From the NCBI GenBank assembly GCA_964411255.1, contig CAYPKD010000001.1, positions 71,331 through 135,330 on the forward strand: a stretch of 64,000 bases of DNA, in the 5' to 3' direction. A program made the position numbers and the translations under genes. The DNA comes from an uncultured Gammaproteobacteria bacterium. GTDB lineage: Bacteria; Patescibacteriota; Patescibacteriia; UBA11705; DATKZF01. Shown here piece after piece: positions 1 through 64,000 of this stretch. How positions within the stretch are numbered: the first letter of the stretch is position 1; each line of letters begins with the position of its first letter. Under the pieces are notes generated by a model that was not told the DNA's origin, did no database searches, and worked only from the letters and a program-made list of their open reading frames with translations.

Positions 1-650
1 ATCAAACCAACTGCAAAAGCAATGGAGAATCCAATATTAATAAGTGATACTAAAATTGAAACTTTAATATTATTGACATATAACTTCCAGGCTAATTGGA
101 TTGCTGTGCCTACAGATTTATCCTCTAACACAGCATAAATAAGAATATAGTAAAAAAAGCTACCGAAAATAACCACCGCTAACAAGATCAAAATCAGCCA
201 AACCAAGAAAATCATCATTAAAACCTCTCCCACATACACAGCTAATAATAAAACAGGAAGAACCAGGGCTATTATTGCCACACCAACCAATACTTCTATA
301 CCTAAAACTCGCCAAAACCTTGAAACACCGTAGGTCCATAATGGTTTAAATTTATTTTCTGTTTTCAAAATTGTATTATGAATACCCTTAATAATAGAGC
401 CTTGGCAAATAACAGAAATGATAAAAAGTACTAATGCAATAATAACAGCAATAATAGTCACAATCAATGAAGCTCCGCCAGGCATTTCAGGAAATGCCAA
501 TGTTTGACTTTGCAATGCATCAAAATCAAAATAATTGCGATAACTTACGCTCTCAATACCAGCTGCAATAAAAAGTCCAAATAGCCAAAGTATTTTATTT
601 TTCCAAGCAGTTTTCCATGCTTTTTTTATTAATCCAGAATAATTAAACAT
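1..650 (-). CDS. hypothetical polytopic membrane protein (partial; runs off window start)
   Basis: ATG at 650 on the minus strand with an open frame to position 1 (MFNYSGLIKKAWKTAWKNKILWLFGLFIAAG...). The translation is hydrophobic and TM-rich. It is not in the supplied ORF track because it is truncated by the window edge. Confidence 0.5.
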   Translation of the reverse strand, partial: MFNYSGLIKKAWKTAWKNKILWLFGLFIAAGIESVSYRNYFDFDALQSQTLAFPEMPGGASLIVTIIAVIIALVLFIISVICQGSIIKGIHNTILKTENKFKPLWTYGVSRFWRVLGIEVLVGVAIIALVLPVLLLAVYVGEVLMMIFLVWLILILLAVVIFGSFFYYILIYAVLEDKSVGTAIQLAWKLYVNNIKVSILVSLINIGFSIAFAVGL

Positions 651-725
651 AAAAAAAATCCTCCAATATTTTTATTTTTTAATAACTTATAAATCCTGCA
701 AACCTACTGATCTAATACTCTAATC

Positions 726-1589
726 TTAGTTTAGCAAATCTAATAAATATTTTCCATAACCGCTTTTTTCTAAAGGCTCAGCTAATTTTTGTAATTGAAT
801 CTCATTTATAAATCCTTTTTTATATGCAATCTCCTCAATACATCCAATTTTTAAACCCTGCCTTTCCTCAATTGCCTTTACATACATTGAAGCATCAGCA
901 TAACTTTGAAATGTACCAGTATCCAACCAGGCAAAACCCCGGTCCATTAGTTCCACTCTTAATTTTTTTCGATCTAAATAAGCACTATTAACATCTGTAA
1001 TTTCTAATTCTCCTCTTTTTGAAGGTTTTATTTTTTTTGCAATTTCTATAACATCATTATCATAAAAATACAAACCAACTACAGCATAATTTGACCGAGG
1101 ATGTTCAGGTTTTTCAATAATAGATAAAGCATTTCCCTGATCGTCAAACTCTACTACTCCGTATCTTTGTGGATTTTTAACATAATAGCCAAATATCACT
1201 GCGCCTTCATCAATATTTGCAGCTCTCTCAAGCATTTGATCAAATCCTGGCCCATAAAAAACATTATCACCCAATACTAAACAGGCTTTATCATTTCCAA
1301 CAAAATTTTCACCTAGAATAAACGCCTCTGCTAAACCATTTGGTGCTAACTGTTCAACATATGAAAGATTTAATCCGAATTGAGAACCATCACCAAATAA
1401 TTCTTTAAATCGAGGCAAATCCTGAGGAGTTGAAATAATTAATATATCACGAATTCCAGCCAACATTAAAGTTGATAATGGATAATATACCATTGGCTTG
1501 TCATAAATAGGCAAAAGCTGTTTACACATTGACCTGGTTGCCGGATGCAGTCTAGTTCCAGATCCTCCTGCTAAAATTATTCCTTTCAT
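726..1589 (-). CDS. rfbA: glucose-1-phosphate thymidylyltransferase
   Basis: N-terminus [38 protein letters not shown] matches the RmlA nucleotidyltransferase signature (GGxGTRL) and is co-linear over its full length. Confidence 0.9.
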
Positions 1590-1595
1590 ATCGTT

Positions 1596-2441
1596 TTAGG
1601 TAATAATATTTAAATAATCTCCTAATGCTTTTTTCCAGCTTCTCATTTGAGGCAGCTTTGTATTTTTAAGTGATGAATAAGCTGGCCTTTTTGCTGGCCG
1701 AGGAAATCTACTTGAAGAAACCGGTTTTATTATTACGTTTTTATTTGCAATATTGAAAATTTCCTTTGCAAATCCATACCAGGTGCAGGCTCCTGTATTG
1801 GCAGCATGGTAAATGGCAAAAGGAACACGTTCTGATAAAATCAAAAAAGTTTGAATTGCCAAATCAGGCGAATATGTTGGATTGCTATACTCTTCATCAA
1901 CAATCTCCAACTTATCTTTTTTATCTGCCAAATCCAGCATTACGTCAACAAAACTTTTTTTCGCACCTTCAGAAATTGCCGGTATACCATACAGTCTTGA
2001 AAGCCGGATAATATAATATTTATCTGTTTTATTTTTTACTTGTTCTTCTCCAAGATATTTTGATAATCCATAAGCACTAATCGGATTTGGTTTATCAGTC
2101 TCCACATAGCCAGTCTTTTTCAAACCGTCAAAAATATAATCTGTACTATAGTGAACTAAAACAGCCCCAACTTTTTGGGCTGCTTCTGCTAAATTTCCTG
2201 GTCCAGCAGCATTTACAGCCTGAGCAATAGTAAAATCATTTTCAGCTGCATCAACTGCATTATAGGCTGCTGCATTAATAATTATGTCTGGCCTTAATTC
2301 AGAAATTTCATCTAATACTTCAGATCTGTTTGTAATATCTAAATCATCTTTATCATACAGAAAAGGATTTTCAATTGAAAAAACTCTGGCCAAATCCTGA
2401 CCGAGCATTCCCTGGGCTCCGATAATTAAAATTCTTTTCAT
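1596..2441 (-). CDS. rfbD: dTDP-4-dehydrorhamnose reductase
   Basis: MKRILIIGAQGMLGQDL Rossmann N-terminus and YxxxK context typical of RmlD. The start was trimmed to the internal Met (MKRIL) of the track ORF. It lies adjacent to rfbA. Confidence 0.85.
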   Translation of the reverse strand: MKRILIIGAQGMLGQDLARVFSIENPFLYDKDDLDITNRSEVLDEISELRPDIIINAAAYNAVDAAENDFTIAQAVNAAGPGNLAEAAQKVGAVLVHYSTDYIFDGLKKTGYVETDKPNPISAYGLSKYLGEEQVKNKTDKYYIIRLSRLYGIPAISEGAKKSFVDVMLDLADKKDKLEIVDEEYSNPTYSPDLAIQTFLILSERVPFAIYHAANTGACTWYGFAKEIFNIANKNVIIKPVSSSRFPRPAKRPAYSSLKNTKLPQMRSWKKALGDYLNIIT

Positions 2442-2524
2442 AAAAATGATAATTAGCAATGCTTACTTATAACTTAAAAGAAATCTGCGGGTTTGTCAAT
2501 CATTTATAATATAACAATAATCTA

Positions 2525-2569
2525 AACAAAATGAAAAGCAGCCAAATGATTGACTGCTTAGGTAGGAAA
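2525..2569 (-). terminator. putative intrinsic terminator downstream of the GC-rich ORF 2651..3004
   Basis: Minus-strand hairpin AAGCAG-N12-CUGCUU followed by a U-rich tract. Confidence 0.35.
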
Positions 2570-2650
2570 ACTAATTGGCTCTGGGCTCCAAATTTTCTGG
2601 GTTTGAGTCCAGCCGTTTAGTTTTGTAAAAAGGAAGAGGTTAGGAAGGAA

Positions 2651-3004
2651 TTAGCGGGTGGCGACCACAGGCTGAACCGGCTGGTCCAGCGGGCGAGCGT
2701 TTCGATCAGAATTGGCCGCAGCCAGCAAAAGGTTGATCGAGCGCTTGGCCTCTGCCTTGGCAATCACGTCATCCATGATTGCCTTGGCCGACACTGACTT
2801 CGTGGCCACTGCCTTGGCCTGCTGCTTCGCAGGAGGCTGAGCCACAAAGTACCGCGCCCGACAGTTTTCACCATTGGCATCGCAGGCCAGAACCTGCACA
2901 GCCAGAGAAGGCTCGCCAGTCACAGGCAGCTCTTCCGCAAAGGCCGAGGCCGAAGCGAAGATAATGCCGAAAACGACGAACAGGGTGGTGGTGATGCGTG
3001 TCAT
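2651..3004 (-). CDS. GC-rich small secreted protein (signal peptide ending AFA), unknown function
   Basis: RBS AGGAGA 6 nt before the ATG. The N-terminus MTRITTTLFVVFGIIFASASAFA looks like a signal peptide. The ORF is ~60% GC in a ~30% GC genome, and the plus-strand overlapping ORF is judged an artefact of the GC richness. Confidence 0.55.
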   Translation of the reverse strand: MTRITTTLFVVFGIIFASASAFAEELPVTGEPSLAVQVLACDANGENCRARYFVAQPPAKQQAKAVATKSVSAKAIMDDVIAKAEAKRSINLLLAAANSDRNARPLDQPVQPVVATR

Positions 3005-3108
3005 GGGAATCTCCTAACCTTATGAAAAAATTGTAACTGTGCACCCCCCGAACGGGGGGATAGTATACCTATCTGAAGGTTTTCCCTCAGACAGACATGC
3101 TATTTTCC

Positions 3109-3135
3109 AAAAAAAGAACTCCCTTTTTGAGGAGT
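3109..3135 (-). terminator. attenuator-type intrinsic terminator inside the leader of cassette 1
   Basis: Minus-strand hairpin ACUCC-loop-GGAGU followed by U7. It lies between the promoter at 3223-3251 and the ORF start at 3004. Confidence 0.5.
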
Positions 3136-3215
3136 ATCTATTACAGCATTTGATACATGATTTAGGATCTATGATCCATGACTCATGTAATTCTCTCTCC
3201 CCAATTTTCATTTTA
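3136..3215 (-). promoter_or_regulatory. conserved leader RNA with coupled mini-ORFs (MSHGS then MYQML) and TCATGA repeats
   Basis: Strong RBS GGGGAGAGAGA 7 nt before AUG AGU CAU GGA UCA UAG (mini-ORF at 3169..3186, minus). The same architecture recurs at 4033-4096 with MSHRS. Confidence 0.45.
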
Positions 3216-3222
3216 ATATTAT

Positions 3223-3251
3223 ATTATATCATATTTTTTTATAAAAGTCAA
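3223..3251 (-). promoter_or_regulatory. sigma70-type promoter TTGACT-17-TATAAT (minus strand)
   Basis: Reverse complement of 3223-3251 reads TTGACT tttataaaaaaatatga TATAAT: perfect -35 and -10 elements with a 17-nt spacer. Confidence 0.6.
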
Positions 3252-3268
3252 GAGTATCATTAATTATT

Positions 3269-3284
3269 TAGCTAAATTTAGCTA
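3269..3284. promoter_or_regulatory. perfect 16-bp palindrome TAGCTAAATTTAGCTA ~20 bp upstream of the -35 (putative operator/activator site)
   Basis: Perfect dyad symmetry. It is conserved at the same relative position in cassette 2 (4151-4164). Confidence 0.45.
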
Positions 3285-3456
3285 ATTTTATCGAATTTTC
3301 ATCTTCTATACTATGCCTAAATAAATACTCGATATCACACAAATTAATTTATCAAAATATAATCTATTTATTTGTAATCACTTAATAAAAGCACTGCAAA
3401 GACTTTATTTGTAATCCAATGCTGGAAAGCCCTATGCTTTTATTACAAATAGATTT

Positions 3457-3490
3457 AAAAGGGAAAACAGCAGCTTATTAAGCTACTGCT
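3457..3490 (-). terminator. putative terminator downstream of the GC-rich ORF 3513..3941
   Basis: Minus-strand imperfect hairpin (GCAGUAGCUUA/UAAGCUGCUG) followed by UUUUCCCUUUU. Confidence 0.3.
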
Positions 3491-3512
3491 TTGAGGTAGG
3501 AAATGGGCAGAT

Positions 3513-3941
3513 TTAGCGCGAAACGATCTGCAAAAGGAGCCGTTCCTCAGGGCTCAGCAACCGCTTTTTGTGCGGTTTTGCTTCATCCTGAGCCAGCTCA
3601 GCCAGCAGTTCATCAGCGCTTTTCTTCACGGCAGGGCGCTTGTAGGCAGGCGGAAGCTCACTGGCTTTGATGCGTTTTGGAGCTACCGGACGAAGCCGAT
3701 AGCACACAAATTCGCGACCGCCACCAGGCAGATTCCGCCATTCGCAGGTTTTCTGCGGCAAGGGTTTGCAGGTCACGATAATGACACCAGAATGATGCTC
3801 ATGTTCCACACGCTCATATCCTGGATCACATTTGGGCTTTTTGGCCTGTGCAGCTCCCATGAGAAACAAAGTTCCAACGATAGCCACGAAAATCGCCACC
3901 ATACGAAGAATAATACCCATGATTGCCCTCCTCGAGGTCAA
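3513..3941 (-). CDS. GC-rich small secreted/membrane-anchored protein, unknown function
   Basis: RBS GGAGG 7 nt before the ATG. Hydrophobic N-terminus ...AIFVAIVGTLFLMGAAQA, then a basic Cys-containing region. ~58% GC. Confidence 0.55.
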   Translation of the reverse strand: MTSRRAIMGIILRMVAIFVAIVGTLFLMGAAQAKKPKCDPGYERVEHEHHSGVIIVTCKPLPQKTCEWRNLPGGGREFVCYRLRPVAPKRIKASELPPAYKRPAVKKSADELLAELAQDEAKPHKKRLLSPEERLLLQIVSR

Positions 3942-4004
3942 ATAGTTGTTAAAAATACCATACCTGTTTAAGGCTCAAATAAGCGCTAAACAGGGATAAT
4001 ATTT

Positions 4005-4032
4005 ATAAAAAGAACTCCTTTTTTTAGGAGTT
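4005..4032 (-). terminator. attenuator-type intrinsic terminator inside the leader of cassette 2
   Basis: Minus-strand hairpin AACUCCU-A7-AGGAGUU followed by CUUUUUAUAAAU. The stop codon of the second leader mini-ORF (MNLGSWIRNS) lies inside the 5' stem. Confidence 0.5.
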
Positions 4033-4096
4033 TCTGATCCATGATCCAAGATTCATGATCTATGACTCATGACCAAACTCTCTCTCCTATATTTTA
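4033..4096 (-). promoter_or_regulatory. conserved leader RNA with coupled mini-ORFs (MSHRS then MNLGSWIRNS, joined by an AUGA stop/start overlap)
   Basis: RBS AGGAGAGAGAG 7 nt before the AUG (mini-ORF at 4053..4070, minus). TCATGA palindromes are repeated across the leader. Confidence 0.45.
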
Positions 4097-4103
4097 ATAT
4101 TTC

Positions 4104-4132
4104 ATTATAGCATAAATTTTACAAAAAGTCAA
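4104..4132 (-). promoter_or_regulatory. sigma70-type promoter TTGACT-17-TATAAT (minus strand)
   Basis: Reverse complement reads TTGACT ttttgtaaaatttatgc TATAAT: perfect hexamers with a 17-nt spacer. Confidence 0.6.
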
Positions 4133-4150
4133 TCGTATTATATAATATTT

Positions 4151-4164
4151 GGCTAAATTTAGCT
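4151..4164. promoter_or_regulatory. palindrome GCTAAATTTAGC upstream of the -35 (copy 2 of the putative operator)
   Basis: Same dyad as 3269-3284, at the same spacing from the -35 element. Confidence 0.4.
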
Positions 4165-4188
4165 GAATACATATTTTCACACAAATAA

Positions 4189-4215
4189 AAAACCCTGAAT
4201 AAATTCAGAGTTTTT
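4189..4215 (-). terminator. intrinsic terminator after CDS 4232..5080
   Basis: Minus-strand hairpin CUGAAUUUAUUCAG, then GG + U6. Confidence 0.5.
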
Positions 4216-4231
4216 TATTATTTTATGTAAT

Positions 4232-5080
4232 TTAAGCTTCTAATTCTATTAATTTTTGTCTAATTGCTATTAACCGCTTTCTATACTCAGTATCTTCTCT
4301 TTCAAAAAAATCTGACAATCTTTCCTGTGATTTTTCACTTATTTTTCGAATAGGGCTTGGTTCTTCCTCAGTAATATCAGCTTCTTCAACTTCAATATCT
4401 GATTCAGGTCCCTCAGCTATTTTTTTTACCACAGTTAATTTCTTACCCTTTAATTCAGCTAATAGTTTTCGTATTGTATTTTCAGCCTCATCTTCTGATA
4501 AAGCCATTATCTCATCTTCATCAAAATTAATAAGATCTGATTCAGTAAATGATAAATCTTCTTTAATTTTAGTAGCAATCACTTCAGTTTCACTTTCATA
4601 TTGAGCATTTGCCTTTTTTAGTGTTTGAAGTATTTCAAATGAACTGGGCTCTTTGCCATATTCTCTATCATGCTTTTTAATAAGTTTATCAACTTCCTGC
4701 ACCAGCTTTCTGGCCTTTGTTTTGCCAGCTTTTTCATATATTTCATTTATCTGAGCCAATAATTCCTGCTCTTGTTTTTCTAAAATATCTGCTGCTTCCT
4801 TTTCTTCTGGTCTTTTTTGCTCTTGTTGCCCTTGTTGTTCAAGTCTTTCTAATTCTTCAGCAGTCATTGCCTCAGCTTCTCCTGGAGCAGTTTCTTCTTC
4901 AGCTCCAACAGAAACTTCTGGTGCTTCATAAGGCCATTTTTCCGGAACACCAGACCTTGTTCGAACCTCAGTTGGCTCGCTAAATTGTTCTGGATTATCT
5001 GACTTTTTTTTAGATTTATCATCTTTTGAGGAACTTTTATCCTTTTTTCCTCCTAATACTTTAGTAAATTTTTCAAACAT
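4232..5080 (-). CDS. acidic Lys/Glu-rich low-complexity protein, unknown function
   Basis: 282-aa ORF with coherent K/E-rich coiled-coil-like composition. No obvious RBS was found. Confidence 0.45.
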   Translation of the reverse strand: MFEKFTKVLGGKKDKSSSKDDKSKKKSDNPEQFSEPTEVRTRSGVPEKWPYEAPEVSVGAEEETAPGEAEAMTAEELERLEQQGQQEQKRPEEKEAADILEKQEQELLAQINEIYEKAGKTKARKLVQEVDKLIKKHDREYGKEPSSFEILQTLKKANAQYESETEVIATKIKEDLSFTESDLINFDEDEIMALSEDEAENTIRKLLAELKGKKLTVVKKIAEGPESDIEVEEADITEEEPSPIRKISEKSQERLSDFFEREDTEYRKRLIAIRQKLIELEA

Positions 5081-5197
5081 ATTATTGCTTATTTATTATA
5101 ATTATATTATATCACATATTGATAAAAAAATCAATATTGACAACAAAAACCCTTTATTGTAAGTTTATATAATCTCTATTTATACAGGAGGCAAAAA

Positions 5198-5620
5198 ATG
5201 AGACAGCTTGCATCTTTACAAACTGTTAGAGATAAAAGGATTCTTGAAACAATTCTGCAAAAATTCAGGATCAAACGAATTTCCTGGAGAAAAAGGCTTG
5301 TTCTGGTCAGTAAAGAGCTAGAAGAGCAGGAAGAAATGGTTCTTTATATTTTAACCACTCCAAATCAGGAATTTTTAGATATTGATATGCTTACTCCAAT
5401 CAGTTCAGTGCAGATTAAAAATATTCATTGGAAAAATCTTAAAATCACAGAAGTTCGGCAAACAAAAAGCAGCGAATATCTTCTAATATTTGAATGCAGA
5501 AAACCACCACACGGGTTTAAAAATATTAAAATATCAATTGATCCGAAAAAGGTCACTTTTCATCTGATTGATGAAAATCATCCTCAGGCAGAACATGTTC
5601 AAGTCATTTGCCAATTATAA
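5198..5620 (+). CDS. hypothetical protein
   Basis: Strong RBS AGGAGG 8 nt before the ATG. 140 aa. One of the few plus-strand genes. Confidence 0.5.
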   Translation: MRQLASLQTVRDKRILETILQKFRIKRISWRKRLVLVSKELEEQEEMVLYILTTPNQEFLDIDMLTPISSVQIKNIHWKNLKITEVRQTKSSEYLLIFECRKPPHGFKNIKISIDPKKVTFHLIDENHPQAEHVQVICQL

Positions 5621-5643
5621 AAACGTGCCATGCACGTTTTTTT

Positions 5644-6669
5644 TCATGAATTCAAAGCCAAACGATTTTCATACCAATCTTTATAATATTTCTGATAATC
5701 TCCACTTTTCACTCGCTGCCACCACTCTTCATTTTCCATATACCAGTCAATTGTCTTTTTTAATCCTTCATCAAATGTTAATTCAGGTTTCCAGCCAAGC
5801 TCAGCCATTATTTTATAAGATCGTATAGCATAACGTCTGTCATGGCCTGGCCTGTCTTTTACATATTCAATCATTTCTTCGCCATATCCCATATATTGCA
5901 AAATTCTTTTCGTTAAATTTATATTTGAAATTTCATTATTACCACCCATGCAGTATGTTTCTCCTATTTTTCCCTGATGTAAAATCAGGTCAATTCCCCT
6001 ACAATGATCCTTTACATGAATCCAGTCTCTGACATTTAATCCGTCTCCGTAAAGTGGCACTTTTTTTTCTTCCATTAAATTTGTTACAAAAAGTGGAATC
6101 ACTTTTTCAGGAAACTGATACGGGCCGTAATTGTTTGAACAATTTGAAATAGTAATTGGCAAATTGTGCGTTTCAAAATAAGCCCGAACCAAATGATCAG
6201 ATGCGGCCTTTGATGCTGAATAAGGATTTCGCGGATTGTAAATAGTATCTTCGTGGAACATTTCCTTTGATTCAAGTGGCAAAGATCCGAAAACCTCATC
6301 AGTAGAAACATGATGAAAACGCTTATTGCCATTATTTTTTGCAGATTCCAGTAAAGTATAAGTTCCTAAAACATTTGCTTTAACAAATTCATCAGCTCCC
6401 ATAATTGACCGGTCAACCATTGATTCAGCTGCAAAATGAACAACTGCATCCACGTCTTTCATGAATAAATCAAGCAATTCTAAATTATTAATATCACCTT
6501 TTACAAATTTATAATTTGGATGATTTTCAACTGATTTTAAATTCTCCAAATTTCCAGCATAAGTCAGCTTATCAAAATTGATAATTTCATAATTAGGATA
6601 TTTATCCAAAATATAAAGAATAAAATTCGATCCAATAAATCCTGCCCCTCCTGTTACCAATAGTTTCAT
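5644..6669 (-). CDS. rfbB: dTDP-glucose 4,6-dehydratase
   Basis: MKLLVTGGAGFIGSNF Rossmann fold. YxxxK and full-length SDR-extended similarity to RmlB. Confidence 0.9.
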   Translation of the reverse strand: MKLLVTGGAGFIGSNFILYILDKYPNYEIINFDKLTYAGNLENLKSVENHPNYKFVKGDINNLELLDLFMKDVDAVVHFAAESMVDRSIMGADEFVKANVLGTYTLLESAKNNGNKRFHHVSTDEVFGSLPLESKEMFHEDTIYNPRNPYSASKAASDHLVRAYFETHNLPITISNCSNNYGPYQFPEKVIPLFVTNLMEEKKVPLYGDGLNVRDWIHVKDHCRGIDLILHQGKIGETYCMGGNNEISNINLTKRILQYMGYGEEMIEYVKDRPGHDRRYAIRSYKIMAELGWKPELTFDEGLKKTIDWYMENEEWWQRVKSGDYQKYYKDWYENRLALNS

Positions 6670-6782
6670 ACATTAAATTTTATTTTTGAAGCCTTTTACT
6701 GTATTCATCTTTTATCATTTTTTAAAAAATTTGTAAAGCATTAAAAATTACATATCGTTTTTTTCAAAACTAAGTTCATATC

Positions 6783-6980
6783 CAGCATCAGGGGTCTGGG
6801 GGGCTGATTGCCCCCAGCGTAATAATAAAACTTGATAGTCGCTTCGCATTTGAAGCCCCCCAGCACTTTTTGGTTACTTTTTGGTGCCAAAAAGTAACTT
6901 GGCGCAAGCCCAGAACCGTATGGTTCTGGGCTTGCCAACATTGCAAAGGGCAAAGCAGGCTTTGGCCTGCATTGTTAAAA
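6783..6980. repeat. GC-rich structured repeat element, family X copy 1 (possible ncRNA or palindromic mobile element)
   Basis: Shares ~150 nt with 36756-36930. It contains several perfect hairpins (GGGGGCUGAUUGCCCCC; GUUACUUUUUGG-UG-CCAAAAAGUAAC; GCAAGCCCAGAACC-GUAU-GGUUCUGGGCUUGC). The long hairpin differs between copies by compensatory pairs. Confidence 0.5.
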
Positions 6981-7000
6981 TCTAAATTAATTAATATTAA

Positions 7001-7021
7001 AACGTCCCCTATTGGGGACGT
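7001..7021 (-). terminator. intrinsic terminator after the HIT gene
   Basis: ACGUCCCC-UAUU/AAUA-GGGGACGU perfect hairpin, followed on the minus strand by UUUUAAUAUU. Confidence 0.6.
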
Positions 7022-7045
7022 AAATATTTGAATGTCAATAAAATA

Positions 7046-7477
7046 TCACTTTACATCATTTATCGCACCCTCTGTTTTCAATACATCTTTTATCTGCTTA
7101 GCAATATTAGCCATTTGCCCTTCTTCATATTGCTTACCTGGCCAATGGGTTAATCCGTCATCTTCTTTTCTAGGTATAATATGTAAATGTAAATGATTGA
7201 CAACCTGGCCGGCTATTGCACCATTATTTAATTCCAGATTAAAAGCTTTATAATCTAGAGCCTTCAAAATCGCCTTGGCCACTTTCTTTGTTGCAATAAT
7301 CAAATGGGATAACTCTTCATTTGAAGCTTTAAGTAAATCTTCTACATGTTTTTTTGGTACTATTAAAGTATGTCCTGGATTAACTGGATTTATATCTAAA
7401 AATGCAACTACAAATCCGTCTTCATAAATTTTTTGACTTGGAATTTCATTATTAATGATTTTACAAAATACGCACAT
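7046..7477 (-). CDS. HIT-family (histidine triad) nucleotide hydrolase
   Basis: HxHxHxx motif VVNHLHLHIIP. ~140 aa and HinT-like. Confidence 0.85.
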   Translation of the reverse strand: MCVFCKIINNEIPSQKIYEDGFVVAFLDINPVNPGHTLIVPKKHVEDLLKASNEELSHLIIATKKVAKAILKALDYKAFNLELNNGAIAGQVVNHLHLHIIPRKEDDGLTHWPGKQYEEGQMANIAKQIKDVLKTEGAINDVK

Positions 7478-7497
7478 ACAATTAAAATTCTCAATTT

Positions 7498-7953
7498 TTA
7501 ATTATTAATTTTATTTTCAATAACTGGAGCCTCAATTTCTTTGCTTACAGCCTTAAAGGTCCAATATTTGTTCAGGGAAAAATTCCACATCATTACCATT
7601 ACAGTGGCAAAAACTTTTGCCCAATTATACCACAAATGAATATTCTCAATTAAAATGTACATTATTCCCAAATTCAGCAGCAAACCACCTGCACTGACAA
7701 TTAAATATTGGGCATATTGCTGAGCAGCTTTTGAACCCTTTGAATTTTCTAAAAAAGTCCAGTACTTATTCATCATGAAATTATTCGATGCAGCGATAAC
7801 AAATGCAATTGCAGCTGCCAGATATACATTCCATTTAAATACCAGTACTCCTAAATTTAATACGCCAAAATCTATTGCTGTGCCAATAAAACCGACAATG
7901 CAAAATTTGATAAATTGATTTGCAATTTTTGATCTAAATAACTTTTTAATCAT
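7498..7953 (-). CDS. GtrA-family membrane protein (polysaccharide synthesis associated)
   Basis: MIKKLFRSKIANQFIKFCIVGFIGTAIDFGVLN... is a typical GtrA N-terminus with 4 TM helices. The start was trimmed to an internal Met. Confidence 0.65.
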   Translation of the reverse strand: MIKKLFRSKIANQFIKFCIVGFIGTAIDFGVLNLGVLVFKWNVYLAAAIAFVIAASNNFMMNKYWTFLENSKGSKAAQQYAQYLIVSAGGLLLNLGIMYILIENIHLWYNWAKVFATVMVMMWNFSLNKYWTFKAVSKEIEAPVIENKINN

Positions 7954-7954
7954 A

Positions 7955-9949
7955 TCACTGCCAAGAGGCAATATTCAGTCCTCCCATAAAATCAGGAGAA
8001 TATACAAACTTCTCAGTTATTACATTACCTAAGATGTCAAAAATTCGCAAATGCGGTTTGTTGTCTTCGCCAGGTACCACCGCAATATCTAAATTATTAT
8101 TCTTTAATAAATCAGTTGCCATTACTTTCACATTACCAGTAAAATTTTCTGAATATGCTAAAAAGCTTACGTTTGCCTGGCCTTTTTGATCAAATATTTT
8201 CACAATTGGTTTTCCAGCTATCGGTCCAGTAATGATTTCTGCAAAACCATCATGATTAATATCAGCTACATCAATATTTACTCCTTTAAAATCTCCACTG
8301 CTATAAGCTACAAATGAACTGATTAATTCACCTTTTTGGTTAAAAATCTTAACTTCATTATTTGATAAACTGGATACTATAATCTCATCTATTCCATTAT
8401 TATCTATGTCACCGCTTGAAATATTACAGCCGTTATTATCATTAAATGGAATAAATGAATTTATTTTTATTATTCTTTCATTAAAAAATAAAACCTCTGT
8501 TTGTCTGCCAGGGCCAGTGCAAACTAATAATTCCTGCGTTCCGTCTTCTTTGATAATCGAACCAAGATCAGATCCGCCTGTATATGCAGTGTTGAAAATA
8601 TAATTACTGGCCAATATTTTTTGATCTAATGATAATATTCTAAGCATTACAGGTGATCCTTCTGCTGGCACAACAGCATATTCAAGATTGCCGTCATTAT
8701 TAATATCTAAAACTTCAACAACCAATCCATCTGCAAATTCATTTTCAAACACAAAGATTTCATCATCTGGCTCAAGTTCCTGATTTAAAATTCTAAAACT
8801 TGCTATGCCATCGCCGGCCTGGCTGACAAGAATCTTTTGGGCAAACCTTGAAGCACTTTTACCATGCTTTAAAATAATATTTTTTAATGATTCATAAATA
8901 TTTAATCTTCCAGGACCCATATCACCTACTTCCATCCAAGGATCAAGCTCGATAGGATCTGCACCCAAAGCCAATGTCTCAATTATCTCTTCTACAGTTA
9001 AACTTCTATTAATTGATCGCATTAATGCAATAGATCCGCTTACAATAGCAGAAGAAAAAGACGTACCTTGCGTATCGTTTCCATAATATTCTTCCTCTGA
9101 TTCAGCCAACTGATGAATCTTCGTACTGAACATGTCTTCTCCTGGCGCTGCGATATCAATACAGCCTTCTCCATAATTACTAAAAACTGATGGATAATCA
9201 TCCACGTCTGTTGAAGCTACACCAATTACCAAAACTTCTGCTCCATCCTTATCATAGCAAACAGGATACATTCTCAAATCATCCAAATCAAATCCTTCAC
9301 CAAACCAGCCATTGCCAGCAGCAGCCACAATAATTACATTTGCCTCTTTGGCTTTATTTATTGCCTGTACTGCAGCAGTAGTGTCATCATAACCAGCTAA
9401 GCTTAAATTAATAACATCTGCGCCATTATCGATTGCATATTCAATTGCTTTAGCCACAGTATCAGAATCTCCATCACCCATTTCATCCAGTACTTTTAGC
9501 GGCATGATTTTTACCTTATTGGCAATACCCACGACACCAATATTATTTTCCATCGCAGCGATTATTCCAGAAACAAAAGTACCATGATGAATAATGTCAT
9601 CAAAATACCAATCTAAATCTGGGACTGGGTCAGGCCAGTCATAAATAAAATCCCAGCCATTAATATCATCTATATAACCATTATTATCATTATCAATTCC
9701 ATCTCCTGCAAATTCATCCATATTAACCCAAATATTTCCAGATAAATCCGGATGCGTAATATCAACGCCAGTATCTAATACAGCCACAATCACCTCTTCA
9801 CTACCTTTTGTGTAATCCCAGGCTTCAAATGCATTAATTTTTTCCAAATACCATTGTTTTTCAACGTATGGATCTGCGGTTTGAAGCAACCCTGTAATTG
9901 GCATTGAAAAAAATACAAGGATAACTAAAGTAAATAAAAATTTTTTCAT
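7955..9949 (-). CDS. secreted subtilisin-like serine protease (S8) with C-terminal FG-GAP/VCBS-like repeats
   Basis: Signal peptide MKKFLFTLVILVFF. Asp/His/Ser motifs VAVLDTGVD, HGTFVSGIIAA and GTSFSSAIVSGSIAL. The start was trimmed to Met35 of the track ORF. Confidence 0.85.
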   Translation of the reverse strand: MKKFLFTLVILVFFSMPITGLLQTADPYVEKQWYLEKINAFEAWDYTKGSEEVIVAVLDTGVDITHPDLSGNIWVNMDEFAGDGIDNDNNGYIDDINGWDFIYDWPDPVPDLDWYFDDIIHHGTFVSGIIAAMENNIGVVGIANKVKIMPLKVLDEMGDGDSDTVAKAIEYAIDNGADVINLSLAGYDDTTAAVQAINKAKEANVIIVAAAGNGWFGEGFDLDDLRMYPVCYDKDGAEVLVIGVASTDVDDYPSVFSNYGEGCIDIAAPGEDMFSTKIHQLAESEEEYYGNDTQGTSFSSAIVSGSIALMRSINRSLTVEEIIETLALGADPIELDPWMEVGDMGPGRLNIYESLKNIILKHGKSASRFAQKILVSQAGDGIASFRILNQELEPDDEIFVFENEFADGLVVEVLDINNDGNLEYAVVPAEGSPVMLRILSLDQKILASNYIFNTAYTGGSDLGSIIKEDGTQELLVCTGPGRQTEVLFFNERIIKINSFIPFNDNNGCNISSGDIDNNGIDEIIVSSLSNNEVKIFNQKGELISSFVAYSSGDFKGVNIDVADINHDGFAEIITGPIAGKPIVKIFDQKGQANVSFLAYSENFTGNVKVMATDLLKNNNLDIAVVPGEDNKPHLRIFDILGNVITEKFVYSPDFMGGLNIASWQ

Positions 9950-10096
9950 AAATTTATTTATGTTTTTATTAAAAACCTGTGTTTTTTCACTTATTTTAAT
10001 TATACAATATTTTCCCAACAATTCATAAACTTTATGCACTATATTTGACAAATATTAATAAAAATTGCTTAATATGTAATAATTTACTTGACATTC

Positions 10097-10124
10097 TTGA
10101 CAAAAATATTGGAATATGTAAAAT
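10097..10124 (+). promoter_or_regulatory. sigma70-type promoter TTGACA-16-TAAAAT
   Basis: Tandem TTGACA hexamers, then TAAAAT 16 nt downstream. RBS AAAGGAG precedes the ATG at 10164. Confidence 0.4.
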
Positions 10125-10163
10125 AGAGGGTTCCTTGAAAAAACCAGTTGAAAGGAGTGCAGT

Positions 10164-10931
10164 ATGGAAGGTGAGGTCGTTGATCTTAGGGCTGTTCGAA
10201 AAGCTCTACATAATGGTAAAAATATTAGAGAAGCCAGCAAGACTTGCGCAATAAACGGCAAAGCCTTGAGGGCAAGAGTAAAAGCAAATGCACTGAGCCA
10301 GACAGAATTGCCTGATCATATACCTAAGGATAAGATCCTTATTCGAGTATCAGATTGTCCTCCCCGTTTTGAACCGATGGAAGAAAGAAAAAAAACAGGC
10401 CGTGCAAAAAATAAAGATCCTTCTGAAACCCAGGAAGTTGCAATCCCAGAACAAACGGATCCAGACAAACAAGTAGAAAATGAATTTCGAAAAAGAAAAA
10501 TGGTTAATAGAAATCCACAAGTATGGGAATTAATGAAATTTTTAGTTAGAGAACTGACCACGGCAGAGACTGGTATTTTATATGATTCAATTGTTCCATA
10601 TTTCAGAAGCATTAGAGTAAGTAACGAAACAATTCAAAATTTATATGCAATACTAGAATCTGATAAACAAACAAAAGACTTGCTTGACCGGGAAACTAGG
10701 TTTTGGGCATCATTAACACCAGCAGAAGAAAAGCCATGGAGGAATTTATATGAAAGATATTGGAATTCAAAGTCAAGGGAAAAAAGACAGAACAAGGTTG
10801 TTTATGATCCGCTCTTTATGCCAACATACAAATTTTCTAAGGATCTCGTCCGGGCCACTCTCTTATTGAGGTTTCTTTTTAGACAGCATTTCCATAAGAA
10901 GAAACGCGTACGAAGACTAAAGAGAAAATAA
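10164..10931 (+). CDS. basic hypothetical protein (255 aa)
   Basis: RBS AAAGGAG before the ATG. The basic C-terminal tail KKKRVRRLKRK suggests nucleic-acid binding. A terminator follows. Confidence 0.55.
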   Translation: MEGEVVDLRAVRKALHNGKNIREASKTCAINGKALRARVKANALSQTELPDHIPKDKILIRVSDCPPRFEPMEERKKTGRAKNKDPSETQEVAIPEQTDPDKQVENEFRKRKMVNRNPQVWELMKFLVRELTTAETGILYDSIVPYFRSIRVSNETIQNLYAILESDKQTKDLLDRETRFWASLTPAEEKPWRNLYERYWNSKSREKRQNKVVYDPLFMPTYKFSKDLVRATLLLRFLFRQHFHKKKRVRRLKRK

Positions 10932-10932
10932 A

Positions 10933-10963
10933 AAGCATCAGAACACTATCGATGCTTTTTTTT
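10933..10963 (+). terminator. intrinsic terminator
   Basis: AAGCAUC-N11-GAUGCUU followed by U8. Confidence 0.6.
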
Positions 10964-10979
10964 AATATGTAATTTTTAT

Positions 10980-11858
10980 TTATCCTGCATTCCTTTTCCA
11001 AAATCTTGACCATCTACCCTTTTTACTTTCTTCTCTTAATGCTTTTTTCGCTACTAAATCTTCTTTTTCCATCTCTGCTGCGTCCTCTGCGCTTATTTCT
11101 TCAACCAAATCAGCTTTACCCTGTTCTCTTAACGAATTTACCAACTCATCACCTGAGGCTCCTTGCTTTGCCAATTTTTCAACCAACTCAATATCTTCCT
11201 CAGAAGCTAAATCTACCAGTTCCAACTCTCTCATTTTTTCAATTATATTTTCTGCACTCATTTTTCCTGGTCTGGTTTTTACAATTTTCGCCTTTTCCGC
11301 CTCTAATTCCATTTTATCAATTTTACGTTCCATTTTTTGTTCATATTTTTCTTGCTTCAATTCTTTTCTGCCTTTTTTTAATTCACCTCTCAATTTTATT
11401 TTTTCTTCTTCTGTTTTTTCCCTGTCTTCTGCTTCCAGTTCTTCTAATGTCACTTTGCCTTCCTGTTTTCGAAGGCCTTTTTCAACCCGCTTCATTAATT
11501 TTTCAGTATCTTTTCCTGCTGCCATCTCTTTTTTTAATTCTGCCTGTCCCTCTTGAATTCGCATTCCCCTTTCAACTCTTTTCATCAGTTTAGCTGTTTC
11601 TTTGCCCTCTTCCATTTCCTTTTTCAAATCAGCTTTGTCTTCTTTTTCCAAATCTTTTAATGAGATTTTGCCTTCTTCTTTTATTTTTTTCTTTTCTTGT
11701 TCTTTTTTTACTTTCTCAGCAAATTTACCACTCTTTAATTCTTCTTTTAATTTAATTTCTTCAATTGGTTCTTCAACATCAAGCGCTGCTTTTTGACGAA
11801 GTCGCTCGATTTTTTCCTCTGATGAATTTGACTCAAATTGTGGTTTTTCCATTGCCAT
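10980..11858 (-). CDS. Lys/Glu-rich coiled-coil protein, unknown function
   Basis: 292-aa low-complexity KE-rich ORF. The overlapping plus-strand ORF is judged spurious. Confidence 0.45.
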   Translation of the reverse strand: MAMEKPQFESNSSEEKIERLRQKAALDVEEPIEEIKLKEELKSGKFAEKVKKEQEKKKIKEEGKISLKDLEKEDKADLKKEMEEGKETAKLMKRVERGMRIQEGQAELKKEMAAGKDTEKLMKRVEKGLRKQEGKVTLEELEAEDREKTEEEKIKLRGELKKGRKELKQEKYEQKMERKIDKMELEAEKAKIVKTRPGKMSAENIIEKMRELELVDLASEEDIELVEKLAKQGASGDELVNSLREQGKADLVEEISAEDAAEMEKEDLVAKKALREESKKGRWSRFWKRNAG

Positions 11859-11869
11859 ATTATTATTTA

Positions 11870-13657
11870 TTAATTTTTATTCTTAATTTCTTTTTTAACC
11901 ATTTCAATAAATTCTTCAGTCTTTTTCTCAAAAGTATCTTTTTCCCCTCGTTTTCTAATATTCAATACGCCACTGTCTTTTTCCTTATCTCCAAAAACCA
12001 ACATATATGGAACTTTTTCCATCTCAGCTTTTCTGATCTTATTACCTACAGTTTCATCTGAAATATCAGCTTCAGCTCGCAAGCCTGCTTGCTTTAACTT
12101 TATTGCCAATTCTTCCACCAAACTGTTATGCCCTTCTCCAACAGCAATAACTTTGGCCTGGACAGGCGCCAGCCAAACAGGGAAAGCGCCAGCATAATGT
12201 TCAATTAAAATTCCAAGAAATCTTTCAATTGCTCCATAAGCTGTGCGGTGGAGCATAACTGGCCGATGCTTTTTCCCATCTTCTTCAATATAATTGATAT
12301 CAAACCGCTCAGGCATTGAAAAATCCAGCTGAATAGTACCACACTGCCATGTCCGCCCCAGCGAATCTTTTATGTGATAATCAATTTTGGGACCATAAAA
12401 TGCTCCATCACCTTCATTTAGTTCATATTTCATTTTTGATTCGTCCAAAACTTCTTTTATTATTTTCTCACTATTTTCCCAAACCTCATCAGTACCAATT
12501 GATTTTTCCGGCCGTGTTGAAAATTCTACCATATACTCCAAATGAAAAGTGGTATAAATTTCATCAATCAATTCCATTACTTTTTTAATCTCATCTTTTA
12601 TCTGGTTTGGCCTACAGTAAATATGAGCATCATCTTGATGAAACGCTCTTACTCGAAACAATCCGTTTAAAACTCCTGACATTTCATTTCTATGAACCAA
12701 ACCAATTTCTGCCCAGCGCAAAGGGAAATCTCTGTAAGAATGCATGGTTGATTTATAAATTAAAATATTTCCAGGACAATTCATTGGTTTTAATGCATAA
12801 CCATCATCATCTATTTTTGTAAAATACATGTCATCCTTATAATTATCCCAATGGCCTGACTGATGCCATAATTTTTCACGAAGTAAAATTGGAGTTTTTA
12901 CTTCTTTATATTCTTTCCTATGAATTTCATACCAATATTCCATTAAGGTGTGCCAAAGAACCATGCCTTTGGAATGCCAAAACGTAAAGCCTGGCCCTTC
13001 TTCATGAAAGCTAAAAAGATCCAATTCCTTTCCTAATTTTTTATGATCTCTTTTTTCAGCTTCTTCCCGTAATTCCAAATACTGATCCAATTCTTTTTGT
13101 TTGGCAAAAGCCAAGCCATAAATTCGCTGAAGCATTTTATTTTTTTCATCACCTTTCCAATACGCTCCTGCCACTTTATCAAGCGTAAAAGCGCCAATTT
13201 TACCGGTTGACTTAACATGTGGTCCGCTACACATGTCAATAAAACGAATCTTTTCATTTTTATCAACATTTTGAAAAAAACTTAATTTATTTTCTCCTTC
13301 AGATTTAAGCTCTTTTGCCATTTCAAGCTTGTAAACATCTTGATCTTTTTCAAAATCTTTAATTGCCTGATCAATATCTTTATCAAACTGTTCAAATTTT
13401 TGATCTTCTTTAATAATCTGACGCATCTTTTTTTCAATCTTTGGCAAATCTTCTGGAGTAAATGAATGCTCTGTATCAAAGTCATAATAAAAACCTGTGT
13501 CAATTGACGGGCCAATTGCCAGTTTTGTTCCTGGATAAAGCTCAAGCACAGCCTGGGCCATGATGTGAGACAGCGAATGACGCATTGCCTCGAGTTTTGA
13601 ATCTTTCATATTAGATTTAAGTTGAAAGTTGACAGTTGTAAGTTGAAAATTGGACAA
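11870..13657 (-). CDS. thrS: threonyl-tRNA synthetase
   Basis: Class II aaRS motifs. MRHSLSHIMAQAV second-additional-domain, catalytic core and C-terminal anticodon-binding domain are all co-linear with ThrS. Confidence 0.9.
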   Translation of the reverse strand: MSNFQLTTVNFQLKSNMKDSKLEAMRHSLSHIMAQAVLELYPGTKLAIGPSIDTGFYYDFDTEHSFTPEDLPKIEKKMRQIIKEDQKFEQFDKDIDQAIKDFEKDQDVYKLEMAKELKSEGENKLSFFQNVDKNEKIRFIDMCSGPHVKSTGKIGAFTLDKVAGAYWKGDEKNKMLQRIYGLAFAKQKELDQYLELREEAEKRDHKKLGKELDLFSFHEEGPGFTFWHSKGMVLWHTLMEYWYEIHRKEYKEVKTPILLREKLWHQSGHWDNYKDDMYFTKIDDDGYALKPMNCPGNILIYKSTMHSYRDFPLRWAEIGLVHRNEMSGVLNGLFRVRAFHQDDAHIYCRPNQIKDEIKKVMELIDEIYTTFHLEYMVEFSTRPEKSIGTDEVWENSEKIIKEVLDESKMKYELNEGDGAFYGPKIDYHIKDSLGRTWQCGTIQLDFSMPERFDINYIEEDGKKHRPVMLHRTAYGAIERFLGILIEHYAGAFPVWLAPVQAKVIAVGEGHNSLVEELAIKLKQAGLRAEADISDETVGNKIRKAEMEKVPYMLVFGDKEKDSGVLNIRKRGEKDTFEKKTEEFIEMVKKEIKNKN

Positions 13658-13685
13658 CTTATAACTTACAACTTTAATCTTTCAA

Positions 13686-14129
13686 CTATTTATTTATATA
13701 AAATGTCACCGGTCCGTCATTCACCAACTCAACCTGCATATATGCTCCAAACTTTCCGGTTTCAACTTCAATCTCACTTCTAAGTGCCTTAACAAATTTA
13801 TTATAAATTTTTTCCGCGTCAACAGGCAATGCTGCCTGGGAAAAGTCTGGCTTTGTGCCCTTTTTTACTCTCCCATCCAATGTAAACTGTGACGCTACCA
13901 ATACTTTTCCATCGATCTCTTTAATATTTTTCGAAAACTTCTTTTCTGGCTCTTCAAAAAATTTAACAGTTAATACTTTTCTGATTAAATAATCTATTTT
14001 TTCATTATAATCCTCAAGATCATCTTTTGAAATACTTATAAAAATCACAAGACCCTTATCGATTGTACCAGTAACCTCTTCTTCAATGCGAACTGATGCT
14101 TTTTTTACTCTTTGGATTAATAATTTCAT
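13686..14129 (-). CDS. dtd: D-aminoacyl-tRNA deacylase
   Basis: MKLLIQRVKKASV...SQFTL...GAYMQVELVNDGPVTF matches Dtd over its full length. The track ORF's N-terminal extension overlaps the structured leader and was removed. Confidence 0.85.
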   Translation of the reverse strand: MKLLIQRVKKASVRIEEEVTGTIDKGLVIFISISKDDLEDYNEKIDYLIRKVLTVKFFEEPEKKFSKNIKEIDGKVLVASQFTLDGRVKKGTKPDFSQAALPVDAEKIYNKFVKALRSEIEVETGKFGAYMQVELVNDGPVTFYINK

Positions 14130-14132
14130 AAA

Positions 14133-14345
14133 ATAAAAAAACCAAGACAAATAATGCTTGGGGCCCTTCCGGGTGGTTCCACCCAATTTCCAGCCGAAGC
14201 CAATATGTGGAGGGGTAGCTCTGCTGCCCCGACTTTGGCTGAGGCTGACTCTCATTCACTACTTCCAGCTTAGTTAGGTTTATACACCTAATTCCTCTGT
14301 GGAAGATTAGTTGGTAGCCAATCCAATCACCTTTAGTAGTGACTT
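14133..14345 (-). promoter_or_regulatory. structured GC-rich leader with a T-box-like motif and terminator upstream of dtd-thrS (candidate Thr T-box riboswitch); contains repeat family Y copy A at 14187-14248
   Basis: The minus-strand RNA contains AAAUUGGGUGGAACCACCCGG (compare the T-box consensus AAUUAGGGUGGNACCGCG). A hairpin CCAAG..CUUGG + U7 follows, ending 6 nt before the dtd ATG. Confidence 0.35.
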
Positions 14346-14434
14346 TATTATACATAATTTTTTAATATTAAACAATCTTAATAAACAAATTTTCCCAAAA
14401 ATCTAACATATTTTCCTAAATTTACACAAAATGC

Positions 14435-14463
14435 TTGACTTTTTTGAATATATATGATATAAT
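14435..14463 (+). promoter_or_regulatory. sigma70-type promoter TTGACT-17-TATAAT
   Basis: Perfect hexamers with a 17-nt spacer. The track ORF's ATG at 14435 lies inside this promoter. Confidence 0.55.
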
Positions 14464-14497
14464 AATATATTCCCTACAACCTGGAAAGGAGCATAAG

Positions 14498-14821
14498 GTG
14501 AGTAGAAAATATCACAGACGCAGGTATCTGTCCCAAAAGAAAAGGCGAAACAAGACTGAAGATCAAACCAGGCATGTTATCAGGAGATTTGCTGAGAGGT
14601 TCAATGTTCTCATCACTCCAGATGACATCAGTGCGATCATCAAGAACCAAATTCAGAATCAGCAAGCAAAGTTTGTATTCAAACAGTCTCTTCGGACAAC
14701 AGTCTGGGAAATCATTTTCCAAGGCAGATTTTTCCTGGTAGTTTATGACAAAATCAGGAAAAGCCTGGTCACTGTTCTGCCAGATGGCAATTCCCTCGGA
14801 TATGAACAGCAGACTGCCTAA
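14498..14821 (+). CDS. hypothetical basic protein (~107 aa; GTG start after RBS GGAAAGGAG)
   Basis: Stand-alone unit with a perfect promoter, an RBS and a strong terminator. Confidence 0.45.
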   Translation: MSRKYHRRRYLSQKKRRNKTEDQTRHVIRRFAERFNVLITPDDISAIIKNQIQNQQAKFVFKQSLRTTVWEIIFQGRFFLVVYDKIRKSLVTVLPDGNSLGYEQQTA

Positions 14822-14826
14822 TTTCA

Positions 14827-14860
14827 AACCGCCTGGCGCAATGCGCTCAGGCGGTTTTAA
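14827..14860 (+). terminator. intrinsic terminator
   Basis: AACCGCCUG-N12-CAGGCGGUU followed by UUUU. Confidence 0.6.
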
Positions 14861-14970
14861 TTGACAAAAATAATTAATAATGCTATACTGAAAAATCAGT
14901 AATTATTGCTGTTTTTCCAAGATAGACCTTGCGAAAGGTCTAACTTAACCCAACTTTCTGGAGGTGCCCT

Positions 14971-15531
14971 ATGAGGTACAAAACTCTATTTGCAGTCGTT
15001 CTTTTCTGCTTCAGCTCTGTTGCGCTGGCGCAACAAACTGAACAAGCCCCTTCCTTCAACCTTTATACTGAACTGATGAACAGGCACAATACCTGTATTG
15101 AATTCAGCGTAACAGATTCTGACAGGGCGATCAGCCAAACCGGTCCTCTTTCTGACTTTGAGTTCATGGTGCTTGATCACATTGCTGGTGTTTTCAATAA
15201 CTTTATCAGAGAAAAATGCAGCTCAAATTTTCGATATCAGCTGAATATTGACGTCAGTACAGATCAACGCATGGAAAGCGTCAGAGATATTGAGCTAAGA
15301 ATAATCACCTCAGAATACGAGGACGAGGATGGGGCAATCTACGTGGCAATATGGAGCGAATACATCTATCTGGCTAATCATGGATTGAAAGCGGAGATGG
15401 ATTCACCTTTGCCAAAGGAACTGCATAAGCCACTGATCAAGGCTTTTCAAAAACTACGAAAGCAATGCTTTGAAGAACCTCCGATGCTGAAAACCCAGGT
15501 CGGTGGCCTTTTCAACGGCCAGGCCTTCTAA
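14971..15531 (+). CDS. secreted hypothetical protein (signal peptide)
   Basis: RBS GGAGG. N-terminus MRYKTLFAVVLFCFSSVALAQQ. Confidence 0.6.
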   Translation: MRYKTLFAVVLFCFSSVALAQQTEQAPSFNLYTELMNRHNTCIEFSVTDSDRAISQTGPLSDFEFMVLDHIAGVFNNFIREKCSSNFRYQLNIDVSTDQRMESVRDIELRIITSEYEDEDGAIYVAIWSEYIYLANHGLKAEMDSPLPKELHKPLIKAFQKLRKQCFEEPPMLKTQVGGLFNGQAF

Positions 15532-15545
15532 CTCTAACTAACAAT

Positions 15546-15578
15546 CGCCAAAGCTAATAGCTGAGGCGTTTTTTTTGT
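15546..15578 (+). terminator. putative intrinsic terminator
   Basis: CGCC-loop-GGCG followed by U8. Confidence 0.35.
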
Positions 15579-15716
15579 CTACGAATCTACAAATCTTTTA
15601 CAAATTCTACGAAAAATCACTTTGCTGCTAAAAATTTTCCAAAAAAAATAGACTTTTGCCTATTAATTCTGTTTTTTTCTTCGGGGCATTCGGATCGGAA
15701 ATTTGGGTCATTCGAG

Positions 15717-16853
15717 TCATTCAACTATCTCTATTTCAATATGATCCTCAAAACTCGGAATATGCCTGACCCAAAATGGTGATAAATCAACTTCAGCCCA
15801 TTCTATCTCTTTCATTGATGATAAGTAAAGTTCTGCTCCTTTTTTGGTCAAGCCCATTAGTATTTGCTTATCCAAAATCTCGCTATTTCCATCCAATTTT
15901 ACATTTCCAGCCGTTGAGACTGAAACACTAACCGTTTCTTTTTCCTCATCATAATCAGTCACATCATAAGAAAAATTTTCTAAATCAATATCAGCCAAGG
16001 TAAAACCTTTTGTCATCTCAGAAGTGATTTTTTCTCCAGCCAGTGGATATAGTTTTTCCTTTTCAAACATCACTACTGTTACTCGCAATTTTAACTTAAC
16101 ATTAAAAGAATCTGTAACATCATCCAGCTCCGCGCCTATTTCTTCTTCTAGCATTTCATGATCTACGACTAATAAACCTTTTTCGCTGTTATCTGAGAAG
16201 TCTTCCGCTACCTGAGCATATAATAACTCAGTTAATTCCTCCTTGGCCCGGTCAATGTCTTTTTGCTGAACGAATTTCACTTCTCCGGCAGTATTTTTAA
16301 TAACAGAATCGCTTTCAGCATAAATTTTATCTTGCAGCCCCTCCCACAGTCCTGGTATAGTAAGTTGTGTTGGTTGTATTTCATTAAACGAATTAGGATC
16401 ATCAGCATAAACCTGGACACTCTCTTCCCCGCCAGCTGGCACATCAACGCTTTCTTTTATTCGCAATAAAATATTATCAGAAGTCAACAGCCGGGTAGAA
16501 GCCACTAAAGGCTGGCGCTGCGAATAATTATTGACAATTCTAACAGTGCCGATCACATCATCCACCACTTTTTTCGTTCCAGTGGAATTATATGTCTTTT
16601 CTTTTTCAATTATTACGTCATTAATCTTGCCAGAAATGGAAATTGCTGATTCTTCATTGAGATCTGGAATAATATTAACAGGAAAGCTGACATCAACAGT
16701 CTGATTATTGGCCTTAACTTTTACAACCGCTTTATTAAAAACAACATATACAATAAAAATAACTAAAACTACACAAGCAACCAGAAAAATTGCTAAAAGC
16801 TTTTTATAAACCCTTGATAATCTGACTTTATATAAACCCATATAAAAATACAA
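15717..16853 (-). CDS. membrane-anchored hypothetical protein (N-terminal TM, acidic extracytoplasmic domain)
   Basis: 378-aa ORF with one N-terminal TM helix. Confidence 0.55.
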   Translation of the reverse strand: MYFYMGLYKVRLSRVYKKLLAIFLVACVVLVIFIVYVVFNKAVVKVKANNQTVDVSFPVNIIPDLNEESAISISGKINDVIIEKEKTYNSTGTKKVVDDVIGTVRIVNNYSQRQPLVASTRLLTSDNILLRIKESVDVPAGGEESVQVYADDPNSFNEIQPTQLTIPGLWEGLQDKIYAESDSVIKNTAGEVKFVQQKDIDRAKEELTELLYAQVAEDFSDNSEKGLLVVDHEMLEEEIGAELDDVTDSFNVKLKLRVTVVMFEKEKLYPLAGEKITSEMTKGFTLADIDLENFSYDVTDYDEEKETVSVSVSTAGNVKLDGNSEILDKQILMGLTKKGAELYLSSMKEIEWAEVDLSPFWVRHIPSFEDHIEIEIVE

Positions 16854-16989
16854 AATCTAAAATTAGTATTAATTCATATTTTAATTATAACACTTTTTTA
16901 AAGGTTTGAAAATAAAACTATGGATAAATTTCATGTAACTTATAGCTTGTAACAAAAAACAGGAAATAATTCCTGTTCTTCTTTTTATA

Positions 16990-17706
16990 TTACAAAGTGC
17001 TTATTATTCCAATAATCAATCCCAATATTACCACAATTACTGGTAAAAAGAAAAATATAATTCCCCATACCTGCCACTTACGCTGAGCTTCTTTAAATTC
17101 ATCAACACTTTTCCAATATCTTTTCTCCCAAGCCCACTTATTACCTTCAAGACCCATTATAATCCACCAAATCCAATTCACATATGGAATTAAAGTAATA
17201 AATGACAGCCAAACGCCATGATACATTCCCCAAATTATTGGCAGGCCTGCTGCAGCCCAATTCCATTTTTTTAGTTCAGGTGGAAATTCAGATTGCTCGC
17301 CTATTCCAGACCTTTTATCAAACTGCGTTACTGGTTCTTTTCGTCTGCTGCCAAAAAACGCTGCTAAAGGTACACCAGCAGCCATTAATGCAATACCCAA
17401 AAAAAACAATATAGCTAACGCTCCTTCAATTCCAGAGGCAATTTTACCTGACATGCCTATTTCCATCATTATGGCATATAATACTATTATCAAAATAACC
17501 AAGGCGGTTGGCACAGTTACACATAAAACAGCAATAATGCGGTTCTTTTTTGAAACATTAAAAGGACTACCGCCAGACATAAAGGTTTTATCTGAATGAT
17601 CTGAGGTTTTATCAGCTTTAAAGCCGCAAAATTTACACGTTTGCGTATTTTTGATAAACTTTGATTTACATTTTGGGCAATACATATTTAATAAATCATG
17701 AAACAT
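16990..17706 (-). CDS. zinc-ribbon plus multi-TM membrane protein
   Basis: CPKCKSK...CKFCG zinc ribbon at the N-terminus, followed by 4-5 TM helices. Confidence 0.55.
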   Translation of the reverse strand: MFHDLLNMYCPKCKSKFIKNTQTCKFCGFKADKTSDHSDKTFMSGGSPFNVSKKNRIIAVLCVTVPTALVILIIVLYAIMMEIGMSGKIASGIEGALAILFFLGIALMAAGVPLAAFFGSRRKEPVTQFDKRSGIGEQSEFPPELKKWNWAAAGLPIIWGMYHGVWLSFITLIPYVNWIWWIIMGLEGNKWAWEKRYWKSVDEFKEAQRKWQVWGIIFFFLPVIVVILGLIIGIISTL

Positions 17707-17753
17707 GGATCAAAGAGCATGGATCAAATATTATTATTTATTTTAAGATAAAA

Positions 17754-17951
17754 CTACTGATCAACAATCTCCTGTACTCGGCCCACTTGGCCGTCCTCAA
17801 GCCTTACTTTTATGCCTCTAGGATGAAAAGCAGAATTTGTTAAAATATCTTTAACAATTCCTTTAGTTAATTTTCCAGTCTGTTGGTCTTCTTTTAAAAC
17901 AATCATTACCTCCAAACCTGGATCAATGTCATCACGATTTTGTCCGTTCAT
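17754..17951 (-). CDS. small conserved protein, YwbE/DUF2196-like
   Basis: 65 aa: ...GKLTKGIVKDILTNSAFHPRGIKVRLEDGQVGRVQEI resembles the YwbE family. Confidence 0.45.
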   Translation of the reverse strand: MNGQNRDDIDPGLEVMIVLKEDQQTGKLTKGIVKDILTNSAFHPRGIKVRLEDGQVGRVQEIVDQ

Positions 17952-18023
17952 ATTTTATTCTTTCATTCTAATATTATCATTTTATTGCTATATAATCAAC
18001 AAAAAATGCATCTGCGATTTTTA

Positions 18024-21000
18024 TTATTTTAATATCTGTTCTAATTTTGTATCAAATTCTGTACTCTTATTAATCTTAAAATTTGTTTTTATCATTTTAT
18101 TACCGATTCGCAAGACAATTAATTCTTCCCCAGGATATTCTAAAAATAATTCTTTAACCTTTTCAGCCAATTCCTTGCTAGCCCCTTTGGGATACTCTAT
18201 TGTAATATGCTTTGGCTGCTTGGTTGAATTAGAAGACTTTTTATATGATGAGTATCTGTTATTTTCATTTAATACAACCGGCCGATTTTGAAAATTATTA
18301 ACAATCATGTTTTTGTTTTGATCATTTATTTCATAGCCTTGATTAACCAAAACTTTCGGTTCTCCGTCTTTTAATGAAAACTTTCCCTCAACGATTAGAA
18401 CCTTTTCTTCCTGCCAAAGCGCCATTGTTTCCTGAAATATTTTTGGAAATACTAAAAGCTCCATACCAGTGATAGCATCTTCGATTCTGACAAAAAGCAT
18501 TGGATCTCCTTTTTTAGTTAAAATCTTTTTAATATTGGTGACCACACCTGCAATTCTGATTGGATAACTTTCTTCTTTTATTTTTTTTGCTTCAAATAAA
18601 CTGGTGGATATTGCTGATAATTCTTTTTCAAAAATTTTATAAGGATGTTCTGAAACATAAAGACCTAAAAATTCCCGCTCCCAGGATAATATAATCTTTT
18701 TATCAACCTCTTGCGCTCGACTTTCATCCAATAAAAGCTGGGGGCCAGAAGAAACGAACAGGGCAGCCTGTGTGCTGTTTTGATCCTTTTCCAGTTCTTT
18801 GAGAAAAAACAACATTTTGTCAATATTTTCATTTAAATAATTTCTTTTACCAAACCTATCAAGAGCTCCGCTTTTAATCAAACCTTCAATGGATTTTTTA
18901 TTTAAAACTTTATTGGTACATCTTTTCAAAAAATCTTCTAAAGAATTGAAAAGTCCATTGTCTTTTCTTTCTGTAATAATTGCTTTAGAAACATTTTCAC
19001 CAACATTTCTGATGGCTGAAAGGCCGAAGCGAATCTCTGGACGCTCAGTTGTTAAACTTTCTTTTACCACAGCAAACCGGCCAAAACTTTCATTTACATC
19101 AGGTGGTAAAATTTCAATACCCAGCTGGCTGCATTCATCAATCTCAATTGCAATTCTGTCCATATTATCCAGATCAGCAGTTAAGAGAGATGCCATAAAT
19201 TCAGCTGGATAATTTGCCTTTAAATAAGCGGTTCTATAAGCAATCAAAGCATAACAAGCTGCGTGACTCTTGTTAAAACAGTACTGGGCAAATGCTTCCC
19301 ATGTTTTCCAAACTTCCTTGGCAGTTTCTTTTGTAATTTTATTATTAACGCAGCCATTTATAAATTCATCTTTCATTTTGGCCATCAAATCAGCCTTTTT
19401 CTTTCCCACTGCCTTTCGTAAAGTATCAGCCTGCCCGCCGGTAAATCCAGCCATATCTTTTGACAAGGCCATCACTTGTTCTTGATAGACAGTAATACCA
19501 TAAGTACTGGATAGTGCCTTTTCCATTGACGAATGCAGATATTTAATTTTTTCTATGCCATGCTTTCTTTTAATAAAACTATCAATAAACTGCATCGGCC
19601 CTGGTCTATATAGGGCGACCATGGCAATAATATCTTCAAAACAAGTTGGCTTTAGCTGACGTAAATATCTTTTCATGCCACCAGATTCAAACTGAAATAT
19701 GCCAGTTGTTCTACCTAGTTGAAATAATTCATATGCTTTTTGGTCATCAAGCGAAATTTTTTCAATTGGCAACTCAATTTTGTGTACTGCTTCAATGATT
19801 TCAATTGCCTGTTCAATTATTGTTAAATTTTTTAATCCTAAAAAATCCATTTTTAGCAATCCAACGTCTTCAATTTTATCCATTGAATATTGAGATACAA
19901 TTGCTTCATCTCCGCCGCTGGTCGAATACTGGCATGGCACGAAATTATTCAAAGGTTCTGGGGCGATAACCACTCCGCAGGCATGAGTTGACGCATGCCT
20001 GGCAACTCCCTCAAGTTTTTTGGCAAAGTCCAAAAGCCGCTTAGCATCAGCGCTTGAATTATATACATCTCTAACTTCTGCCACTTTTTCTGTCGCATCG
20101 CTTAAATTCATTCCCATTGGAATCATTTTTGATATTTCATCGCAAAATGAATATGGCATGTCCAATACTCTGCCAACATCCCTGATAGCAGCCCTGGCAG
20201 CCATAGTTCCAAAAGTTATTATTTGTGCTACATGATCCTTGCCATACTTTTCTTCTGTATAGCGAAGTACCTCGTCTCTTCGCTTATCTGCAAAATCAGT
20301 ATCAATATCAGGCATTGATATTCTGTCTGGATTTAAAAATCTTTCAAAAAGCAATCCATATTCCATTGGGTCCAGATCTGTTATATTAGTTAAATAGGCA
20401 ACAATACTCCCTGCTGCTGATCCTCTGCCTGGCCCGACTGCAATACCCTGGCCTTTTGCCCAATTTATAAAATCCTGAGTAATTAAAATATAGGATGGGA
20501 ATCCCATTTTCTCTATTATTCCCAATTCATAATTCAGACGATCAACAATTTCTTTCTCTTTATCTGATTTTATATTATTAATATCAATTTTATATTTTTC
20601 CTTCAAACTGTTATTACAAAGATCTCTTAAAGTCTGCTCTGCTGTCTTTCCTTTTGGTAAATCATACCCTGGCAATAATATTTCGCCAAGCTTAATCTCA
20701 AGGTTACACATTTCAGCTACTTTATTGGTATTTTCAATTACTTCCAAATTACCCCGGAAAAAATCAGCCATCTGATCAGTAGTAAAAAATGAAAAGTCCT
20801 CACCCAGCATGGTCATTCTCTCTGTATCTGTAATTTTCTTTTTTGTCTGTAAACAAATTAAAATGTCATGGGCCTCTGCGTCTTCTGTATTTAAATAATG
20901 AACATCATTGGTGGCTACCACTGGAATACTATGTTTTTTTCCTAAATCAAAAATCGCAGCATTAACCTTTTTCTGCTCAGGCATATTTGGATGATGCTGA

Positions 21001-21518
21001 ACTTCTAAAAAATATCTGTCGCCAAAAAGCTGCTGATGCTTTTGTATAATCTCTTCTGATTTTTTCTCATCATTATTTAAAATTGCCCTTGGCAGCTCGC
21101 CCTGAAGGCAGGCGCTTAGGCAAATCAGTCCTTCTGAATGCTGTTGAAGAAGATTCCAGTCTATTCTTGGCTTATAATAAAAACCCTCCAGATGGGCAAT
21201 GGTTGTCAGTTTGATTAAATTTTTATAGCCTGCTTCATTTTGAGCAAGTAAAATTATATGGTACCTTCCGGTTCCAGTACTCGGATTCTTATCTTTGTGG
21301 TTAGTTAATGCCAAATATGCCTCAACACCAACAATAGGCTTAATATCTGCTGCCAAGCATTTTTGATAAAATTCAATAGCACCATACATTACACCATGGT
21401 CAGTCAATGCTAAGGCAGTCATACCGTCTTCTTTAGCCTTATTTACCAAATCATCAATTTTTACCAGGCCGTCAAGCAGGCTGTAATGGCTGTGAATATG
21501 TAAATGTGTAAATTTCAT
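18024..21518 (-). CDS. dnaE: DNA polymerase III alpha subunit
   Basis: PHP domain MKFTHLHIHSHYSLLDG. Polymerase core and OB-fold are present. The start was trimmed to the Met of MKFTHLH. Confidence 0.9.
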   Translation of the reverse strand: MKFTHLHIHSHYSLLDGLVKIDDLVNKAKEDGMTALALTDHGVMYGAIEFYQKCLAADIKPIVGVEAYLALTNHKDKNPSTGTGRYHIILLAQNEAGYKNLIKLTTIAHLEGFYYKPRIDWNLLQQHSEGLICLSACLQGELPRAILNNDEKKSEEIIQKHQQLFGDRYFLEVQHHPNMPEQKKVNAAIFDLGKKHSIPVVATNDVHYLNTEDAEAHDILICLQTKKKITDTERMTMLGEDFSFFTTDQMADFFRGNLEVIENTNKVAEMCNLEIKLGEILLPGYDLPKGKTAEQTLRDLCNNSLKEKYKIDINNIKSDKEKEIVDRLNYELGIIEKMGFPSYILITQDFINWAKGQGIAVGPGRGSAAGSIVAYLTNITDLDPMEYGLLFERFLNPDRISMPDIDTDFADKRRDEVLRYTEEKYGKDHVAQIITFGTMAARAAIRDVGRVLDMPYSFCDEISKMIPMGMNLSDATEKVAEVRDVYNSSADAKRLLDFAKKLEGVARHASTHACGVVIAPEPLNNFVPCQYSTSGGDEAIVSQYSMDKIEDVGLLKMDFLGLKNLTIIEQAIEIIEAVHKIELPIEKISLDDQKAYELFQLGRTTGIFQFESGGMKRYLRQLKPTCFEDIIAMVALYRPGPMQFIDSFIKRKHGIEKIKYLHSSMEKALSSTYGITVYQEQVMALSKDMAGFTGGQADTLRKAVGKKKADLMAKMKDEFINGCVNNKITKETAKEVWKTWEAFAQYCFNKSHAACYALIAYRTAYLKANYPAEFMASLLTADLDNMDRIAIEIDECSQLGIEILPPDVNESFGRFAVVKESLTTERPEIRFGLSAIRNVGENVSKAIITERKDNGLFNSLEDFLKRCTNKVLNKKSIEGLIKSGALDRFGKRNYLNENIDKMLFFLKELEKDQNSTQAALFVSSGPQLLLDESRAQEVDKKIILSWEREFLGLYVSEHPYKIFEKELSAISTSLFEAKKIKEESYPIRIAGVVTNIKKILTKKGDPMLFVRIEDAITGMELLVFPKIFQETMALWQEEKVLIVEGKFSLKDGEPKVLVNQGYEINDQNKNMIVNNFQNRPVVLNENNRYSSYKKSSNSTKQPKHITIEYPKGASKELAEKVKELFLEYPGEELIVLRIGNKMIKTNFKINKSTEFDTKLEQILK

Positions 21519-21561
21519 ATAACACGATTTTATCAAAAAATCACCTAATTCACAAATGCCA

Positions 21562-21642
21562 GCCATCATGGCGCTGCGCGCAGCGCGTAAGGACAGGTCG
21601 CGACCTGTCCCTACAATCCGCCATCAGCGGATGCATGATGGC
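21562..21642. repeat. GC-rich nested-palindrome element (three perfect hairpins closed by a 9-bp outer stem) in the dnaE 5' region
   Basis: GCCATCATG [GCGCTGCGCGCAGCGC] [GGACAGGTCGCGACCTGTCC] [CCGC-CATCA-GCGG] CATGATGGC. ~70% GC in AT-rich DNA. Confidence 0.5.
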
Positions 21643-21646
21643 CGGC

Positions 21647-21679
21647 AAAAAAAAAACGTCCCGAGCGTAGCCGAGGGAC
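21647..21679 (-). terminator. intrinsic terminator after CDS 21705..23702
   Basis: Minus-strand hairpin GUCCC..GGGAC followed by U10. It shares the core cgagcgtagccgag with 23731-23748. Confidence 0.45.
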
Positions 21680-21704
21680 TCCAAATTTTTACTTTTTGAT
21701 TTTC

Positions 21705-23702
21705 TTAAAATTCCACCCTAAACTCCATATCCTTTGCCATATCACCCTGCCACTCTACACTATCTCCTTTTCTATTAAAAATAGCACTTTGGCCTCTAAA
21801 CGGCTTTATAAATTTCATTTCCACACTCAATCCAGCCACATCTAATCCTGGTTGTTTTTGAATTATTAAATTATATTCCTTTTCCCGTAATTGATTTCTT
21901 ACCTTTTCCGGCAGTTTATAAACTATCTCAACTGTCTTTGACTCTTTTGGCTCTACTACAAAAAAGTATCCGAATGTTTGCTTTCCCAATTCTTCAAAAT
22001 TGTCAATCTCTGTCAAATCCACTAATTCATTATCAAAACGATAACTGATCAATTCACTTCCCAAAGGAACATATATTCGGTTATATGTGCGGTAACGGGT
22101 CGTTTTCCAGGTAAACTGGCCAGTGTTTTCATAAAATAGCTTCACTTTGGCATATAGACCGTCTTCCTTTTCCTCCAAATAATAATGATAACTTCGATTC
22201 ATTGTAGAATCAGTCTTTAAAGCAGCTAAATTTGCGTCAACTACTGCCAAATAATCATCATCACCCATATACACTTCACCTGTCCAGTTTAAGTCTGAAA
22301 TCTGATTCTGAACATCTGTTTGCTTTAAATATAATAATAAATGCTTTTCCTCGAGATTTTGCTCAATTGAACTTAGTAATCTTACCCATTCGCTTCTGGG
22401 AAGATTAAAAAGCCGGTTCAATATTTCTTTAGACAAATCACCAATAATCGCTTTTCTTTCAGCTTCAGGAATGCCTTCTTCAGCAAAGCCTTTTTCAACT
22501 TCAAACTGAAGCTTTTCAGTAAAATTTCCTTGGGTAAATGAGATTCCATCAACTTCAATCGGACCAGTTATATCAAGCAAGCTTTCAATAAAAGTCTGAT
22601 CAATCGCTACCACGCCGTCAATCTGATGAACTGGGCCGTTTTCTAAATGATAAAAATTTTCAACTTTTTTTGCTGAAGTCGGATAGTCATGCCACCAGTT
22701 TGCATCTCGCATAAACCAATAATCTTGCTTCATGTAATCCTTAAACTGTTTTGGTGTAGGAATTTTAAGATAAGGTCTGGCAGGATAATCAATATTATAA
22801 ATATTATCAGTGAAAAAACTTAAAAATTCAGCATCTTTTACTTTTATAATTCCATATGTACCGATAAATCCTCCGCCTGGTCTGAGCTCATCATTATTTT
22901 GTAGTAAAAACAAATAATTTTGCTGTCTGTCATAGCCCATTATGTCTGGTAAAATCTTCCCATAAACAGCTATTTCTCTAAAAAGCGGTTCATACTTCGG
23001 TAAATCTTCGCTGATTGGACTGGCTGCTGCTTTAATTAATGGAAAAATCGGCCGGTCATTGAATTCATCAAGCTGTACCATTGCTAGCTCAAGCTTGTCC
23101 CTTATTGAATCAAGCTGCGGACCTGCTTTCTTTAATGCTCCTAAAATTTCGTGCTTTTGCTGAACTGATATATTTTGAAAACTTAAATCTTCTGTTTGTA
23201 AAATATCAATAAAAGTAATTCCAAGACGCGATACTTCTAAAAGCGAATCAGAAATCTGCTCACCTATTTCTAATAAATCATCGATTCCTAAAAGCTGCTG
23301 ATGAATATAATTGATTCTTTTATAATAACTGCCTAAAAGCGGATGTAATTCTTCCCGGGCATGAGCAAATCTGTCAGAGGCTTCTGTTAAAGGCTGTTCG
23401 GCCTTGTCAAATTCCGCATTTTCCAAATAATTTTGAGCTAATTTTACATTTTCTGCTGCTGCATGGACATCCAGATAAACGGTTTTGAATGTTGAAAAAT
23501 AAGGCAGGAATAAAATTGCTAAACTGACAATTGCCACAATTAAAAAAATGCCGATCGCAACTAAAATGGACGGCATTACTCTTAACACTCCAATAAAAAA
23601 TTTTCCAACAGCCTTCAGGCCTTTCTTTTTATTTTCTTCTACTAATTCATTGTTATATTGTTCAAGCATGGGTATTTTTGTTACGAGATATACAAGATCC
23701 AC
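21705..23702 (-). CDS. membrane-anchored large extracytoplasmic protein, unknown function
   Basis: 665 aa with an N-terminal TM (ILVAIGIFLIVAIVSLAILFL). Conserved-looking but unrecognised. Confidence 0.65.
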   Translation of the reverse strand: MDLVYLVTKIPMLEQYNNELVEENKKKGLKAVGKFFIGVLRVMPSILVAIGIFLIVAIVSLAILFLPYFSTFKTVYLDVHAAAENVKLAQNYLENAEFDKAEQPLTEASDRFAHAREELHPLLGSYYKRINYIHQQLLGIDDLLEIGEQISDSLLEVSRLGITFIDILQTEDLSFQNISVQQKHEILGALKKAGPQLDSIRDKLELAMVQLDEFNDRPIFPLIKAAASPISEDLPKYEPLFREIAVYGKILPDIMGYDRQQNYLFLLQNNDELRPGGGFIGTYGIIKVKDAEFLSFFTDNIYNIDYPARPYLKIPTPKQFKDYMKQDYWFMRDANWWHDYPTSAKKVENFYHLENGPVHQIDGVVAIDQTFIESLLDITGPIEVDGISFTQGNFTEKLQFEVEKGFAEEGIPEAERKAIIGDLSKEILNRLFNLPRSEWVRLLSSIEQNLEEKHLLLYLKQTDVQNQISDLNWTGEVYMGDDDYLAVVDANLAALKTDSTMNRSYHYYLEEKEDGLYAKVKLFYENTGQFTWKTTRYRTYNRIYVPLGSELISYRFDNELVDLTEIDNFEELGKQTFGYFFVVEPKESKTVEIVYKLPEKVRNQLREKEYNLIIQKQPGLDVAGLSVEMKFIKPFRGQSAIFNRKGDSVEWQGDMAKDMEFRVEF

Positions 23703-23762
23703 ATAATATCTTGTATATAAATCTTGCCTGCCTCGAGCGTAGTCGAGAGGTACATCTTGTAA

Positions 23763-24557
23763 TTAACTTTTCCGATACTTCCACATGTACTTCAACCAAC
23801 TCTGAATATGAATCCTGGTTAATTTATTTGAAAACACCTGATACCAGCTATTATCTGCAGATTCTCTGCGGTGAAGATGAATTACTTGGCTTTCAGGATA
23901 AAATACCACCTTTTTTCCTAATCTCGTAATTTTCCTACATAAATCCATATCTTCCATATACATAAAATACCTTTCATCAAAATAATTTATCTGCTTTAAC
24001 AAATTACTTGAACAAATAAAGCATGAGCCTTGTATCCAGTCTATTTCCTTTGTCGTCCGCCGATCCCAGTTTGTCATTAAAAATTCATCCAGATGTTTTT
24101 TTCCCATCTTTGTTTTGCCTAAAAATGTTCGCCGATAAATCGGCGTGGTCCATTTATGGAAGCGGTAGCTGGTGTCTTGCAAACTGCCATCTGGATTATT
24201 TATCCGAGGCGCAACTAAACCGACATTATTTATCTCCTCGCTTTTAATATAATTATACAACTTTATTATAGAATTGTCTTTAACAAAAATATCAGGATTC
24301 ATTATTAATATATATTTACCATTCGCTGCTTTTATGCCTGCATTATTTCCACCAGCAAATCCCAGATTTTTACCTACCTGAATAAATCTAACCTGAGGAT
24401 ATTTTTCATTTATCATTTTTTCAATATTGTCCTGTGAATCATTGTCAACCACAATAACCTCAGTTCGTTCTGGTAAGTCACTCTTCAATAAATCTTTTAG
24501 CACAAATTGAACTAAATTTTTATTTTTATAAGTTAAAATTATTATTGATAATTCCAT
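23763..24557 (-). CDS. glycosyltransferase family 2
   Basis: MELSIIILTYKNKNLV...VIVVDNDSQDN is a GT-A DxD fold. Confidence 0.8.
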   Translation of the reverse strand: MELSIIILTYKNKNLVQFVLKDLLKSDLPERTEVIVVDNDSQDNIEKMINEKYPQVRFIQVGKNLGFAGGNNAGIKAANGKYILIMNPDIFVKDNSIIKLYNYIKSEEINNVGLVAPRINNPDGSLQDTSYRFHKWTTPIYRRTFLGKTKMGKKHLDEFLMTNWDRRTTKEIDWIQGSCFICSSNLLKQINYFDERYFMYMEDMDLCRKITRLGKKVVFYPESQVIHLHRRESADNSWYQVFSNKLTRIHIQSWLKYMWKYRKS

Positions 24558-24619
24558 ATACTTTCAATCCCTCCATATTATTTCCTGTAATATCCCTAAC
24601 ATTCCGTAAATCCGTAACC

Positions 24620-25597
24620 TCAAACAAACCATTTCTCAATCTCAGCAAACTCCACTTTTTTTCTATCCATAATATATTTTTTCTTATCCAAAAACTTTTT
24701 TTTATTATGTCTGATTTCTTTTATTGCCCGCAAACTACCCTGTTCAGCAAAGAGAATATACAAAAATTTCTTTATTTCATATAATCTTATTCGCCAATTG
24801 AGTTTTGGTACATTTTTTAGTAATAAATAACGATGGTTTCTATAAGAATGGAAATTGGCAAATTTGGGCTTTTGCTTTCGGTTGCTTGCAACTTGTCGAT
24901 CAGTTAAATTTGCAGCTGGTCCGCTGACTGACCGGTCATGAAAAGCTATTGCCTTTGGCATTCGCCAGGATTGCCATCCTCTCCAGCGGAGTCGGTAAGC
25001 TAAATCAATATCTTCTTTATACATCCAAAAATCTTCATCAAAAAACTGTCCGTTTTCAACCACATCTTCCAATGCCTGCCGTCTATACATCGGCGCTGCT
25101 CCTGATACTCCAAAAATCTCTTGATCTTTATCAAATTGGCCATTATCCATTTCACCGCTGCCCAGATCAACAATGCGATGATTTTTATATATTGCCAAAC
25201 CTGCGCTATCTATATAATTTGTTTTTTGCTTATTTTGCCAGCTCATTAGCTTGCCAGTCACTGCCCCAGCCTGCGGGTGTCCATCCATAAAATTTGCCAA
25301 CTTTTCAATAAAACGTGATTCTAATATAATATCCTGATTTAACATTAATACATAGTCACTTTTTGTCCAGTGCACTGCCTGATTATGGGCTTTGGCAAAA
25401 CCATGATTTTCCCGATGCTCAACAATTTTTATATGAGGATATTTTTCCTTAATAACTTCAACTGTATTGTCTGTAGAAAAATTATCAATAATCAAAAGAC
25501 TATAGTCCTTATAGGTCTGGTTGAATAAGGCTTTTAAACAGTCTAAAACATATCTTTCACCATTCCAGGTGACTAAATTTACAGAGACTTTTGACAT
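24620..25597 (-). CDS. glycosyltransferase family 2 (rhamnosyltransferase-like)
   Basis: VNLVTWNGERYV...LLIIDNFSTDNT. Start taken at MSKVS. Confidence 0.8.
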   Translation of the reverse strand: MSKVSVNLVTWNGERYVLDCLKALFNQTYKDYSLLIIDNFSTDNTVEVIKEKYPHIKIVEHRENHGFAKAHNQAVHWTKSDYVLMLNQDIILESRFIEKLANFMDGHPQAGAVTGKLMSWQNKQKTNYIDSAGLAIYKNHRIVDLGSGEMDNGQFDKDQEIFGVSGAAPMYRRQALEDVVENGQFFDEDFWMYKEDIDLAYRLRWRGWQSWRMPKAIAFHDRSVSGPAANLTDRQVASNRKQKPKFANFHSYRNHRYLLLKNVPKLNWRIRLYEIKKFLYILFAEQGSLRAIKEIRHNKKKFLDKKKYIMDRKKVEFAEIEKWFV

Positions 25598-25610
25598 AAT
25601 CATTAAAGTC

Positions 25611-25690
25611 GCTACATAATCTACAGATCTGTTACTGATGTTACAGATATCTGTAGTATCTGTAGCGGATCTGTAGATCTCGTAGTATCT
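25611..25690. promoter_or_regulatory. cluster of ATCTGTAG/CTACAGAT inverted and direct repeats in the promoter region of the GT2 gene
   Basis: ctacagatctg...ttacagatatctgtagtatctgtagcggatctgtagatctcgtag, including the perfect palindrome ACAGATATCTGT. Confidence 0.4.
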
Positions 25691-25693
25691 AAA

Positions 25694-27193
25694 TTATTTT
25701 CTCACCTTTGGCGTTACAAAAAATCCCAAATACTTGCCAAACATAAGCCGCGTCTGCGCTTCAGCCGCAGGGATTGATCCAAAAACAATTAAAGTAATTG
25801 GCAGCAATATCCATTGTAAAAGCATTACTAAATATTTAAATCGACTATGCGTTTTCGGTCTGGGCGGAAGCAACAAAATGCTTAATATAGCAGAAACCAA
25901 AATTCCAGCCATGGCAATGGTCATTAACCATTCTAATACAAAAGGTGCATTCTGCACAAGTACATTTGAAGACTCTGGCTGATACTGTACCCACCAAAGC
26001 GGCAGCCGTCCGAGAATAAATATTAGAATCGGCGCAGTTACCCATGAATACATTCCTTCGGTAATATTAAATAAATACTTGAACCGCTTGGCAAATGGAA
26101 TTTTATCCTTTTTATGTTTAAAATGCCAGACCATGTATGGAAAATGCTCAACCCCATATCCCCATCTTCTCTGCTGCTTATATAAATTTTTAAAATTGTC
26201 CCAATAGCTATCGGCCAATACAGCATCCATTGAAACAGGAATATGAATCGGCGTCACTGAATAATCTCCATTGTATTTCATAAATCCCTGCAGGAATATT
26301 CTAGAATCATCAGTCACTATATCATGCTGCCAAAAATCAACATCAACCAAAGCCTTCCAGCTCATGCTGTGTGAAGAAAAGGTAAAAAGCCTCTCTGGCC
26401 GCAGTAAATCTGATAAAAGCCAAAAAACTGTACCAAAAGCTGTCACTCGGGTGGCAATAGGCGCATCCCATATATTATTACTATATAAAACCGCTGGCTG
26501 GTATGATGTTCTTGTTGGATTTGGATGAGTTAAATATTTATATGCTAAACAGGCAAAATATTTTGGATGAACCACTGTATCAATATCAAAATATGAAACT
26601 ATAATATTTTCATACGGGATTTTCCATTTATTATCTATCAATTTTTTAACTTCGCGTCCTGCATATGCGGCATTCGCTCCCTTGGCCTTCATCTCTCCTT
26701 CCACTCCATCTGGATGTAAAGTTATAACAAATTTATAAAATTTGTCACCGTACTTTTGTTTTATCTGCTTTGAAACTTTTTCAAATTGTTCTTTTACTCT
26801 TTCTTCTCCTGCTAAAACAATGATGACTTTGTCTAAAGGATAAGTTGCATTAATCAAATTTTTAAAAGTAGTATCCAGGACTTCAAAAGGTTCGCCATAA
26901 GTAGGTAAAAAAACTAAATGATATATCTTTTCCCAGTCTGGAATTTTCTTCACTGCTGCTACCCAGTCATATTTAATGGCTTTGCGGTATTTTCTCCAGG
27001 CAAATGCAATATAAAAAATAAAATACGAAACCCTAAACACCCAATAAAGGTCAAATGCGATTATAAAATAAATAGCCCAAATTGGTTTTATAAATGACAA
27101 AACAATTGCGCCAATAAAAGTTGCCCAAATCAAACTACCTGGAATTACTTCCAGGAATCTGTAATATTTTGATTTTGGAGGATTCGTAGCCAT
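25694..27193 (-). CDS. processive GT2 membrane glycosyltransferase (cellulose/chitin-synthase-like, QxxRW)
   Basis: N-terminal TMs, VFLPTYGEP, FDIDTVVHPKY and QQRRWGYG (QxxRW), then C-terminal TMs. Confidence 0.75.
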   Translation of the reverse strand: MATNPPKSKYYRFLEVIPGSLIWATFIGAIVLSFIKPIWAIYFIIAFDLYWVFRVSYFIFYIAFAWRKYRKAIKYDWVAAVKKIPDWEKIYHLVFLPTYGEPFEVLDTTFKNLINATYPLDKVIIVLAGEERVKEQFEKVSKQIKQKYGDKFYKFVITLHPDGVEGEMKAKGANAAYAGREVKKLIDNKWKIPYENIIVSYFDIDTVVHPKYFACLAYKYLTHPNPTRTSYQPAVLYSNNIWDAPIATRVTAFGTVFWLLSDLLRPERLFTFSSHSMSWKALVDVDFWQHDIVTDDSRIFLQGFMKYNGDYSVTPIHIPVSMDAVLADSYWDNFKNLYKQQRRWGYGVEHFPYMVWHFKHKKDKIPFAKRFKYLFNITEGMYSWVTAPILIFILGRLPLWWVQYQPESSNVLVQNAPFVLEWLMTIAMAGILVSAILSILLLPPRPKTHSRFKYLVMLLQWILLPITLIVFGSIPAAEAQTRLMFGKYLGFFVTPKVRK

Positions 27194-27213
27194 AAATCGT
27201 ATTTTTCATAATT

Positions 27214-28362
27214 TTATTGAAGAAAAAACTCTTCTACCAAGGTTACTATAATACCCAAAACAAACAAAATAATCAAGCCCCAACCCAATACTTTAAATTT
27301 TGGCAAATTATACTCAGGTTTTCGTTCTTTTGACTTTTTCGCTTTCCAATAAGTTAAAATCATTATGACCCCAGTCAAACCAACTGCCACACTTCCCACA
27401 ATTGTTATAGTTTTTATAAAAAATCTGTTTCCTAATAAAAATATTATCAAAGGCACAAAAGAAACAATTAGCCAGGAATAAATCCTGTTCAATCTAAAAT
27501 CATATCTGAAAAGTTGATAAGTGGCCACTCCAATTGCTAAAAAACTGGTGAACATAGACAAAATGGCAAATAGATTTGCCCAAAATAAAATTTTCGGTCC
27601 TAAAGTTTCACCTAATCCCACAGTAGCAATTTCTGTCGTATCCAAACCGGTTAGGCCAACAATCAAATACGCAAATAAAGTATAAAGCACTATTGGAATA
27701 ACACAAGCTAAAACAATGGCGCTTTTTATTTTTTTTCTGTCCTTATCTAAAATTTTTCGAACCGAATATATTGAATAAATACCACCATATGCAAACAATA
27801 ATACTCCATATGGTACAAAAAATTGGCTTAGATCTATGCTTGATAAATTCTGATAATCAATATTTGGACAAATTATTATAGCAATAATAATAATTGCCAC
27901 AAGTAATAATAACATCATTATTAATTCTGCTGCCTTTACTATTTTCAGACCAAGCCAAATAAACAGCGCTCCTATCGCTACAAAAATCAAACTATACCAA
28001 AATGAATTACCGCCAATAATTGCCTGAACAGCTAAGCCAATACCAATCACATAAGCAACCAGCGCTCCAAAATTAGCAAACAGCATTGAAAAGCCTTCCA
28101 CTGCACCTGCCCATTTGCCCACATACTTTTTTGCATATCCCATTAGCTGGTGGCGAATCCTTGATCTTAAAATTATTTCTCCCATCATTAAATTGACAAC
28201 CATGATTGCCAGACCAAGTAAAATAATCATCACTAAACCAGGCCAAAATCCAAATCTGGAAATAGCATATGGTATTCCTAAAATTCCAGCGCCAACAATT
28301 GTACCGATTAATGTGGCCACTGCCTGCCAGTATGAGTAATTTATTTTCATATCTAAATTCAA
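27214..28362 (-). CDS. polytopic membrane transporter (amino-acid permease-like)
   Basis: ~11 TM helices. The N-terminus ...IGTIVGAGILGIPYAISRFGF resembles the Trp/Tyr permease and amino-acid transporter families. Confidence 0.55.
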   Translation of the reverse strand: MNLDMKINYSYWQAVATLIGTIVGAGILGIPYAISRFGFWPGLVMIILLGLAIMVVNLMMGEIILRSRIRHQLMGYAKKYVGKWAGAVEGFSMLFANFGALVAYVIGIGLAVQAIIGGNSFWYSLIFVAIGALFIWLGLKIVKAAELIMMLLLLVAIIIIAIIICPNIDYQNLSSIDLSQFFVPYGVLLFAYGGIYSIYSVRKILDKDRKKIKSAIVLACVIPIVLYTLFAYLIVGLTGLDTTEIATVGLGETLGPKILFWANLFAILSMFTSFLAIGVATYQLFRYDFRLNRIYSWLIVSFVPLIIFLLGNRFFIKTITIVGSVAVGLTGVIMILTYWKAKKSKERKPEYNLPKFKVLGWGLIILFVLGIIVTLVEEFFLQ

Positions 28363-28449
28363 TTTATCGATTTATAATTATTAAATATTTGAAAATTATA
28401 TCATTGAAAATTTTTTGCTAAATTGTTAAATTGGAAATTGAAAATTTTA

Positions 28450-30804
28450 TTATTTAGCATTTAAAAATTTAATTACAGGTAATACTGAATCAGGATTCAA
28501 TGACATACTATCAATCTTATTTTCAACTAAAAACTTGGCGAAATCAGGAAAGTCTGATGGTGCTTGTCCGCAAATACCAATTTTTTTATTATTTTCTTTG
28601 GCAATTTTAATCACTTCAGCAATCATTTTTAAAACGCCAGCATCTTTTTCATTATAAATATGCTGAACAAACTCAGAATCGCGATCAACTCCCATCACAA
28701 ACTGAGTCAAATCATTAGATCCAATGCTAAAGCCGTCAAAAATCTTGACAAATTCTTCAGCCAGTAAAATATTGTTTGGAATTTCTACCATTACATAAAC
28801 CTCAACTCTCATTTTTTTTAATCCCTGCTCTTTAATTATTTGCAAAACCTTTTTTCCTTCTTCAATTGTGCGGCAAAACGGCACCATCACCTTAATATTG
28901 TTTAAGCCAAATTTTTTAACTGCCTTTTTAATTGCTTTGCATTCTAAAATAAAGGCTGGCTTAAATTTTGGATCATAATATCTGGATGCGCCCCGCCAGC
29001 CAAGCATTGGATTTGATTCCTCTGGCTCATACAATTCTCCACCGATCAGAGATCTGTATTCATTGGTTTTAAAATCTGAAAAGCGGACAATTACTTCTTT
29101 TGGATAAAATGCTGCAGCAATCTGTCCTATCCCTTCGGCAAGCTTATCAATAAAAAATTGTTTTTTGTTTTTATAATGCGGAGTAATTTTTTCAATCTTA
29201 TTTTTCAAACCCTGCGGTAACTTATCAAAATTAATTAAAGCCAATGGATGAATTTTTATATAATCACTAATTATAAACTCTTCACGAGCTAAGCCAACTC
29301 CTTTATTTGAAATAAATGATGAAGCAAATGCAATGTCAGGATTACCAATATTCATCATGATCTGAGTTCTTGGCATTTTCACTTTTTTCAAACTGACTTT
29401 AATTTTTCTAAATGGAAGTAACCCATTATAAACAAATCCTTCAACACCCTGGCTGCAATCAACAGTTACTTTTTTTCCTGTTTCCAAAACTTTTGTTGCC
29501 TTTTTTGTTCCAACCAATGCTGGGATTCCCAGTTCTCTGGAAACAATTGCTGCATGGCATGTTCTGCCTCCACTATCCGTAACAATGGCTGCAGCTTTTT
29601 TCATTGCTGGCTCCCAGGCCGGATCTGTCATCTTTGTAACCAAAACATCGCCCTGCTTTAAATTTTTCAACTGACTAACATTTTTAATTACTTTAACTGG
29701 CCCTTTTCCAATATTATTTCCAATAGCAATTCCATAAACCAAATGCCTAGATGGTTTTGACTTTAATCTGCATTGATATAAACCTTTTTTCGTTTTTGCT
29801 AAATGTACGGTTTCTGGCCTTGCCTGAACAATGTAAAGCTTGTTTTCAATCCCATCCTTTGCCCATTCAATGTCCATTGGCATTTTATATTGCTGTTCAA
29901 TAATTATCCCCCATTTTGTTAATTTCATTATTTCCGTATCGCTCAAAGCCAATTGATTTTTTTCTTTAATAGAGGTTCTCAAATTAACAGTCTTGTCTTT
30001 TTTATAAATCATTTTAAACTGCTTTTGACCAAGCTTCTTTTTTATAATTGATTTAAATCCTTTTTCCTGCGTTTGTTTGAATATAAAATACTCATCTGGA
30101 TCAATTCTGCCCTTAACCACGTTTTCTCCCAGACCAAGTCCAGCATTAATCATTATTAAATCCTTAAATCCACTTTCAGTTTCTAAAGTAAACATTACGC
30201 CAGCGCTGGCCTTGTCGCTTCGAACCATTTTTTGAATTCCTACAGAGACTAAGACTCCAGTCATTGGAAATCCTTTATCTTTTCGATAAGAAATCGCCCG
30301 GTCAGTATATAATGAAGCCATGCATTTTTTAATTTTTTCTAAAAGACTTTCAATTCCCTTAACATTTAAAAAAGATTCCAGCTGACCGGCAAAAGAAGCA
30401 GTTGGCAAATCTTCTGCTGTGGCAGAAGATCGAACTGCCACATCAGTTGCAGTATGTTTATATTGTTTGCTCAGTTTTTGATAAGCAATTTTAATTTCTT
30501 CTTTCATTTTTTCAGAAAATTCTCCTTGTTCAATCAATTCCCTGACAATCATGCCTCGCATTTGAAGATCTTGTACATTTCGTACATCAAGTCCTCTTAA
30601 AACTTTTTTTATTTTATTTGTTAATTTATTATATTTTAAAAATTCCTCATACCCTTTGGCAGTTAAAACAAAACCATTGGGCACAGGAATTCCCGCACTT
30701 TTTAACTTATTAAACATGTCACCAAGCATTGCGTTCTTTCCGCCAACCAAAGCCTGGTGCCGTTTTGTTATTTCATTAAAAAATTTAACGAATTTAGATT
30801 TCAT
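28450..30804 (-). CDS. ppsA: phosphoenolpyruvate synthase / PEP-utilizing enzyme
   Basis: ATP-grasp N-domain, phospho-histidine mobile domain TDSGGRTCHAAIVSRELGIPALVGT, and a PEP-utilizers TIM-barrel C-terminus. Confidence 0.85.
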   Translation of the reverse strand: MKSKFVKFFNEITKRHQALVGGKNAMLGDMFNKLKSAGIPVPNGFVLTAKGYEEFLKYNKLTNKIKKVLRGLDVRNVQDLQMRGMIVRELIEQGEFSEKMKEEIKIAYQKLSKQYKHTATDVAVRSSATAEDLPTASFAGQLESFLNVKGIESLLEKIKKCMASLYTDRAISYRKDKGFPMTGVLVSVGIQKMVRSDKASAGVMFTLETESGFKDLIMINAGLGLGENVVKGRIDPDEYFIFKQTQEKGFKSIIKKKLGQKQFKMIYKKDKTVNLRTSIKEKNQLALSDTEIMKLTKWGIIIEQQYKMPMDIEWAKDGIENKLYIVQARPETVHLAKTKKGLYQCRLKSKPSRHLVYGIAIGNNIGKGPVKVIKNVSQLKNLKQGDVLVTKMTDPAWEPAMKKAAAIVTDSGGRTCHAAIVSRELGIPALVGTKKATKVLETGKKVTVDCSQGVEGFVYNGLLPFRKIKVSLKKVKMPRTQIMMNIGNPDIAFASSFISNKGVGLAREEFIISDYIKIHPLALINFDKLPQGLKNKIEKITPHYKNKKQFFIDKLAEGIGQIAAAFYPKEVIVRFSDFKTNEYRSLIGGELYEPEESNPMLGWRGASRYYDPKFKPAFILECKAIKKAVKKFGLNNIKVMVPFCRTIEEGKKVLQIIKEQGLKKMRVEVYVMVEIPNNILLAEEFVKIFDGFSIGSNDLTQFVMGVDRDSEFVQHIYNEKDAGVLKMIAEVIKIAKENNKKIGICGQAPSDFPDFAKFLVENKIDSMSLNPDSVLPVIKFLNAK

Positions 30805-30816
30805 ATTTATTTTATT

Positions 30817-31233
30817 TTATCTTTTCGTTAAATGTTTGAATATAAATTTTTCTATAGCTAAAACTGTTTCATCTTTTAATTCTGCCGGACTTTGAGCAAT
30901 CCAAATTGTAAAATTATATAAGTCTTTTTCATCAACTTTAAGCCATTTATTATTTTTATATATGAATAATAGCAGCGTGGTGATTGCAATACGCTTATTA
31001 CCATTTTGAAAGGGATGATCTTTAATCATTAAATAAAAAAGAATCGCTGCCTTTTTTAGCAATCCCTTGTATAAAGTTTTGCCATGAAAAGATTGAAACG
31101 GCGTTATTAGGCAGCTTTCAAGAATATTTGGCCGGCGAGTGGAAAAATCCGGAATCGGTTCGCTAAATCCCAATTTTTCTTTAGCCACAGCAAATGAAAG
31201 ATATTCAACTTCTGCCAATGTAATTATTTTCAT
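30817..31233 (-). CDS. doc: Doc (death-on-curing) / Fic-fold toxin
   Basis: Doc motif HPFQNGNKRIAITT (HxFx(D/N)GNKR), ~138 aa. Confidence 0.75.
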   Translation of the reverse strand: MKIITLAEVEYLSFAVAKEKLGFSEPIPDFSTRRPNILESCLITPFQSFHGKTLYKGLLKKAAILFYLMIKDHPFQNGNKRIAITTLLLFIYKNNKWLKVDEKDLYNFTIWIAQSPAELKDETVLAIEKFIFKHLTKR

Positions 31234-31241
31234 ATATTACA

Positions 31242-31514
31242 TTACTCAGCAGATAATAATTTTAATGTTTCTCCGTATTCTTTAACTATTCTTCTCATCG
31301 CCTGATCAATTATTTTCTTTTCTTTTGCTTTTAATTCTGAACCATGAATAACTCCGAGTTCTCTTTTTGGAATAGCATAATTCCGGCCTATTTTAAACGC
31401 TTTAATTTGGCCTTTTTTAATTTTTTTAAATACAGCGACCCGGCTAATCTCTAATAAATCAGCCAATTCGCTAACCGAATAAAAATCGTTGTTTTTTGTA
31501 ATTTTCTTTGGCAT
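31242..31514 (-). CDS. HTH (excisionase/Xis-type) DNA-binding protein, putative antitoxin of Doc
   Basis: SVSELADLLEISRVAVFKKIKKGQIKAFKIGRNYAIPKREL helix-turn-helix. It sits immediately upstream of doc with an 8-nt gap. Confidence 0.6.
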   Translation of the reverse strand: MPKKITKNNDFYSVSELADLLEISRVAVFKKIKKGQIKAFKIGRNYAIPKRELGVIHGSELKAKEKKIIDQAMRRIVKEYGETLKLLSAE

Positions 31515-31637
31515 ATCTCTTGTTAACTTACTAATACAAGGTTAACATATGTTAACTTAACCGTCAAAATCGAATCCCCTTAGAAACCCAATTTTTAACC
31601 TTTTCGCCATAAAACAATAACTGTTTTTTTTGAAAAA

Positions 31638-31686
31638 GCCTTCTTTCCCCCTTAAGCCACCTTAAGCCTTCTCAAGCCCTCTTAAA
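31638..31686. repeat. GC-richer repeat family Z (cttaagcc/ctcaagccctct motif), copy 1
   Basis: gccttctttcccccttaagccaccttaagccttctcaagccctctt. Related copies lie at 39296-39364 (inverted) and 39811-39872. Confidence 0.45.
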
Positions 31687-31757
31687 TAATATTTTACCAT
31701 AATTTCATAAATCATGGAACATGGAACACATAGCATATAACAAAAAAGCACAGAACT

Positions 31758-32126
31758 TTATTCTGCGCTTTGGCAAACTAGACAATGCTCACAATTAGGC
31801 TTGGCTGTCTGATTACATTCATTAAGACACTCAACAAGTTGGTCGAATTCTTTGGACAACTCCTCGCAAACCTCAAGCTGCTGATGCTGTCTTTGAATGT
31901 GTACTGACATCCTATCTATCATGCTGCCTTCATCTATTCTGCCTGGATATAAGGGGGAACCATAGTTTTTTACTTCTTTTGCCATTGCTGATGATGATTC
32001 AATATTATCTCTAGAAAAAACATCAGGTTGTATAAATGGAGCAATGAGCAATATTGCAACAGCACCAACAAAAACTAACATAGAAATCACATATAATGCT
32101 CGAAGTGGACGATTATTATTTTCCAT
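31758..32126 (-). CDS. membrane-anchored Cys-rich small protein
   Basis: One N-terminal TM. The C-terminus is CEELSKEFDQLVECLNECNQTAKPNCEHCLVCQ. Confidence 0.5.
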   Translation of the reverse strand: MENNNRPLRALYVISMLVFVGAVAILLIAPFIQPDVFSRDNIESSSAMAKEVKNYGSPLYPGRIDEGSMIDRMSVHIQRQHQQLEVCEELSKEFDQLVECLNECNQTAKPNCEHCLVCQSAE

Positions 32127-32268
32127 GATGCCCTCCTTTGCTATTATTGAAAGAACACCCTAATTTAGCATTGTAATCCAATCTTGTCAAACGCTTTTAC
32201 TATGGAACACATAACATGTAATGAAAAACATTAAAATTTTATTTTTATTGCTTTATTTAATATTTTTT

Positions 32269-35200
32269 TTATTTTGCACTTTTGACTTCTCTCACCACCA
32301 CACACTTTTCAGTAATATTATACTCATTAAACTCATTTTTCTCATCCAGTTTTACTTTTTTTGCTTCTGAATATTTGTTTTGAAGATAATCTTCTAAATC
32401 TGGCCTATTGGTTAAAGCTCCTGAATCATGAACAGGTACTAATATTTTCTTTATGCCTCGCTTTTTTGCAATTTTTTCCATATAATCCAAAAATTTTTCA
32501 GTAAATTTTTCAGCTGACAAATTGGTAATTACATTTTGCTGAGGGTTAATGCCGCGCATGATCATTACTGGCTCACCTTCAACGGTTGATTCAATTATTA
32601 AGCAGCTACCAGCCAGACGCTGGTCTTTGCCTCTCGGATTTATAACAAATGCGCAGCCAATCATGTTAGGATTATTTTTCATAATATCATCCCTGGAAGT
32701 CCAGCAAGCATCGCCATAATATCCGCTTAATTCTGCCAACACATCTCTGGATGGCACAATCTCAATCTCAACCTTATTTCCTGATTCATGTTTTTGCAGC
32801 CTGGCCATTTCTTCTGACAATGCCCGGACTGATAAATTCCTAATCACTCTTTTTAGTTGCTTTTTATTTAAAGCTAGCCTGCTGCAGGTCTCTTCTTTTA
32901 TAATGTGATTTACAAATTCAATCATTTTTGAATAATTATCCCTGCTCAATTCTGGATTATTTAAAATATCTTGTATTGCTTCAAAAAATACTGGATTTGT
33001 CTGCATGCCTTCATAGATAACCAGCTGCCTAATGGCCGGTGAAGTAAAATTATTTTCTTTTTTTACTTTGTTTCTAATTTCAAAATCAATTAATAAATCT
33101 AAAAGATGTTTTCTGGTCTGTTCTTCTGAGTACAAAACAAAATCCCCATAAATGATTTTTTTTACTTCTACCAACAAGCCTTCAATTCTTACTAAATCAT
33201 AACGTAATTTTTGCACAATTTTTTCTCTTTTGTCTTCAGGCATTTTTTTCTCATGCATTTGCCTGAATTTTTCTTCAAGCCTGTCTCTTTCTTGCAAAAT
33301 ATAATCCTCTGCATAGAAATTTCCATAATCTTCTGCCTTTTTTATATCATCAATCAATTTTTTAAATCTTTGCTCTGAATCTGGAGAAAATTCAAACTCT
33401 TCCTGCCTTTTTAATCTTTCAACAAACATAAAATCTGACTCATATTCCTTTGGCATTGGCTTAATCTCACCAGCCTCTTTATCCCTTTTAATTCCTTCCA
33501 AAATCTCTTTAAAATCTTTTGACCGCTGCCATTCTGAAAATTCAAAATTGCTGGCATTTTTTAATATTTCTACAACCAAAGGATTTGAAATATCAATTCT
33601 TTCATAATCAAATTCTCCATTAAGGCTAAAAGCGGAAATTATTTCATCCATTTTTTTCTCAAATTCTTTTAAGCCTTGCTTTCCAGTATTAGTTACTCCT
33701 AATTTTTTCAATTCTGCTGTTAAAGGCTTTTGATTTAATAATAATTTGTAATTTTCAAAAATAACTGCTGAATCATATCTGCCAAATTGTTTAATATAAT
33801 CTCTAAAAAGCTTAACCTCTTCTTTTTTAACAATATCAATCTTATTATCCTTAATTAATGTTTCAAAAAATTTATTTATTCTACTAAAATTGTAGCCTTT
33901 GGCCAGCTCAGTTAAATCCAGGCCTAAATATGCTCTTATCTGTTTTTCATTCATATGCGCAAAAGCATATTTTAAAAAGCCATCATACTTTTCATTCTTA
34001 TTAATAAAATCAACAATCTGCTTCTTTAATTTATTAATTCTGTTATAACCCATTTGAATATCATCAACTTCTGATAAATAGGCAAATACTCTTTCAGATT
34101 TTTCGGTTTTCTCCTCAATAGATTGATTTATTTTTTTCAATTGATCAAATGCTTCAGTTATGGTTTGTTTGTTTTGCAATGCGAAAACTATTAGAAAAAT
34201 TTTTTCTTGTTGGTCTAGCTGCGTATATGGAAATTTTTTTCTAGTATATTCATAATTATACCAGTGTCTTCCAGATGATTTGTTTTTTTGCTTTTTAATG
34301 AGCTGATCCAATTCTTCCCACAGCTCTTTAGCCTTTGGCAAATCTTTTTCTTTAATATAAATCAATAATTGAAGATAATCAATATTTGATTTGATATATT
34401 CTAAAGCTTTTTTAGGATCAGAACCCAGTAATTTTCCAAAAAGCGCCCATTTTTCTTCTGGCATTTTTTCAAACATTGATTCAAATTGAACCACTCTGCT
34501 TTCTCCTGCATAATCTATCATTGCGTTCCATGCTTTCGAGCCCATTTTCAATCTAGCTCTGTGTATTTTTTTCATAATCTCCTGCTGTTCTTCTTCAGTA
34601 TAATCTATATCAAATGCATAATATGGAAGTGAATGACCTTTAATAACCTGAAGCAAAGACTTTTCGTTTTTCAGCCATGAAAAAGGTTTGATTCCTCTTT
34701 TTATTAAATCCCTAAAATATAACTGCTCTTTTCTTTTATCTTTAATCTGAAAACTATTGTAATTTCTAGCTAAAATATATGGATCCTGCTCCAGTATTTT
34801 ATCGCACAAATATATTTTAAGATTATCATCGAGTTTTATTTCTTTAATATTATAATTGGTAAATATTCTAATATCAGTATCAATTAATCGCTTTAGATAT
34901 TCATTTTTTTTACCTTTGCTTATTGGCAAATCCTTGAAAAAATATAAAATTGTATTTAAATTATCCAAATCCAAATCATCTGGGCCATATTTTTCTATTG
35001 ATATATCAATATATTCCAAAACAGTATTTATTTCATCTTCTGTTTTTGGTTTTGGTCTTAAGTCAAAATGAACTACTACATCTTCACTGTCAGCTTTTCT
35101 TTTTTCAAGCTGTTCTTCAAGAAACAACATTTGAACATCATCATCTGGTTCAAAATCAGCATCATCTGATGGAAATTCTAAATCAAAATTTAAACGAGCA

Positions 35201-36675
35201 GCTAAAAACTTAATATCAGCGTGAAAACTTTCCAAGCCTTTGTCTGCAAAATATTTTTCTGCTTCCTGTTTTTGCCATGTCCAACCATATTTTTCTTTGT
35301 ACTTTTTCAATTTGCTCTCATCATTTTTGATACTGGTGATCAATTGATCAATTTTCTGAACAAAATTTTTAATTGCCTGCTTTTTCACTAATTTAATTAT
35401 CTCTTCTAATTCTGGGAATTGACTAAAGTCCAAACCAGAGATATTATTCAACAGTTCAGCATCACTTAATTTTTGCTTTTCTATTGCTGTTAGCAAATTT
35501 TCTTCAAACTCCTGTCTTTGCTTTTTGGATATTACAATGCCTGCGCTTGCCTGCTCATATGCAGCAATAAAATCAAACGGATCTTTTTTAGATACTTTTT
35601 CTAAAAATTCAATTCTATCATTTTGCTTTAAGCCCAACTCTTCAGAATAAACCAAAGTTTCTCTGGGCAGCTTTTCAAATAATTTGCCCAGAATTTCTTT
35701 TCTGTTTGAAAAATCTTTAAATTCTATACTTTGACTTTGCATTACCATTACTAAAGGATCTTTTTGGGCAATCTCAAGCATTAATTTTTCTGCCTGCTTA
35801 TCTTCCAAATTAAATTCATCAAAATGATTAAGCACATAATCAGCTCCAACTATGTCTATCATCTTTTTCATTTTTTTAAGTTTTTCAGCCCTTGGTGTCT
35901 GATCTACCTTTTGCATTATTTGCCGCTTTATTCCGCTCTTCCCTTTTATTAATGCACCGCTTTGTAAAAAATCTGCTATTTTTTCATCCTTTTTCAAAAA
36001 AGGAATGGTTTGCTCAAAAAAATATTTCAATACTTTTGTTTTCTCAATATTATAATACGTTCGTTCTCCTAAGCCGTTTCTTATCTCTATAGCCCTATCT
36101 TTGGGAAGATAATATGTATCGTTGTTAAGATATTCAAAAATACGTTTAATCTGATTAGCTGCTAATATACGACCATTACGATTAGAAATATTTAATCTGT
36201 TTTCTCTATAAATATGATCATAATACCTTGCCTCAATATCCTTTAATTGCTCTCTTGCTTGTTCAGTCATATCAATTCTATCAATATATTTTCTAAAAAA
36301 TGTAATTGCTTCTGTTGAGCTAAAATCTATAGAATGCCTGATCGTTTCAAACAGCTTTTCTTTGTTTCTATCATCCAAAAATGCTTCTCTTGAGTATGCC
36401 AGGGCATTTATTACTCTTTCGATTTCTTTTTCTAGCCTATCATATTCTACTTCATTATCTGCTTTACTTTTTACAGTAAATTTTTCAGGCATTTTTTTTG
36501 GATCATAATAATCTGCAAAATCCTCAATCTGGTCAAAAATTTTCAAATCCTCTATTAACTGATCAAAATCATGCTCTTTTTTTTCTAAAGGCTTTTGTTC
36601 CCTCACTTTAGGTTTTTTAGGAGGTTTTTCAGCTGGCAATCCACCGCCAAAAACTTGTAATACTCTGTCTACCAT
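32269..36675 (-). CDS. giant (1468 aa) mostly alpha-helical K/E-rich protein with a distinct C-terminal ~200-aa Cys-containing domain, unknown function
   Basis: Single uninterrupted ORF with no TM or signal peptide. The C-terminal GYYGDACWTSRDD...GCAFVINP...GSCLIIEST block looks globular. Confidence 0.7.
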   Translation of the reverse strand: MVDRVLQVFGGGLPAEKPPKKPKVREQKPLEKKEHDFDQLIEDLKIFDQIEDFADYYDPKKMPEKFTVKSKADNEVEYDRLEKEIERVINALAYSREAFLDDRNKEKLFETIRHSIDFSSTEAITFFRKYIDRIDMTEQAREQLKDIEARYYDHIYRENRLNISNRNGRILAANQIKRIFEYLNNDTYYLPKDRAIEIRNGLGERTYYNIEKTKVLKYFFEQTIPFLKKDEKIADFLQSGALIKGKSGIKRQIMQKVDQTPRAEKLKKMKKMIDIVGADYVLNHFDEFNLEDKQAEKLMLEIAQKDPLVMVMQSQSIEFKDFSNRKEILGKLFEKLPRETLVYSEELGLKQNDRIEFLEKVSKKDPFDFIAAYEQASAGIVISKKQRQEFEENLLTAIEKQKLSDAELLNNISGLDFSQFPELEEIIKLVKKQAIKNFVQKIDQLITSIKNDESKLKKYKEKYGWTWQKQEAEKYFADKGLESFHADIKFLAARLNFDLEFPSDDADFEPDDDVQMLFLEEQLEKRKADSEDVVVHFDLRPKPKTEDEINTVLEYIDISIEKYGPDDLDLDNLNTILYFFKDLPISKGKKNEYLKRLIDTDIRIFTNYNIKEIKLDDNLKIYLCDKILEQDPYILARNYNSFQIKDKRKEQLYFRDLIKRGIKPFSWLKNEKSLLQVIKGHSLPYYAFDIDYTEEEQQEIMKKIHRARLKMGSKAWNAMIDYAGESRVVQFESMFEKMPEEKWALFGKLLGSDPKKALEYIKSNIDYLQLLIYIKEKDLPKAKELWEELDQLIKKQKNKSSGRHWYNYEYTRKKFPYTQLDQQEKIFLIVFALQNKQTITEAFDQLKKINQSIEEKTEKSERVFAYLSEVDDIQMGYNRINKLKKQIVDFINKNEKYDGFLKYAFAHMNEKQIRAYLGLDLTELAKGYNFSRINKFFETLIKDNKIDIVKKEEVKLFRDYIKQFGRYDSAVIFENYKLLLNQKPLTAELKKLGVTNTGKQGLKEFEKKMDEIISAFSLNGEFDYERIDISNPLVVEILKNASNFEFSEWQRSKDFKEILEGIKRDKEAGEIKPMPKEYESDFMFVERLKRQEEFEFSPDSEQRFKKLIDDIKKAEDYGNFYAEDYILQERDRLEEKFRQMHEKKMPEDKREKIVQKLRYDLVRIEGLLVEVKKIIYGDFVLYSEEQTRKHLLDLLIDFEIRNKVKKENNFTSPAIRQLVIYEGMQTNPVFFEAIQDILNNPELSRDNYSKMIEFVNHIIKEETCSRLALNKKQLKRVIRNLSVRALSEEMARLQKHESGNKVEIEIVPSRDVLAELSGYYGDACWTSRDDIMKNNPNMIGCAFVINPRGKDQRLAGSCLIIESTVEGEPVMIMRGINPQQNVITNLSAEKFTEKFLDYMEKIAKKRGIKKILVPVHDSGALTNRPDLEDYLQNKYSEAKKVKLDEKNEFNEYNITEKCVVVREVKSAK

Positions 36676-36755
36676 ATTTTGTAAAATTCACTGCTATTTT
36701 AGCATTTTTTTGGTAAAAAATAAAATTTACCATAAACAAAACACCATTCATCTAT

Positions 36756-36930
36756 AGCATCGGGGGTCTGGGGGGCTGATTGCCCCCGGCGCGAAAAATA
36801 AACTTAATCACTGCTTCGCATTTGAAGCCCCCCAGTGCTTTTTGCCTACTTTTTGGCAGCAAAAAGTAGGTCGGCGCAAGCCGAAATTGGTGAGAATAAA
36901 ATCAGGCCCTCAGGCCTGTATTGTAAAAAA
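36756..36930. repeat. GC-rich structured repeat element, family X copy 2
   Basis: Aligns with 6783-6980. The hairpin CCUACUUUUUGG-CA-GCAAAAAGUAGG carries compensatory substitutions relative to copy 1. Confidence 0.5.
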
Positions 36931-36952
36931 TTACATTAGCAAACAAATTTGA

Positions 36953-37417
36953 TTATAACTTTTCTATTTTTCCCACTGGCATCCGATCATGGCCAGTTAA
37001 TTTTGTATAAAAACCTGAAGACGGCTCAGTTAAAATATAAACTCGCTTTTTTCCATCTTGCTCAACCAATACTGCGTCAATCCCTTTTGGAGTAGCAAAC
37101 CATTTTTTCTTTTCAAAACCCTTCGTAGCTGGCACATGAACTTTTTTTGGTTTAAGCCAATTCCATCGGCCAGCAGCCAAACTTTCTGATCGACACCATC
37201 CAGTATGAGGCATTTTTATTTTTTTATCATCTCTGTTTCCCCATTCATATAAATTTACCTCTCCGTTTTCTTCAATAGGTACGCACGGCTTTTTTTGCCA
37301 AAAGAAAAACGAAATCTCATCGCCTTTTTTGTATTTTTCAAGCTCAGCATCAGTAAAACATTTTTTCACCTGAGCTTTTTTTAATTTTTCATAATAAATT
37401 GCAAATCCTGCGCACAT
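36953..37417 (-). CDS. hypothetical protein, possibly SRAP (SOS-response-associated peptidase)-like
   Basis: N-terminus MCAGFAIY (compare the SRAP MCGRFA Cys2 nucleophile) and C-terminal HDRMPV. It is shorter than canonical SRAP, so the assignment is tentative. Confidence 0.35.
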   Translation of the reverse strand: MCAGFAIYYEKLKKAQVKKCFTDAELEKYKKGDEISFFFWQKKPCVPIEENGEVNLYEWGNRDDKKIKMPHTGWCRSESLAAGRWNWLKPKKVHVPATKGFEKKKWFATPKGIDAVLVEQDGKKRVYILTEPSSGFYTKLTGHDRMPVGKIEKL

Positions 37418-37442
37418 AATAATTAGAAATTAGAAATTGGGA

Positions 37443-38882
37443 TTAACCAACCTCCTTAATCTCAACAAAGTTAACATTACCACTGCTGCCCACTGGCTCA
37501 CCAGCTACTAAAATCATTTTTTCTCCAGGCTTTATGAATTTTTCTCTTTTCAAATATGAAAGCGATCTTTCAATCAACTCTTCAACACTTTTACAGGTCG
37601 GAATAACAAACGGGATTGAACCCCAGGTTAAAATCAATTGCCTTTGTACTCTGTCATTATCGCAAGAGATTAAAATTGGCAACTCTGGCCTATACCTAGA
37701 AACCATCCGGCCAGTATAACCAGATAAAGAAGCGACCAAGATCACTTTAGCATCAACATGCTCTACCAGCATTCTAGCCACTCGGGCGATTGCCTTGTCA
37801 GTAGTTTCTAATTCCTTAACTTTTGTTTTCAAAACCAAATCATCATAAGTTGACTCCTCAGTCTTTTCAACAATTTTAGCCATGGTTTCAACTGTTTTAA
37901 TAGGGTATTTACCAGTCGCTGTTTCTCCTGATAACATCACCGCATCTGCATGGTCAATGACAGCATTAGCTACATCACTTACCTCAGCTCTGGTTGGCCG
38001 AGGATTTCTGATCATTGAATCTAGCATTTGGGTGGCCACAATTACCGGTTTGGCTGCTACTAATCCTTTATCAATCATTTCCTTTTGTCTTAACGGAACT
38101 TCCTCAGCTGGCAGCTCCACTCCCAAATCGCCTCTGGCCACCATTACTGCGTCTGTTGCATCTAAAATTTCCGGAAAATTTTTAATCGCTTCTTGCCTTT
38201 CAATTTTTACAATTATCTTAATTGGCTCTTGATCTTTTAATTTCAGTTGCTTTTCATAATCTTTTATTAAATAACGCAAATCATGAACATCTTTAGCAGA
38301 ACTAACAAATGATAAAGCTACAAAATCTACATTATTTTTTATTCCAAAAAATAAATCTTTTTTATCTTTTTCAGTTAAGGCTGAAATGCTTAAAGAAACA
38401 CCTGGCAAATTTATACCTTTATCTGAAAAAAGCTTGCCCCCGTTTAAAACTTTGCAATGAATGTCCTGGCCTTCAACTTTTTTTACTACAAAATCGAGCA
38501 AACCATCCACCAGCATGATGTGATCTCCGATTTTTACATCTTCATGTAAAAGGGAATAATCAATTGGAATTATCTTACTGGTGCCTTGTTTAACCTTTTT
38601 AGTAGTGACAATAACATTGCTGCCAGTTTTAACATCAGAGCCACGCTTAGGCATATTACCCACTCTTATTTTCGGCCCTTGCAAATCCTGAATGATACCA
38701 ATAGTCTTTTGTTCTGACTTAGCTACCTTTCTGATGTTACTAATCATTTTTTTATGATATGCATGAGTGCCATGAGAAAAATTAAGCCTGGCCAGGTTCA
38801 TTCCTGAATTGACCATTTTTTTTATTGTTTCAATTCTTTCTGTTGCCGGACCTAAAGTACAAATTATCTTTGTCCTTCTCAT
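37443..38882 (-). CDS. pyk: pyruvate kinase
   Basis: MRRTKIICTLGPA... is full-length PK-barrel plus C-terminal domain. Confidence 0.9.
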   Translation of the reverse strand: MRRTKIICTLGPATERIETIKKMVNSGMNLARLNFSHGTHAYHKKMISNIRKVAKSEQKTIGIIQDLQGPKIRVGNMPKRGSDVKTGSNVIVTTKKVKQGTSKIIPIDYSLLHEDVKIGDHIMLVDGLLDFVVKKVEGQDIHCKVLNGGKLFSDKGINLPGVSLSISALTEKDKKDLFFGIKNNVDFVALSFVSSAKDVHDLRYLIKDYEKQLKLKDQEPIKIIVKIERQEAIKNFPEILDATDAVMVARGDLGVELPAEEVPLRQKEMIDKGLVAAKPVIVATQMLDSMIRNPRPTRAEVSDVANAVIDHADAVMLSGETATGKYPIKTVETMAKIVEKTEESTYDDLVLKTKVKELETTDKAIARVARMLVEHVDAKVILVASLSGYTGRMVSRYRPELPILISCDNDRVQRQLILTWGSIPFVIPTCKSVEELIERSLSYLKREKFIKPGEKMILVAGEPVGSSGNVNFVEIKEVG

Positions 38883-38957
38883 AGATATGAAGTTTATAGT
38901 TATAAGCTGAAAGATTAAAGTTGAGTTATTTGTTAACTGTCAACTTACAATTTCCAA

Positions 38958-39290
38958 CTATAAGTTGAAATGCTTAGTATACTGTCCTAAAAAAGGCATT
39001 TCCCAAAATTCTCCCTGCAAAGCTTTTATAATACCAACAATACAATAAATGAACAAAACTATTGCGCCTAAAAAGGCAATCAGCCATCCTAAAAATGGTA
39101 CAATGCTGACCGCAGCAATAATTAACCATGCAATGAATAGTATTAGTCCGTTTTTTGCATGATGCACACAGAATTTACTTTTTGGCTTGGCTAATAATGG
39201 GATTAAAAATAAAATTCCCAGATAGCTTAAAAAAGCTATAGCTTTGTTTTCTTCAATGTCTTTTTGGTTTTGAGGTGTTTGTGTTTCCAT
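38958..39290 (-). CDS. DUF4870-like small membrane protein
   Basis: 110 aa with 3 TM helices, typical of that family. Confidence 0.55.
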   Translation of the reverse strand: METQTPQNQKDIEENKAIAFLSYLGILFLIPLLAKPKSKFCVHHAKNGLILFIAWLIIAAVSIVPFLGWLIAFLGAIVLFIYCIVGIIKALQGEFWEMPFLGQYTKHFNL

Positions 39291-39295
39291 ATTTT

Positions 39296-39364
39296 TTAGA
39301 AGGCTTAAGAGGGCTTGAGGGGGCTTGATAAGGCTATGGGGTAGAGAGGTAAGGAAGGCTTCTC
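39296..39364. repeat. repeat family Z, inverted copy flanking the four-helix-bundle gene (left arm)
   Basis: gaaggcttaagagggcttgagggggcttgataaggc... is the reverse complement of the ctcaagccctct-type motif at 39811-39872. Confidence 0.45.
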
Positions 39365-39380
39365 CAAATTTTTACCTTTT

Positions 39381-39791
39381 TTATTTATTTTTCCCCTCAT
39401 TATCTTCCTCTGCCTTTTTAATTTCTAAAGATTGAATTGTTCTATCTAATAAATACATTGTTTTGATAGCACGATCTTCAAAGTGTTCATATAAATCATC
39501 ATTAATGTATCCTTTTCTTAGAACTCGTCTAACTCGTTCTTGTAATTCGCCATTTGATCTTTTGCTCATCCTTAAAAAACGCAAATATTCAGCAATATAC
39601 CCACTGTAATATCCTTCAACAAAATTAGCTCCTATAGAATCTGATGCGTTGTCTATTTGACTCTTTATCTTATATTCATTTTTTGGGATTCGTTTTAAAA
39701 TATCCTGTACAATTCTATCTAATTCATCTATACTTTGCCAAACAATCATTTTCCTATGGGCATAATTGTTATTTTTATATTGATTTTCCAT
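39381..39791 (-). CDS. four-helix-bundle protein (23S rRNA intervening-sequence protein family)
   Basis: MENQYKNNNYAHRKMIVWQSIDELDRIV...IGANFVEGYYSG...LRFLRMSKRSNGEL is the characteristic family signature. Confidence 0.7.
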   Translation of the reverse strand: MENQYKNNNYAHRKMIVWQSIDELDRIVQDILKRIPKNEYKIKSQIDNASDSIGANFVEGYYSGYIAEYLRFLRMSKRSNGELQERVRRVLRKGYINDDLYEHFEDRAIKTMYLLDRTIQSLEIKKAEEDNEGKNK

Positions 39792-39810
39792 GATTAATAA
39801 AATTTAAATT

Positions 39811-39872
39811 GCCCTCTCTTCCTATTTACATCTCAACCTCTCAAGCCTTCTTCTGCCCTCTCAAGCCCTCTA
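39811..39872. repeat. repeat family Z, right arm flanking the four-helix-bundle gene
   Basis: gccctctcttcc...ctctcaagccttcttctgccctctcaagccctcta. Confidence 0.45.
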
Positions 39873-40223
39873 CGTCATAATATTTTTGAAATGTTTTATT
39901 TTTGGATTATCTCCTAGCTCAACAATCATCACGTCAAGTTGAGGATCAAATTTTTCATATTCTGAATTTTCAGATAAAAAAATATCAAATGTATTTAATA
40001 TTTTCTTTAATTTCTTATCATGTATATTTTCTTCAGGATAAAATTGTGAATATTCAGATTTACTCTTTACTTCAATAATTATTATTGAATTGCCTTGGCT
40101 GGCAATAATGTCAATCTCACCGCCAAATCTTTTAAAATTTCTTTTAATAATTTTATAGCCTTTCTTTTCCAAAAATTCCCCAGCAATTTGCTCTCCACGT
40201 CTTCCAGTACTCATTCTATCCAT
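39870..40223 (-). CDS. yraN: YraN-family (UPF0102) endonuclease
   Basis: GRRGEQIAGEFLEKKGYKIIKRNF...GEIDIIA...IIIEVKSK is the YraN signature. Confidence 0.7.
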   Translation of the reverse strand: MDRMSTGRRGEQIAGEFLEKKGYKIIKRNFKRFGGEIDIIASQGNSIIIIEVKSKSEYSQFYPEENIHDKKLKKILNTFDIFLSENSEYEKFDPQLDVMIVELGDNPKIKHFKNIMT

Positions 40224-40224
40224 A

Positions 40225-40776
40225 TTAGATTTTTAATAATACTTTTGCAAAATGATCGTCATCCAAATACAACTCTTTTAATGTATCCAACTTTGCTCGC
40301 TTAGTCCATTTTTTCATATCCTCTTCTGTAATTCTCTGATCACTTGGCGGACCATATGAATTTGAATTTACTTTCCAATCTACAATTAATAATTTACCCT
40401 GCGGTTTCAACAATGAACTGATTGCTGATAAAAATGTAGGCTTTTTTTTAATTTGATAAAGTGTATTAACCAATAGCGCTATGTCAGACTTTGGCAAATC
40501 TGCATTTTTTAATTTCTCTAAATCAGCCCATACTGGATTAACATGTTTTAATCTTAATTCTGCGCTTTTTCTCTTAATATTTTTTACTGCTGCTGGACAT
40601 ATATCTATGGCATGTACTTCACCAGTTCTACCAACAGTTTGAGCCATTGGAAAAGTCCAAAAGCCATGATGTCCGCATCCCAAATCTAAAACTTGATGTC
40701 CTGGTCGAACACCCAAATGAGCCATCAACTGGTCAAAGTCATACAAATGATGTTTTGTCAGATAACTATACGGCAT
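40225..40776 (-). CDS. class I SAM-dependent methyltransferase
   Basis: VLDLGCGHHGFW motif I, with downstream motifs consistent with the family. Confidence 0.75.
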   Translation of the reverse strand: MPYSYLTKHHLYDFDQLMAHLGVRPGHQVLDLGCGHHGFWTFPMAQTVGRTGEVHAIDICPAAVKNIKRKSAELRLKHVNPVWADLEKLKNADLPKSDIALLVNTLYQIKKKPTFLSAISSLLKPQGKLLIVDWKVNSNSYGPPSDQRITEEDMKKWTKRAKLDTLKELYLDDDHFAKVLLKI

Positions 40777-40799
40777 AATTTATAAATTGATCTTTTTGA

Positions 40800-41039
40800 C
40801 TAAAATAGTCTTCCAAAGATTGCTTCCAATACTTTCTCATGAAGTTTGGTCATTACTAAAAATCCTACAAAAATCAGCAATAGGCCAATTAATTTTAATA
40901 AAAACCTGGTACCGCCACTGCCAAAAATTTTCTCTCCAAACGGTAAACTCCCAACTGCCCGGTACACTCTATCAGTTTTCCAAACAATTAAAAAACCAGC
41001 CACTACCATTAATAATCCAATTATAATTCTACCCACCAT
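40800..41039 (-). CDS. small 2-TM membrane protein (uncertain)
   Basis: 79-aa hydrophobic ORF. There is no clear RBS, and a plus-strand ORF overlaps it. Confidence 0.3.
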   Translation of the reverse strand: MVGRIIIGLLMVVAGFLIVWKTDRVYRAVGSLPFGEKIFGSGGTRFLLKLIGLLLIFVGFLVMTKLHEKVLEAIFGRLF

Positions 41040-41149
41040 ATATTTTTGTTTTTATAGTGATTCAACTAACATTTATTATACCAAAATCTGAAAAACTGAG
41101 CAAAATAATTATAAACAAACAAAAAAGCTCCATTTAATTTAATGAAGCT

Positions 41150-42346
41150 CTATCTTCGACAAACATAAGCAATGATCAAATTGGGAAGACCAAACACAAC
41201 ATAAAATACCATTAAAAGAACAGACATCCAAAATCCCAATGCCTGAACAATGCAAACAATAAAGTAAAAACCAATTAGTTGTGCCCAAAAAGTTCTAGCA
41301 GTTGCACTGCCACTTATGTTTTTATTTAAAAATGCCATTAAAATACAGGCAATTAAAATTCGAACCGGTACATAATCTGTGGCAAAACCAGCCAAGTAAT
41401 ATACTCCAAATACCATTGCTACCAATATTGGTGGGACTGCTAAAGTTATAGCTAATCCAGCCTTTAATTCCTTATCACTTATTTCCTTTTTACCTGCAAA
41501 TCCAGCATCATCATAAAGTAAAAATGAAAACACAAACCTAATACAACTTTCCAGAAATAAAAATGCTATTAAATAATCCTGAAATTTCCATCCGCTAATC
41601 ACAAATTGAGGCTCATCTGCAAACCAAACCATTATGTCACTGATTGGCTGTCTCATTAATACGTAACAGCCAACAATTAGAATTAGACTATATAGTGTTT
41701 TATAAACATATTCCTGATCAACTTCTTGCTTCTTCATCATACTAAACAATACAGCATTTGCTGCAAAGTGAGTCAAAACAGATGCAAACAATCCATGCTT
41801 TACATATATATATGTAAAAAAAATTCCACTTAAAAATTGTGGCAACACTCTGATGATATGCCTATCTTCTCTATTATAATTTCTTAGATGGATTAATGCC
41901 CAAGTGGCATTTCCAATAAAGAATAAAACATAAAAAGCTATTGTACCTGAAAAAGCCGGGATCTTTGTTAGCAATCCAAGAAACAGTGCGCGTGCATATA
42001 ATTCTTCAATAATGACCAAAATAAAAAACTTGAAAAAGAATGCTCTTGCTTTAGTAAAATTTGATCTGTCAAATATAGTAATTTCTGCATTACCAACCAT
42101 TAAAGCTACTAAAACTACACTTAGACCAGCGACCATCAAATCCAGGCTGACTGTTCCAAAAATATCTGCCAGCATATTAAGAAAAGTAGCATTGTCTTTT
42201 TCAATTAGGTCTACATTACCAATAACCAACTGCCAAACTTCTTGTCCAACTGGCTTTAAGCTGCCAACCCATGCAGCAATCGCAATCACAATCGCTAGAG
42301 ATCCAAAAAGTGACCATCTAGCAGCATATTGTATATTCCGCTCCAT
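41150..42346 (-). CDS. CPBP-family (CAAX/Abi) intramembrane metalloprotease with extended TM region
   Basis: EELYARALFLGLL (EExxxR), FxxxH and HFAANAV motifs. Confidence 0.7.
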   Translation of the reverse strand: MERNIQYAARWSLFGSLAIVIAIAAWVGSLKPVGQEVWQLVIGNVDLIEKDNATFLNMLADIFGTVSLDLMVAGLSVVLVALMVGNAEITIFDRSNFTKARAFFFKFFILVIIEELYARALFLGLLTKIPAFSGTIAFYVLFFIGNATWALIHLRNYNREDRHIIRVLPQFLSGIFFTYIYVKHGLFASVLTHFAANAVLFSMMKKQEVDQEYVYKTLYSLILIVGCYVLMRQPISDIMVWFADEPQFVISGWKFQDYLIAFLFLESCIRFVFSFLLYDDAGFAGKKEISDKELKAGLAITLAVPPILVAMVFGVYYLAGFATDYVPVRILIACILMAFLNKNISGSATARTFWAQLIGFYFIVCIVQALGFWMSVLLMVFYVVFGLPNLIIAYVCRR

Positions 42347-42529
42347 CTGGCTGCTCCTTCTTGTCCTTGAATTTCAAAGTTCAAAGATGACAATAAACTT
42401 TATCATGATCATAAATTATTGTCAATTAAAAACCCAGCAAATTATTTTTTGCTGGGAAATGATAAATGCCCGCAGTCTGGACAAATTACTCCTTTGAAAT
42501 AATGGCCGCAATGCCGCTTTGGCCCTTTC

Positions 42530-42619
42530 TTAATTTTTTCTAATTTTAATTCCACATCTTCTGCAATACAAATCTTCATCCAAAGCTTTCATTTTGCACT
42601 TAGGGCAATTTCGTTTCAT
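42530..42619 (-). CDS. 29-aa zinc-ribbon mini-protein MKRNCPKCKMKALDEDLYCRRCGIKIRKN
   Basis: CPKC...CRRC pair. A second ribbon (HCGH...CPDCGH) follows in the +1 frame, suggesting a frameshifted double zinc ribbon. Confidence 0.3.
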   Translation of the reverse strand: MKRNCPKCKMKALDEDLYCRRCGIKIRKN

Positions 42620-42728
42620 TACTGCCATCCTTTCCAAACAATATTGTAATAAAATAAATTATCATAATATTTTGGAAATGTCAATAATAAAAAAAGAGCA
42701 TTTTATAGACATGCTCAGGTCATTTGAG

Positions 42729-43349
42729 TTAGTCCTCCCAGTAAGCGAAGGAATCCATCCAGTCTGGATAGTTTTCGTCCAGCCAGACCCGTGCCTGTTT
42801 GATCAGCTGTCGCGTTATCCTGTACCGCTGGAGTCTGTCACCCTCGAGCTCGGCCACTTCTGTGACGTGCAAGGTCTTGCCGCAGTCGGTCACTACTCCG
42901 CCGTCTGTGACATAGGCCAGATACTCTGCTTCTGATTCCAGCTGGCTGGTATCGTGGCACGACTCGTGGATACCGAACCGTGGGGCCAGGATCAGAGAGG
43001 CTACCCGTTGATAGTGGTTGGGCTTGTAGAAGATCCGAGCCCTTTCTCTGTCCTGATCGTCTATCAGCATGCTCAGCCAGGGATGGCCTGAAGCCACCCT
43101 TTTCCAGCCTGCTGGCAAACGCACCAGCTGAAACAACTCGTCATCTGCTGGACCGAGGAATTCCACTCCGGCCTTTTCCAAAACTTCCTTTGCACCTTCT
43201 GGCTCGACTTCGGCTGGCAGCATCTCTGATGCTGATGTCAAGAAATCCTGCTGTCCTTTCCTTTCTTCGTCGGCCACTACCTGATGTGGTCCGTGTTTTA
43301 CTGATTCTGCTAGGAAATCGAGTGCTTGTTGTTTGGATAACATTTTCAA
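42729..43349 (-). CDS. GC-rich hypothetical protein (206 aa), compositionally foreign
   Basis: RBS GGAGG 8 nt before the ATG. ~52% GC. Immediately downstream of the tRNA-Leu 3' end and of a TTGACT-17-TATGAT promoter. Confidence 0.6.
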   Translation of the reverse strand: MKMLSKQQALDFLAESVKHGPHQVVADEERKGQQDFLTSASEMLPAEVEPEGAKEVLEKAGVEFLGPADDELFQLVRLPAGWKRVASGHPWLSMLIDDQDRERARIFYKPNHYQRVASLILAPRFGIHESCHDTSQLESEAEYLAYVTDGGVVTDCGKTLHVTEVAELEGDRLQRYRITRQLIKQARVWLDENYPDWMDSFAYWED

Positions 43350-43418
43350 TCCTCCTTAAAATATAATGATTTTGTAATAAACAGCGACCTATTCACTGTT
43401 AAAAAAGATCAATAAATC

Positions 43419-43447
43419 ATCATAGCACAAAAATTGTAAAAAGTCAA
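43419..43447 (-). promoter_or_regulatory. sigma70-type promoter TTGACT-17-TATGAT
   Basis: Reverse complement reads TTGACT ttttacaatttttgtgc TATGAT. Confidence 0.5.
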
Positions 43448-43522
43448 TAATAAAAACAGAACCTATATTCTGTTCTTATGGCTGTGCCATCCGAAGCTCT
43501 GAGTGTAACGAAGAGCCAAGGA

Positions 43523-43609
43523 TGGTGCGCGGAGAGGGAGTTGAACCCTCACGCCCAAATGGACACTGGCCCCTCAAGCCAGCCTGTCTACCAATTCCAG
43601 CACCCGCGC
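43523..43609 (-). tRNA. tRNA-Leu (anticodon GAG)
   Basis: Minus strand reads GCGCGGGTGCTGGAATTGGTAGACAGGCTGGCTTGAGGGGCCAGTGTCCATTTGGGCGTGAGGGTTCAACTCCCTCTCCGCGCACCA. 7-bp acceptor stem, anticodon loop UUGAGGG, long variable arm, GTTCAAC T-loop and encoded CCA. Confidence 0.9.
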
Positions 43610-43666
43610 AAATAAAAAACAAATAATCAATGATTTTTGTTTCTATTTAATTATCTAAATTATCTG

Positions 43667-43855
43667 CTATTCAGCAATAATTGCTTGAACCGGGCATCCT
43701 TGAGCAGCCTCTTTAATCTTATCTTCAAATTGGCTTAGATCTGCTTCAGCAATCACCTCAGATTTATTCTCTTCGTTTAATCTAAAAACTTCAGGCGCCA
43801 CACTAACGCAATATCCGCAACCAATACATTTTCCTTGATCAATTTTTATATTCAT
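43667..43855 (-). CDS. 4Fe-4S ferredoxin (small)
   Basis: CIGCGYC...QGCPV cluster ligands. 62 aa. Confidence 0.8.
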   Translation of the reverse strand: MNIKIDQGKCIGCGYCVSVAPEVFRLNEENKSEVIAEADLSQFEDKIKEAAQGCPVQAIIAE

Positions 43856-43951
43856 ATTTATTTTTAATAATAGGTAAAAAGTTAGAAAAATTAAAAGTTA
43901 AACAGGTTATAAGGTTATAATATTCGCATCGCTTTAAACAATGAAACAATT

Positions 43952-44758
43952 TTAAAATTTCCTGTGCCGACCAACAATTAATTTCAATTTTTTATCAACT
44001 GATTTAATCTTGATCGGTGTTTTAATTACATAAGAGTTATCCAATTTGGCAGGCAAATATTCAAAGCTATTGATTTCAAATTCCTTTGCTGGCAAAACTG
44101 TCTTGCTATAGCGCAGTTTTCTTTTATTCTTTTTGAATAATCCAGCTGCAAAACCTGCTTTTTCTGTTACCACAAAATCCAGCATGCCGTCCTGAGGATT
44201 TATTTGCTTTAATATCTTTTTATTATCAATATCCTGATCAAAACAATGAAAATTTATGATCTGCACAGATTGGCAGTTTGGCTGGGGAATTATCTGAAAG
44301 CTGTCCTTTTTCAAATTAATACGTGAAATATCTTTTTCAATTTTTAAATCAGAAAAAAAATATACATCATTTGCCAGGCCCAAATCAACTCTTTCAACTT
44401 TCCTGGCTGCTAGGATATCACAAGCCAATTCCTCAGGAGGAATACCCAAAGATTTCGCAATCAGATTATCTTCTCCAATTGGAATTATACCCAAAGTCAG
44501 GTCATTTTTTGCAATAACATTAATCACCTTTAAAAAAGTTCGATCATTTCCAATCACTACCACTGTATTTACACCATTTCTTATTTCATCTTCTATTAAT
44601 TCATTTGCACTTTTTAAAAGCGATAAATGCCCTGGTTTCCCCTGTATATCCAGGTCCAAAAATCGTGTCCTAATCTTATCAATAATTTTTTCATACTTTG
44701 GGTCGCTTAAAAAAGAATCGTAAAGATAATAATACATAATATTATCCTGTTCAAACAA
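43952..44758 (-). CDS. diacylglycerol-kinase-catalytic-domain (YegS/LCB5-like) lipid kinase, divergent
   Basis: VVVIGNDRTFLKVINV (compare GGDGT) and IIPIGEDNLIAKSLGIP (compare lPlGTGNdfar). Confidence 0.55.
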   Translation of the reverse strand: MFEQDNIMYYYLYDSFLSDPKYEKIIDKIRTRFLDLDIQGKPGHLSLLKSANELIEDEIRNGVNTVVVIGNDRTFLKVINVIAKNDLTLGIIPIGEDNLIAKSLGIPPEELACDILAARKVERVDLGLANDVYFFSDLKIEKDISRINLKKDSFQIIPQPNCQSVQIINFHCFDQDIDNKKILKQINPQDGMLDFVVTEKAGFAAGLFKKNKRKLRYSKTVLPAKEFEINSFEYLPAKLDNSYVIKTPIKIKSVDKKLKLIVGRHRKF

Positions 44759-44761
44759 GAT

Positions 44762-45196
44762 TTAAAAATCTACTTCATCTTCCTCAGTCTCCTTGTTTTT
44801 GTCCTTTTTATCTTCTTTCTCTTCTTTTATTGGAGCAGCGGCGCCTTCTTGCATTTTTACACTGCCATTAATAATTGCTCCTTCCTCAACTTTTAGGATT
44901 TTTGTACTGATATCGCCATTTATTCGGGCGCTGCTGGTTAATTCCACTCTTCCAGTAGCATTTAAATTACCATTTACTTCACCTGAAATAGCAGCCTCAC
45001 CGGCATTGACCTCTGCATCCACTTTTGCCTGCTGACCAATAGTTAAATGCCTTTCAGTTTTAACTGAGCCTGAAACCTGGCCTTCAATAACAATATTGCC
45101 TTCACTGGCAAGATCACCTTCTATTTTTATTGATCCTCCAATTACTGTATCCCCCTCTTGTTGACTATAATTTTCATCATTATTGTCTTTGAACAT
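44762..45196 (-). CDS. bactofilin
   Basis: Repeating GxxIxGxV beta-helix units (IKIEGDLASEGNIVIEGQVSGSVKT...) and an acidic C-terminal tail. Confidence 0.75.
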   Translation of the reverse strand: MFKDNNDENYSQQEGDTVIGGSIKIEGDLASEGNIVIEGQVSGSVKTERHLTIGQQAKVDAEVNAGEAAISGEVNGNLNATGRVELTSSARINGDISTKILKVEEGAIINGSVKMQEGAAAPIKEEKEDKKDKNKETEEDEVDF

Positions 45197-45313
45197 AGAT
45201 TTTTCCCTAATTATTAATAGTTCCCCCCTTATATTAAGTTTTATTACTATAAATATTAAGCTATCCTGCAGGCTCTACCGACCCCTATATCTTAATATAA
45301 GCGTAAAAACTCG

Positions 45314-47656
45314 TCAATCTTGACTTTCTTCAACATCTTCTTCAGTCGGGCCTTCGATTAACTGGAATTCTGTGTCAGTTTCTATAGTTTTACCTAAATT
45401 ATCTAAAGCCTGATTGACAACCGCATTTTGAGGATCATATTCTAATATATTTTCTAAGCTTTCCCTGGCATTGCTTAATTGTCCTAATCTTTGGTAAATA
45501 CTTGCCATTACCCAATACCCGTCAGAAAAAGTTGGCGCCAAATCAATTGTCTGCTCTAATAAATCAATCGCTTTATCAGAATTTCCTAACTGATCATAAA
45601 TTATAGCTAAATAAAATTTGACTCCTATATCTTGCGGTACTTTTTGCTGCAAATTTTCTAATAAAACTACAGCCTGATCAAAATTTCCCAGTTCCCATTC
45701 AATCAAGGCTAACGTATAATGAGCTGGCCAATAATCCTGCTTTAGGTTAACTGCTGTAGTTGCGTTTTCCTTTGCTGCATTCAATAATGCCATTATCTTC
45801 TGCTCTACTTCAGTTGTATCTTCATCTTGCTGATCTAAATTCGCTTTTACAATTATCCATTCTCGGGCATGATCATGCTGTGATTTCGATATTTGATCCA
45901 ATAAAAATATATTGTTTGGAAAAGATATTAAAGCATCTAATAAACTTTGCTCAATCCATTCATATGAATTCGCAACCAAACCAACAGTTGATCTGTAAAA
46001 ATCCGCTGCTGTTAAATAATTCAAAAAATTCCTTGGATTTGCTTCAATCGATTTTGTTACTTGAATATTTGCCTTTTCAATCATATCTTGAAGGTTTGCT
46101 TCATATTCTATCCTTGAATTCTCATCTGGCACTATTGCTTTTAGATTATTTACGCTTAATATATAAAAATTTGCCAGCTGCCGGTGATAATTGTCATTAT
46201 TCTTATCCCATCTGGCTGCAAAAGAAATCCAGTTTTCAATCTGCGGCTGCATATTTATATCAAAGGCGTATTTTCTGGCTTGAAAAAAGGCCTGAGCAGC
46301 AACAAATCTTTTTATTGACAAACTCAACCCAATGACTGAGGCGACAAATAAGAGTAAAGCAATAATTATAATTAAATAATTTTTCTGCTTATATGTTTTT
46401 TTCTTTAATACAGTTGGTTTAATAGTGTAAATAATAATCCCAGCTAGAATAAACCAACTAAATACGCTTACAACTAAATTACTGATAAATAAAAAATGTC
46501 CAATCACAATAGCCAGCCAGATTACTCCCAAAGGCAGTATATAATCATCTTCTTTTTTATTTATTAACGATTTTATTGTTCTGATTGAAAAATATATTAG
46601 GAAAGCCAAATACGGAAGTATTACTACCAAACCGCCAGTTACCCATAAATCAAAGATCTTATTATATGAAAAATAAAACGTCTCTGACCAAAAGGCAGTA
46701 TCATTTACAAATTCCGGCCTGAATAAATTATAAGAAATTGAATAATTATTTATGCCTGTTCCCAATAAAGGGTATTCAGAAAACGCGCCTTTTGCCACTT
46801 CAAATGATGTATCGTAATTTGGCAACACCTCTACATTTACTTTTGGAATAAAATCAAGGCCGCCAATTCCCCAAAATATCGCTGAAACAACAATCACGAT
46901 TATTGGCAAACTAATAATTTTTACTGGTAGTTTTCTCTGCCTTACAAAATAAAATATTAAAAGCAACACTGATCCTGCAATTATCAACAACCAGCTGTTC
47001 CAAAGATTTATAGTCAATAAAACTACAACACTTAATGCTATATATATGGACAGTAAAACTTTTTGTAATAATTGTTTTTTATTTAAATATAAAACAAACA
47101 ATCCCAAACAAGCAATCACGCTTAAAGCCGTTAAATAACCCATGCTGACATTGTGCCCTATTAAATTGGCTGGCAGCCAGGTAAAAGTGAAAACCTTTGT
47201 TACAAATAAAATATAGATTATTTGAGAAAGCGTAATAGATGAAAGAAACAAGAAAAGATATTTTTTAAATTTTCCTTTATTTAAATAATTTATAGCAACA
47301 AAGAAAATTATCACTAATGCAGCTAAACTGATAAAACTCAAACTCCAGGTTTCACTTCCCCAAAAGCTACCATGCCTATACTGTGAAAAAATTGCAGAGA
47401 CCAACGCACCTGCAATAAAAAGAATTGGAAAAAAATAAGTCAATCCCTTGCCGATAAAATGAAATTTTTTATTTATTAATACCCAACCCGTCCAAAATAT
47501 TAAAAATAATAAAGAAACTCCTATTAAAAAATATTGCTTACTTAAAAGCACAAAAGGATTGTTTGGGATAAAAAATAAAGTGGATAAAGTAATTAAAAAA
47601 ATGAAAAATAAAATAAAATTTTCTAAAAAATCTGAAATAATTTCTCTTAATCTCAT
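45314..47656 (-). CDS. O-antigen ligase/polymerase-like multi-TM protein with C-terminal TPR repeats
   Basis: ~12 TM helices with Wzy_C-like topology. The C-terminal half has TPR-like repeats (WPAHYTLALIEWELGNFDQAV...). Confidence 0.7.
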   Translation of the reverse strand: MRLREIISDFLENFILFFIFLITLSTLFFIPNNPFVLLSKQYFLIGVSLLFLIFWTGWVLINKKFHFIGKGLTYFFPILFIAGALVSAIFSQYRHGSFWGSETWSLSFISLAALVIIFFVAINYLNKGKFKKYLFLFLSSITLSQIIYILFVTKVFTFTWLPANLIGHNVSMGYLTALSVIACLGLFVLYLNKKQLLQKVLLSIYIALSVVVLLTINLWNSWLLIIAGSVLLLIFYFVRQRKLPVKIISLPIIVIVVSAIFWGIGGLDFIPKVNVEVLPNYDTSFEVAKGAFSEYPLLGTGINNYSISYNLFRPEFVNDTAFWSETFYFSYNKIFDLWVTGGLVVILPYLAFLIYFSIRTIKSLINKKEDDYILPLGVIWLAIVIGHFLFISNLVVSVFSWFILAGIIIYTIKPTVLKKKTYKQKNYLIIIIALLLFVASVIGLSLSIKRFVAAQAFFQARKYAFDINMQPQIENWISFAARWDKNNDNYHRQLANFYILSVNNLKAIVPDENSRIEYEANLQDMIEKANIQVTKSIEANPRNFLNYLTAADFYRSTVGLVANSYEWIEQSLLDALISFPNNIFLLDQISKSQHDHAREWIIVKANLDQQDEDTTEVEQKIMALLNAAKENATTAVNLKQDYWPAHYTLALIEWELGNFDQAVVLLENLQQKVPQDIGVKFYLAIIYDQLGNSDKAIDLLEQTIDLAPTFSDGYWVMASIYQRLGQLSNARESLENILEYDPQNAVVNQALDNLGKTIETDTEFQLIEGPTEEDVEESQD

Positions 47657-47770
47657 AGTCTAAAGTTAAGATTTAACATCTTTATTATATAATAAAACTG
47701 CCAATTTTCAAAAGCCCCTAATTTTTGAACGTTATAAAGGGCAAATTTGGCAGAATTTTTCAACACTAAT

Positions 47771-50700
47771 TTATTGAGTAGATCCAGAATCTGCGCTATT
47801 TCCTGTATTACTACTTGTGCTACTGTCAGAGCTATCACCTGCACTGGATCCGCTGTCAGCAGTACCTGCATCGCTTGTAGAGCTGGCATCTGAATTTGAT
47901 GAAGAATCGCCATCAGCAGAATCAGAAGCGTCTGAAGTACTGCTATCTGCAGTGTCTGAAGAAGTGTCAGAAGCATTATCATTAGCATCATTGCCTGAAT
48001 CATCACTGTCGGTTGAATCAGTATCAGAAGTATCAGTATCTGAGCTGTCATCTATATAGCTACTATCTGTATCAAAACTATCTGATGTATTATCTAGAGA
48101 ATCACTGCTATCTAAAAAATCAGGATTATTATTTAAATTTCCACTTGAATTATTATTTGTAGTAGTATTTGAATTATCCGACGTCAAATCAATAATTGGA
48201 TCTGGTGAAACAAATCCTGTTCGCTGAGCAACCACTAACCAGTCAAATGTAGTATCTGAATTTCCATTATCCAATTCTTTGACCATAAAGCCTGTTGTTG
48301 TTTTATCAAATACATACAAACCATTGCATTCTCCTGTTGGCGTTACCAAAACTTTGTAATTTTCATCAATAAACTGGTCAAAATCATTTTCAAAAGTCAC
48401 TTCCACTTCTCCATTTTCCAGCTGAGCCTGTCCTGAAATAGTAATCTCCTTATTAACAGACATTAAAGCATATAAATCCAATGCAGTACCATCTGCTAAT
48501 GTCTCATGAACTGTAAACATACCATTTTCATCTATTGACCAGTTATTATTGTATCCCAATAATTTTCCTGTTAAGTGTAGATCTCCAGATTGAGGAATGT
48601 TTGTATCAATTTGAGAGAAATCTCCGCCTTCAACGTTTTCCAATCCAAATGTAACTGCATTTGACACAAATCCTTCAGCATTATGATACCAGCCAATATT
48701 TTGAAAAACCAATATCTGACCGCATTCGCCCTCATTGCCGCTAAAGCTTTCCAATGCCTGACCGACAACCATTCCTGGTTCAGTTGCTTTCATTCCAAAA
48801 CCTGGTCTTGAAGAAGATGTGATAAAATCTCCAATATCTATACTTCCGTTATCAATACAAATATTTGTTTTAATTCTACCTGCTAATACGACCGGATAAC
48901 CGTATTCTCTGCCAATCCCACCGCTAATAATCATGCTTGGTTTTGTTGCAATAATACCAACAACTCTCTTATCATACGCAACTGAAGTTAATGTCCCTTT
49001 ATTGGGATGATTTGGATCTGCAATTATAATTGATCCAGCCAAATCAGTTTTTTCAATACCATCTTCTTCAATGTATTGTACTTGTTTGTCTACACCATTT
49101 TCTGTAATAATAATATTTTCTGCCACATCAGTATGGCCGCCGTCAAAGTATGCCGCACCATCAACTTCTAATTCTCCGCTTATATATACATCATTTGATG
49201 CATTTAATCCTTGATTAGTGTTACCACCTCCAAATCTACTATAACTTGCTCCTGTTGCTCCACCTACTTTAAGCAACCCAGTTGATATTGAACTGCTAAA
49301 GTCACCATTTTGAAAATATCCCATAAACCAACGAGCATCAGCACTTCCAAAATTATATGCTCCATTGCTGTCTGGGAAAATCGTAGCATTTATCTGAAGA
49401 TTTTTACTCGGATAATCTTTCAGAAAGGTACCCTTTGATAAAATAATATCTGCAGTTGCAAAATCAGAAAGCTGCATATCAATACCAGTATCTGCGCTTG
49501 CCCACATTAACATCCCATATGTTGCATGTCCTGATCCTGTCGTTCTCATCTCAAGCATACTATCAGCTTGACCGTCATTAAGGCCTAAAAACATCCCCTT
49601 AGCCGTACTATGTGTACCATCCAAATCAAGACTTACAGACATGCCAACTACATCCTCAATTGAATTGCCTACAGTATTATTTACATCCATTATAAAACCA
49701 TACATATCATTCGATCCGTTTGCTGCTGAGCTATTTGTAACCTGAGTATAATAGCCATTTATTAGTCCGTCATGGCCGGCTAAACCCTCAACCTGCAATG
49801 AAACTCCATCCACCTGTCCAGTTCCGCTATGCCTGGCCCTGGCAAAGATTGAACGAGTAGCATCATTCCCACTATGCAAAACTGAGGAAGCGACTCCTGT
49901 TGCATCATCATTTCCGCTATGAGTAACATTTGCTGAAAATCCTGATAAAGTGCCGCTGCCTGATCCTGTTATCTGTGCTGAAAATCCAGAAGCGTCAGTA
50001 TTTCCTTTTATATCATTATTAAATGATGGATCTGCTACAAAATAATAGCCAATCATTCCTGCCTGGAAATCACCAGAAGCTACAGCTTCATCACTGGCCA
50101 CATCTGCATAATATGCAATTCTAAGGGCACCTGTGCTGTCACCAGCATGCGGTACCATATGAGCTTTATAGCCAAACGGATAATTTCCTGAAGGCAAACC
50201 AGTGTCTGATTTTAATTTTACATCAATTGCTGACACAAAGCTTGAATCAGTTCTAAGATCAATGTCTATTATTCCCTGAGCGTCTGTGTGAGTCGTTGTT
50301 TCTGCATCAATTACAATTCTGTCAGTCGCCCCTAAAGTAAATTCAGTATTACCCTGAAGCTCAATTACTCCAGTAGTAGATCCTAAAACCAAATCACTAT
50401 TTGTATCGATAATCCCTGAATCAGATAGTTGCAAAGTTCCAGATCCTGCATATACTGTACCGGAAAAATATGCGTCTTTCCATCTGGCATCTGGGCTAGA
50501 ACCTATGTCATACCAGTCTCCTGATGCTGGCAGAAGATTTCCGCTGAATTCAAACTGATTACTTGCAAAGATTATATCTCCTGAAGCGCCGCCAGAATCA
50601 TACATCACTATTTTTGAATTTGAATTTGTATCTCCAATTCTAATTGTATTTAAACTTTCATCTACACTAAACGGAGCATTTAAGGAAGCACCACCGACAG

Positions 50701-53700
50701 CAAAATCACTGGTATTATCAAACAAATACGTTAATGTTGTACCGCTTACATCAGCAGAAGTAAATAAAGGCGCTCCAGGTGAAGCTGTCAAACTCCTCCA
50801 GCTCGATCCGTCATATCCCTCAAAATCTGCCCCAGACCATCTCATATTACCTGCTGTAATATTAGCTGTGTTTCCAAGATTTATTCCATTAGAAAACGTT
50901 ATTAAATTTGGAGCAAGTCCCTGAATCATCGCTCCGTTTCGCAGCCTGATATCACCACTAGAAAAAGTAGCTCCATTCATGTCTATCCCAAATTGGCCAG
51001 TACCATTAATATCAAGGAAAGTATCTATAGGATTGCCAAATGGAGTATCAATATTTATTCCTATTGCATTTGATGTTGGAGTAGAGGTTAAATCTAAATC
51101 CAAATTTATTCCATAAGCATTCTGGATTTGCGCAGTATTCCAAATAAACATATCCATCCCATACATTTCTGCACCTGGAGCTGCTGTCGTATCATGCTGT
51201 ACAAAAACTCTACCTCCATATATATCTCCTGAACCTGAATGCCTATATTGCTCATATGATCCATACAAATCTCCAGTACCAGTGTGATGGGCTCTTTCCC
51301 ATCTATTTTCAATATTAGCGCTGCCTGAATGAGATAAATCAGACATAAAGCCACGATTTGTCCCTTGATTGTGCTTTGTGGAATTAACCCGATAACCAGT
51401 AAAATTAGCAGAAGTTGATGCATTATCAGTCATAAAAGTTTGATATGCCGTTATTGAACCACTGTCATTGGTACTGGTATTAATTGTCGAATAATAACCA
51501 TATAAATTACCTGCTGCTCCACCTTGTGAATCAATATCCAACTGTGAAACAATGCCATTTCCACTGCTAATATAATCAATTTCAAAAGCTGGAGTAGATC
51601 CATGAACAATAGTGGAAGCATCAATATTTACTTTATCTGCTGCGCCAAGTTTAAATGTTATATCACCAGTAGCAGTAATACCATTGGTAACTGTTAAGCT
51701 TGCCACATCCGTAGGGCCTAAATATGCATTACTCCAAGGAGAGCCAAAAGCTCCTAATGACCCAGTACCCAGTAAATTACCATTCACCTGGCCATTTCCA
51801 TCCAATTGAAAACCATCCACATACAATGTATCTTGGACATCAACATAATTTGCCCCATTGGCATACATTACTAAATTACTATTCGTATCAATTATGCCAG
51901 CATCAGATAACTGCAATGTACTGCCAGCATATACTGTCCCAGCGAAATATGCATTTCGCCATTTTCGGTCATAAGTACTGGCACCAATATCATATGTATC
52001 TCCAGTTGCCGGCACTAAATGAGCATTAAAACTTAATCTATCACCAGGCAAATCTTTAACTTCAGTTCCCTGGCTTAAAAGCATATCTGCAGAAGCAACA
52101 GTAGCATTTGATAAATCTATAGCTGTCCCCATATTTGTTGACATATAAATTCCAGAAGTTGCACTGCCACTACCATTCAAACGAATCATTGCATCTAAAC
52201 TGCTTCCAGCAACATTTGACATTTCAAATCCATAAGCTGACGATTGAGTACCGCTGGCATCGACTTGTAAATTTATTCCACTAAAACTACTAATAGAACT
52301 ACCTGAAGGATTTGACACATTTATAATAAGACCATCCATGGAATTTCCGCCGTTTGCTGCAGAATCATTCGTCACAATAGAAGACATTCCATAAATATCT
52401 CCAACATGGCCAGCATTTGCAGTAGTAATCATTTCCACACCATATAATGTTCCTGTACCAGAATGATTAACCTGGCCGTAGTAACCTCTACTGGAGGAGG
52501 TGCCTGTGTGATTACCCTGGACACTATACCCAGTCATAACTCCAGCCCCAGTTTCAGTCAATTGTGCTGAATAACCTGTTAAACTGCCTGAGGAAGAACT
52601 AGTTACCTGGCTGGAAAAAGATGTAACAGAGGCAGCCCCCTGTATCCCATTATTAAATGCAGGATCAGCCATAAATAAATATCCTAATATTACACTATGA
52701 AAATCACCAGATGCCAATGATTCATCACTGGCTACATCTGCATAATAAGCTACTCTGGCAGCATTGTTATCATCTGCACTATGAGGAACTAAATGTGCTT
52801 TATAACCAAAAGGATATGTACCAGGCCCTAAGCCCACATCAGATTTCAGTTTTACGTCAATGGCTGAAACCAAGGAATTGTCTGTTTTTAAATCAATATC
52901 AATAATTCCCTGGGCATCTGTATGTGTTGTAGTTTCAGCATCTATAATTAACCTTTCTGTTGCATCAAAAATAAAACTGGCTGAACCTCCCTGAAACTGC
53001 CACATGTCAGATGTATATGTTATATCTCCAAAATTACTGCCAGAGTCATACATGGTTAATTGTGAGTCTGTATTTGTATCGCCAATTCTCACAGTGTTTG
53101 CGCTCTCATCAACGCTAAATGGTGCAACCAAAGTGTTTCCGCCAATGGCAAAATCATCTGTTAAATCTGTTCTATATGTAACAGATCCACCATCAGTGAA
53201 TAAGCTTGCTCCAGCGGTTATAGCAGTATCTAAATCATCCAAAACGTCCTGAACATTAGTACTGGCAGAATTATCAAATTCATCATTTGCTCCAATAGCA
53301 TACGCTCCTGAAGTTGTCGGCGTGGCAGTAGATTCTAAATCAATATCTGTACCGCCAACATCGACAAACACATTGTCAGTATATAAATCATTTTGAACAT
53401 CAACTGAAGCTGCACTAAAGGTCCATAAACCTGATACGGTTTCATTTTCATCCAAGTCTGCAAATTCAGTTTCTAATTTACCGCCAAGCCTGTCTGAATT
53501 AAGTGCATATAAAGCGCCAGTAATTCTTTTTCTTGGCGTCATCTCTACATCCCCTACTACTTTTACAGCTAAATAATATGTGGCTCCATCATAATTGCCC
53601 ATGTTCGCATCATTAAATGCAGTATTGTCTGCTAAACTGGTAGTAAACAAACCGCTCTTGGTGGTAACTGATTTTGTCTCTTCCCACAAGCATGCATTTA

Positions 53701-53950
53701 CACCAACAATACAATTATCATAATTATTGGTTGCATGATTATAAACTCTATAAATAATGTTATATGCACCATCGGGAACTGGAGTACCAGTATTGTCAGT
53801 TAATTTTCCCTGATAATTTATGTATTTTGTTACAGCTGCATCTGTTTTTAAAATGAAAAAACTGGCTGACATAAAAATCAGGGTTATCATCACAAAAATT
53901 TTCCAAAATACTTTGGATTTATTTTTTTCGTGCATCAAAATACTATTCAT
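47771..53950 (-). CDS. giant (2059 aa) secreted repetitive surface protein with internal ~780-aa duplication and Ser/Asp-rich C-terminal tail
   Basis: Signal peptide. Near-identical blocks TTHTDAQGIIDIDL(K/R)TD..VSAIDVKLKSD recur about 2.3 kb apart. The C-terminal SD-rich low-complexity tail spans 47771-48180. Confidence 0.75.
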   Translation of the reverse strand: MNSILMHEKNKSKVFWKIFVMITLIFMSASFFILKTDAAVTKYINYQGKLTDNTGTPVPDGAYNIIYRVYNHATNNYDNCIVGVNACLWEETKSVTTKSGLFTTSLADNTAFNDANMGNYDGATYYLAVKVVGDVEMTPRKRITGALYALNSDRLGGKLETEFADLDENETVSGLWTFSAASVDVQNDLYTDNVFVDVGGTDIDLESTATPTTSGAYAIGANDEFDNSASTNVQDVLDDLDTAITAGASLFTDGGSVTYRTDLTDDFAIGGNTLVAPFSVDESANTVRIGDTNTDSQLTMYDSGSNFGDITYTSDMWQFQGGSASFIFDATERLIIDAETTTHTDAQGIIDIDLKTDNSLVSAIDVKLKSDVGLGPGTYPFGYKAHLVPHSADDNNAARVAYYADVASDESLASGDFHSVILGYLFMADPAFNNGIQGAASVTSFSSQVTSSSSGSLTGYSAQLTETGAGVMTGYSVQGNHTGTSSSRGYYGQVNHSGTGTLYGVEMITTANAGHVGDIYGMSSIVTNDSAANGGNSMDGLIINVSNPSGSSISSFSGINLQVDASGTQSSAYGFEMSNVAGSSLDAMIRLNGSGSATSGIYMSTNMGTAIDLSNATVASADMLLSQGTEVKDLPGDRLSFNAHLVPATGDTYDIGASTYDRKWRNAYFAGTVYAGSTLQLSDAGIIDTNSNLVMYANGANYVDVQDTLYVDGFQLDGNGQVNGNLLGTGSLGAFGSPWSNAYLGPTDVASLTVTNGITATGDITFKLGAADKVNIDASTIVHGSTPAFEIDYISSGNGIVSQLDIDSQGGAAGNLYGYYSTINTSTNDSGSITAYQTFMTDNASTSANFTGYRVNSTKHNQGTNRGFMSDLSHSGSANIENRWERAHHTGTGDLYGSYEQYRHSGSGDIYGGRVFVQHDTTAAPGAEMYGMDMFIWNTAQIQNAYGINLDLDLTSTPTSNAIGINIDTPFGNPIDTFLDINGTGQFGIDMNGATFSSGDIRLRNGAMIQGLAPNLITFSNGINLGNTANITAGNMRWSGADFEGYDGSSWRSLTASPGAPLFTSADVSGTTLTYLFDNTSDFAVGGASLNAPFSVDESLNTIRIGDTNSNSKIVMYDSGGASGDIIFASNQFEFSGNLLPASGDWYDIGSSPDARWKDAYFSGTVYAGSGTLQLSDSGIIDTNSDLVLGSTTGVIELQGNTEFTLGATDRIVIDAETTTHTDAQGIIDIDLRTDSSFVSAIDVKLKSDTGLPSGNYPFGYKAHMVPHAGDSTGALRIAYYADVASDEAVASGDFQAGMIGYYFVADPSFNNDIKGNTDASGFSAQITGSGSGTLSGFSANVTHSGNDDATGVASSVLHSGNDATRSIFARARHSGTGQVDGVSLQVEGLAGHDGLINGYYTQVTNSSAANGSNDMYGFIMDVNNTVGNSIEDVVGMSVSLDLDGTHSTAKGMFLGLNDGQADSMLEMRTTGSGHATYGMLMWASADTGIDMQLSDFATADIILSKGTFLKDYPSKNLQINATIFPDSNGAYNFGSADARWFMGYFQNGDFSSSISTGLLKVGGATGASYSRFGGGNTNQGLNASNDVYISGELEVDGAAYFDGGHTDVAENIIITENGVDKQVQYIEEDGIEKTDLAGSIIIADPNHPNKGTLTSVAYDKRVVGIIATKPSMIISGGIGREYGYPVVLAGRIKTNICIDNGSIDIGDFITSSSRPGFGMKATEPGMVVGQALESFSGNEGECGQILVFQNIGWYHNAEGFVSNAVTFGLENVEGGDFSQIDTNIPQSGDLHLTGKLLGYNNNWSIDENGMFTVHETLADGTALDLYALMSVNKEITISGQAQLENGEVEVTFENDFDQFIDENYKVLVTPTGECNGLYVFDKTTTGFMVKELDNGNSDTTFDWLVVAQRTGFVSPDPIIDLTSDNSNTTTNNNSSGNLNNNPDFLDSSDSLDNTSDSFDTDSSYIDDSSDTDTSDTDSTDSDDSGNDANDNASDTSSDTADSSTSDASDSADGDSSSNSDASSTSDAGTADSGSSAGDSSDSSTSSNTGNSADSGSTQ

Positions 53951-54043
53951 GTTTCTTCTTTTTATAAGTATATTTTACCACAAATTTCAACACTTTTTGA
54001 ATTAGTTATCAACAAATAATTAAACTTATAAATAACAGCTGTT

Positions 54044-57000
54044 TTACTGTTCGCTCCAGGGCAAATTAACATCCTTTGCCTTTTCATGGTGCTCAAAGTC
54101 ATCACCAGAAATATCTTCTTTTATCTCTTGAGCGGTCTCTTCTCCATGCCATTCATGCGGTAAATTTCGCACAGGTCTTCTTTTAACTTCTGGCTCTACT
54201 TTTTTATCAAGTTTTGGCTCTAGAGCTTTTGGCGTTCCATGTTTTTCCATTAAAATATTTTGAGTTAATGCTTCGCCTTTTTCCTTATTCTGTTCAATTA
54301 AATCACTCCTAAAATTTTCGTAACCATTCTTTTCACATGTAATATAATAAACATTTTTCCCTACTAAAAAGCTATAACGACCATGTGGATCTGTAACTTG
54401 GGTTTCTAATAACCGATTATATTTATTGTCATATAATCGAACAACAGTTCTGCCAAGAGGCTTTTTATTTGTTTTGTCAGCCACAATACCCCAGCCTTTG
54501 GGCTTCTTTGGCACAGCCAACCTCTTAAATAATGAGTACAATAATAAATGAATAACTAATAATGCAAAGAATAAAGCGCTTGGTTTTATTAAAAATACTA
54601 TAAAAGTAGCAATTGGCCCTAATATGGCCATAACCTTTTGAATTTTTCGCAACAAGTAAACCGTTAAAATTTTTGAACTTGGCTTTGGCTTTTTATCAGC
54701 ATCTAAAGGTATATTTGGTGTTATTACAGATTTCTCATCAACTTGAATACTTTCTCCATGGTATATATCAATGTAAAATAAATCTTCTTTTTGATCAGCT
54801 AAAATCTGAGTTGGGAAAACATACCCTTTTTTAAATACTTTAATATAATAACTGCCAGGCTTCACTACAAAAGAAAATCTGCCTTCTTTATCCGTTACCT
54901 TTGTTTGAATCAACTTATTATTAACTACGTTATATAATCTCAATATTGCCAAATCCACCGGCTGCTTTGTTATTGAATCGTATACTACCCCGTATTTCTT
55001 TCTTTTCTTTTTAAAAATAACAAGCAAAGGTTCAGAAAAAAGGAAAAATAAATATGGTAAAAGTCCTGCTAACGAAGCAATTGATAAAATATTAAACGCA
55101 GTCACTGCAGCAATTGCCGGTGTTCCGAACTTGTCTGTTGCTTCTTCAACGTCAGGATTATTAAATATATTTTCAATTATAAATGATTCATTAATACTCT
55201 TTATAAAATCTGATTCAACAATCCTGTTTCTTAAATCTTTTAAAGCCTCAACAATTTCTGCTGCTGCGACAATTTCAATTTCCTCAGTCTGTTCATTATT
55301 ATCCAATTCATTTTCACAATCTGGATCTGCCAAATCGACTAAACCATCGCCGTCGTTATCCAATCCATCTGAACATTGCGGTAGGATCAATTCATCAGTC
55401 TCATCATCATCTTCAGTACTTCTGCAGCCAGGATCTGATGGATAATCAACCAAACCGTCATTGTCATTATCAATATCATCTGAACATTGATAGATAACTA
55501 TTTCATCTATCTCATCATCATCTTCCAAACTTTCACAACCAGGATCTGTAGGCCAGTCTGTTAACCCGTCATTATCATTATCAATGCCATCAGAGCATTG
55601 AGTGATTAATTCTTCTTCAACTTCATTATTATCTTCTGGGCTATCGCAACCAGGATCTGCCGGATAATCTATAAAACCGTCATCATCATTGTCTACACCA
55701 TCTGAACACTGGGTCACAGGCGCTTCATCTTCTTCACTATTATCCTGCTCACTAGAACAGCCAGGATCTGCCGGATAATCTACTAAACCATCATTATCAT
55801 TATCAGTATCATCTGAGCATTGTGGCACGAACTCAACATTAAACTCATTATTGTCTTCAGGGTATGAGCAGCCCGGATCTGCGGGAAAATCGATTAAGCC
55901 ATCGTTATCATTATCAATATTATCTGAACAAGCTGGCAAAACTTCGTCTATTTCATTATCATCTTGGTCACTATCACATCCAGGATCTGCAGGGTAATCA
56001 ATTAGGCTGTCATTATCATTATCTATACCATCTGAACATTGCGGTAAAATCACCACATCAGCCTCGTCATTATCCTGATCGCTATCACAACCAGGGTCTG
56101 CTGGATAATCAACCAAACTGTCATCGTCATTATCAATGCCATCTGAACACTGAGGTAAAGCACTTGAAGTGGTAAAAATAAACAAATCAGTAAAATCAGT
56201 TTCTTCACCATCACCATTTCTGGCCTTTACCCTAAACGAATAATCAGTTGATGGAGACAATCCTATATTGGTCCAGCCAGTATCTGTAATCCAGTCAGAA
56301 TTTTGGCCAGTATCAATATTTTCAAACCAAAGAGTTGTCAAACCATCTCCTAAGTTTGGTAAACTTCCATTTGCCTCAATGGTAATAAAATCACTTCCAG
56401 CATCAACTAAAACCAATTCATCTGGTTTATTTATTAAAGTATATTTCGAAGCACTTTCTGACCAATCAGACTGATCAGTATTATTTTGTGCCATTACCTG
56501 AAAAGTATACTCAGTATTTTCAGATAAACCTGCAATATTTTTCCCAAGCAAACTGCCCCAGCTATTATATGATTGCCATTCTTCAGTCATATCCAGAGTG
56601 CCATCAGACTGCAAATAAAGTCCGGTTGTTGTTTCATTTATCAAATATAAAACATCATCCTCATTACCATTAGGATCTAAAACAATATTTAATATTGACG
56701 GTGATATGGCCAGCAAAGTTGGCGCGCCAGGAACATACAGCACAGCATCTGACAATGTAGCAAAAGTTTGATCAGCTGATTCAGCAGGATTAAAATTACT
56801 GTCGCGCACCCAAATTTTAAAATGATATTCAGTGTCAGGAATTAAATTAGCCAAATCTACACTGTGTGATGTTAAAAAATTATTATTATCAACCTGAGAT
56901 CCATAACTATCTGTTTCACCATAATAAAGTATAGACGTTGCCAATTCATCTGTTTCCCAAGTAATGGTAACTGAAGTGGTAGTAATATTAATTACCTGAA

Positions 57001-57160
57001 TATTTGAAATTATTGGCGGAGTCTGATCACCTGGCGGCTGACCAGGAGCAACAATAGAGATTGAGACATTGGCATCCTCTGTAGCTGCAAAACCAAAAGC
57101 AGACCATAATAAAAATATGGTTAGAGTACAAATAAAAATCCATCTATTTTTTCTTCGCAT
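54044..57160 (-). CDS. large (1038 aa) secreted/TM protein with fibronectin-III-like N-domains, ~9 tandem Ca-binding DNDxDG repeats and two carboxypeptidase-regulatory-like (transthyretin-fold) domains
   Basis: Repeats QCSDGIDNDNDGL(I/V)DYPADPGC. RLYNVVNNKLIQTKVTDKEGRFSF and RLYDNKYNRLLETQVTDPHGRYSF are CarboxypepD_reg-like. Confidence 0.75.
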   Translation of the reverse strand: MRRKNRWIFICTLTIFLLWSAFGFAATEDANVSISIVAPGQPPGDQTPPIISNIQVINITTTSVTITWETDELATSILYYGETDSYGSQVDNNNFLTSHSVDLANLIPDTEYHFKIWVRDSNFNPAESADQTFATLSDAVLYVPGAPTLLAISPSILNIVLDPNGNEDDVLYLINETTTGLYLQSDGTLDMTEEWQSYNSWGSLLGKNIAGLSENTEYTFQVMAQNNTDQSDWSESASKYTLINKPDELVLVDAGSDFITIEANGSLPNLGDGLTTLWFENIDTGQNSDWITDTGWTNIGLSPSTDYSFRVKARNGDGEETDFTDLFIFTTSSALPQCSDGIDNDDDSLVDYPADPGCDSDQDNDEADVVILPQCSDGIDNDNDSLIDYPADPGCDSDQDDNEIDEVLPACSDNIDNDNDGLIDFPADPGCSYPEDNNEFNVEFVPQCSDDTDNDNDGLVDYPADPGCSSEQDNSEEDEAPVTQCSDGVDNDDDGFIDYPADPGCDSPEDNNEVEEELITQCSDGIDNDNDGLTDWPTDPGCESLEDDDEIDEIVIYQCSDDIDNDNDGLVDYPSDPGCRSTEDDDETDELILPQCSDGLDNDGDGLVDLADPDCENELDNNEQTEEIEIVAAAEIVEALKDLRNRIVESDFIKSINESFIIENIFNNPDVEEATDKFGTPAIAAVTAFNILSIASLAGLLPYLFFLFSEPLLVIFKKKRKKYGVVYDSITKQPVDLAILRLYNVVNNKLIQTKVTDKEGRFSFVVKPGSYYIKVFKKGYVFPTQILADQKEDLFYIDIYHGESIQVDEKSVITPNIPLDADKKPKPSSKILTVYLLRKIQKVMAILGPIATFIVFLIKPSALFFALLVIHLLLYSLFKRLAVPKKPKGWGIVADKTNKKPLGRTVVRLYDNKYNRLLETQVTDPHGRYSFLVGKNVYYITCEKNGYENFRSDLIEQNKEKGEALTQNILMEKHGTPKALEPKLDKKVEPEVKRRPVRNLPHEWHGEETAQEIKEDISGDDFEHHEKAKDVNLPWSEQ
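55300..56160 (-). repeat. coding tandem repeat (~114-bp units, 8-9 copies) encoding CSDxxDNDxDGLxDYPxDPGC modules
   Basis: Visible periodicity in both the DNA and the translation. Confidence 0.7.
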
Positions 57161-58031
57161 GGTTCCTCCTTTTATAACTTTTTATAAAAAAAGCAATGAT
57201 AAAAATTACAACTACAATACCGCACAAAACTATAACCACCGGTCCCTTGTTAAATACCCAAAACTGTCGTTTTTCTGTTACCAAATCCCAACCGTCATTT
57301 ATTAAATTTAACTCAGCGGTATATTTGCCTAATAAATTTTTATATACTTCATATTCAACCGTCCTTTCTTTTCCTGGCAATATTTCTGGAAAGTAAAATG
57401 GTATCAGATCAATCTGCTTTTTTCGCCAATTATAAACTTTCATTTCTCCAAATGGAGCAAGATGTGTATTACCAGTATTTTCTAAAGTAACCTCAATTTT
57501 TAGTCTTTTCCAGTTTATCGGATCAATTTCAAAACTTTTTATTTTAATCTCCTTTTCCAACTCTCCTAATATTTCCAAAAACACCAAAGATCCCACCTCA
57601 CCTGAAAAAAAAGAGCCTGCTCCGTCTTCAATCACATCAGTAGCAAATAAAATAGACAAATACTTTCCGCCATTTACATTTTGAGGCGCTATTACATCAA
57701 ATTTAATTTCCCTTTTCTGTTCAGGTTCAAGTTCAAAAACACTGACTGGCAAGCGAATGTAATCAGAAAAATCACCTTCATTAATTTGCAACGTTCCCTG
57801 ATCATCAATTGTTTCAAATGAGACTACTCTCGGCTTGACTCTCATCTTTTTTGTAGAAGGATTGGTTATAAAAATAGAACCTTGAGCTTTCTGCCCAGGT
57901 TCAATGCTAAAAAATGATTTTAATGGACTGATTGTGATTGCCACTGGACCTTGGGCGCTAACTTTCACAATTGGCACTATTAAAAAAGCAATAAATAAAA
58001 TTAAATAAATTTTCCAACCAATTCTTTTCAT
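57144..58031 (-). CDS. DUF916/DUF3324-like cell-surface protein (CscA-like) with C-terminal TM anchor
   Basis: Signal peptide. FSIEPGQKAQGSIFITNPSTKKMRV is DUF916-like. C-terminal TM is followed by KRRNHAKKK. The stop overlaps the next gene's start. Confidence 0.55.
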   Translation of the reverse strand: MKRIGWKIYLILFIAFLIVPIVKVSAQGPVAITISPLKSFFSIEPGQKAQGSIFITNPSTKKMRVKPRVVSFETIDDQGTLQINEGDFSDYIRLPVSVFELEPEQKREIKFDVIAPQNVNGGKYLSILFATDVIEDGAGSFFSGEVGSLVFLEILGELEKEIKIKSFEIDPINWKRLKIEVTLENTGNTHLAPFGEMKVYNWRKKQIDLIPFYFPEILPGKERTVEYEVYKNLLGKYTAELNLINDGWDLVTEKRQFWVFNKGPVVIVLCGIVVVIFIIAFFIKSYKRRNHAKKK

Positions 58032-58711
58032 AATTTAGGCAATGCAGTAAAAGTTACAATATTAGTATATGTTCCCAAAGCCTGAGCTCCGCCAACATTT
58101 ACATAAAAACTAAATACTGTATCATCGGGCGCAGCAGAATATCCAGCCTTTGGGTGGACTAAAGTAGAGGCTAAAGGAAGACCAGCATAATTTGTACCTG
58201 CACCCCATTTAACATCCAGACCTGTGCCGCTGGTTAATGTAATCCCAAACCCATTACCCACCCAGGGAATAGGCACAGCAATTGTTCCGCCAAAATCTGG
58301 AATAGTATTTATCCCTGCAGTCAACGTCTGGTTTTCTTTAATAAATAAATCATATCCATTACCAGCATTGGTAGTTACAGTAGTGGTTAATGGCCGACTC
58401 GTATCTGAATTTACCTGAATACTGGCTAGAGTTAAATTATTTGTGCTTAAAACCAAAGTTAAAGTGGTTGTTTCTGGCTGCCTATACCCTGCAAAATTCA
58501 TCGCATAGCTGCCTGCGCTAGAAAAATCTGTTGCATTTTCACCCAATGTATCAGATAAAAAATAACTTGGAGAACTGGCAAAATCAGAACCGCCAATATT
58601 TATAGAATCAAAAGGAATTTCATAATTGGTTCCTGCCATACCAACAGCATTGGCTGATGCAGGAATTAAAAAAGCAATTAAAAACAAATAGATAAAATTT
58701 CTAAATTTCAT
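58028..58711 (-). CDS. secreted WxL-domain-like surface protein
   Basis: Signal peptide ending ASANA, and a Thr/Asn/Gly-rich beta-rich domain. Co-operonic with the DUF916-like gene (ATGA overlap). Confidence 0.5.
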   Translation of the reverse strand: MKFRNFIYLFLIAFLIPASANAVGMAGTNYEIPFDSINIGGSDFASSPSYFLSDTLGENATDFSSAGSYAMNFAGYRQPETTTLTLVLSTNNLTLASIQVNSDTSRPLTTTVTTNAGNGYDLFIKENQTLTAGINTIPDFGGTIAVPIPWVGNGFGITLTSGTGLDVKWGAGTNYAGLPLASTLVHPKAGYSAAPDDTVFSFYVNVGGAQALGTYTNIVTFTALPKL

Positions 58712-58842
58712 AACCCCAGATTATTTATTTATTACAAATAAAACAGCAAATTTGTAATTATTTGTAATCTTTTAAATCTCTTCTTTATTATTTGTAATTA
58801 TACAAAAAAAACAGCTCTTTGGCCATTTTTTTATTAACAAAT

Positions 58843-58905
58843 TATCCAGCAGAAGCCATAACGTGGAGAGGTAACTTCTGCTGCCCCGACTTTGGCTGAG
58901 GCTGA
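58843..58905. repeat. GC-rich repeat family Y copy B (immediately 3' of argS)
   Basis: tatccagcagaagccataacgtggagaggtaacttctgctgccccgactttggctgaggctga is ~85% identical to 14187-14248. Confidence 0.55.
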
Positions 58906-58909
58906 GATA

Positions 58910-60613
58910 TCACATCTTCTCAAGCCACTCCACATTAAGCAAATCAAGTCCCACTCTCAGTCTCTTCCTCACTTTCTGAGCTAGATTAAACCTGGCAGCT
59001 TTTAATTCTTCGTTTTCAGCCCTAATTATTGAATGTTTTTGATAAAAATCATTAAACGTTTGCGCTAAATCAAATAAATAATTACACAAAACTGATGGAT
59101 CATTTTCCTTATATGCTCTTTTAATTTCATTCTCATTATTTGCTAACAGTTTAAGCAATTCTTTTTCCTCAGTTTCTTTAAGCAAACTATAATCAGCATC
59201 ACCAACTTTTTTAATTTTTTCTTTAATAGAGTTGATTCGAGCAGATGTATATAAAAGATAAGGGCCAGTTTTACCATCAAAGCTCAATGCTTCATCCATA
59301 TCAAAAGTTATCACCTTATTATTTCCAAACTTTAGCATGCCGATCTTTATTGCTGATAAAGAAATTTTTTCTGCTACATCTTTGACTTTGTCATCATCCC
59401 AATCTTTATGCCTCTTTTTCGTTTCTTCAATACTTTTTGTTAGCATTTTATTAAATAACTCGTCAAAAGAAACAATATTTCCTTTTCTGGATGACAGGGC
59501 GCCTTCAGGCAGATTTACAAAATCATAAGGAATATGCACCATACTTTCTTTAAATCCTGCTAATTCCAAGGTCTTAAATATTTGTTTTAAATATAAAGAT
59601 TGACGATTATCAACAATATAAATACTTTTGTCAGCTTTCTTTTTTGCTTTTTTATAAGCCAATGCCAGATCACTTGTTGAATATAATGTAGTACCATCTG
59701 ATTTTAAAATAAGCAGCACATCCAAATCATATTTTTTCAAATCCACTATGATAGCTCCCTGATCTTCTTTAGCAATACCTTGCCTGATCAATTGACTAAC
59801 GATTTTTCTTCCTTTATTTAAAACATCACTTTCAAAATACCAGGCATCAAATTGTATTCCCATAAGCCCGTAAATCCTTTCAAAATCTTCAATGCTCCAC
59901 TTCTGAGTTTTTTTCCAAATTTTCATTATCTCTTTGTCTTTTTTCTCAAGTTTTATTAAAATATCATCAATCTCGTCTTTTAATTTTTCATCTTGGTCAA
60001 GTTTCTTAACGGCTTCAGTATAAATTTTTCCTAAAAAATTTGTTTTGTTTTCTTTTGGCTCTTCATCTTTATGAAACTTTAAATACGCCCACAAACATTT
60101 GGCCACATGAAGGCCCACATCATTAACATAAGTGGCAGCAATAACTTTATCACCAATATATTTATTCAAATTAACAATTGCTGCACCTAAACAAGCATTT
60201 CTCAAATGCCCAACATGAAATTCTTTGTGCGTATTTGGCTGAGAATATTCAATCATCACTTTTTCAGGCCGAAGCCTGCTCCCTTTGCCGAGGGGAAACT
60301 GCGTTTCCCCGACTTTCCCAGGCTGAGGACTGCCCTCAATCAATTCTTTCGCCCAAACCTCTGCTTTCAAATAAAAATTGATATACGGCCCCGTTGCTTC
60401 AACTTGTTCCCAAACCTCATTTGAGCCTAATTTTCCAGCCATTTTTGCAGCAAATTCAGCAGGATTTTCTTTAGCTAATTCAAAAACTGGCAAACTCAAG
60501 TCACCCATTTTAACATTTGGTGGAAATGTAAAATTTTCAGGCTTAATATCTTTAAAAGCTTGATCAATTTCTGCTAACTTTTCAATTAATTGTGTTGTTA
60601 TACTATTTAACAT
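58910..60613 (-). CDS. argS: arginyl-tRNA synthetase
   Basis: HVGH (HIGH) motif, class I core, DALR anticodon-binding domain, and the typical C-terminal ...KM. Confidence 0.9.
   Translation of the reverse strand: MLNSITTQLIEKLAEIDQAFKDIKPENFTFPPNVKMGDLSLPVFELAKENPAEFAAKMAGKLGSNEVWEQVEATGPYINFYLKAEVWAKELIEGSPQPGKVGETQFPLGKGSRLRPEKVMIEYSQPNTHKEFHVGHLRNACLGAAIVNLNKYIGDKVIAATYVNDVGLHVAKCLWAYLKFHKDEEPKENKTNFLGKIYTEAVKKLDQDEKLKDEIDDILIKLEKKDKEIMKIWKKTQKWSIEDFERIYGLMGIQFDAWYFESDVLNKGRKIVSQLIRQGIAKEDQGAIIVDLKKYDLDVLLILKSDGTTLYSTSDLALAYKKAKKKADKSIYIVDNRQSLYLKQIFKTLELAGFKESMVHIPYDFVNLPEGALSSRKGNIVSFDELFNKMLTKSIEETKKRHKDWDDDKVKDVAEKISLSAIKIGMLKFGNNKVITFDMDEALSFDGKTGPYLLYTSARINSIKEKIKKVGDADYSLLKETEEKELLKLLANNENEIKRAYKENDPSVLCNYLFDLAQTFNDFYQKHSIIRAENEELKAARFNLAQKVRKRLRVGLDLLNVEWLEKM
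60266..60330. repeat. GC-rich repeat family Y copy C, inserted in-frame inside argS (encodes GSPQPGKVGETQFPLGKGSRLRP)
   Basis: CCUCAGCC..AAAGUCGGGG-hairpin-CCCCUC..GGCUUCGGCCUG is shared with copies A and B. The segment is GC-rich and sits in the linker before the HIGH motif. Confidence 0.5.
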
Positions 60614-60668
60614 AAATTTAATAAATATTTTCCGTAATATCCGTAAAATTCCGTAAATCTGTAAACTC

Positions 60669-61856
60669 TTATTTAATCTTCACAAAGAAACGTTTGCCTT
60701 TTTGAATCAAATCTCCTGATTTTATTTGATATTCATAATCTTCAATAATTTTATCATTAACTTTAACTCCTTTTTGATCAACCATCCGCTTTGCCTCAGA
60801 TCTTGAAGGTACTAATTTGGTTTCAACCAAAGCATCAATTATTGTTTCAGCCACTACTTCACGCTCAGGGATTTCATCTGGTTTTTGTTTTTTTGAAAAA
60901 ACTTTTACAAAATTTTCTTCAGCTGCTTTTGCTTCTTCAGTACCAATAAAATTTTCAACCACTGACTTTGCCAGATCTAATTTAAAATTCCGAGGGTTTT
61001 CTCCGGCTTTAAGCCTAAGCTCAACCTCTTTTACTTTTTCTACTTGTTCTTTAGTGATTAATTCATAGACTTTAACTATCATTTCATCAGGCCAGGACAT
61101 AACTTTACCAAACATTTCATCAGCTGAATCTAAAAGCCCTATATAATTATCATAGCTTTTGCTCATCTTTTTTTTACCGTCAGTTCCTTCCAATATAGGC
61201 AGGGTCATAATGTCCTGAGCTGGCTGATCATATCTTTTCTGCATTTTCCTGCCCATTAATAAATTAAACTTTTGGTCAGATCCTCCTATTTCAACATCAG
61301 CTTTTAACATAACCGAATCATAACCTTGGAGCAAAGGATACAAAATTTCCTGCATTTGAATGTCTGAGCCTTCTTCCATTCGTTTTTGAAAATCATCTCT
61401 TTCCAAAACTCTGGCAACAGTAATTTTTGAGGTTAGCTCCATTATAAGCTGGGTGGCATTTGATTTCCCATACCATTCGCTGTTATATTTAACCTCAACC
61501 TTATCCATATCCAAAACTTTTGATGCCTGTTCGACATAAGTTTTCATATTCTTTGTTACCTCATCTTTAGTCAACACTGGCCGAGTAGAATCCCTGCCTG
61601 AAGGATCTCCAATCATTGCAGTATAATCTCCAATAAGTAATATCACTTTATGCCCTAAATTTAAAAATTGATTCAATTTCAATAAAGGCACAGCGTGTCC
61701 AACATGCAAGTCTGCGCCAGTAGGATCCACACCAAACTTTATTATCAGTTTTTTTCCTGACATTAATTTCTTTTTCAAACTTTCATAAACAATAATTTCT
61801 TCTACTCCTCGATCTAAAAGTTCTTCAATAAGTTGTTCATTAGTATTAATCTTCAT
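60669..61856 (-). CDS. tyrS: tyrosyl-tRNA synthetase
   Basis: HVGHAVPL (HIGH), KMSKS and a C-terminal S4-like domain. Confidence 0.9.
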   Translation of the reverse strand: MKINTNEQLIEELLDRGVEEIIVYESLKKKLMSGKKLIIKFGVDPTGADLHVGHAVPLLKLNQFLNLGHKVILLIGDYTAMIGDPSGRDSTRPVLTKDEVTKNMKTYVEQASKVLDMDKVEVKYNSEWYGKSNATQLIMELTSKITVARVLERDDFQKRMEEGSDIQMQEILYPLLQGYDSVMLKADVEIGGSDQKFNLLMGRKMQKRYDQPAQDIMTLPILEGTDGKKKMSKSYDNYIGLLDSADEMFGKVMSWPDEMIVKVYELITKEQVEKVKEVELRLKAGENPRNFKLDLAKSVVENFIGTEEAKAAEENFVKVFSKKQKPDEIPEREVVAETIIDALVETKLVPSRSEAKRMVDQKGVKVNDKIIEDYEYQIKSGDLIQKGKRFFVKIK

Positions 61857-61881
61857 ATAAAAATCATTAAATATTTCAAAT

Positions 61882-62874
61882 TTATTTTTTCGTTCTTTGT
61901 TTTGCTGCTTTTCTTAAATCAACCACCTTATCATCCTCATCAACAATCTCAACCTTAATTATTTCTTCTAGTACATCCTCTAAACATACAACTCCCGATA
62001 ATCCTCCATATTCATCTTTGACAAATGCCAAGTGCTTCTTTGTCTTAATAAATTTATCTAATAAATCATCAAGAGTCATATCCTCAGTGGCAAGTAAAAA
62101 TTTATTTTTGTCGCAAATAGTATCAGCTTTTATACCCTTTTGAATATTTATTAAATCTTTAATAAAAATCACGCCAATTACATTATCAATTTCTTTTTCA
62201 TAAACAGGATATCTGCTAAAACCTAGCTTTCGCATCTCATCTAATTTTTTATGATCTAAAATTTCATCTTTTTCTATTGCGTAAACCATGGTTCTCGGCG
62301 TCATTATCTTTTCCACTATTTTATCTGAAAAGGTTAAAGCTCCCTTAATGATCCGAGTTTCATCAGATTCAATTTCACTTTCTTTTGCGCTTTCATGTTC
62401 CTCAACAATTTTCATTAATTCATGCTTTGAATAAATAGTTGCCATTTCGTCTCCCAATACTTTGTCTAGAACCCAGGCAATTGGAAAACAAATAGGAAAA
62501 AGAAGGTACATAAAAATCTTAACCAACCAGGCTGTCTTTGCTCCAACCTGCAAAGCAAACCTTGAAAATGATGCCTGGGGAATAATTTCACCAAAGACAA
62601 CAATTAAAGCAGTGGCAATTATACCAGCCATGACCCCGCTGGCAATATTCCCTAAAAAAATTGCTAATGTTGAGTTTACTGCCACATTTCCTAATAATAA
62701 AGTACATAAAAGCAAATTGCCTTTTTTTCGAACTGGATAAACTTTTTCAGCATATTTATCACCCAGTTCAATTTTTCTTTTTAATTCATTTTTATCTAAA
62801 CTCAAGAGTCCTAAGGTCAAACCTGAAAATAAGCCTGATAAAGCAACCAATACGATTACAATAATATAATCCAT
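61882..62874 (-). CDS. CNNM/HlyC-CorC family protein (DUF21 + CBS pair)
   Basis: N-terminal 4-TM DUF21, then tandem CBS domains. Confidence 0.75.
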   Translation of the reverse strand: MDYIIVIVLVALSGLFSGLTLGLLSLDKNELKRKIELGDKYAEKVYPVRKKGNLLLCTLLLGNVAVNSTLAIFLGNIASGVMAGIIATALIVVFGEIIPQASFSRFALQVGAKTAWLVKIFMYLLFPICFPIAWVLDKVLGDEMATIYSKHELMKIVEEHESAKESEIESDETRIIKGALTFSDKIVEKIMTPRTMVYAIEKDEILDHKKLDEMRKLGFSRYPVYEKEIDNVIGVIFIKDLINIQKGIKADTICDKNKFLLATEDMTLDDLLDKFIKTKKHLAFVKDEYGGLSGVVCLEDVLEEIIKVEIVDEDDKVVDLRKAAKQRTKK

Positions 62875-62901
62875 ATGTTTTAATTTATGAATAAAAAGTT
62901 T

Positions 62902-64000
62902 TTATTTTAATCCTTTAATTTGTTGTTGTAATTTTTGAAGTTTCTCTTCTGCTTCGTCAAGCTTTTTTTTCTCAGCTTCAACCACATTTGCTGGCGCATT
63001 TTTTGCAAACTCTTCATTGCTTAACTTCTTTCCCTGAACCTCAACATATTTTTGAACATTTTCAATTTCTTTTTCTATTCTGCTTTTTTCTTTTTCAATA
63101 TCAATTAGTCCAGCTAATGGTAAGTAAATTTCAACGTCTTCAATCACGCTCGAAGCTGCGGGTTTTTCTGCTTGATCAACGTATTCAATTGATTCAATCT
63201 TTGCCAATAATTTTATAATTTCTTCATTATCTTTAAACTTTTTCTTTGTAATAAATTGCGCTTTAATTTTTTTACCTGGTTCAACATTATTTTCTGCTCT
63301 TAAATTCCTAATTGCCACAATCACTTGTTTGACTTTTTCAAACTTCTTCTCGTCTTTTTCATCAATCAATTTTTTATTCACTTCTGTCCAATTCGAAATC
63401 ATAAGCTCATCTTTTTGATTTAAATTTTCCCAAATCGCTTCAGTTACAAACGGAACAAATGGATGCCACATTTTCAAAAGATTTTTTAATATATACATTA
63501 AAATCGCATCTTTGTCTTTCTCAATTTTTGAAATTTCTAAATACCAGTCAGCAAATTCATTCCAGGTAAAGTCTCGAAGCTTCTCACCTGCAGCAGAAAA
63601 CTGATATTTGTCCAAACCTTCTGTAACTTCTTTAATTGTTTTATTGAATCTTGATAAAATCCATTTGTCAGCTAAAGTTTTTGGTTTAACTTTCTTTGAC
63701 TCAACATTAACATTTTCAACTGAACTCAAAATATATCGACTAATATTCCAAACCTTATTAACAAAATTTCTAAAACCTGCAATTTTTTCATCATAAAGCC
63801 TAAAATCATTTCCAGGAGTTGAGCCAATCAGCATGCTTAATCGGACTGCATCATATCCATACTTATCTCCCACTTCTATAGGATCAATGGCTGTTTCTGG
63901 CTTTGATTTTGACATTTTATCACCTTCTTTATCGCGAATTAAGCCGTGAAAATAGACTTTTTCAAATGGAATCTCTCCCATTACATAATTGGTCATTAAA
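62902..64000 (-). CDS. valS: valyl-tRNA synthetase, C-terminal part (continues beyond window end)
   Basis: KMSKS motif (DKMSKSK), anticodon-binding domain and C-terminal coiled coil. The reading frame is open at the window edge. Confidence 0.85.
   Translation of the reverse strand, partial: LMTNYVMGEIPFEKVYFHGLIRDKEGDKMSKSKPETAIDPIEVGDKYGYDAVRLSMLIGSTPGNDFRLYDEKIAGFRNFVNKVWNISRYILSSVENVNVESKKVKPKTLADKWILSRFNKTIKEVTEGLDKYQFSAAGEKLRDFTWNEFADWYLEISKIEKDKDAILMYILKNLLKMWHPFVPFVTEAIWENLNQKDELMISNWTEVNKKLIDEKDEKKFEKVKQVIVAIRNLRAENNVEPGKKIKAQFITKKKFKDNEEIIKLLAKIESIEYVDQAEKPAASSVIEDVEIYLPLAGLIDIEKEKSRIEKEIENVQKYVEVQGKKLSNEEFAKNAPANVVEAEKKKLDEAEEKLQKLQQQIKGLK

Follow-up and report, generated by a model that had tools for sequence, protein, structure and literature searches.

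Leaders of the erm/msrD type are antibiotic-inducible and contain short leader ORFs, and TRAP, which regulates the trp operon of Bacillus, recognises the triplet G/UAG. In the bmrB-bmrCD system of Bacillus subtilis, a leader peptide brings about ribosome-mediated attenuation of transcription (PMC4191407). HutP recognises three XAG motifs with 4-nt spacers, and its sites flank a terminator on both sides (PMC2425495).

The locus described here lies on the minus strand of a 64-kb stretch of DNA (the window) from an uncultured Gammaproteobacteria bacterium. It consists of two tandem units, A (4167-3461) and B (3285-2526), each with a promoter, a leader, an intrinsic terminator and a main ORF in this order (Table 1). 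The units have in common a 5' control region of ~250 nt and, at the 3' end, a terminator motif. The resemblance of the control regions had been pointed out in a sequence-only reading of the window, and the alignment bears it out, the mean column identity being 77% over a stretch that begins at the upstream repeat and ends shortly after the second hairpin. Using nhmmer, a leader profile finds exactly two copies in the 64-kb window (E about 1e-40), so the likeness of the two leaders is not due to chance. The search for further copies yielded one more pair, in a lineage that we call L001, and no third copy in the 64 kb. The shared leader is confined to this lineage, and the four known copies represent two paralogues in each of two lineages. 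Units A and B are probably the product of an ancient tandem duplication. The spacer between them contains two copies of GATTACAAATAAA and the inverted repeat TAATAAAAGCA/TGCTTTTATTA. The GC content of the region is 52-60%, compared to 34.5% for the window.

Table 1. Features of units A and B (positions counted from the first nucleotide of the window).
Feature	Position	Strand	Remarks
Unit A upstream 10-nt repeat/imperfect palindrome cAGCTAAATTTAGCcA	4148..4167	-	candidate operator
Unit A sigma-70-type promoter TTGACT-17-TATAAT, TG extension	4104..4132	-	consensus scan, 11/12
Unit A leader 5' end: invariant AAUAUUAAAAU, then purine tract UAGGAGAGAGA	4079..4101	-	
Unit A heptamer array, 6 units (G/A)UCAUG(R)	4036..4076	-	lag-7 autocorrelation 0.57, p<0.0002; TRF period 7
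Unit A mini-ORF AUG AGU CAU AGA UCA UGA (MSHRS, stop)	4053..4070	-	
Unit A predicted intrinsic terminator AACUCCU-A6-AGGAGUU, then CUUUUUAUAA	4003..4032	-	hairpin 4032-4013 and U-run
Unit A hairpin 2, long irregular duplex of ~19 bp	3953..4004	-	begins directly past U-run
Unit A SD GAGGAGGG (3933-3926) and ORF A (ATG 3920, stop 3513)	3513..3933	-	135 aa
Unit A 3' motif UUUCCUACCU, then terminator AGCAGUAGCUU-AAU-AAGCUGCUG-UUUU	3461..3503	-	
Inter-unit spacer, ~120 nt	3335..3455	-	missing from L001 lineage
Unit B perfect palindrome TTAGCTAAATTTAGCTAA, also 10-nt direct repeat	3268..3285	-	palindrome scan, TRF
Unit B promoter TTGACT-17-TATAAT, TG extension	3223..3251	-	consensus scan, 11/12
Unit B leader 5' end: AAUAUUAAAAU, then UUGGGGAGAGAGA	3192..3220	-	SD-like; predicted P1 5' strand
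Unit B heptamer array, about 6 recognisable units	3138..3189	-	lag-7 autocorrelation 0.47, p=0.0008
Unit B mini-ORF AUG AGU CAU GGA UCA UAG (MSHGS, stop)	3169..3186	-	
Unit B predicted intrinsic terminator ACUCCUC-A5-GGGAGU, then UCUUUUUUU	3109..3135	-	hairpin 3135-3118 and U-run
Unit B hairpin 2, 14-bp core and extension	3105-3060	-	folding
Unit B hairpin 3 CCCCCC-GUUC-GGGGGG	3059-3044	-	folding
Unit B SD AGGAG (3015-3011) and ORF B (ATG 3004, stop 2651)	2651..3015	-	117 aa
Unit B conserved 3'UTR with UUCCUACCUAAGCAG-loop-CUGCUUUU terminator	2526..2650	-	stem 2559-2536

The sequence-only reading gave the main ORFs as 142 and 117 residues, both ~60% GC and unrelated to each other. The length and composition of ORF B (GC 0.60, two Cys) agree with this. 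ORF A (GC 0.52, four Cys) is shorter than claimed, as the figure of 142 corresponds to an upstream TTG start; metagenome pipelines also call ATG 3920. There is no significant similarity between A and B. P0005, a protein from a third AT-rich lineage, matches ORF B with 43% identity, equal length and the same Cys spacing; when compared to ORF A, its C-terminal helix weakly hints at a common origin (permutation p = 0.007). By inspection, both proteins begin with the signal peptide that had been claimed for them, an n-h-c arrangement with an AxA motif: MGIILRMVAIFVAIVGTLFLMGAAQA/KK (…MGAAQA/KK) in ORF A and MTRITTTLFVVFGIIFASASAFA/EE (…SASAFA/EE) in ORF B. P0005 has a similar end (…LEAEASA/NE), and AlphaFold2 predicts an N-terminal helix in the ORF A and ORF B proteins. 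ORFs A and B probably encode small Sec-type secreted proteins.

Purifying selection acts on both ORFs, which are real genes. From one lineage to the other, differences at the three codon positions number 17, 9 and 52 in ORF A (third position, 52/78; dN/dS 0.108) and 8, 3 and 22 in ORF B (22/33; dN/dS 0.149), and all indels have lengths divisible by 3, those in ORF B being 3 and 6 nt long. Long chance ORFs are expected in high-GC DNA, several overlapping ORFs are present on both strands, and the mRNAs including their 3'UTRs fold below shuffles (z = -4.3 and -6.0), as might be expected if the GC-rich segments were structured non-coding RNAs or non-coding insertions. However, the orthologues fold with z values of -0.6 to -2.5, native control genes with 0 to -3.6, and Rfam holds no matching family. 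Given also that P0005 is a homologue at the protein level, we regard a non-coding origin of the segments as extremely improbable; a non-coding GC-rich insertion is essentially ruled out by the codon-position pattern.

The GC3 values of ORFs A and B, 0.51 and 0.69, exceed those of 17 other genes in the window (0.16-0.31), and GC1 and GC2 are likewise raised. As in genomic islands, composition and codon usage deviate from the host genome, the jump in GC and GC3 is sharp and confined to the ORFs, and the translation signals differ, with strong SDs in a genome mostly without them. The sequence-only reading had presumed that the ORFs were acquired horizontally, possibly from a high-GC host or partner, and a recent transfer would leave such an unameliorated donor composition. 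A third GC-rich ORF in the window (42729-43343) adjoins a tRNA-Leu gene and has distant homologues on plasmids and actinophages, indicating that foreign high-GC DNA does enter this genome. The search for a donor lineage of ORFs A and B nevertheless returned homologues in AT-rich lineages only. An exhaustive HMMER search of 1.84 billion representative proteins with ORF B found lineage-restricted homologues only, an index of 5.8 billion clusters contained no homologue of either ORF beyond this AT-rich lineage, plasmid, phage and PDB searches returned nothing, and neither did a word-indexed search with ORF A. Unlike in genomic islands, there is no integrase, tRNA or mobility gene at the locus, and the regulatory DNA on the flanks resembles native DNA. 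The anomaly is also found at the same locus in a relative: the gene for P0005 lies in a syntenic position upstream of rfbD, whose product has an N-terminus 69% identical to its counterpart, and has a GC3 of 0.85 next to 0.16 for rfbD. At third positions, S/W differences between the lineages go in either direction (ORF B, 9:8; ORF A, 24:15). A recent transfer is therefore distinctly unlikely. The high GC3 (0.5-0.85; genome, about 0.2) is old and has been maintained in these genes; alternatively, selection may have kept the GC content high after an ancient transfer.

Upstream of the promoters is a palindrome that, within the window, occurs at units A and B only and that TRF parses as a 10-nt repeat of 2.2-2.5 copies; in unit A, its centre is at about -61 relative to the predicted TSS. 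It had been described as perfect in both units. This is true of unit B (16 nt, 3269-3284), whereas the unit A version has two mismatches relative to that of unit B. The TTGACT-17-TATAAT promoters of the earlier reading were recovered by a consensus scan, and are 97% (unit A) and 93% (unit B) identical between the window and L001. The same scan detected no further promoter-like site in the interval between terminator and ORF of either unit. Given that both ORFs are under purifying selection, their expression must therefore cross the terminators. At the opposite end, the units have in common a 3' motif absent from the earlier reading, TTCCTACCT..AAGCAG-loop-CTGCTTTT; the motif of unit A recurs in unit B and in L050, and the 3'UTR of unit B is 89% identical between lineages.

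The intrinsic terminator noted earlier ahead of each main ORF is supported by a predicted hairpin and a U-run in both units; that of unit B is 97% identical between lineages. Hairpin 2 of unit A, whose 3' strand ends in the shared sequence AGGUAUGGUAU, is 98% identical. In hairpin 2 of unit B, the alignment of the window with L001 contains one compensatory double change from G-C to A-U and three changes from wobble to Watson-Crick pairs. Overall, the promoter, the segment from TSS to SD, the terminator and hairpin 2 are 85-98% identical between lineages, with neighbouring third codon positions at about 66-74% (dS 0.56-1.0).

Folding of the leaders predicts alternative terminator and antiterminator states in all four copies, as the sequence-only reading had envisaged. 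In unconstrained folds without the terminator 3' arm, each leader forms a helix, P1, in which the 5' purine tract ((U)AGGAG/UUGGGGAG) would pair with the terminator 5' arm (CUCCUA/CUCCUCAA), closing around a central hairpin of 7-nt repeats. The P1 and terminator states are predicted to be mutually exclusive and about equally stable, the constrained folds having energies of -21.7/-23.3, -23.8/-21.0, -22.8/-24.6 and -26.7/-26.4 kcal/mol (P1/terminator), a gap of at most about 3 kcal/mol in any copy. In the P1 register 96.9% of cells are paired, compared to 53-69% in slid registers, and both partners of two pairs differ between type A and type B leaders (U-A to G-C; U-A to A-U). Covariation support is weak, as there are just four distinct leader sequences (two paralogues, two lineages), and 40 of 500 shuffles score as well.

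We tentatively read units A and B as tandem genes for secreted proteins, each under an attenuator leader, with ribosome loading as the likeliest input. A strong sigma-70 promoter of its own would supply each unit with a leader of about 95-110 nt acting as a transcription attenuator. We infer that the terminator hairpin terminates transcription and that P1 competes with it. Occupation of the purine tract would release CUCCU and allow the terminator to form (OFF); with the tract free, P1 would form first, and RNA polymerase would read through into hairpin 2 and the ORF (ON).

This arrangement has the leader SD, the short uORF and the intrinsic terminator ahead of the main gene in common with bmrB-bmrCD and leaders of the erm/msrD type, and shares with them, as a prediction, alternative hairpins with and without the terminator 5' arm. 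It differs in that the peptide is not conserved and has no runs of regulatory codons, the antiterminator strand would be the SD itself, a period-7 array makes up the uORF region, and the genes encode small secreted proteins instead of resistance or biosynthetic functions. Riboswitch platforms are similar in that the terminator 5' arm pairs with a 5' strand to close a helix, and in that the two states have comparable energies. Unlike in riboswitches, no conserved ligand-binding aptamer lies upstream, the enclosed segment being the least conserved part of the leader, and an Rfam scan matched no family at the gathering threshold and gave only chance-level matches at E <= 10.

A point against the attenuator reading is that the terminator may simply leak, or that the terminated leader may itself be a small RNA. 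If there were no switch at all, the 95-110-nt transcript would be a small RNA gene and the ORFs would be expressed by constitutive leaky read-through. The leader is indeed a complete promoter-to-terminator unit whose best-conserved parts are its two ends. As a feature of the sequence, it combines a 5' (AG)n tract, AGAGAGAG, with a 3' hairpin and U-run, the anatomy of Hfq-type small RNAs; Hfq of Bacillus subtilis selects AG repeats (PMC3287200), and the U-run is an additional possible pairing partner of the purine tract in the terminator state. However, the conserved stretch does not end at the terminator but includes hairpin 2 (98% identity in unit A), tying the leader to the mRNA, and a plain small RNA would have no need for P1 and terminator states of nearly equal energy, as predicted for all four copies. 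A six-frame translation of the 64 kb contains no Hfq signature (YKHAI-type Sm2 motif), which is weak evidence. We consider a small RNA without a switch unlikely.

The segment enclosed by P1 had been described as TCATGA palindromes surrounding the mini-ORFs. It is a tandem array of heptamers with the consensus (A/G)UC(A/C)UG(R), and all four leaders show a significant lag-7 autocorrelation (0.44-0.57; p <= 0.0024 for each). As a period of 7 is not a multiple of 3, this is not a codon repeat. In unit A, the array folds as the central hairpin and stays in register with the terminator 5' arm, the last unit being ACUCCUA; in unit B it contains the inner hairpin GGAUC-AUA-GAUCC. A ribosome sensor leaves the 7-nt periodicity unexplained, and the periodicity points to an RNA-binding oligomer. 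The main rival to ribosome loading is attenuation of the HutP/TRAP type, in which an oligomeric protein would read the heptamers; because the array runs in register into the terminator arm, its binding would choose between terminator and antiterminator. Evenly spaced short motifs next to or over a terminator are typical of these leaders, and the XAG motifs of HutP with their 4-nt spacers also give a 7-nt period (PMC2425495). The lineages are exactly one unit apart in copy number, and the UC-N-UG core is kept despite 21-34% divergence. On the other hand, this core is not NAG, GAG or UAG, and the 5-6 units form a single contiguous array instead of two sites of three. The array diverges at about the neutral rate, and functionless slippage can create and homogenise repeats. 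In L001, the array of unit A is one heptamer shorter than in the window, and every heptamer carries C in place of A; within this one genome, unit A has CCUG and unit B has CAUG heptamers. Within the 64-kb window, no gene resembling those of HutP or TRAP was identified in the vicinity; the neighbouring p140 and p282 are without a match in Pfam, NCBIfam or PDB. We judge a protein of this type to be an unlikely sensor.

The 5' end of the leader is well conserved (96% between lineages for 4079..4101 in unit A, where the tract UAGGAGAGAGA is both SD-like and the predicted 5' strand of P1). In all four copies, the conserved purine tract GGAGAGAGA is a perfect SD with an AUG 2-7 nt downstream, so that each leader has a short ORF with a ribosome-binding site and start codon. 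SDs are uncommon among the native genes of this genome (5 of 31), which makes it unlikely that the invariant GGAGAGAGA reflects background composition, but low SD use also lowers the prior for the tract being a ribosome-binding site.

The sequence-only reading had suggested that ribosomes stall on a conserved arrest peptide, MSHxS, and that this controls read-through of the terminator. Leader-peptide attenuation is an established mechanism, for instance in bmrB-bmrCD (PMC4191407), and MSHRS or MSHGS preceded by an SD is encoded in both window units and in L001 unit B. However, the unit B copies of the two lineages are nucleotide-identical across the mini-ORF and thus provide no independent support, and in L001 unit A the peptide is lost. 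Here, the ATGAGTCAT start and one 7-nt repeat are gone (7-nt deletion, AUG to CUG), an in-frame upstream UUG has become AUG, and a different 15-codon uORF encodes MVLEPESWILYLVLL. The mini-ORF stretch ranks with the most divergent parts of the leader (66-79% identity between lineages, similar to neighbouring third codon positions), its underlying repeat has a period of 7, no conserved regulatory codons or arrest sequence are apparent, and the 5-codon ORF stops >30 nt ahead of the terminator. We therefore consider an arrest peptide very unlikely.

As to the translational coupling of mini-ORFs claimed for both units, a start/stop overlap is present in unit A, where MSHRS overlaps by AUGA with a second mini-ORF (4056-4024, MNLGSWIRNS) that stops within the terminator loop, and is missing in unit B. 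The unit A pair is not conserved in L001, and the second uORF of unit B has five codons in the window and two in L001. Across the copies, uORFs comprise 5 codons, 5 and 10 coupled codons, or 15 codons running into the terminator loop, and end >30 nt before the terminator, 8 nt before it or inside its loop. No single model of ribosome position fits all four geometries, which counts against an attenuator with ribosome loading as its input.

Given the perfect SD followed by AUG in all four copies, ribosome loading appears the likeliest input to the putative attenuator: loading of a 30S subunit or ribosome on the short uORF would occupy the purine tract, and the sequence of the peptide would be immaterial. 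If this is true, the switch would sense translation capacity and not a specific arrest peptide.

The two units are a real, lineage-private pair of probably regulated small-secreted-protein genes. Both lie between a 282-residue ORFan and rfbD and share one layout, whose nine elements are listed in order in the table below. The surrounding sequence is a bacterial chromosome of 34.5% GC that encodes DnaE, PPDK, rfbABD and very large ORFans. The control regions of units A and B align with a mean column identity of 77%, and a profile built from both detects these two copies and no others in the 64-kb window; with small corrections the twin-unit observation of the sequence-only reading stands. Its estimate of ~60% GC for the two ORFs holds for ORF B (60%) and is too high for ORF A (52%).

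Coordinates of the two units and of other features in the window, with window versus L001 (second lineage) identity where available
Feature	Position	Strand	Identity to L001	Found by
282-aa ORFan	4232-5080			
rfbD	1596-2459			
Unit A; unit B	4167-3461 (A); 3285-2526 (B)	-		
1. Upstream 10-nt repeat/palindrome		-		
2. Promoter TTGACT-17-TATAAT with TG extension	4132-4104 (A); 3251-3223 (B)	-	93-97%	consensus scan
3. Leader, 5' start AAUAUUAAAAU…GGAGAGAGA (TSS to purine tract)		-	94-96%	
4. CAUG/GAUC-rich stretch (mini-ORFs, 'palindromes')		-	66-79%	
5. Intrinsic terminator (stems; U-runs follow)	4032-4013 (A); 3135-3118 (B)	-	86-97%	scan
6. Long second hairpin (hairpin 2)		-	85-98%	
7. Strong Shine-Dalgarno (SD) sequence		-		
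8. ORF with signal-peptide-like N-terminus		-		
9. 3' motif UUCCUACCU..AAGCAG-loop-CUGCUUUU		-		
Inter-unit spacer, ~120 nt	3335-3455			
Third GC-rich ORF	42729-43343	-		
tRNA-Leu(GAG)	43523-43609			ARAGORN
GC-rich intergenic element, ~170 nt	6765-6935; 36735-36885 (-); L051 7538-7747			
Tandem 111-nt repeats	55279-56155			
Surface-protein gene holding these repeats	54044-57160			
40-nt segment related to these repeats	9665-9704			
10-nt-period short repeats	31638-31692; 39295-39335; 39837-39871	both orientations		
29-nt GC-rich segment	14220-14248; 58877-58905			

The same locus was recovered by protein searches from a second lineage (L001-L003, L048, L049) at ~85% DNA identity, in five samples with identical sequence; the window lineage itself is present in further samples. 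Samples with this organism are JGI 3300018080, 3300017991 and 3300017971, SRR14699969 and ERZ272567xx. Between the lineages, differences at codon positions 1/2/3 number 17/9/52 in ORF A (dN/dS 0.108, no indels) and 8/3/22 in ORF B (dN/dS 0.149, indels of 3 and 6 nt), compared with dN/dS values of 0.015 for rfbB and 0.064 and 0.336 for neighbouring ORFans. The predominance of third-position differences and the dN/dS values show that both GC-rich ORFs are real genes; the codon-position pattern, dN/dS and indel sizes reject GC-rich non-coding insertions. An ORF antisense to ORF A was rejected as coding, its variable sites falling at its first codon position. By inspection only, both proteins have the predicted N-terminal signal peptide, of n-h-c type and ending in AQA or AFA. 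Each also shows a small beta region with Cys residues, and a helix at the C-terminus. The AlphaFold2 models (pLDDT 62.6 and 55.6) are too poor for fold searches, and no match to ORF A, ORF B or the neighbours p282 and p140 was found in Pfam, NCBIfam or PDB sequences.

The spacer between the units is missing from the L001 lineage and unique within the window; two copies of GATTACAAATAAA and an inverted repeat of 11 nt lie in it, and it is possibly a decayed element or small insertion. Second-lineage contigs that extend past unit B (L001 3700-3775, ends of L002 and L003) all break a few hundred nucleotides downstream, at …CTGAGCGAGCGAG. The matching place (480-590) in L050, a contig of a third AT-rich lineage from ERZ27256773, is occupied by a long imperfect palindrome with GCAAGACAAGCAAGA-type repeats. 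The window lineage has neither the L001-type break sequence nor this palindrome, and unit B leads straight into rfbD.

ORF A and ORF B were described as unrelated to each other, and we find no significant similarity (BLASTP E = 1.1, hhalign probability 0.2%, permutation p = 0.39). A weak match (permutation p = 0.007) links the helix at the C-terminus of ORF A to P0005, an ORF B homologue from the third lineage; this is a hint only. Given this match and the shared 5' and 3' flanks, we favour an old tandem duplication, in which constraint would have held the regulatory RNA and the proteins would have changed rapidly, over the less likely capture of two unrelated genes.

All four leader copies are predicted to fold with the 5' arm of the terminator, CUCCUA or CUCCUCAA, paired to the purine tract, (U)AGGAG or UUGGGGAG. 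This putative antiterminator helix (P1) encloses a central hairpin built from heptamer repeats. Folds with P1 forced and with the terminator forced are at most ~3 kcal/mol apart in every copy, and the proposed terminator/antiterminator alternatives are predicted in four of four. Pairing in P1 reaches 96.9%, and at two positions both partners differ between the A and B types; pairing in slid registers is only 53-69%, and 40 of 500 shuffles match the true P1, a weak signal from four sequences only. Between the lineages, hairpin 2 of unit B differs by one G-C to A-U double change and by three wobble pairs turned Watson-Crick. Its stem sequences differ between A and B at the same place, and a shared AGGUAU..UAU follows. 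A consensus scan found no promoter-like site between either terminator and its ORF. Together, the P1 and terminator folds, the changes in hairpin 2 and the absence of a downstream promoter-like site give the leader the predicted anatomy of a transcription attenuator in which the antiterminator would form first.

The stretch between purine tract and terminator was read as encoding a conserved stalling peptide, MSHxS. Its identity is close to that of third codon positions in the neighbouring genes (66-74%, dS 0.56-1.0), and it is a tandem array of the heptamer (A/G)UC(A/C)UG(R), in register with the terminator 5' arm ACUCCUA. The lag-7 autocorrelation is 0.44-0.57 (p <= 0.0024 per copy, four copies), and TRF also reports a period of 7. 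Unit A of L001 lacks one whole heptamer, and C replaces the window's A in every repeat; the ATGAGTCAT start of 'MSHRS' is lost, and an upstream in-frame UUG has become AUG, opening a different uORF of 15 codons whose stop lies inside the terminator loop. Because this copy has lost both the MSHRS start and a heptamer, a conserved arrest peptide is unsupported; the stretch is moreover only 66-79% identical, with an underlying period of 7. What is kept is a start codon just past the purine tract. A role of the GATC/CATG-rich array in Dam or CATG methylation is likewise unsupported, as neither tetramer departs from its expected frequency in the genome.

Only four distinct leader sequences are known to us, units A and B of the window and of L001. 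The search for further copies that had been suggested yielded those on the L001 contig and otherwise chance matches. The pattern GGAGAGAGA-N45-75-GGAGTTCTTTTT gave 12 matches in 185,579 species genomes, all chance on inspection, 31 in 241 million metagenome records, of which the sole real one was the known L001 contig, and one, by chance, in viral contigs (IMG/VR). An nhmmer leader profile run over the window and all collected related sequences returned known copies only. Protein searches with ORF A gave two close clusters and nothing further, those with ORF B two close clusters and one homologue at 43% identity; viral contigs, plasmids and phages yielded none. Rfam returned no family, either at the gathering threshold or at E <= 10. 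The whole-window run at the gathering threshold gave zero matches, not even the tRNA-Leu found by ARAGORN, which bears on how this negative is read. Likeness to ANTAR, PyrR or T-box elements was set aside on sequence inspection: the leaders have neither the hexaloops nor the conserved boxes of these elements, and Rfam gave no match. Our best description of the control element is a hitherto undescribed variant of a terminator/antiterminator leader, unusual in its SD-like antiterminator strand and its heptamer array.

Several other repeats were seen in the window. Copies of the ~170-nt GC-rich intergenic element, the third on contig L051, are ~80-87% identical and share a compensatory hairpin (GTTACTTTTTGG..CCAAAAAGTAAC versus CCTACTTTTTGC..GCAAAAAGTAGG) and the invariant blocks CTGGGGGGCTTCAAATGCGAAGC and GGGGGCAATCAGCCCCCCAGACCCC; the element has no Rfam family and may be a structured RNA or a repeat. 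A gene for a 1038-residue fn3/CarboxypepD_reg surface protein contains 6-8 tandem 111-nt (37-codon) repeats, and a related 40-nt segment lies in a subtilase gene. Short CTTAAGCC / CTCAAGCC-type repeats occupy three intergenic places, and the 29-nt segment TCTGCTGCCCCGACTTTGGCTGAGGCTGA occurs identically at two distant sites, in both cases where a minus-strand ORF begins or close to that point.

What would flip the switch is suggested by the purine tract, which in all copies is a perfect SD followed by AUG. A ribosome or 30S subunit loading there would free CUCCU, allowing the terminator to form. This mechanism fits an invariant tract combined with a start codon lost and regained elsewhere, and needs no conservation of a peptide. 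As one package, an attenuator with ribosome input ranks first among our readings, though we hold it tentatively. An SD, taken as a GGAG/GAGG/AGGA-type motif no more than 22 nt upstream, precedes only 5 of 31 native window genes (long, ATG-started), and all three GC-rich ORFs carry strong ones. SD use thus seems rare in the source organism, which makes the SD-like elements of both units stand out from the genome background and also lowers the prior for SD-based ribosome recruitment as the norm here. The periodicity of the array would be accounted for if an oligomeric RNA-binding protein read it. The HutP site, three XAG motifs with 4-nt spacers, has the same 7-nt period (PMC2425495). However, p140 and p282 offer no candidate protein by Pfam, NCBIfam or PDB and the array evolves at a roughly neutral rate; we consider this reading unlikely. 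Slightly less likely is the absence of a switch, with the terminated leader acting as a small RNA of its own. Its ends are a 5' (AG)n tract and a 3' hairpin with U-tail; AG repeats are selected by B. subtilis Hfq (PMC3287200), but an Hfq motif search within the 64-kb window found none.

The most puzzling feature of the locus is its persistent GC-richness. GC3 is 0.51 in ORF A and 0.69 in ORF B, against 0.16-0.31 in 17 other genes, with GC1 and GC2 likewise raised. With ORF B as query, HMMER run exhaustively against 1.84 billion representative proteins recovered its own lineage and P0005 (43% identity) only. The 827-nt contig of P0005 carries this gene, then the terminator motif that the window units also have, UUCCUUCCUA-AGCAGCC…GGCUGC, then rfbD, the same position as in the window. 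P0005 has a GC3 of 0.85, the adjacent rfbD fragment, with 69% protein identity to the window RfbD, one of 0.16. Judging from this identity, the synonymous sites of the neighbours are probably saturated at such divergence. High GC has therefore persisted across a divergence that should saturate neighbouring synonymous sites, and no donor was detected; recent transfer from a high-GC partner is unsupported. When the window is compared with L001, third-position strong/weak differences go both ways (9:8 in ORF B, 24:15 in ORF A). The high GC may stem from an ancient transfer followed by some force that sustains it, or from selection acting on the nucleic acid. For one such force, selection for mRNA structure, the folding z-scores of the mRNAs are -2.2 to -4.5 for the window copies, -0.6 to -2.5 for the orthologues and down to -3.6 for native control genes; the strong folding in the window is not conserved in orthologues and is within the native range. 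We regard as quite improbable the combination of lineage-private attenuation, an oligomeric protein reading the 7-nt array, and two secreted-protein genes actively kept at GC3 0.5-0.85 versus ~0.2 for the genome by selection on nucleic acid rather than protein. Possible reasons for such selection are mRNA survival when AU-rich transcripts are degraded, deliberate rare codons, or a match to a high-GC host.

The third GC-rich ORF (204 aa, GC 0.54, GC3 0.60) adjoins the tRNA-Leu. An AT-rich promoter of its own and a strong SD, AAGGAGG, precede it; the shared leader is absent. Its weak homologues (28-33% identity) are from Clostridium and Rhizobium plasmids and Mycobacterium and Gordonia phages, which makes horizontal transfer a more conventional proposal for this ORF.

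All of these readings draw on a thin base of four leader copies and three lineages, known as sequence only. Regulatory RNA in uncultivated, AT-rich bacteria with reduced genomes, possibly of candidate-phyla type, is almost unexplored, and a full-text search of the literature for attenuation, riboswitches or leaders in Patescibacteria or the Candidate Phyla Radiation returned no paper. Should the leader prove to be a real switch, it would be a compact attenuator without an Rfam family, in which an SD-like tract doubles as antiterminator strand, and it is directly testable in vitro. A gene with a GC3 of 0.69-0.85 beside a neighbour at 0.16-0.22, kept so over a divergence that probably saturates synonymous sites and with no donor detected, contradicts the usual expectation that foreign DNA ameliorates. 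The GC-rich genes are thus a small, clean case for asking what holds the composition of a gene away from genomic mutation pressure.

What the first reader, a model, noticed from the sequence alone, without database searches (positions are those of the whole stretch)
6783..6980. GC-rich structured repeat family X with compensatory base-pair changes between its two copies (candidate novel ncRNA or palindromic element)
Seen in sequence: elements of about 175-200 nt at 6783-6980 and 36756-36930 share long blocks (agcatc(r)ggggtctggggggctgattgccccc, gcttcgcatttgaagccccccag, ggcgcaagcc) and several perfect hairpins. The 12-bp hairpin GUUACUUUUUGG/CCAAAAAGUAAC in copy 1 becomes CCUACUUUUUGG/GCAAAAAGUAGG in copy 2. 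Two base pairs are changed on both strands, so pairing is preserved.

This is the signature of selection on secondary structure, at either the RNA or the single-stranded DNA level. Both copies sit in the same context, about 80-100 nt upstream of the start of a minus-strand gene (rfbB; the 1468-aa giant) and just after the upstream gene's terminator. They do not match any structured RNA family I can recall (not tmRNA, RNase P, SRP or 6S RNA).
Basis: seen in the sequence. Interest (0 to 1): 0.7.

Follow-up and report, generated by a model that had tools for sequence, protein, structure and literature searches.

The report
Dispersed structured intergenic repeat element
The two GC-rich look-alike segments are copies of a previously undescribed, roughly 170-290 base repeat that has been inserted behind many genes of one uncultured AT-rich bacterium. 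Its hairpins are kept intact by matching mutations, so it is most likely a small non-coding mobile element rather than a conserved RNA gene.

Summary
Window 6781-6977 and 36753-36926 (+ strand) are two copies of one family, and no Rfam family matches. I collected 14 distinct copies.

On 12 aligned copies, four helix domains stay 98% paired. Ten base pairs are changed on both sides.

It does not behave like a conserved ncRNA gene:
- Six copies of the window's genome are absent from the syntenic spacers of a sister species (about 85% nucleotide identity): both window copies, one about 300 nt beyond the window's left edge, and three on another contig.
- Assemblies break inside the element.
- Sub-variants with nested mini-insertions recur at different loci.
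- It sits next to unrelated genes (rfbB, a 1468-aa protein, hrcA, dnaJ, cysS, PMT_2).
- It is always intergenic. The same end always faces the 3' end of a gene (9 of 9 clear cases), usually just after that gene's terminator.

I found no terminal inverted repeats, no target duplication at the one clean junction, no own promoter, and no transposase nearby. One copy is shared by both species and is better conserved than the flanking genes.

Verdict: a new family of small dispersed structured repeats, comparable to bcr1, SPRITE, BOX and ERIC. The transposition mechanism is unknown. On the gene-sense strand the element has a terminator-like layout. Interest is moderate.

The parts
6781..6977 (+). 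Copy 1, conserved core of the element (the strand named is the one on which G-U pairs keep all helices closed).
   Evidence: Covariance model R1, 184 bits. Identical in two other assemblies.
6741..6998 (+). Copy 1, full extra DNA relative to the empty site of the sister species: the core plus A+T-rich tails.
   Evidence: In L017 and L016 the HIT terminator T-run is followed directly by GCCTTTACA. The window has about 258 more nt.
6796..6863 (+). P1 domain of copy 1. The long-range helix is CTGGGGGGCT (6796-6805) with AGCCCCCCAG (6854-6863). It encloses an optional local hairpin (6798-6815), a variable unpaired spacer, and hairpin P2, GCTTC-GCATTT-GAAGC (6841-6856).
   Evidence: I4. Covariation at 4 of 9 pairs, with one non-standard cell in the most divergent copy, L007:2442-2613. 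The alternative local hairpin is broken in several copies.
6873..6898 (+).
   Evidence: I3. 100% paired in 12 copies, with 3 pairs changed on both sides.
6899..6938 (+). P5 of copy 1: TTGGC-GCAA-GCCAA, interrupted by a nested 26-nt palindromic extension (arms 6904-6917 / 6922-6935).
   Evidence: I1. The extension is also present in copy W0 (L028) and in L015:17098-17296. In W0 it is a 19-nt palindrome between 7-nt direct repeats GCAAGCC. U-A to C-G and G-C to C-G covariation.
6955..6970 (+). P6 of copy 1: GCAGGC-TTTG-GCCTGC. Read on the minus (gene-sense) strand it is followed by TTTGCCCTTTG.
   Evidence: The same module meets the terminator-like criteria in copy 2 and in two L015 copies.
7002..7021 (-). 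Intrinsic terminator of the upstream HIT gene. It is not part of the element but marks the insertion point.
   Evidence: Conserved in the empty site of the sister species.
36753..36926 (+). Copy 2, conserved core (subfamily with CCTAC.../...GTAGG in P4 and TCGGC/GCCGA in P5).
   Evidence: Model R1, 186 bits.
36727..36945 (+). Copy 2, approximate extent of the DNA that replaces the sister species' 117-nt spacer, which there contains its own terminator. The upper boundary is imprecise.
   Evidence: Alignment with L018.
36768..36835 (+). P1 domain of copy 2 (arms 36768-36777 / 36826-36835), with P2 at 36813-36828.
   Evidence: (I5).
36845..36870 (+). P4 of copy 2: CCTACTTTTTG / CAAAAAGTAGG.
   Evidence: I3.
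36871..36884 (+). P5 of copy 2: TCGGC-GCAA-GCCGA. On the minus strand it is followed by CCTACTTTTT and scores as terminator-like.
36903..36918 (-). P6 of copy 2. On the gene-sense strand it reads CAGGCC-TGAG-GGCCTG followed by ATTTTATT. It is the only terminator-like site behind the 154-aa gene (36953-37417).

Best explanation
The two segments belong to a lineage-restricted family of small, non-coding, dispersed repeat elements. The core is 170-200 nt, or 220-290 nt with A+T-rich tails.

Shown:
- The family has spread by insertion into the short spacers of a compact, AT-rich genome. In the two sites where the junctions can be read, the insertion lies right after the T-run of a gene's intrinsic terminator and before the next promoter.
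- The orientation is fixed. The P6 end always faces the 3' end of a gene.
- The element is a string of G+C-rich hairpins: P1 (a long-range helix enclosing P2), P4, P5 with a GNRA loop, and P6. Compensatory changes keep these closed across subfamilies.
- It has no protein-coding capacity, no terminal inverted repeats and no target duplication.

Inferred:
- It depends on a factor encoded elsewhere. That factor is not a classical DDE cut-and-paste transposase. It probably recognises folded single-stranded nucleic acid.
- On the gene-sense strand the element begins with hairpin-plus-U-run modules (P6, and P5 followed by UUACUUUUU). It can therefore end or reinforce the end of the upstream transcript.
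- This would explain why only one orientation persists, and why in two loci the element is the only terminator-like feature behind the upstream gene.
For: Family and copy number:
- 14 distinct copies were collected by a 19-mer scan, by pseudo-ORF hits and by walking along contigs.
- Contigs end inside the element.

Insertion polymorphism. Six of six copies of the window's genome are absent from syntenic spacers of a species with about 85% nucleotide identity.
- HIT-rfbB: 124 nt versus 376 nt.
- 156-aa gene to giant gene: 117 versus 277.
- 184-aa gene to hrcA: 99 versus 386.
- yacP-dnaJ: 53 versus 206.
- 172-aa gene to cysS: 163 versus 482.
- 287-aa gene to PEGA gene: 53 versus 384.
- At the hrcA site the flanks are nearly identical (one mismatch). 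The insertion is 286-287 nt, between the T-run and the -35 hexamer TTGACA.

Copy-and-spread:
- The same nested 19/26-nt palindrome in P5 occurs at three loci.
- The same 24-nt hairpin in the P4 loop occurs in two subfamilies.

Structure:
- 98.3% of pair cells are paired and 10 pairs are changed on both sides. No shuffle of 500 reaches this.
- Singleton substitutions run at 0.24 per paired column against 0.53 per unpaired column.

Orientation and neighbours:
- The P6 end faces a gene's 3' end in 9 of 9 unambiguous loci.
- The neighbouring genes are unrelated in function.

Terminator-like modules on the gene-sense strand.

Negatives that fit:
- No Rfam family.
- No conserved promoter.
Against: - No transposition event, target duplication, terminal repeat or partner gene was found, so 'mobile' rests on comparative presence and absence. 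Six losses in the sister species would need as many events as six gains. The clean empty sites argue for gains.
- One copy, in the Cu-oxidase_4/PMT_2 spacer, is orthologous in both species. It is 97% identical where the loci overall are 86% identical, and all differences lie outside the helices. This fits a selected function better than a purely selfish element. Assembly collapse at a repeat could inflate the figure.
- G-U pairs occur only on the + strand (8 cells, against 0 A-C cells). GNRA loops and a tandem G-A motif also lie on that strand. This points to folding of the strand opposite to the one that carries the terminator-like reading.
- Two of the empty sites are not simple insertions. 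At the giant-gene and yacP-dnaJ sites, 40-70 nt of the sister species' spacer are replaced.
Confidence: 0.6

Rival explanations
1. A family of paralogous small RNA genes. The + strand would be transcribed as a structured RNA of about 200 nt with a cellular function, for example binding a protein. Copies would arise by duplication.
For: - Multi-helix fold with covariation.
- G-U pairs only on the + strand.
- GCAA or GUAA loop closing P5 in 11 of 12 copies.
- Invariant unpaired blocks: GGGGT, and the GCATTT loop.
- One orthologous copy is better conserved than its flanking genes.
Against: - No promoter-like or terminator-like signal for the + strand in any copy examined.
- Six of seven copies in this genome are missing from a sister species.
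- Insertions carry variable tails.
- Nested insertions are tolerated inside helices.
- No match among 4227 Rfam models.
Confidence: 0.15
2. A hairpin-dependent single-strand DNA element. It would be a non-autonomous derivative of an IS200/IS605-type (or IS91-type) transposon moved in trans by an HUH transposase, possibly carrying a guide-RNA scaffold for TnpB or IscB.
For: - No terminal inverted repeats and no target duplication.
- Hairpins near both ends.
- Strict orientation bias in a genome whose genes and GC skew are co-oriented.
- Strongly structured over 170-200 nt.
Against: - The hairpins at the two ends are unlike each other, whereas IS200/IS605 ends carry similar hairpins (my knowledge of IS608 and ISDra2).
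- No common 4-5-nt target next to one end in the four readable junctions.
- No Y1 transposase, TnpB or IscB among 39 window proteins scanned, nor next to other copies.
- No hit to HEARO or any other Rfam family.
- The strand that tolerates wobble pairs (+) is the inferred leading-strand template, not the lagging-strand template.
Confidence: 0.1
3. An RNA-mediated, SINE-like retro-mobile element. A structured + strand RNA ending in an A-run would be reverse-transcribed from a nick at the T-run of a terminator. One conserved locus would act as the master gene.
For: - The + strand core ends in TATTGTAAAAAA in most copies.
- The complement of that A-run lies on the same strand as, and downstream of, a terminator T-run. 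In copy 2 and at yacP-dnaJ it follows the upstream gene directly.
- Fixed orientation relative to the terminator.
- Variable 5' extent (75 extra nt at the hrcA site).
- No terminal repeats.
- Wobble pairs only on the + strand.
- One copy conserved across species.
Against: - No reverse transcriptase was seen.
- In four copies 20-45 nt of homologous A+T-rich tail separate the A-run from the terminator T-run, so the A-run is not the 3' end.
- No promoter.
- No such element is known in bacteria.
Confidence: 0.05

Closest known systems
bcr1 repeat of the Bacillus cereus group (about 155 bp)
   Same: - Small non-coding intergenic repeat with many copies.
- Distribution not conserved between related strains.
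- Multi-hairpin fold kept by compensatory base changes.
(As summarised in PMC3184786.)
   Different: - bcr1 is flanked by 5-bp direct repeats and is known to be transcribed.
- Here no target duplication is seen at the clean junction, and transcription is untested.
- No sequence similarity.
- This element is longer and has four helix domains.
Pneumococcal SPRITE, BOX and RUP repeats
   Same: - SPRITE is a dispersed repeat whose fold resembles a Rho-independent terminator.
- BOX is modular, with optional modules (PMC3184786).
- The present element also carries terminator-like modules on the gene-sense strand and optional modules.
   Different: - SPRITE is about 105 nt and essentially one terminator-like hairpin.
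- RUP has terminal repeats and an IS partner.
- No sequence relationship to any of them.
- The orientation lock to gene 3' ends was measured here, not taken from those families.
REP/BIME elements and their RAYT transposases
   Same: - Extragenic, G+C-rich hairpins.
- Often behind genes.
- Mosaic arrangement of modules.
- Proposed roles in termination and mRNA stability (PMC3733652 abstract).
   Different: - REPs are 20-40-nt palindromes tagged by GTAG or CGTC.
- Here the unit is 170-200 nt with a long-range helix and carries no such tag.
- No RAYT gene was seen in the window.
Classical bacterial MITEs (Correia/nemis, ERIC/RU-1)
   Same: - Size.
- Lack of coding capacity.
- Copy number.
- Intergenic location.
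- Stable predicted RNA folds.
   Different: MITEs are defined by terminal inverted repeats and target-site duplications. Both were tested here and not found.
Bacterial class C group II introns and other terminator-targeting elements
   Same: - Insertion directly behind intrinsic terminators.
- Fixed orientation relative to the terminator.
- No terminal repeats or duplications.
(From my knowledge.)
   Different: - The element is far too short for six intron domains.
- No domain V and no reverse transcriptase.
- No Rfam intron hit.

Membership tests
Any Rfam 15 RNA family | Score at or above the family's gathering threshold. | tested here: not met
   No hit in the whole window at gathering thresholds. 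At E up to 10, only scattered sub-threshold hits to single hairpins.
Classical MITE | Terminal inverted repeats. | tested here: not met
   The inverted-repeat search of four complete copies finds only internal hairpins and the P1 helix. No conserved pairing of the two ends was found.
Classical MITE | Target-site duplication flanking each copy. | tested here: not met
   At the hrcA site the flanks are nearly identical to the empty site (one mismatch), and at most 2 nt are ambiguous at the junctions. The other junctions lie in diverged A+T-rich DNA and are inconclusive.
Classical MITE | Short, non-coding, multicopy, with filled and empty sites among relatives. | tested here: met
   14 copies were found. 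No conserved reading frame. Six empty sites.
Classical MITE | A parent IS with matching ends in the same genome. | not testable with these tools
   Only about 110 kb of this genome could be read. No transposase domain in 39 window proteins.
REP/BIME | A 20-40-nt palindrome with a GTAG or CGTC tag at one end. | tested here: not met
   The unit is 170-200 nt. GTAG occurs only inside the P4 arm of one subfamily.
IS200/IS605-derived element or its guide-RNA scaffold | Similar subterminal hairpins at both ends, and a fixed 4-5-nt target next to the left end. | tested here: not met
   The end hairpins differ: GGGGGGC-TGATT-GCCCCC against GCAGGC-TTTG-GCCTG. Four readable junctions share no motif.
IS200/IS605-derived element or its guide-RNA scaffold | TnpA, TnpB or IscB encoded in the genome. 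| not testable with these tools
   None in the window or beside other copies.
bcr1-like structured mobile repeat | Compensatory changes keep the fold, and distribution is non-conserved among relatives. | tested here: met
bcr1-like structured mobile repeat | 5-bp direct repeats at the ends, and the element is transcribed. | tested here: inconclusive
   No direct repeat at the clean junction. Transcription cannot be tested here.
SPRITE-like terminator element | The fold contains a Rho-independent terminator motif. | tested here: met
   On the gene-sense strand, P6 plus a U-run qualifies in copy 2, L15a and L15c. P5 followed by (G)TTACTTTTT or CCTACTTTTT qualifies in copy 2, L15b and L15c. Copy 1's own hairpins do not qualify.
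Integron attC site | A single imperfect palindrome with GTTRRRY core sites, following gene cassettes. | tested here: not met
   Several independent hairpins, no core sites seen in the alignment, and housekeeping genes as neighbours.

The most novel reading that the evidence does not exclude
The element is propagated through its structured + strand RNA. A conserved master locus, such as the copy shared by both species in the Cu-oxidase_4/PMT_2 spacer, would produce an RNA that is reverse-transcribed into terminator T-runs. That would make it a bacterial counterpart of eukaryotic SINEs.

The following features fit this reading and are not excluded:
- Wobble pairs occur only on the + strand.
- GNRA and tandem G-A motifs lie on that strand.
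- An A-run follows the last helix.
- Orientation is fixed relative to terminator T-runs.
- The 5' extent varies.
- There are no terminal repeats or duplications.
Probability: 0.06. Interest if true: 0.85.

Novelty: new member of a known kind. Interest (0 to 1): 0.4.

Why it matters
- It gives a concrete, testable example of a non-coding element multiplying in a very compact, AT-rich genome of an uncultured bacterium. Spacers there are only 50-160 nt, so there is almost no room for insertions.
- It lacks the hallmarks of cut-and-paste transposition. It is locked in one orientation behind gene ends and keeps a four-domain fold by compensatory change. The way it moves is therefore unknown and could involve folded single-stranded DNA or RNA.
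- Practically, it breaks metagenome assemblies and is mis-called as 63-66-residue hypothetical proteins. It also inflates apparent 'structured ncRNA' candidates in G+C-based intergenic screens.

Tried and rejected
Searches that led nowhere:
- A 20-mer scan of 185,579 species genomes gave only two chance hairpins in G+C-rich alphaproteobacteria.
- Two scans of viral contigs gave one chance hit.
- BLAST against phages gave nothing.
- A chimeric six-frame protein query saturated the candidate cap and returned nothing.
- The exhaustive representative search with the pseudo-ORF added only a false positive, a repetitive 1459-aa protein.
- The host taxon could not be established. The sample identifiers lead only to a data paper.

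Readings rejected:
- Protein coding. One frame is open in copy 1 and is called as a gene in public annotation, but it has stops in copy 2. The apparent peptide ...FIYSIGGLGG* has no start codon in either window copy.
- Riboswitch or leader. The neighbouring genes are unrelated, and the element lies upstream of their promoters.
- tRNA or tmRNA.
- Retron, integron attC and group II intron, by anatomy.
- Terminal inverted repeats.
- The extra 75-85 nt carried by the hrcA copy match nothing else that I hold.

Structure:
- RNAalifold prefers an alternative fold for the 5' domain: the first G-run with the distal C-run, plus a local hairpin.
- I kept the long-range helix P1 because it stays paired and covaries in all but one cell (the diverged L007 copy), while the local hairpin is broken in three copies.
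- The two folds may alternate.

Full report
**1. Observation**

The two segments are real and related.
- They align at 80% identity over 146 ungapped nt.
- They share two exact blocks of 25 and 23 nt that never occur in shuffled sequence.
- They fold far better than dinucleotide shuffles on either strand, with z from -4.9 to -6.4.
- The cited hairpin has perfect arms at 6873-6884/6887-6898 and at 36845-36855/36860-36870, and differs at two pairs on both sides.
- A covariance model built later finds exactly these two copies in the 64-kb window, at 6781-6977 and 36753-36926, both on the + strand.

**2. Host and context**

- The window is about 34% G+C. Almost all genes lie on the minus strand, and GC skew is uniformly negative on the + strand.
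- The genes are cellular: rfbB/rmlA/rmlD, pyruvate kinase, PPDK, and tRNA synthetases.
- Several families (DUF4012, 23S-rRNA intervening-sequence protein, giant ORFs without domains) suggest a candidate-phyla-radiation-like bacterium. This is only a guess.
- Copy 1 lies between the HIT gene's terminator (7002-7021) and the rfbB promoter region.
- Copy 2 lies between a 154-aa gene and the 1468-aa gene, with no other terminator.

**3. More copies**

- Rfam gives nothing.
- A 19-mer scan of metagenome contigs gave six real members. Four of them sit at contig ends.
- Public gene calling had annotated a 66-aa ORF inside copy 1. Searching with the window's 70-aa ORF over the same stretch led to a 200-kb contig with three more copies within 7.3 kb.
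- Walking from the window's ends found another copy about 300 nt beyond the left edge, and a Logan contig that ends inside elements at both ends.
- A last look-up found a copy in the Cu-oxidase_4/PMT_2 spacer of both the window's species and its sister species.
- In all there are 14 distinct copies.

**4. Structure**

Written on the + strand, the core runs in this order:
- a conserved GGGGT;
- helix P1 (CUGGGGGGC with GCCCCCCAG, about 50 nt apart), which encloses an optional local hairpin, a variable unpaired spacer and hairpin P2 (GCUUC-GCAUUU-GAAGC);
- the A/U-rich 11-12-bp hairpin P4;
- P5 (UUGGC-GCAA-GCCAA);
- P6 (GCAGGC-NNNN-GCCUG), followed by UAUUGUAAAAA and an A+T-rich tail.

Evidence for the fold:
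- On the model-guided alignment of 12 copies, 98.3% of 361 pair cells are standard pairs and 10 of 34 pairs show changes on both sides. No shuffle of 500 reaches this on four of the five measures (1 of 500 on the fifth), and sliding the partners gives 37-59% pairing.
- The MAFFT alignment gives the same picture.
- P1 covaries at four pairs: C-G to U-A, G-C to C-G, G-C to U-A, and C-G to G-C.
- P4 covaries at three pairs and P5 at three.
- Singleton substitutions are half as frequent in paired as in unpaired columns.
- RNAalifold prefers a different pairing of the G- and C-runs, but that alternative is broken in three copies.

Which strand folds:
- All 8 wobble cells are G-U on the + strand. 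No cell is A-C, which would be wobble on the minus strand.
- The GNRA loop of P5 and a tandem G-A motif in an optional P4 extension are also on the + strand.
- The evidence is weak, because four of the eight wobble cells come from one position and one more (L009) lies in sequence at a contig end that does not match the family.

**5. It is an insertion, not a fixed gene**

A sister species with conserved gene order and about 85% nucleotide identity lacks the element at all six sites where the window's genome has it.
- At the hrcA site the flanks are nearly identical (one mismatch). The extra DNA is 286-287 nt and lies between the upstream terminator's T-run and the -35 hexamer. At most 2 ambiguous nt remain at the junctions, so there is no target duplication.
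- At the rfbB site the empty allele joins the terminator T-run directly to the promoter.
- At the giant-gene and yacP-dnaJ sites, the element replaces 40-70 nt of the sister species' spacer. At the giant-gene site this includes that species' own terminator.
- No terminal inverted repeats exist.
- Sub-variants recur at different loci. A 19-nt palindrome flanked by a 7-nt direct repeat inside P5 occurs in three copies. A 24-nt hairpin in the P4 loop occurs in two copies of different subfamilies.

**6. Orientation and neighbours**

- In 9 of 9 loci where the neighbour is unambiguous, the P6 end faces the 3' end of a gene, usually 20-50 nt beyond that gene's terminator.
- The other end faces either the upstream side of a promoter or the terminator of a convergent gene.
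- On that gene's sense strand, P6 plus a U-run, and P5 followed by UUACUUUUU, score as intrinsic-terminator-like in several copies.
- No promoter-like site is conserved on either strand.
- No transposase, reverse transcriptase or TnpB domain occurs in 39 window proteins or next to other copies.

**7. A conserved copy**

- The copy in the Cu-oxidase_4/PMT_2 spacer is present in both species. It is 97% identical over 371 nt, while the loci overall are 86% identical.
- All seven differences inside the element fall at its 5' edge and in the unpaired spacer.
- 192 consecutive nt are identical, including the tail and the neighbour's terminator.
- This may reflect constraint, recent recombination, or assembly collapse at a repeat. 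One contig of the sister species begins with 23 nt of the other species' variant.

**8. Interpretation**

- The best reading is a new family of small dispersed, structured, non-autonomous repeats. It is closest in behaviour to bcr1, SPRITE/BOX and ERIC (PMC3184786).
- It fails the defining tests for classical MITEs, REPs and IS200/IS605 derivatives.
- Shown: family, fold, covariation, insertion polymorphism, orientation lock, and absence of terminal repeats and duplication.
- Inferred: dependence on a trans-acting factor that recognises folded single strands, and tolerance or usefulness as a terminator cassette.
- The RNA-gene reading, the single-strand-DNA transposon reading and a SINE-like retro-mobile reading remain open at lower probability.

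Noticed in passing
L028:7554-7750 (minus strand of that locus), about 300-490 nt beyond window position 1: A third copy of the element in the same contig, between convergent genes (a 287-aa gene and a PEGA-domain gene). It carries the same P5 palindromic extension as copy 1. The site is empty in the sister species.
   Followed up: yes
window 6904-6935; L028:7602-7620; L015:17098-17296: A nested mini-insertion inside helix P5. It is a 19-nt palindrome, CAGAACCGTATGGTTCTGG, bracketed by a 7-nt direct repeat GCAAGCC. The repeat is intact in the L028 copy and mutated to GCTTGCC in the window copy, which lengthens the palindrome. It looks like a tiny secondary insertion with a duplication.
   Followed up: partly
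L009:27-47 and L011:1704-1724: A 24-nt hairpin, CCTGCCCTGAGC(G/A)A(A/G)GTCGAAGGG, with a tandem G-A motif. It sits at the same position of the P4 loop in copies of two different subfamilies, and occurs nowhere else in the sequences I hold.
   Followed up: partly
window 14150-14250 and 58807-58910: A second, unrelated repeat: an exact 29-nt match (TCTGCTGCCCCGACTTTGGCTGAGGCTGA) inside blocks that are similar over about 60 nt. Both lie upstream of minus-strand genes (a D-Tyr-tRNA deacylase and a 227-aa gene). On the minus strand a 9-bp helix, CAGCAGAAG/CTTCTGCTG, is possible in one copy.
   Followed up: partly
window 31638-31692 and 39837-39871: Runs of a purine-rich decamer (minus strand GGCTTAAGG / GGCTTGAGA) just upstream of small minus-strand genes. 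One of these genes encodes a 23S-rRNA intervening-sequence protein (39381-39791).
   Followed up: no
window 3210-3283, 4091-4164, 5096-5134, 42646-42697, 43411-43460: Repeated A+T-rich blocks that on the minus strand read TTGACTTTT...TATAAT. They are probably near-identical strong promoters in front of several small genes.
   Followed up: no
window 55279-56155: Tandem 111-nt (37-residue) repeats inside the 1038-aa ORF. The neighbouring 2059-aa ORF was not scanned, and the 1468-aa ORF has no Pfam domain.
   Followed up: no
L032:3660-4030 versus L036:4695-5065: The intergenic region holding the shared element copy is 97% identical between two species whose flanking genes are about 86% identical. 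It includes 192 identical nt in a row that extend into the neighbouring terminator and the gene's end.
   Followed up: partly
window 6741-6953 (minus strand); P0001-P0003: Public gene calls annotate 63-66-residue hypothetical proteins inside copies of the element. The frame is not conserved between copies, so these are spurious ORFs.
   Followed up: yes
window 30817-31514: A Fic/DOC-domain gene (138 aa) preceded by a 90-aa ORF, possibly a toxin-antitoxin pair.
   Followed up: no

Follow-up and report, generated by a model that had tools for sequence, protein, structure and literature searches.

The RNA leader in front of the dtd-thrS genes of an uncultured CPR-type bacterium is most likely a genuine but unusually small threonine T-box riboswitch, one member of a family, found mostly in CPR/Patescibacteria, that standard RNA annotation misses. 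The leader lies on the minus strand of the analysed window, a 64,000-nt stretch of DNA (contig CAYPKD010000001.1 of assembly GCA_964411255.1, positions 71,331 to 135,330), which is known only from metagenome assemblies. The ∼212-nt leader (14346-14135) carries a canonical T-box discriminator and a terminator that re-uses part of the antiterminator, and homologous leaders were found at 23 other loci. In contrast, a long Stem I and a tRNA-elbow platform are absent, and the predicted decoding domain is a closed junction of three small hairpins. tRNA binding and charge sensing are inferred from these comparative data.

The dtd-thrS leader and its parts

As the starting point was a sequence-only reading, which proposed a T-box-like leader with a UGGA bulge and a terminator upstream of dtd-thrS, we first asked whether the described elements are present. 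The observation held. On the minus strand, 14346-14130 is the 5' leader of dtd, which is followed by thrS, and Pfam confirmed both genes (for ThrRS, the class II core, anticodon-binding and SAD domains). The minus strand reads GAAAUUGGGUGGAACCACCCGGAAGGGCCCCAAGCAUUAUUUGUCUUGGUUUUUUUAUUUUAUG, and the string GAAAUUGGGUGGAACCACCCGGAAGGGCCCC, the hairpin CCAAGCA..UGUCUUGG and a U7 run are all there. Two small corrections apply: the string as first transcribed has an extra GG (it is ACCACCC-GGAA-GGGCCCC), and the U7 run ends 5 nt, not 6, before the dtd ATG (14129-14127). The proposed Stem-I-like hairpin CUUCCA..UUAGGU-GUAUAA-ACCUAA..UGGAAG can be drawn, with ACC-A lying 5' of it. The core GGGUGGNACC occurs once in the window against 0.05 expected (5 of 100 shuffles have one or more), which is only modest evidence by itself, as the weight comes from the comparative data. 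The parts of the locus, all on the minus strand, are as follows.

14347..14375 (-): promoter, with a -35-like TTGTTT (14375-14370), a 17-nt spacer and a -10 TATAAT (14352-14347); a TATAAT box at the same distance from the leader is conserved in the loci L082, L084, L087 and L089 (see below), although a consensus promoter scan did not list it because the -35 hexamer matches only 3 of 6
14135..14346 (-): whole predicted T-box leader RNA, from the predicted transcription start to the end of the terminator U-tract
14257..14341 (-): outer helix P1 (CACUACU 14341-14335 with AGUAGUG 14263-14257), enclosing the decoding domain and specific to the window's close clade, with compensatory changes in L089 and L132
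14324..14330 (-): conserved junction motif GUGAUUG (family consensus RYRAUYG), whose first bases pair with the bases 3' of CUAA (14267-14265) to form an inner closing helix
14305..14323 (-): Stem I, a 6-bp hairpin GAUUGG/CUAAUC with the 7-nt terminal loop CUACCAA (14317-14311) and the specifier ACC at 14315-14313, followed by AA
14292..14304 (-): small hairpin 1, UUCC-ACAGA-GGAA, in the Stem II position, conserved as a local hairpin in relatives
14274..14291 (-): small hairpin 2, UUAGGU-GUAUAA-ACCUAA, in the Stem IIA position
14268..14273 (-): conserved CUAAGC junction motif
14249..14253 (-): purine string GAGAG (the RRRxG motif 5' of Stem III, as defined in PMC7583486)
14190..14248 (-): enlarged Stem III, made of a GC-rich repeat (base UCAGCC/GGCUGG, inner hairpin GGGG..CCCC)
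14187..14189 (-): AA (14189-14188) plus a 1-nt linker, between Stem III and helix A1
14158..14186 (-): antiterminator, with A1 UUGGG (14186-14182) and CCCAA (14162-14158), the 7-nt T-box bulge UGGAACC (14181-14175, UGGA at 14181-14178) and A2 (A)CCC-GGAA-GGG(C) at 14174-14163, with A.C where most relatives have G.U
14135..14161 (-): intrinsic terminator, CCAAGCA-UUAUU-UGUCUUGG (14161-14142) plus U7 (14141-14135), which re-uses 4 of the 5 nt of the A1 3' strand
13686..14129 (-): dtd (D-aminoacyl-tRNA deacylase, 147 aa; PF02580, E=1e-48), the first gene of the putatively regulated pair
11870..13609 (-): thrS (threonyl-tRNA synthetase, 579 aa), 76 nt downstream of dtd

To test the leader against curated models, we searched it with Rfam. 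A whole-window scan at gathering score found nothing, but its silence carries little weight, as it also missed a tRNA-Leu that scores 47.6 bits when searched locally. A scan of a 701-nt slice at E<=10 likewise showed no T-box. Given only the 231-nt leader, however, T-box RF00230 was the sole hit (14336-14156, 17.2 bits, E=0.057), aligned over the full model with 76 of the 90 distal Stem I positions deleted and the repeat treated as an insertion in Stem III. This is far below the curated cut-off of 93 bits, whereas the Clostridium and Thermoanaerobacter thrS loci used as positive controls carry T-boxes of 97-116 bits.

Part of the leader is a repeat, which the sequence-only reading had raised as a caveat. 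We confirmed that 14190-14251 matches 58840-58905 at 88% identity, directly after the argS stop codon, and more weakly matches 60262-60348 inside argS. All three copies are on the transcribed strand, and the 65-nt element has no further copies in the window and no Rfam match. The inner hairpin of the copies keeps pairing through compensatory changes (GGGG-C-AGC/GCU-A-CCCC against GGGG-AAAC/GUUU-CCCC), and the copy inside argS overlies a variable linker just before the HIGH motif, making it only 6-8 residues longer than in solved ArgRS structures. The repeat forms Stem III in the window and in L084, whereas L082, L089 and L132 have a short 8-9-bp hairpin there, and L087 has a different GC-rich insert plus a roughly 230-nt insertion in the Stem II position. 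As insertions in Stem III and in helix A2 are described for other T-boxes (PMC7583486), the repeat does not argue against the T-box but is a lineage-specific enlargement of a length-tolerant helix.

Related leaders, covariation and the competing structures

To investigate whether the leader is conserved, we next collected orthologous loci, designated here by L numbers. The best ThrRS relatives among species-representative genomes are Patescibacteria MAGs at 58% identity. Dtd homologues of 68-82% identity led to four further distinct dtd-led loci: L082 (=L083), L084 (=L085), L087 (=L088) and L089. Pfam confirmed thrS after dtd in L082, L087 and L089, whereas L084 is too short to show it and holds only an unassigned partial ORF after dtd. 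All have a leader homologous to that of the window, sharing a TATAAT box at a fixed distance; a 5' segment ACUACU that pairs with AGUAGU about 80 nt downstream (P1); the motif GYGAUUG, immediately followed by a 6-bp hairpin with a 7-nt loop YUACCAA; two small hairpins and the motif CUAAGC; a purine string (GAGAG or AAGAG), Stem III and AA; UUGGG-UGGAAYC-RCCC(C)...GGG(G)Y-CCCRA; and a hairpin plus U5-U7 tract whose 5' strand is the A1 3' strand. Terminator stems differ in sequence but stay paired (CCCAAG/CUUGGG against CCCGAUAG/CUAUUGGG).

To look for more distant members, we scanned metagenomes with AANTTGGGTGGNAYCRCCC, a pattern that fixes only the discriminator core and leaves both the specifier and the N of UGGN free. 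Most of the 120 loci retained were unrelated (a human-gut repeat next to a tRNA gene, coding sequence and eukaryote-like contigs). Nonetheless, 14 distinct, mostly AT-rich loci have the full discriminator and terminator with thrS 60-625 nt downstream, and five CPR-type thrS loci from the genome collection (L002, L003, L017, L052 and L055) also carry the leader, giving 24 loci in all when the five dtd-led ones including the window are counted. Three more members (L177, L186 and L208) lie among the loci that the scan retained. In L132 (ThrRS 76% identical) the leader is directly in front of thrS with no dtd, whereas L151 has a GNAT acetyltransferase in that slot and L157 a small unassigned ORF. 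The leader therefore belongs to thrS, and dtd is a clade-specific passenger. Rfam scores these relatives at 29-37 bits (E from 6e-5 to 6e-3), which is significant but well below the cut-off. As MAFFT alignment of full leaders scrambled the 3' domain because of lineage-specific insertions, we used fixed-register modules and explicit helix tables instead.

In 17 leaders the module RYRAUYG + 6 nt + NNACCNN + 6 nt lies in one fixed register. On this gap-free alignment, 97.1% of cells form standard pairs against 54.6% in column shuffles (0 of 500 reach the observed value). All six pairs show changes on both sides, 50 cells are compensatory, and sliding the 3' partner by 1-3 columns drops pairing to 24-40%, whereas ACC and the following A never vary. 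A perfect hairpin of at least 5 bp with an NNACCNN loop occurs in 14 of 21 leaders against 0.43 expected from dinucleotide shuffles. An invariant ACC (Thr, with the preferred 3'-C according to TBDB), followed by a purine and in front of thrS, is the classical T-box signature. The loop C-U-ACC-A-A has the outline of an anticodon loop carrying the complement of the GGU anticodon, which suggests a loop-loop contact, although this is our inference. A second design occurs in L002, L003 and L017, where a K-turn-like UGA...CUGAG pair surrounds a short stem whose 8-9-nt terminal loop ends in ACCAA. The window type instead has GAUYG/CYAA, which we could not assign to a known motif when looking for a canonical K-turn.

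The hairpin that the sequence-only reading took for Stem I is not conserved as drawn. Its outer pairing (CUUCCA..UGGAAG) is not conserved in L082 or L084, and in relatives it resolves into two separate small hairpins (UUCC/GGAA and UUAGGN/NCCUAA). Instead, Stem I is the hairpin at 14323-14305, whose loop carries the ACC-A that had been placed before the proposed hairpin, and ACU-A, the other specifier candidate, is not the specifier. RNAalifold on five close leaders gave P1, an inner closing helix, Stem I and two local hairpins, with 16 of 28 pairs showing compensatory changes. The closing helix joins the bases 5' of GAUYG to the bases 3' of CYAA, and averages 4.90 contiguous pairs in 21 leaders against 2.79 +/- 0.27 (maximum 3.81) when the 5' strands are permuted. 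The decoding domain is thus a closed junction, and no distal platform was seen in any family member.

The discriminator features listed in the review PMC7583486 are present: the 7-nt bulge with UGGN and ACC, helices A1 and A2, and RRRxG-Stem III-AA, with AAGAG, AAGUG or AAGCG as the purine string in relatives. With explicit structures, the antiterminator of the window is worth -7.8 kcal/mol and the terminator state -15.3 kcal/mol, and in the terminator state a GGGUG/CACCC hairpin also sequesters the bulge. A1, the 7-nt bulge, A2 and a U-tract terminator overlapping the A1 3' strand are present in most members, and most show the same ordering with a gap of 5-10 kcal/mol, although automatic parsing of A1 or the terminator failed in L151 and mis-picked in L126, L154, L146, L093, L168 and L002, which were judged by eye only. 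The base of A2, where a G.U wobble normally acts as the steric sensor of the 3'-aminoacyl group, is G.U in about twelve members, A.C in the window and L084, and A-U or G-C in a few. As an independent test, a covariance model of A1, the bulge, A2 and flanks was trained on nine leaders that exclude the window and its nearest relatives. It found 14208-14157 as the only hit in the window (32.6 bits, E=3e-5 over 768 kb) and also recovered the untrained L082 and L084, whereas Firmicute T-boxes scored weakly on it.

We also searched for the cognate tRNA. No tRNA-Thr gene was found in the window, in one 10-kb extension beyond a window end or in about 50 loci scanned, so pairing of UGGA with the tRNA discriminator base is only indirectly supported: all thrS leaders have UGGA, including the Clostridium T-boxes in L004, whereas the two trpS leaders caught by the same scan have UGGC.

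Interpretation and alternative explanations

Overall, the reading of the locus as a Thr-specific T-box leader with a UGGA bulge and competing terminator and antiterminator is supported by conservation, covariation and the independent covariance model, with its Stem I corrected and the repeat caveat proving harmless. Of the conditions set beforehand as refuting it, the lack of a gathering-score Rfam hit did occur, but orthologous loci carry the motif. We have high confidence in a model of a compact, transcription-attenuating switch specific for tRNA-Thr. In this model, transcription starts just after the TATAAT box, and the 5' domain folds into a closed junction whose first hairpin displays ACC in an anticodon-loop-like terminal loop, which should pair with the GGU anticodon of tRNA-Thr. 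If the bound tRNA is uncharged, its 3' NCCA end would pair with UGGA and stabilise the otherwise weaker antiterminator, so that RNA polymerase reads through into dtd and thrS. If the tRNA is charged or absent, the A1 3' strand would be captured by the terminator hairpin plus U7, and transcription would stop 5-10 nt before the dtd start codon. Our data show the conservation of sequence and structure, the covariation, the energetic ordering of the two conformers and the link to thrS, whereas tRNA binding, sensing of aminoacylation and termination are inferred without experimental data. Promoter-like matches inside dtd mean that some independent thrS transcription cannot be excluded, although the 76-nt dtd-thrS spacer has no terminator-like U-tract.

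Among the alternatives, a T-box acting mainly on translation is unlikely. The hairpin and U7 end 5 nt before the dtd ATG and could mask the ribosome landing site, and short Stem I variants are typical of translational T-boxes, such as the ileS T-boxes of Actinobacteria (PMC7583486). However, no Shine-Dalgarno sequence is visible to sequester, and in relatives the hairpin and U5-U7 tract lie 60-625 nt upstream of the next start codon, too far for translational masking. It is similarly unlikely that the leader is a decaying relic, left as a constitutive attenuator or leaky terminator. The A.C at the base of A2, an A2 of only 3 bp and a 59-nt Stem III made of a repeat would fit such decay, but L084 (Dtd 76% identical) shares A.C and the repeat yet keeps every other element, and its Stem I shows compensatory changes (GAUUGG/CUAAUC against AUUCGG/CCGGAU) with the ACC loop unchanged, which points to continued selection. 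Insertions in Stem III and A2 are also known in functional T-boxes (PMC7583486), and an A.C apposition can in general form a wobble isosteric with G.U when protonated, so the A.C here could be isosteric.

Two further explanations are very unlikely. A ThrRS-binding operator, in which the anticodon-like Stem I loop upstream of thrS would mimic the tRNA-Thr anticodon arm and the synthetase would repress its own mRNA, is rejected because the loop carries the codon ACC and not a Thr anticodon (NGU), and is therefore complementary to tRNA-Thr, while the 3' half is a full T-box discriminator with UGGA and a terminator. Chance resemblance (a GC-rich repeat plus an ordinary terminator) or leader-peptide attenuation could draw on the core GGGUGGNACC being only about 20-fold rarer than one per window, on the repeat, and on an ATG at 14255 that opens a frame running into dtd. 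These are contradicted by the comparative data, as the architecture is conserved with covariation in the 23 other loci, the repeat is absent from most of them, and no reading frame or Thr enrichment is conserved through the leaders.

Relation to known T-boxes and thrS leaders

T-boxes are the textbook case of an RNA that reads both the identity and the charging state of a tRNA, and thrS is a textbook target. According to PMC7583486, transcriptional T-boxes generally require the long Stem I with its elbow-binding motif, and intermediate or ultrashort Stem I goes with translational control in Actinobacteria. Full-text searches for T-boxes in Patescibacteria, the candidate phyla radiation, Saccharibacteria or Parcubacteria returned nothing, TBDB drew on Rfam and reference genomes, and the curated Rfam threshold hides these leaders. 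What is new here, as a variant, is a probable terminator-type T-box with a 19-nt Stem I inside a closed junction, found in CPR bacteria. If the family works as its sequence implies, it would be about the smallest natural terminator-type T-box (roughly 150-210 nt), with a differently organised decoding domain, and an attractive minimal scaffold for structural work and engineered tRNA sensors. It would also show that CPR/Patescibacteria, which have few known regulators, use tRNA-sensing riboswitches, and that in this clade the tRNA-proofreading enzyme Dtd has been placed under the same tRNA-Thr signal as ThrRS.

A further-reaching possibility, which we hold only tentatively, is that these leaders are a distinct minimal class of transcriptional T-box, widespread in CPR bacteria, that decodes tRNA-Thr through a loop-loop contact from a 7-nt anticodon-like loop held in a closed three-hairpin junction, with no contact to the tRNA elbow. 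This would contradict the view that co-transcriptional T-boxes need the long Stem I platform, and reduced CPR genomes would then retain at least one tRNA-sensing riboswitch, whose discriminator would tolerate A.C at the steric-sensor position and insertion of a repeat element in Stem III.

Compared with canonical transcriptional (class I) T-boxes (RF00230), such as Firmicute tyrS, thrS and glyQS leaders, the family has the same discriminator domain (RRRxG-Stem III-AA, A1, 7-nt UGGNACC bulge, A2), the same terminator/antiterminator competition with a U-tract, the same logic of a specifier codon matching the regulated gene, and the same gene class. It differs in lacking the long Stem I, with no distal interdigitated T-loop platform for the tRNA elbow, no AG bulge, no internal specifier loop and no clear K-turn in the window; the codon sits in a 7-nt terminal loop and is followed in the window by two A's instead of one. 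Stem I and two small hairpins are enclosed by a closing helix to form a junction instead of the open series Stem I, Stem II, IIA/B, scores are 17-37 bits, and the hosts are CPR/Patescibacteria. Translational (class II) ileS T-boxes of Actinobacteria with intermediate or ultrashort Stem I (primary paper, Sherwood 2015) likewise have a truncated Stem I lacking the elbow-binding platform, extra elements next to Stem I that presumably help anticodon recognition, and insertions in Stem III and helix A2 (PMC7583486). However, those sequester a Shine-Dalgarno sequence, whereas this family ends in a hairpin plus U-tract terminator, often far from the start codon, and the amino acid (Thr, not Ile), the phylum and the closed-junction arrangement also differ. 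Finally, the E. coli thrS translational operator, a tRNA-Thr anticodon-arm mimic bound by ThrRS, is also a structured leader in front of thrS containing a hairpin with a 7-nt loop, but the loop here is complementary to the tRNA anticodon instead of mimicking it, and the rest of the leader is a T-box discriminator with a terminator.

A GC-rich hairpin element at aaRS genes

The following copies of a ~65-nt GC-rich hairpin element were found in the AT-rich genome and in L084, a related dtd-led locus.
window 14190-14251 (minus strand), the copy that forms Stem III of the T-box
window 58840-58905 (minus strand), the copy immediately after the argS stop codon
window 60262-60348 (minus strand), the copy in frame inside argS, just before the HIGH motif
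L084 105-179, the copy in the related locus

The inner hairpin of the element keeps pairing through compensatory changes. It showed no match in Rfam and no other copies in the window, and could be either a small mobile palindromic element or an RNA module linked to aaRS genes. The argS gene (58910-60613, minus strand) is adjacent to tyrS (60669-61856, minus strand). As neither a T-box core nor a covariance-model hit lies upstream of these two genes, thrS is the only aaRS gene in this window with a T-box.

Whole-window RNA searches can miss real RNAs in this AT-rich sequence. A tRNA-Leu(GAG) at 43523-43609 (minus strand), found by ARAGORN, scored 47.6 bits on the Rfam tRNA model when searched locally, whereas the whole-window scan at the gathering score did not report it, indicating that the fast filters can lose such RNAs here.

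Further repeats were present in the window. An array of about eight tandem 111-nt repeats, 62-74% identical to each other, spans 55279-56155 and is probably a repetitive coding region. In addition, a promoter-like block of ~38 nt (TTGACTTTTT..N..TATGATATAAT) recurs at 3213-3251, 4094-4132, 5096-5134, 14434-14471 (plus strand) and 42646-42684, and one copy drives the gene divergent from the T-box leader.

Genes between the leader and thrS

The slot between this T-box and thrS holds different passenger genes in different lineages. Whereas dtd occupies it in the clade of the window, it contains a GNAT acetyltransferase in L151 (689-1264) and an unassigned 102-aa ORF in L157 (476-784), both of which are metagenome loci with the same type of leader. 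In contrast, it contains nothing in L132 (4305-4470), a further locus of this family, and in most others. The spacer just upstream of thrS (window 13610-13685) is a low-complexity AU-rich inverted repeat (AAGTTG.../...CAACTT). A similar sequence appears in front of thrS in L132 (about 4400-4466), which suggests dtd was inserted between the terminator and this spacer.

Other loci matching the T-box core

Among the metagenome loci, L092 carries a T-box-like core with UGGU and a long insertion in A2 at 2525-2543 (minus strand). No ORF of 100 aa or more lies in the 2.7 kb downstream under genetic code 11. This core may represent a different specificity in an organism with an alternative code, or a non-coding context. 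A highly conserved human-gut metagenome element also matched the search pattern, in loci L091, L095, L102, L104-L106, L108, L109, L113 and about 20 more. Although it contains AATTTGGGTGGAACCGCCCGGCGGG about 60 nt upstream of what looks like a tRNA gene (GCGCCATCGCCAAGCGGTAAGGC), it has no T-box terminator or Stem I.

The compact Stem I module itself (GCGAUUG + GCCUAG[CUACCAA]CUGGGC) was also found in L208, a metagenome locus from an organism of 61% GC (0.61), showing that the family is not confined to AT-rich genomes. Two further loci, L160 and L203, are trpS leaders with UGGC that share the RCCC-type A2 helix.

Follow-up and report, generated by a model that had tools for sequence, protein, structure and literature searches.

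An interspersed, structured intergenic repeat at gene ends in a lineage of Patescibacteria

The window analysed here, a stretch of DNA of 64 kb with a GC content of 34%, carries all of its genes on the minus strand except for a few short unassigned ORFs. Its housekeeping genes include pyruvate kinase, rfbB and other genes of the rhamnose pathway, several aminoacyl-tRNA synthetases, DnaE, PPDK and glycosyltransferases, and several very large ORFans are encoded as well. Among named sequences, the nearest homologs of pyruvate kinase and DnaJ belong to Patescibacteria, for the most part to Falkowbacteria. Two intergenic spacers of the window hold copies of the same structured, non-coding element. 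Copy 1 lies between a HIT gene (stop at 7046) and rfbB (start at 6669), and copy 2 lies between a 154-aa gene and a giant ORFan. The features of the two loci, with the parts of the element numbered P1 to P5 on the plus strand, are as follows.

36953..37417, minus strand: 154-aa gene, the 3' end of which is abutted by copy 2; its ortholog in L034 is 81% identical
36730..36949, plus strand: copy 2 at its full inferred extent, with limits from alignments of family flanks and from the ends of the inserts as the duplications in L030b and L045 define them
from about 36730, plus strand: 5' lead of about 28 nt, loosely conserved
36762..36833, plus strand: GC-rich three-way junction, in which P1 encloses P2, a linker and P3; found in minimum-free-energy folds of both strands, in the consensus fold and in pair counts
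36762-36766 with 36829-36833, plus strand: P1, GGGGG:CCCCC, closing the three-way junction
36770-36787, plus strand: P2 hairpin, GGGGGGC-TGATT-GCCCCC
36788-36812, plus strand: P2-P3 linker, variable
36813-36828, plus strand: P3 hairpin, GCTTC-GCATTT-GAAGC
36844..36871, plus strand: P4 hairpin, 12 bp and A/U-rich, GCCTACTTTTTG-GCAG-CAAAAAGTAGGT
36872..36883, plus strand: P5 hairpin, CGGC-GCAA-GCCG, with a loop that is GNRA on the plus strand
36884-36902, plus strand: variable spacer
36903..36918, minus strand: terminal hairpin, CAGGCC-TGAG-GGCCTG, followed by AUUUUAUUCU; from a terminator scan
36919..36949, plus strand: 3' end and tail, with a conserved TATTG and an A-rich tail that abuts the stop codon of the 154-aa gene; from the 3'-flank alignment
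32269..36675, minus strand: 1468-aa ORFan gene downstream of copy 2, without a family match and missing from relatives
6758..7000, plus strand: copy 1 (core 6776-6974) between the HIT gene and rfbB; from the covariance model and the alignment to copy 2
6904..6935, plus strand: optional hairpin module of copy 1, GCAAGCCCAGAACC-GTAT-GGTTCTGGGCTTGC, also in L030b and L021b and not in copy 2
7002..7021, minus strand: intrinsic terminator belonging to the HIT gene itself, close beside copy 1 but not part of it; from a terminator scan

The preliminary description had named 36756-36930 as a second copy of an element at 6783-6980, and this was borne out, as the two are on the same strand and about 80-82% identical over some 150-200 nt. 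A MAFFT alignment of 6760-7000 with 36730-36950 on the same strand gave a mean column identity of 82%, and a repeat finder matched 6765-6910 to 36737-36882 at 80% (family D3). Two GC-rich blocks, GGGGTCTGGGGGGCTGATTGCCCCC and GCTTCGCATTTGAAGCCCCCCAG, one 25 nt and the other 23 nt long, are common to both copies without a mismatch; each occurs exactly twice in the window against none expected from 100 shuffles. A covariance model of the family recovered copy 2 at 36748-36923 (193.5 bits, E of about 1e-48 to 1e-47) and copy 1 at 6776-6974 (188.7 bits). With filters off, the same model found no third copy in the window, the next-best matches (19-23 bits) being the palindromic P4 hairpins of both copies on the opposite strand and the remainder scoring below 15 bits. 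The terminal hairpins are present as quoted earlier (CAGGCC-CTCA-GGCCTG at 36903-36918 and GCAGGC-TTTG-GCCTGC at 6955-6970), and each copy does fall in the gap that separates the stop of a minus-strand gene from the next gene start. The location given for copy 2 stood and its extent did not: 36756-36930 is slightly short, with conservation across the family running from about 36730 to about 36949. Copies of the family have a GC content of about 45-55% in a genome of 34% GC, and the element, at 43-52%, is set off from its surroundings.

Folds of both strands of the element gave z values of about -5 against shuffles. Across 14 distinct sequences, 96% of the cells of the five helices were paired and eight pairs had changed on both sides, in an alignment that had been fitted to the covariance model; none of 500 shuffles reached this level of pairing, and slid registers also scored far lower. 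The compensatory changes include GGTTAC..GTAACT against GCCTAC..GTAGGT in P4, a replacement of U-A by C-G in P3 of L034, and, in L034 and L025b, a P4 shortened by one A-U pair through deletion on both sides. The stem of P5 covaries (CGGC/GCCG, TGGC/GCCA, CGCC/GGCG) around a conserved loop. Conservation between copies is blockwise, at about 83-92% in stem blocks and 61% in the P2-P3 linker. The architecture is also modular: the P4 loop of L026 and L027 carries an additional hairpin of 24 nt; in copy 1, L030b and L021b, P5 is followed by 26 extra nt which, together with neighbouring bases, make up a 32-nt hairpin; L024 is without P4 and P5; and a long (CCTGCC)n palindrome replaces P3 in L045. 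Equivalents of the terminal hairpin occur in copy 1, L021b, L030a, L030b and L030c, with minus-strand loops of CAAA, GAAA, UUCG and UGAG.

Signals bearing on the strand on which the element might act conflict, with G-U/A-C counts and loop motifs set against terminator-like modules. G-U pairs outnumber A-C cells by 18 to 3 in favour of the plus strand, 11 of these 18 G-U cells coming from a single terminal pair, and P1 favours the minus strand. The GCAA loop of P5 reads as GNRA on the plus strand only, whereas the terminal-hairpin loops (GAAA, UUCG, CAAA, UGAG) read better on the minus strand. A simple scan of the 11 full copies for a hairpin followed by a U tract returned 14 modules on the minus strand and three on the plus strand; on the minus strand P5 is followed by the U-rich arm of P4, and this unit was scored as terminator-like. 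No promoter is conserved at either end of the element on either strand, the scans differing between copies, and a TATAAAT-like box at some minus-strand ends was discarded as not conserved.

In all, 14 distinct copies were found, distributed over four or more related genomes and densest in the population of the window: the two window copies, L021b, L030a, L030b, L030c, L024, L025a, L025b, L026, L027, L028, L034 and L045. Copies are about 105-250 nt long, and three of the 14 are cut by contig ends. A pattern scan of metagenomes (JGI) yielded five true copies, in L024 to L028, together with a chance match, L029. When a spurious ORF called inside the element was used as a protein query, only three clusters were returned, which led to L030/L031 and three further copies. 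These lie within 10.5 kb, upstream of hrcA, dnaJ and cysS, in DNA from the same sample as the window; the shared sample, the same GC content and parallel identities to relatives indicate that L030 and the window are likely of the same genome. The covariance model added four copies, namely L021 7557-7755, which sits just past the left window edge, a diverged second copy in L025, L034 (GCA_049319825.1, with a pyruvate kinase 75% identical to that of the window) and L045 (DnaJ 67% identical). The 21-kb syntenic loci of the relatives L032 and L036 contain no copy. A two-helix pattern scan of species-representative genomes gave a further 16 loci, all in GC-rich hosts; these reached at most 21 bits with the covariance model and were therefore set aside as chance matches.

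No match came from viral contigs, which were searched with two patterns, or from phage and plasmid records. Searches of the window, L030 and three copies against Rfam at gathering and permissive thresholds returned only noise, hits with E values up to 10 remaining below half the gathering score, and HEARO/omega-RNA-type families were without a match. One SAM-II-like Rfam match (20 bits) at 36689-36736 is outside the element and far under threshold. ARAGORN called no tRNA or tmRNA in the element; the stretch GGGGCTGATT within it looks like a tmRNA 5' end. A coding role was rejected because the internal ORF is not conserved between copies, short ORFs being broken or inconsistent across the family. 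In four independent assemblies contigs break off within the element, as a multi-copy repeat would lead one to expect. The closest pair of copies is 91% identical, and, with no near-identical pair, recent movement is not indicated. Neither the window nor the DNA adjoining any copy encodes a transposase, integrase or reverse transcriptase.

Every placed copy lies between genes or extends no further than into the final codons of one, and copies are 3-30 kb apart among housekeeping genes. This spacing, together with the lack of an integrase, excluded an integron attC or other site-specific recombination site. In tandem-gene contexts, the minus strand of the element is sense to the flanking genes in seven of nine cases (copies 1 and 2, L030a, L030b, L030c, L025b and L034) and the plus strand in the other two (L027 and L045), a bias that is not significant (two-sided binomial p of about 0.18); L021b and L024 lie between convergent genes. 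The neighbouring genes are of unrelated function (rfbB, the ORFan, hrcA, dnaJ, cysS, Band_7, an NTPase, a FecR-like gene, PMT_2, cupredoxin and pilin/CorA), and the spacing between the element and the following start codon varies from 25 to 219 nt. Between the element and hrcA there is a TTGACA-17-TATACT promoter with a CIRCE operator, and between the element and cysS a promoter of the extended -10 type, also conserved in a relative; with both promoters downstream of it, the element lies outside those leaders (5' UTRs).

At the level of sequence patterns, at least one terminator-like hairpin with a U tract is present on the minus strand in nine of the 11 full copies. For copy 2, L030c, L034 and L025b, the hairpin of the element is the sole terminator candidate past the upstream stop codon. 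Copy 1, L030a, L030b, L024 and L045 have a canonical terminator of their own beside the element, which makes the element redundant at these loci. A role as a transcription-unit boundary is plausible given the location at gene ends, the gene-sense terminator-like hairpins and the four loci with no other terminator candidate.

Comparison with close relatives revealed sites without the element. L037, with a DnaJ 91% identical, covers two of the three L030 sites, and both are empty, with a yacP-dnaJ spacer of 53 nt and a 172aa-cysS spacer of 163 nt; in L030, copies are present at yacP-dnaJ and at 172aa-cysS. L041, L043 and L045 have no element at any of the three L030 sites. A site might, however, be empty because a copy was lost, for example through recombination between flanking duplications, and not because the filled site gained one.

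Such duplications were found around three copies. In L045, a 31-nt terminator, TAAAAGACAGCCnAAnCGGCTGTTTTTTTGT, occurs on both sides of the element with 29 of 31 positions identical, a score reached by none of 110 control flank pairs. In L030b, at least 57 nt comprising the terminator of the upstream gene and the -10 region of cysS flank the element twice and occur once in the empty L037; the left duplicate keeps the hairpin and the right one the promoter, and the A-rich 3' tail falls within the insert so defined. In L034, a relic of the 3' end of the 156-aa gene (..PHDRMPVGE..) is found beyond the far side of the element, matching the present end of the gene at 19 of 24 nt and the end of the window ortholog at 18 of 20 nt (z of about 5-7 against shuffles), which sets the duplication at 24 nt or more. 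Alignment of flank against flank gave no significant duplication in eight of the 11 full copies, and short target-site duplications were not found. Terminal inverted repeats are likewise missing; in neither L030b nor L045 is one end of the insert the reverse complement of the other, and the 5' lead and the 3' tail have no inverted similarity.

The genes upstream of copy 2 and of the L034 copy are orthologs (154 and 156 aa, 81% identical). Since the junctions of the two copies differ, their downstream genes are unrelated and the gene-end relic is present in L034 only, we read the copies as probably independent insertions at a favoured type of site and not as the outcome of long-term purifying selection.

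Several known families of repeats are comparable with the element. REP and BIME are likewise structured and extragenic; they lie at the 3' ends of genes, where they can stabilise mRNA or end transcription. Classical terminal inverted repeats and target-site duplications are lacking in them, and the hairpin-recognising RAYT (TnpA-REP) moves them in trans. A REP is a single imperfect palindrome of 20-40 nt with a conserved 5' tetranucleotide, often arranged in inverted pairs, whereas the element described here is a multi-hairpin unit of about 200 nt without inverted-pair organisation. This unit structure, and the finding of no RAYT-like ORF near the copies, led us to reject membership of the REP/BIME group. 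To our knowledge, IS1634 and IS1549 are the only well-known prokaryotic transposons that make long target repeats of variable length. Their direct repeats of 8-514 bp (PMC2266710) fit the duplications seen here in three copies (24 to at least 57 nt), and they occur, like this family, in small AT-rich genomes (Mycoplasma). They are, however, autonomous elements of 1.5-2 kb with a DDE transposase and inverted ends, neither gene nor ends being seen here, and their tie to this family consists of the insertion signature only. Neither the 64-kb window nor the DNA flanking the copies yielded a transposase.

MITEs (Correia/CREE, ERIC and RUP; PMC10969869) resemble the family in size, lack of coding capacity, multi-copy intergenic occurrence and presence/absence polymorphism, and share strong secondary structure and a potential to supply terminators or processing sites. 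The family is thus small, non-coding, multi-copy and polymorphic as MITEs are, but the terminal inverted repeats that define MITEs are missing and no related IS was identified. Target duplications of MITEs are short and fixed at 2-10 bp, whereas here, where visible, they are tens of bases long and variable.

The pneumococcal BOX and SPRITE repeats (PMC3049150) are, like this family, small, non-coding, multi-copy, confined to one species group and sparser in relatives, and stable stem-loops are predicted in both. SPRITE combines a terminator-like duplex with a U-rich tract, is found near CDS 3' ends or between convergent genes, and has been proposed to be a co-opted terminator; no autonomous partner is known for it (PMC3049150). 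Its duplex, U-rich tract and gene-end sites resemble those of the present element, and the optional or variable internal modules of BOX resemble the P4 and P6 inserts found here. There is, however, no sequence similarity of SPRITE, BOX or RUP to this element, which is GC-rich relative to its host where SPRITE and RUP are AT-rich, has a conserved GC-rich three-way junction, and is without even the short AAAA/TTTT termini of SPRITE; long flanking target duplications, as seen here, are not assessable for SPRITE. A full-text literature search returned no description of small interspersed repeats in Patescibacteria. We conclude that the element is an interspersed structured intergenic repeat of a kind itself known, for which no earlier description was found in Patescibacteria.

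Taken together, these observations make it on balance probable that we are dealing with a lineage-restricted mobile repeat of non-autonomous type, like MITEs, BOX or SPRITE, which at times acts as a terminator. Under such a model, an enzyme encoded elsewhere would move the element, making widely staggered cuts in the target or duplicating it by another route. Recognition would depend on the conserved GC-rich P1-P2-P3 junction and the P4 hairpin and not on terminal inverted repeats, so that the conserved stems would be needed for propagation. Insertions would persist only at gene 3' ends and terminators, where an inserted element would provide one or two hairpin-plus-U-tract modules on the usual gene-sense strand. 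Modules of this type may terminate transcription or back up existing termination, and the predicted structure and position of some copies, among them copy 2 after the 154-aa gene, make it probable that these serve as co-opted gene terminators.

A more unusual account, which we hold to be unlikely although worth stating, would be an unrecognised CPR integration mechanism that targets terminators or gene 3' ends, duplicates the whole target, lets the duplicates divide its roles, as in L030b, and so creates transcription-unit boundaries. The duplicated target would range from tens of bases up to a whole terminator-plus-promoter spacer, and the three-way junction would be the recognition structure, recognised as RNA or as single-stranded DNA. 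The element could also be a boundary element selected by the host, terminating or insulating between genes, its mobility incidental or long past; we judge this quite unlikely. It would account for the gene-sense hairpin and U tract in nine of 11 copies, the lack of any other terminator candidate at copy 2, L030c, L034 and L025b, the blockwise conservation of stems and the presence of a copy after the orthologous 154/156-aa gene in both the window genome and L034. Against this, the insertion positions in the window and L034 differ, suggesting independent events, and close relatives lack the element at the same sites. Moreover, L030a, L030b, copy 1, L024 and L045 already have a separate canonical terminator, the tandem-context copies in L027 and L045 are in the non-terminating orientation, and the most conserved part, the P1-P3 junction, is unnecessary for a terminator.

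The copies could further be multi-copy genes for a structured, trans-acting small RNA, transcribed from the plus strand and antisense to the flanking genes of the window, a reading that we regard as improbable. Five helices with compensatory changes, the GNRA (GCAA) loop on the covarying P5 stem, the 18 to 3 excess of G-U over A-C and a tandem-GA internal-loop module in the P4 insertion of L026 and L027, which is sensible on the plus strand only, are all in its favour, as is one promoter-like site ending at 36726, just 5' of copy 2. That promoter is not conserved, however, and none was found for copy 1; the 5' flanks cannot be aligned past about 28 nt, a plus-strand terminator is absent, 11 of the 18 G-U cells represent one terminal pair, and P1 favours the minus strand. 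Whole modules are dispensable (P4-P5 in L024 and P3 in L045), and target duplications and empty sites would not be expected of conserved small-RNA genes. It is very improbable that the family is instead the degenerate end of a larger mobile element, such as the non-coding end of an IS or retroelement or a guide-RNA scaffold, left after loss of the coding part. The element is structured, non-coding, asymmetric, without inverted termini, modular and restricted to one lineage, as such a remnant might be, and long variable target duplications are known for IS1634/IS1549 (PMC2266710). But none of the 14 copies is beside a transposase-like ORF, phage, plasmid and viral collections gave no match, nor did the HEARO/omega-RNA-type families of Rfam, and the copies have similar full lengths and do not form a nested truncation series.

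Scarcely credible, finally, is a cis-regulatory element (a leader, an operator or an UP-like sequence) that controls the next gene, here the 1468-aa gene. Seven tandem copies (copies 1 and 2, L030a-c, L025b and L034) do lie upstream of the next gene in the same orientation, and L028, cut by a contig end, is compatible with it. The preliminary description had suggested a cis-regulatory or transcription-unit-boundary function and, as a check, had asked whether all copies lie 70-110 nt upstream of gene starts. The mapped spacing of 25-219 nt does not fit that range, and two convergent copies without a downstream start (L021b and L024) and two reversed ones (L027 and L045) show that placement and orientation relative to genes vary. 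The promoters of hrcA, with its CIRCE operator, and of cysS lie 3' of the element, the neighbouring genes are functionally unrelated, and orthologous genes in close relatives are without the element. With no conserved distance, orientation or gene function among copies, a leader or riboswitch was rejected. As to a link between the element and the giant gene, the gene downstream of the L034 copy is unrelated to the 1468-aa gene, which itself matched no family or defence system. Of the function proposed earlier, the cis-regulatory part falls, and the boundary part is retained to the extent that gene-end sites and terminator-like hairpins support it; as for random insertion, which that description had discounted, the pattern is what would be expected of a mobile repeat whose insertions are tolerated nowhere but at gene ends.

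Genomes of Patescibacteria are tiny, and few mobile elements are thought to occur in them. For the 1468-aa gene, the element carries no specific information on regulation. For the organisms that harbour it, the repeat fragments metagenome assemblies, and it marks recent insertions or deletions between close populations; it is of use in both the assembly and the comparison of these genomes. Judged by its predicted hairpins, the repeat would bring ready-made terminators to gene ends, and the long target duplications, if they are a true signature of insertion, would point to an unusual integration mechanism.

Beyond the window, a third copy of the dispersed repeat, the hairpin-rich intergenic element of about 200 nt, was found in L021, a locus from the same contig population. 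This copy lies where a 287-aa gene and a PEGA-domain gene converge, and it has an extra hairpin module in common with copy 1 of the window. It is listed here with two further features.

L021 7557–7755: third copy of the dispersed repeat, ~300–500 nt left of window position 1.
Window 3210–3283, 4091–4164, 5096–5134, 42646–42697 and 43411–43460, minus strand: repeated promoter-like units.
L030 1085–1165: hrcA promoter and CIRCE operator, directly downstream of L030a, the dispersed-repeat copy upstream of hrcA in this locus.

The promoter-like units have near-consensus promoter sequences on the minus strand (TTGACTTTT ... TATAAT) with small genes of unknown function downstream, and the units at 3210–3283 and 4091–4164 share 80% identity across 74 nt. 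Several other repeats were observed in the window, including a perfect 29-nt GC-rich repeat (TCTGCTGCCCCGACTTTGGCTGAGGCTGA; 14220–14248 and 58877–58905), one copy of which lies just upstream of a D-Tyr-tRNA deacylase domain and the other just downstream of the ArgRS gene, and which forms a family distinct from the dispersed repeat. A 43-nt repeat (24579–24621 and 60626–60668, 86% identity), containing TTACGGA-like direct repeats, has one copy in the spacer that precedes a GT2 glycosyltransferase gene and the other in the spacer ahead of the ArgRS gene. The HTH_17 and 23S_rRNA_IVP genes have purine-rich tandem decamers (GGCTTAAGGN, minus strand) in their leaders (31638–31692 and 39837–39871), and a similar purine-rich tandem is found in the cysS leader of L030 (~8230–8290). 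Within coding sequence, the gene for a 1038-aa fn3/CarboxypepD_reg surface protein contains at least six tandem 111-nt (37-aa) repeats (55279–56155).

The pyruvate kinase–PPDK interval (window 28450–38882) is hypervariable across relatives. In the window it holds a 154-aa gene, the dispersed repeat, the 1468-aa ORFan, a 122-aa gene, HTH_17 and a Fic protein that matches the PADLOC candidate system PDC-S23; in L034, an unrelated 242-aa gene replaces the ORFan, and the entire set is absent from L032 and L036. The 1468-aa protein had no match in Pfam, NCBIfam or PADLOC. Its short leader contains, outside the dispersed repeat, a weak SAM-II riboswitch-like match (36689–36736, minus strand; 20.4 bits, E 0.18, versus a gathering score of 44), most likely a chance occurrence in AT-rich sequence.

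At hrcA in L030, the promoter is canonical (TTGACA-17-TATACT) and is accompanied by a CIRCE operator, TTAGCACTC-N9-GACTGCTAA, whose right arm has two mismatches to the GAGTGCTAA consensus. Both elements lie immediately downstream of L030a; this arrangement shows that heat-shock regulation at this gene is conventional and independent of the dispersed repeat.
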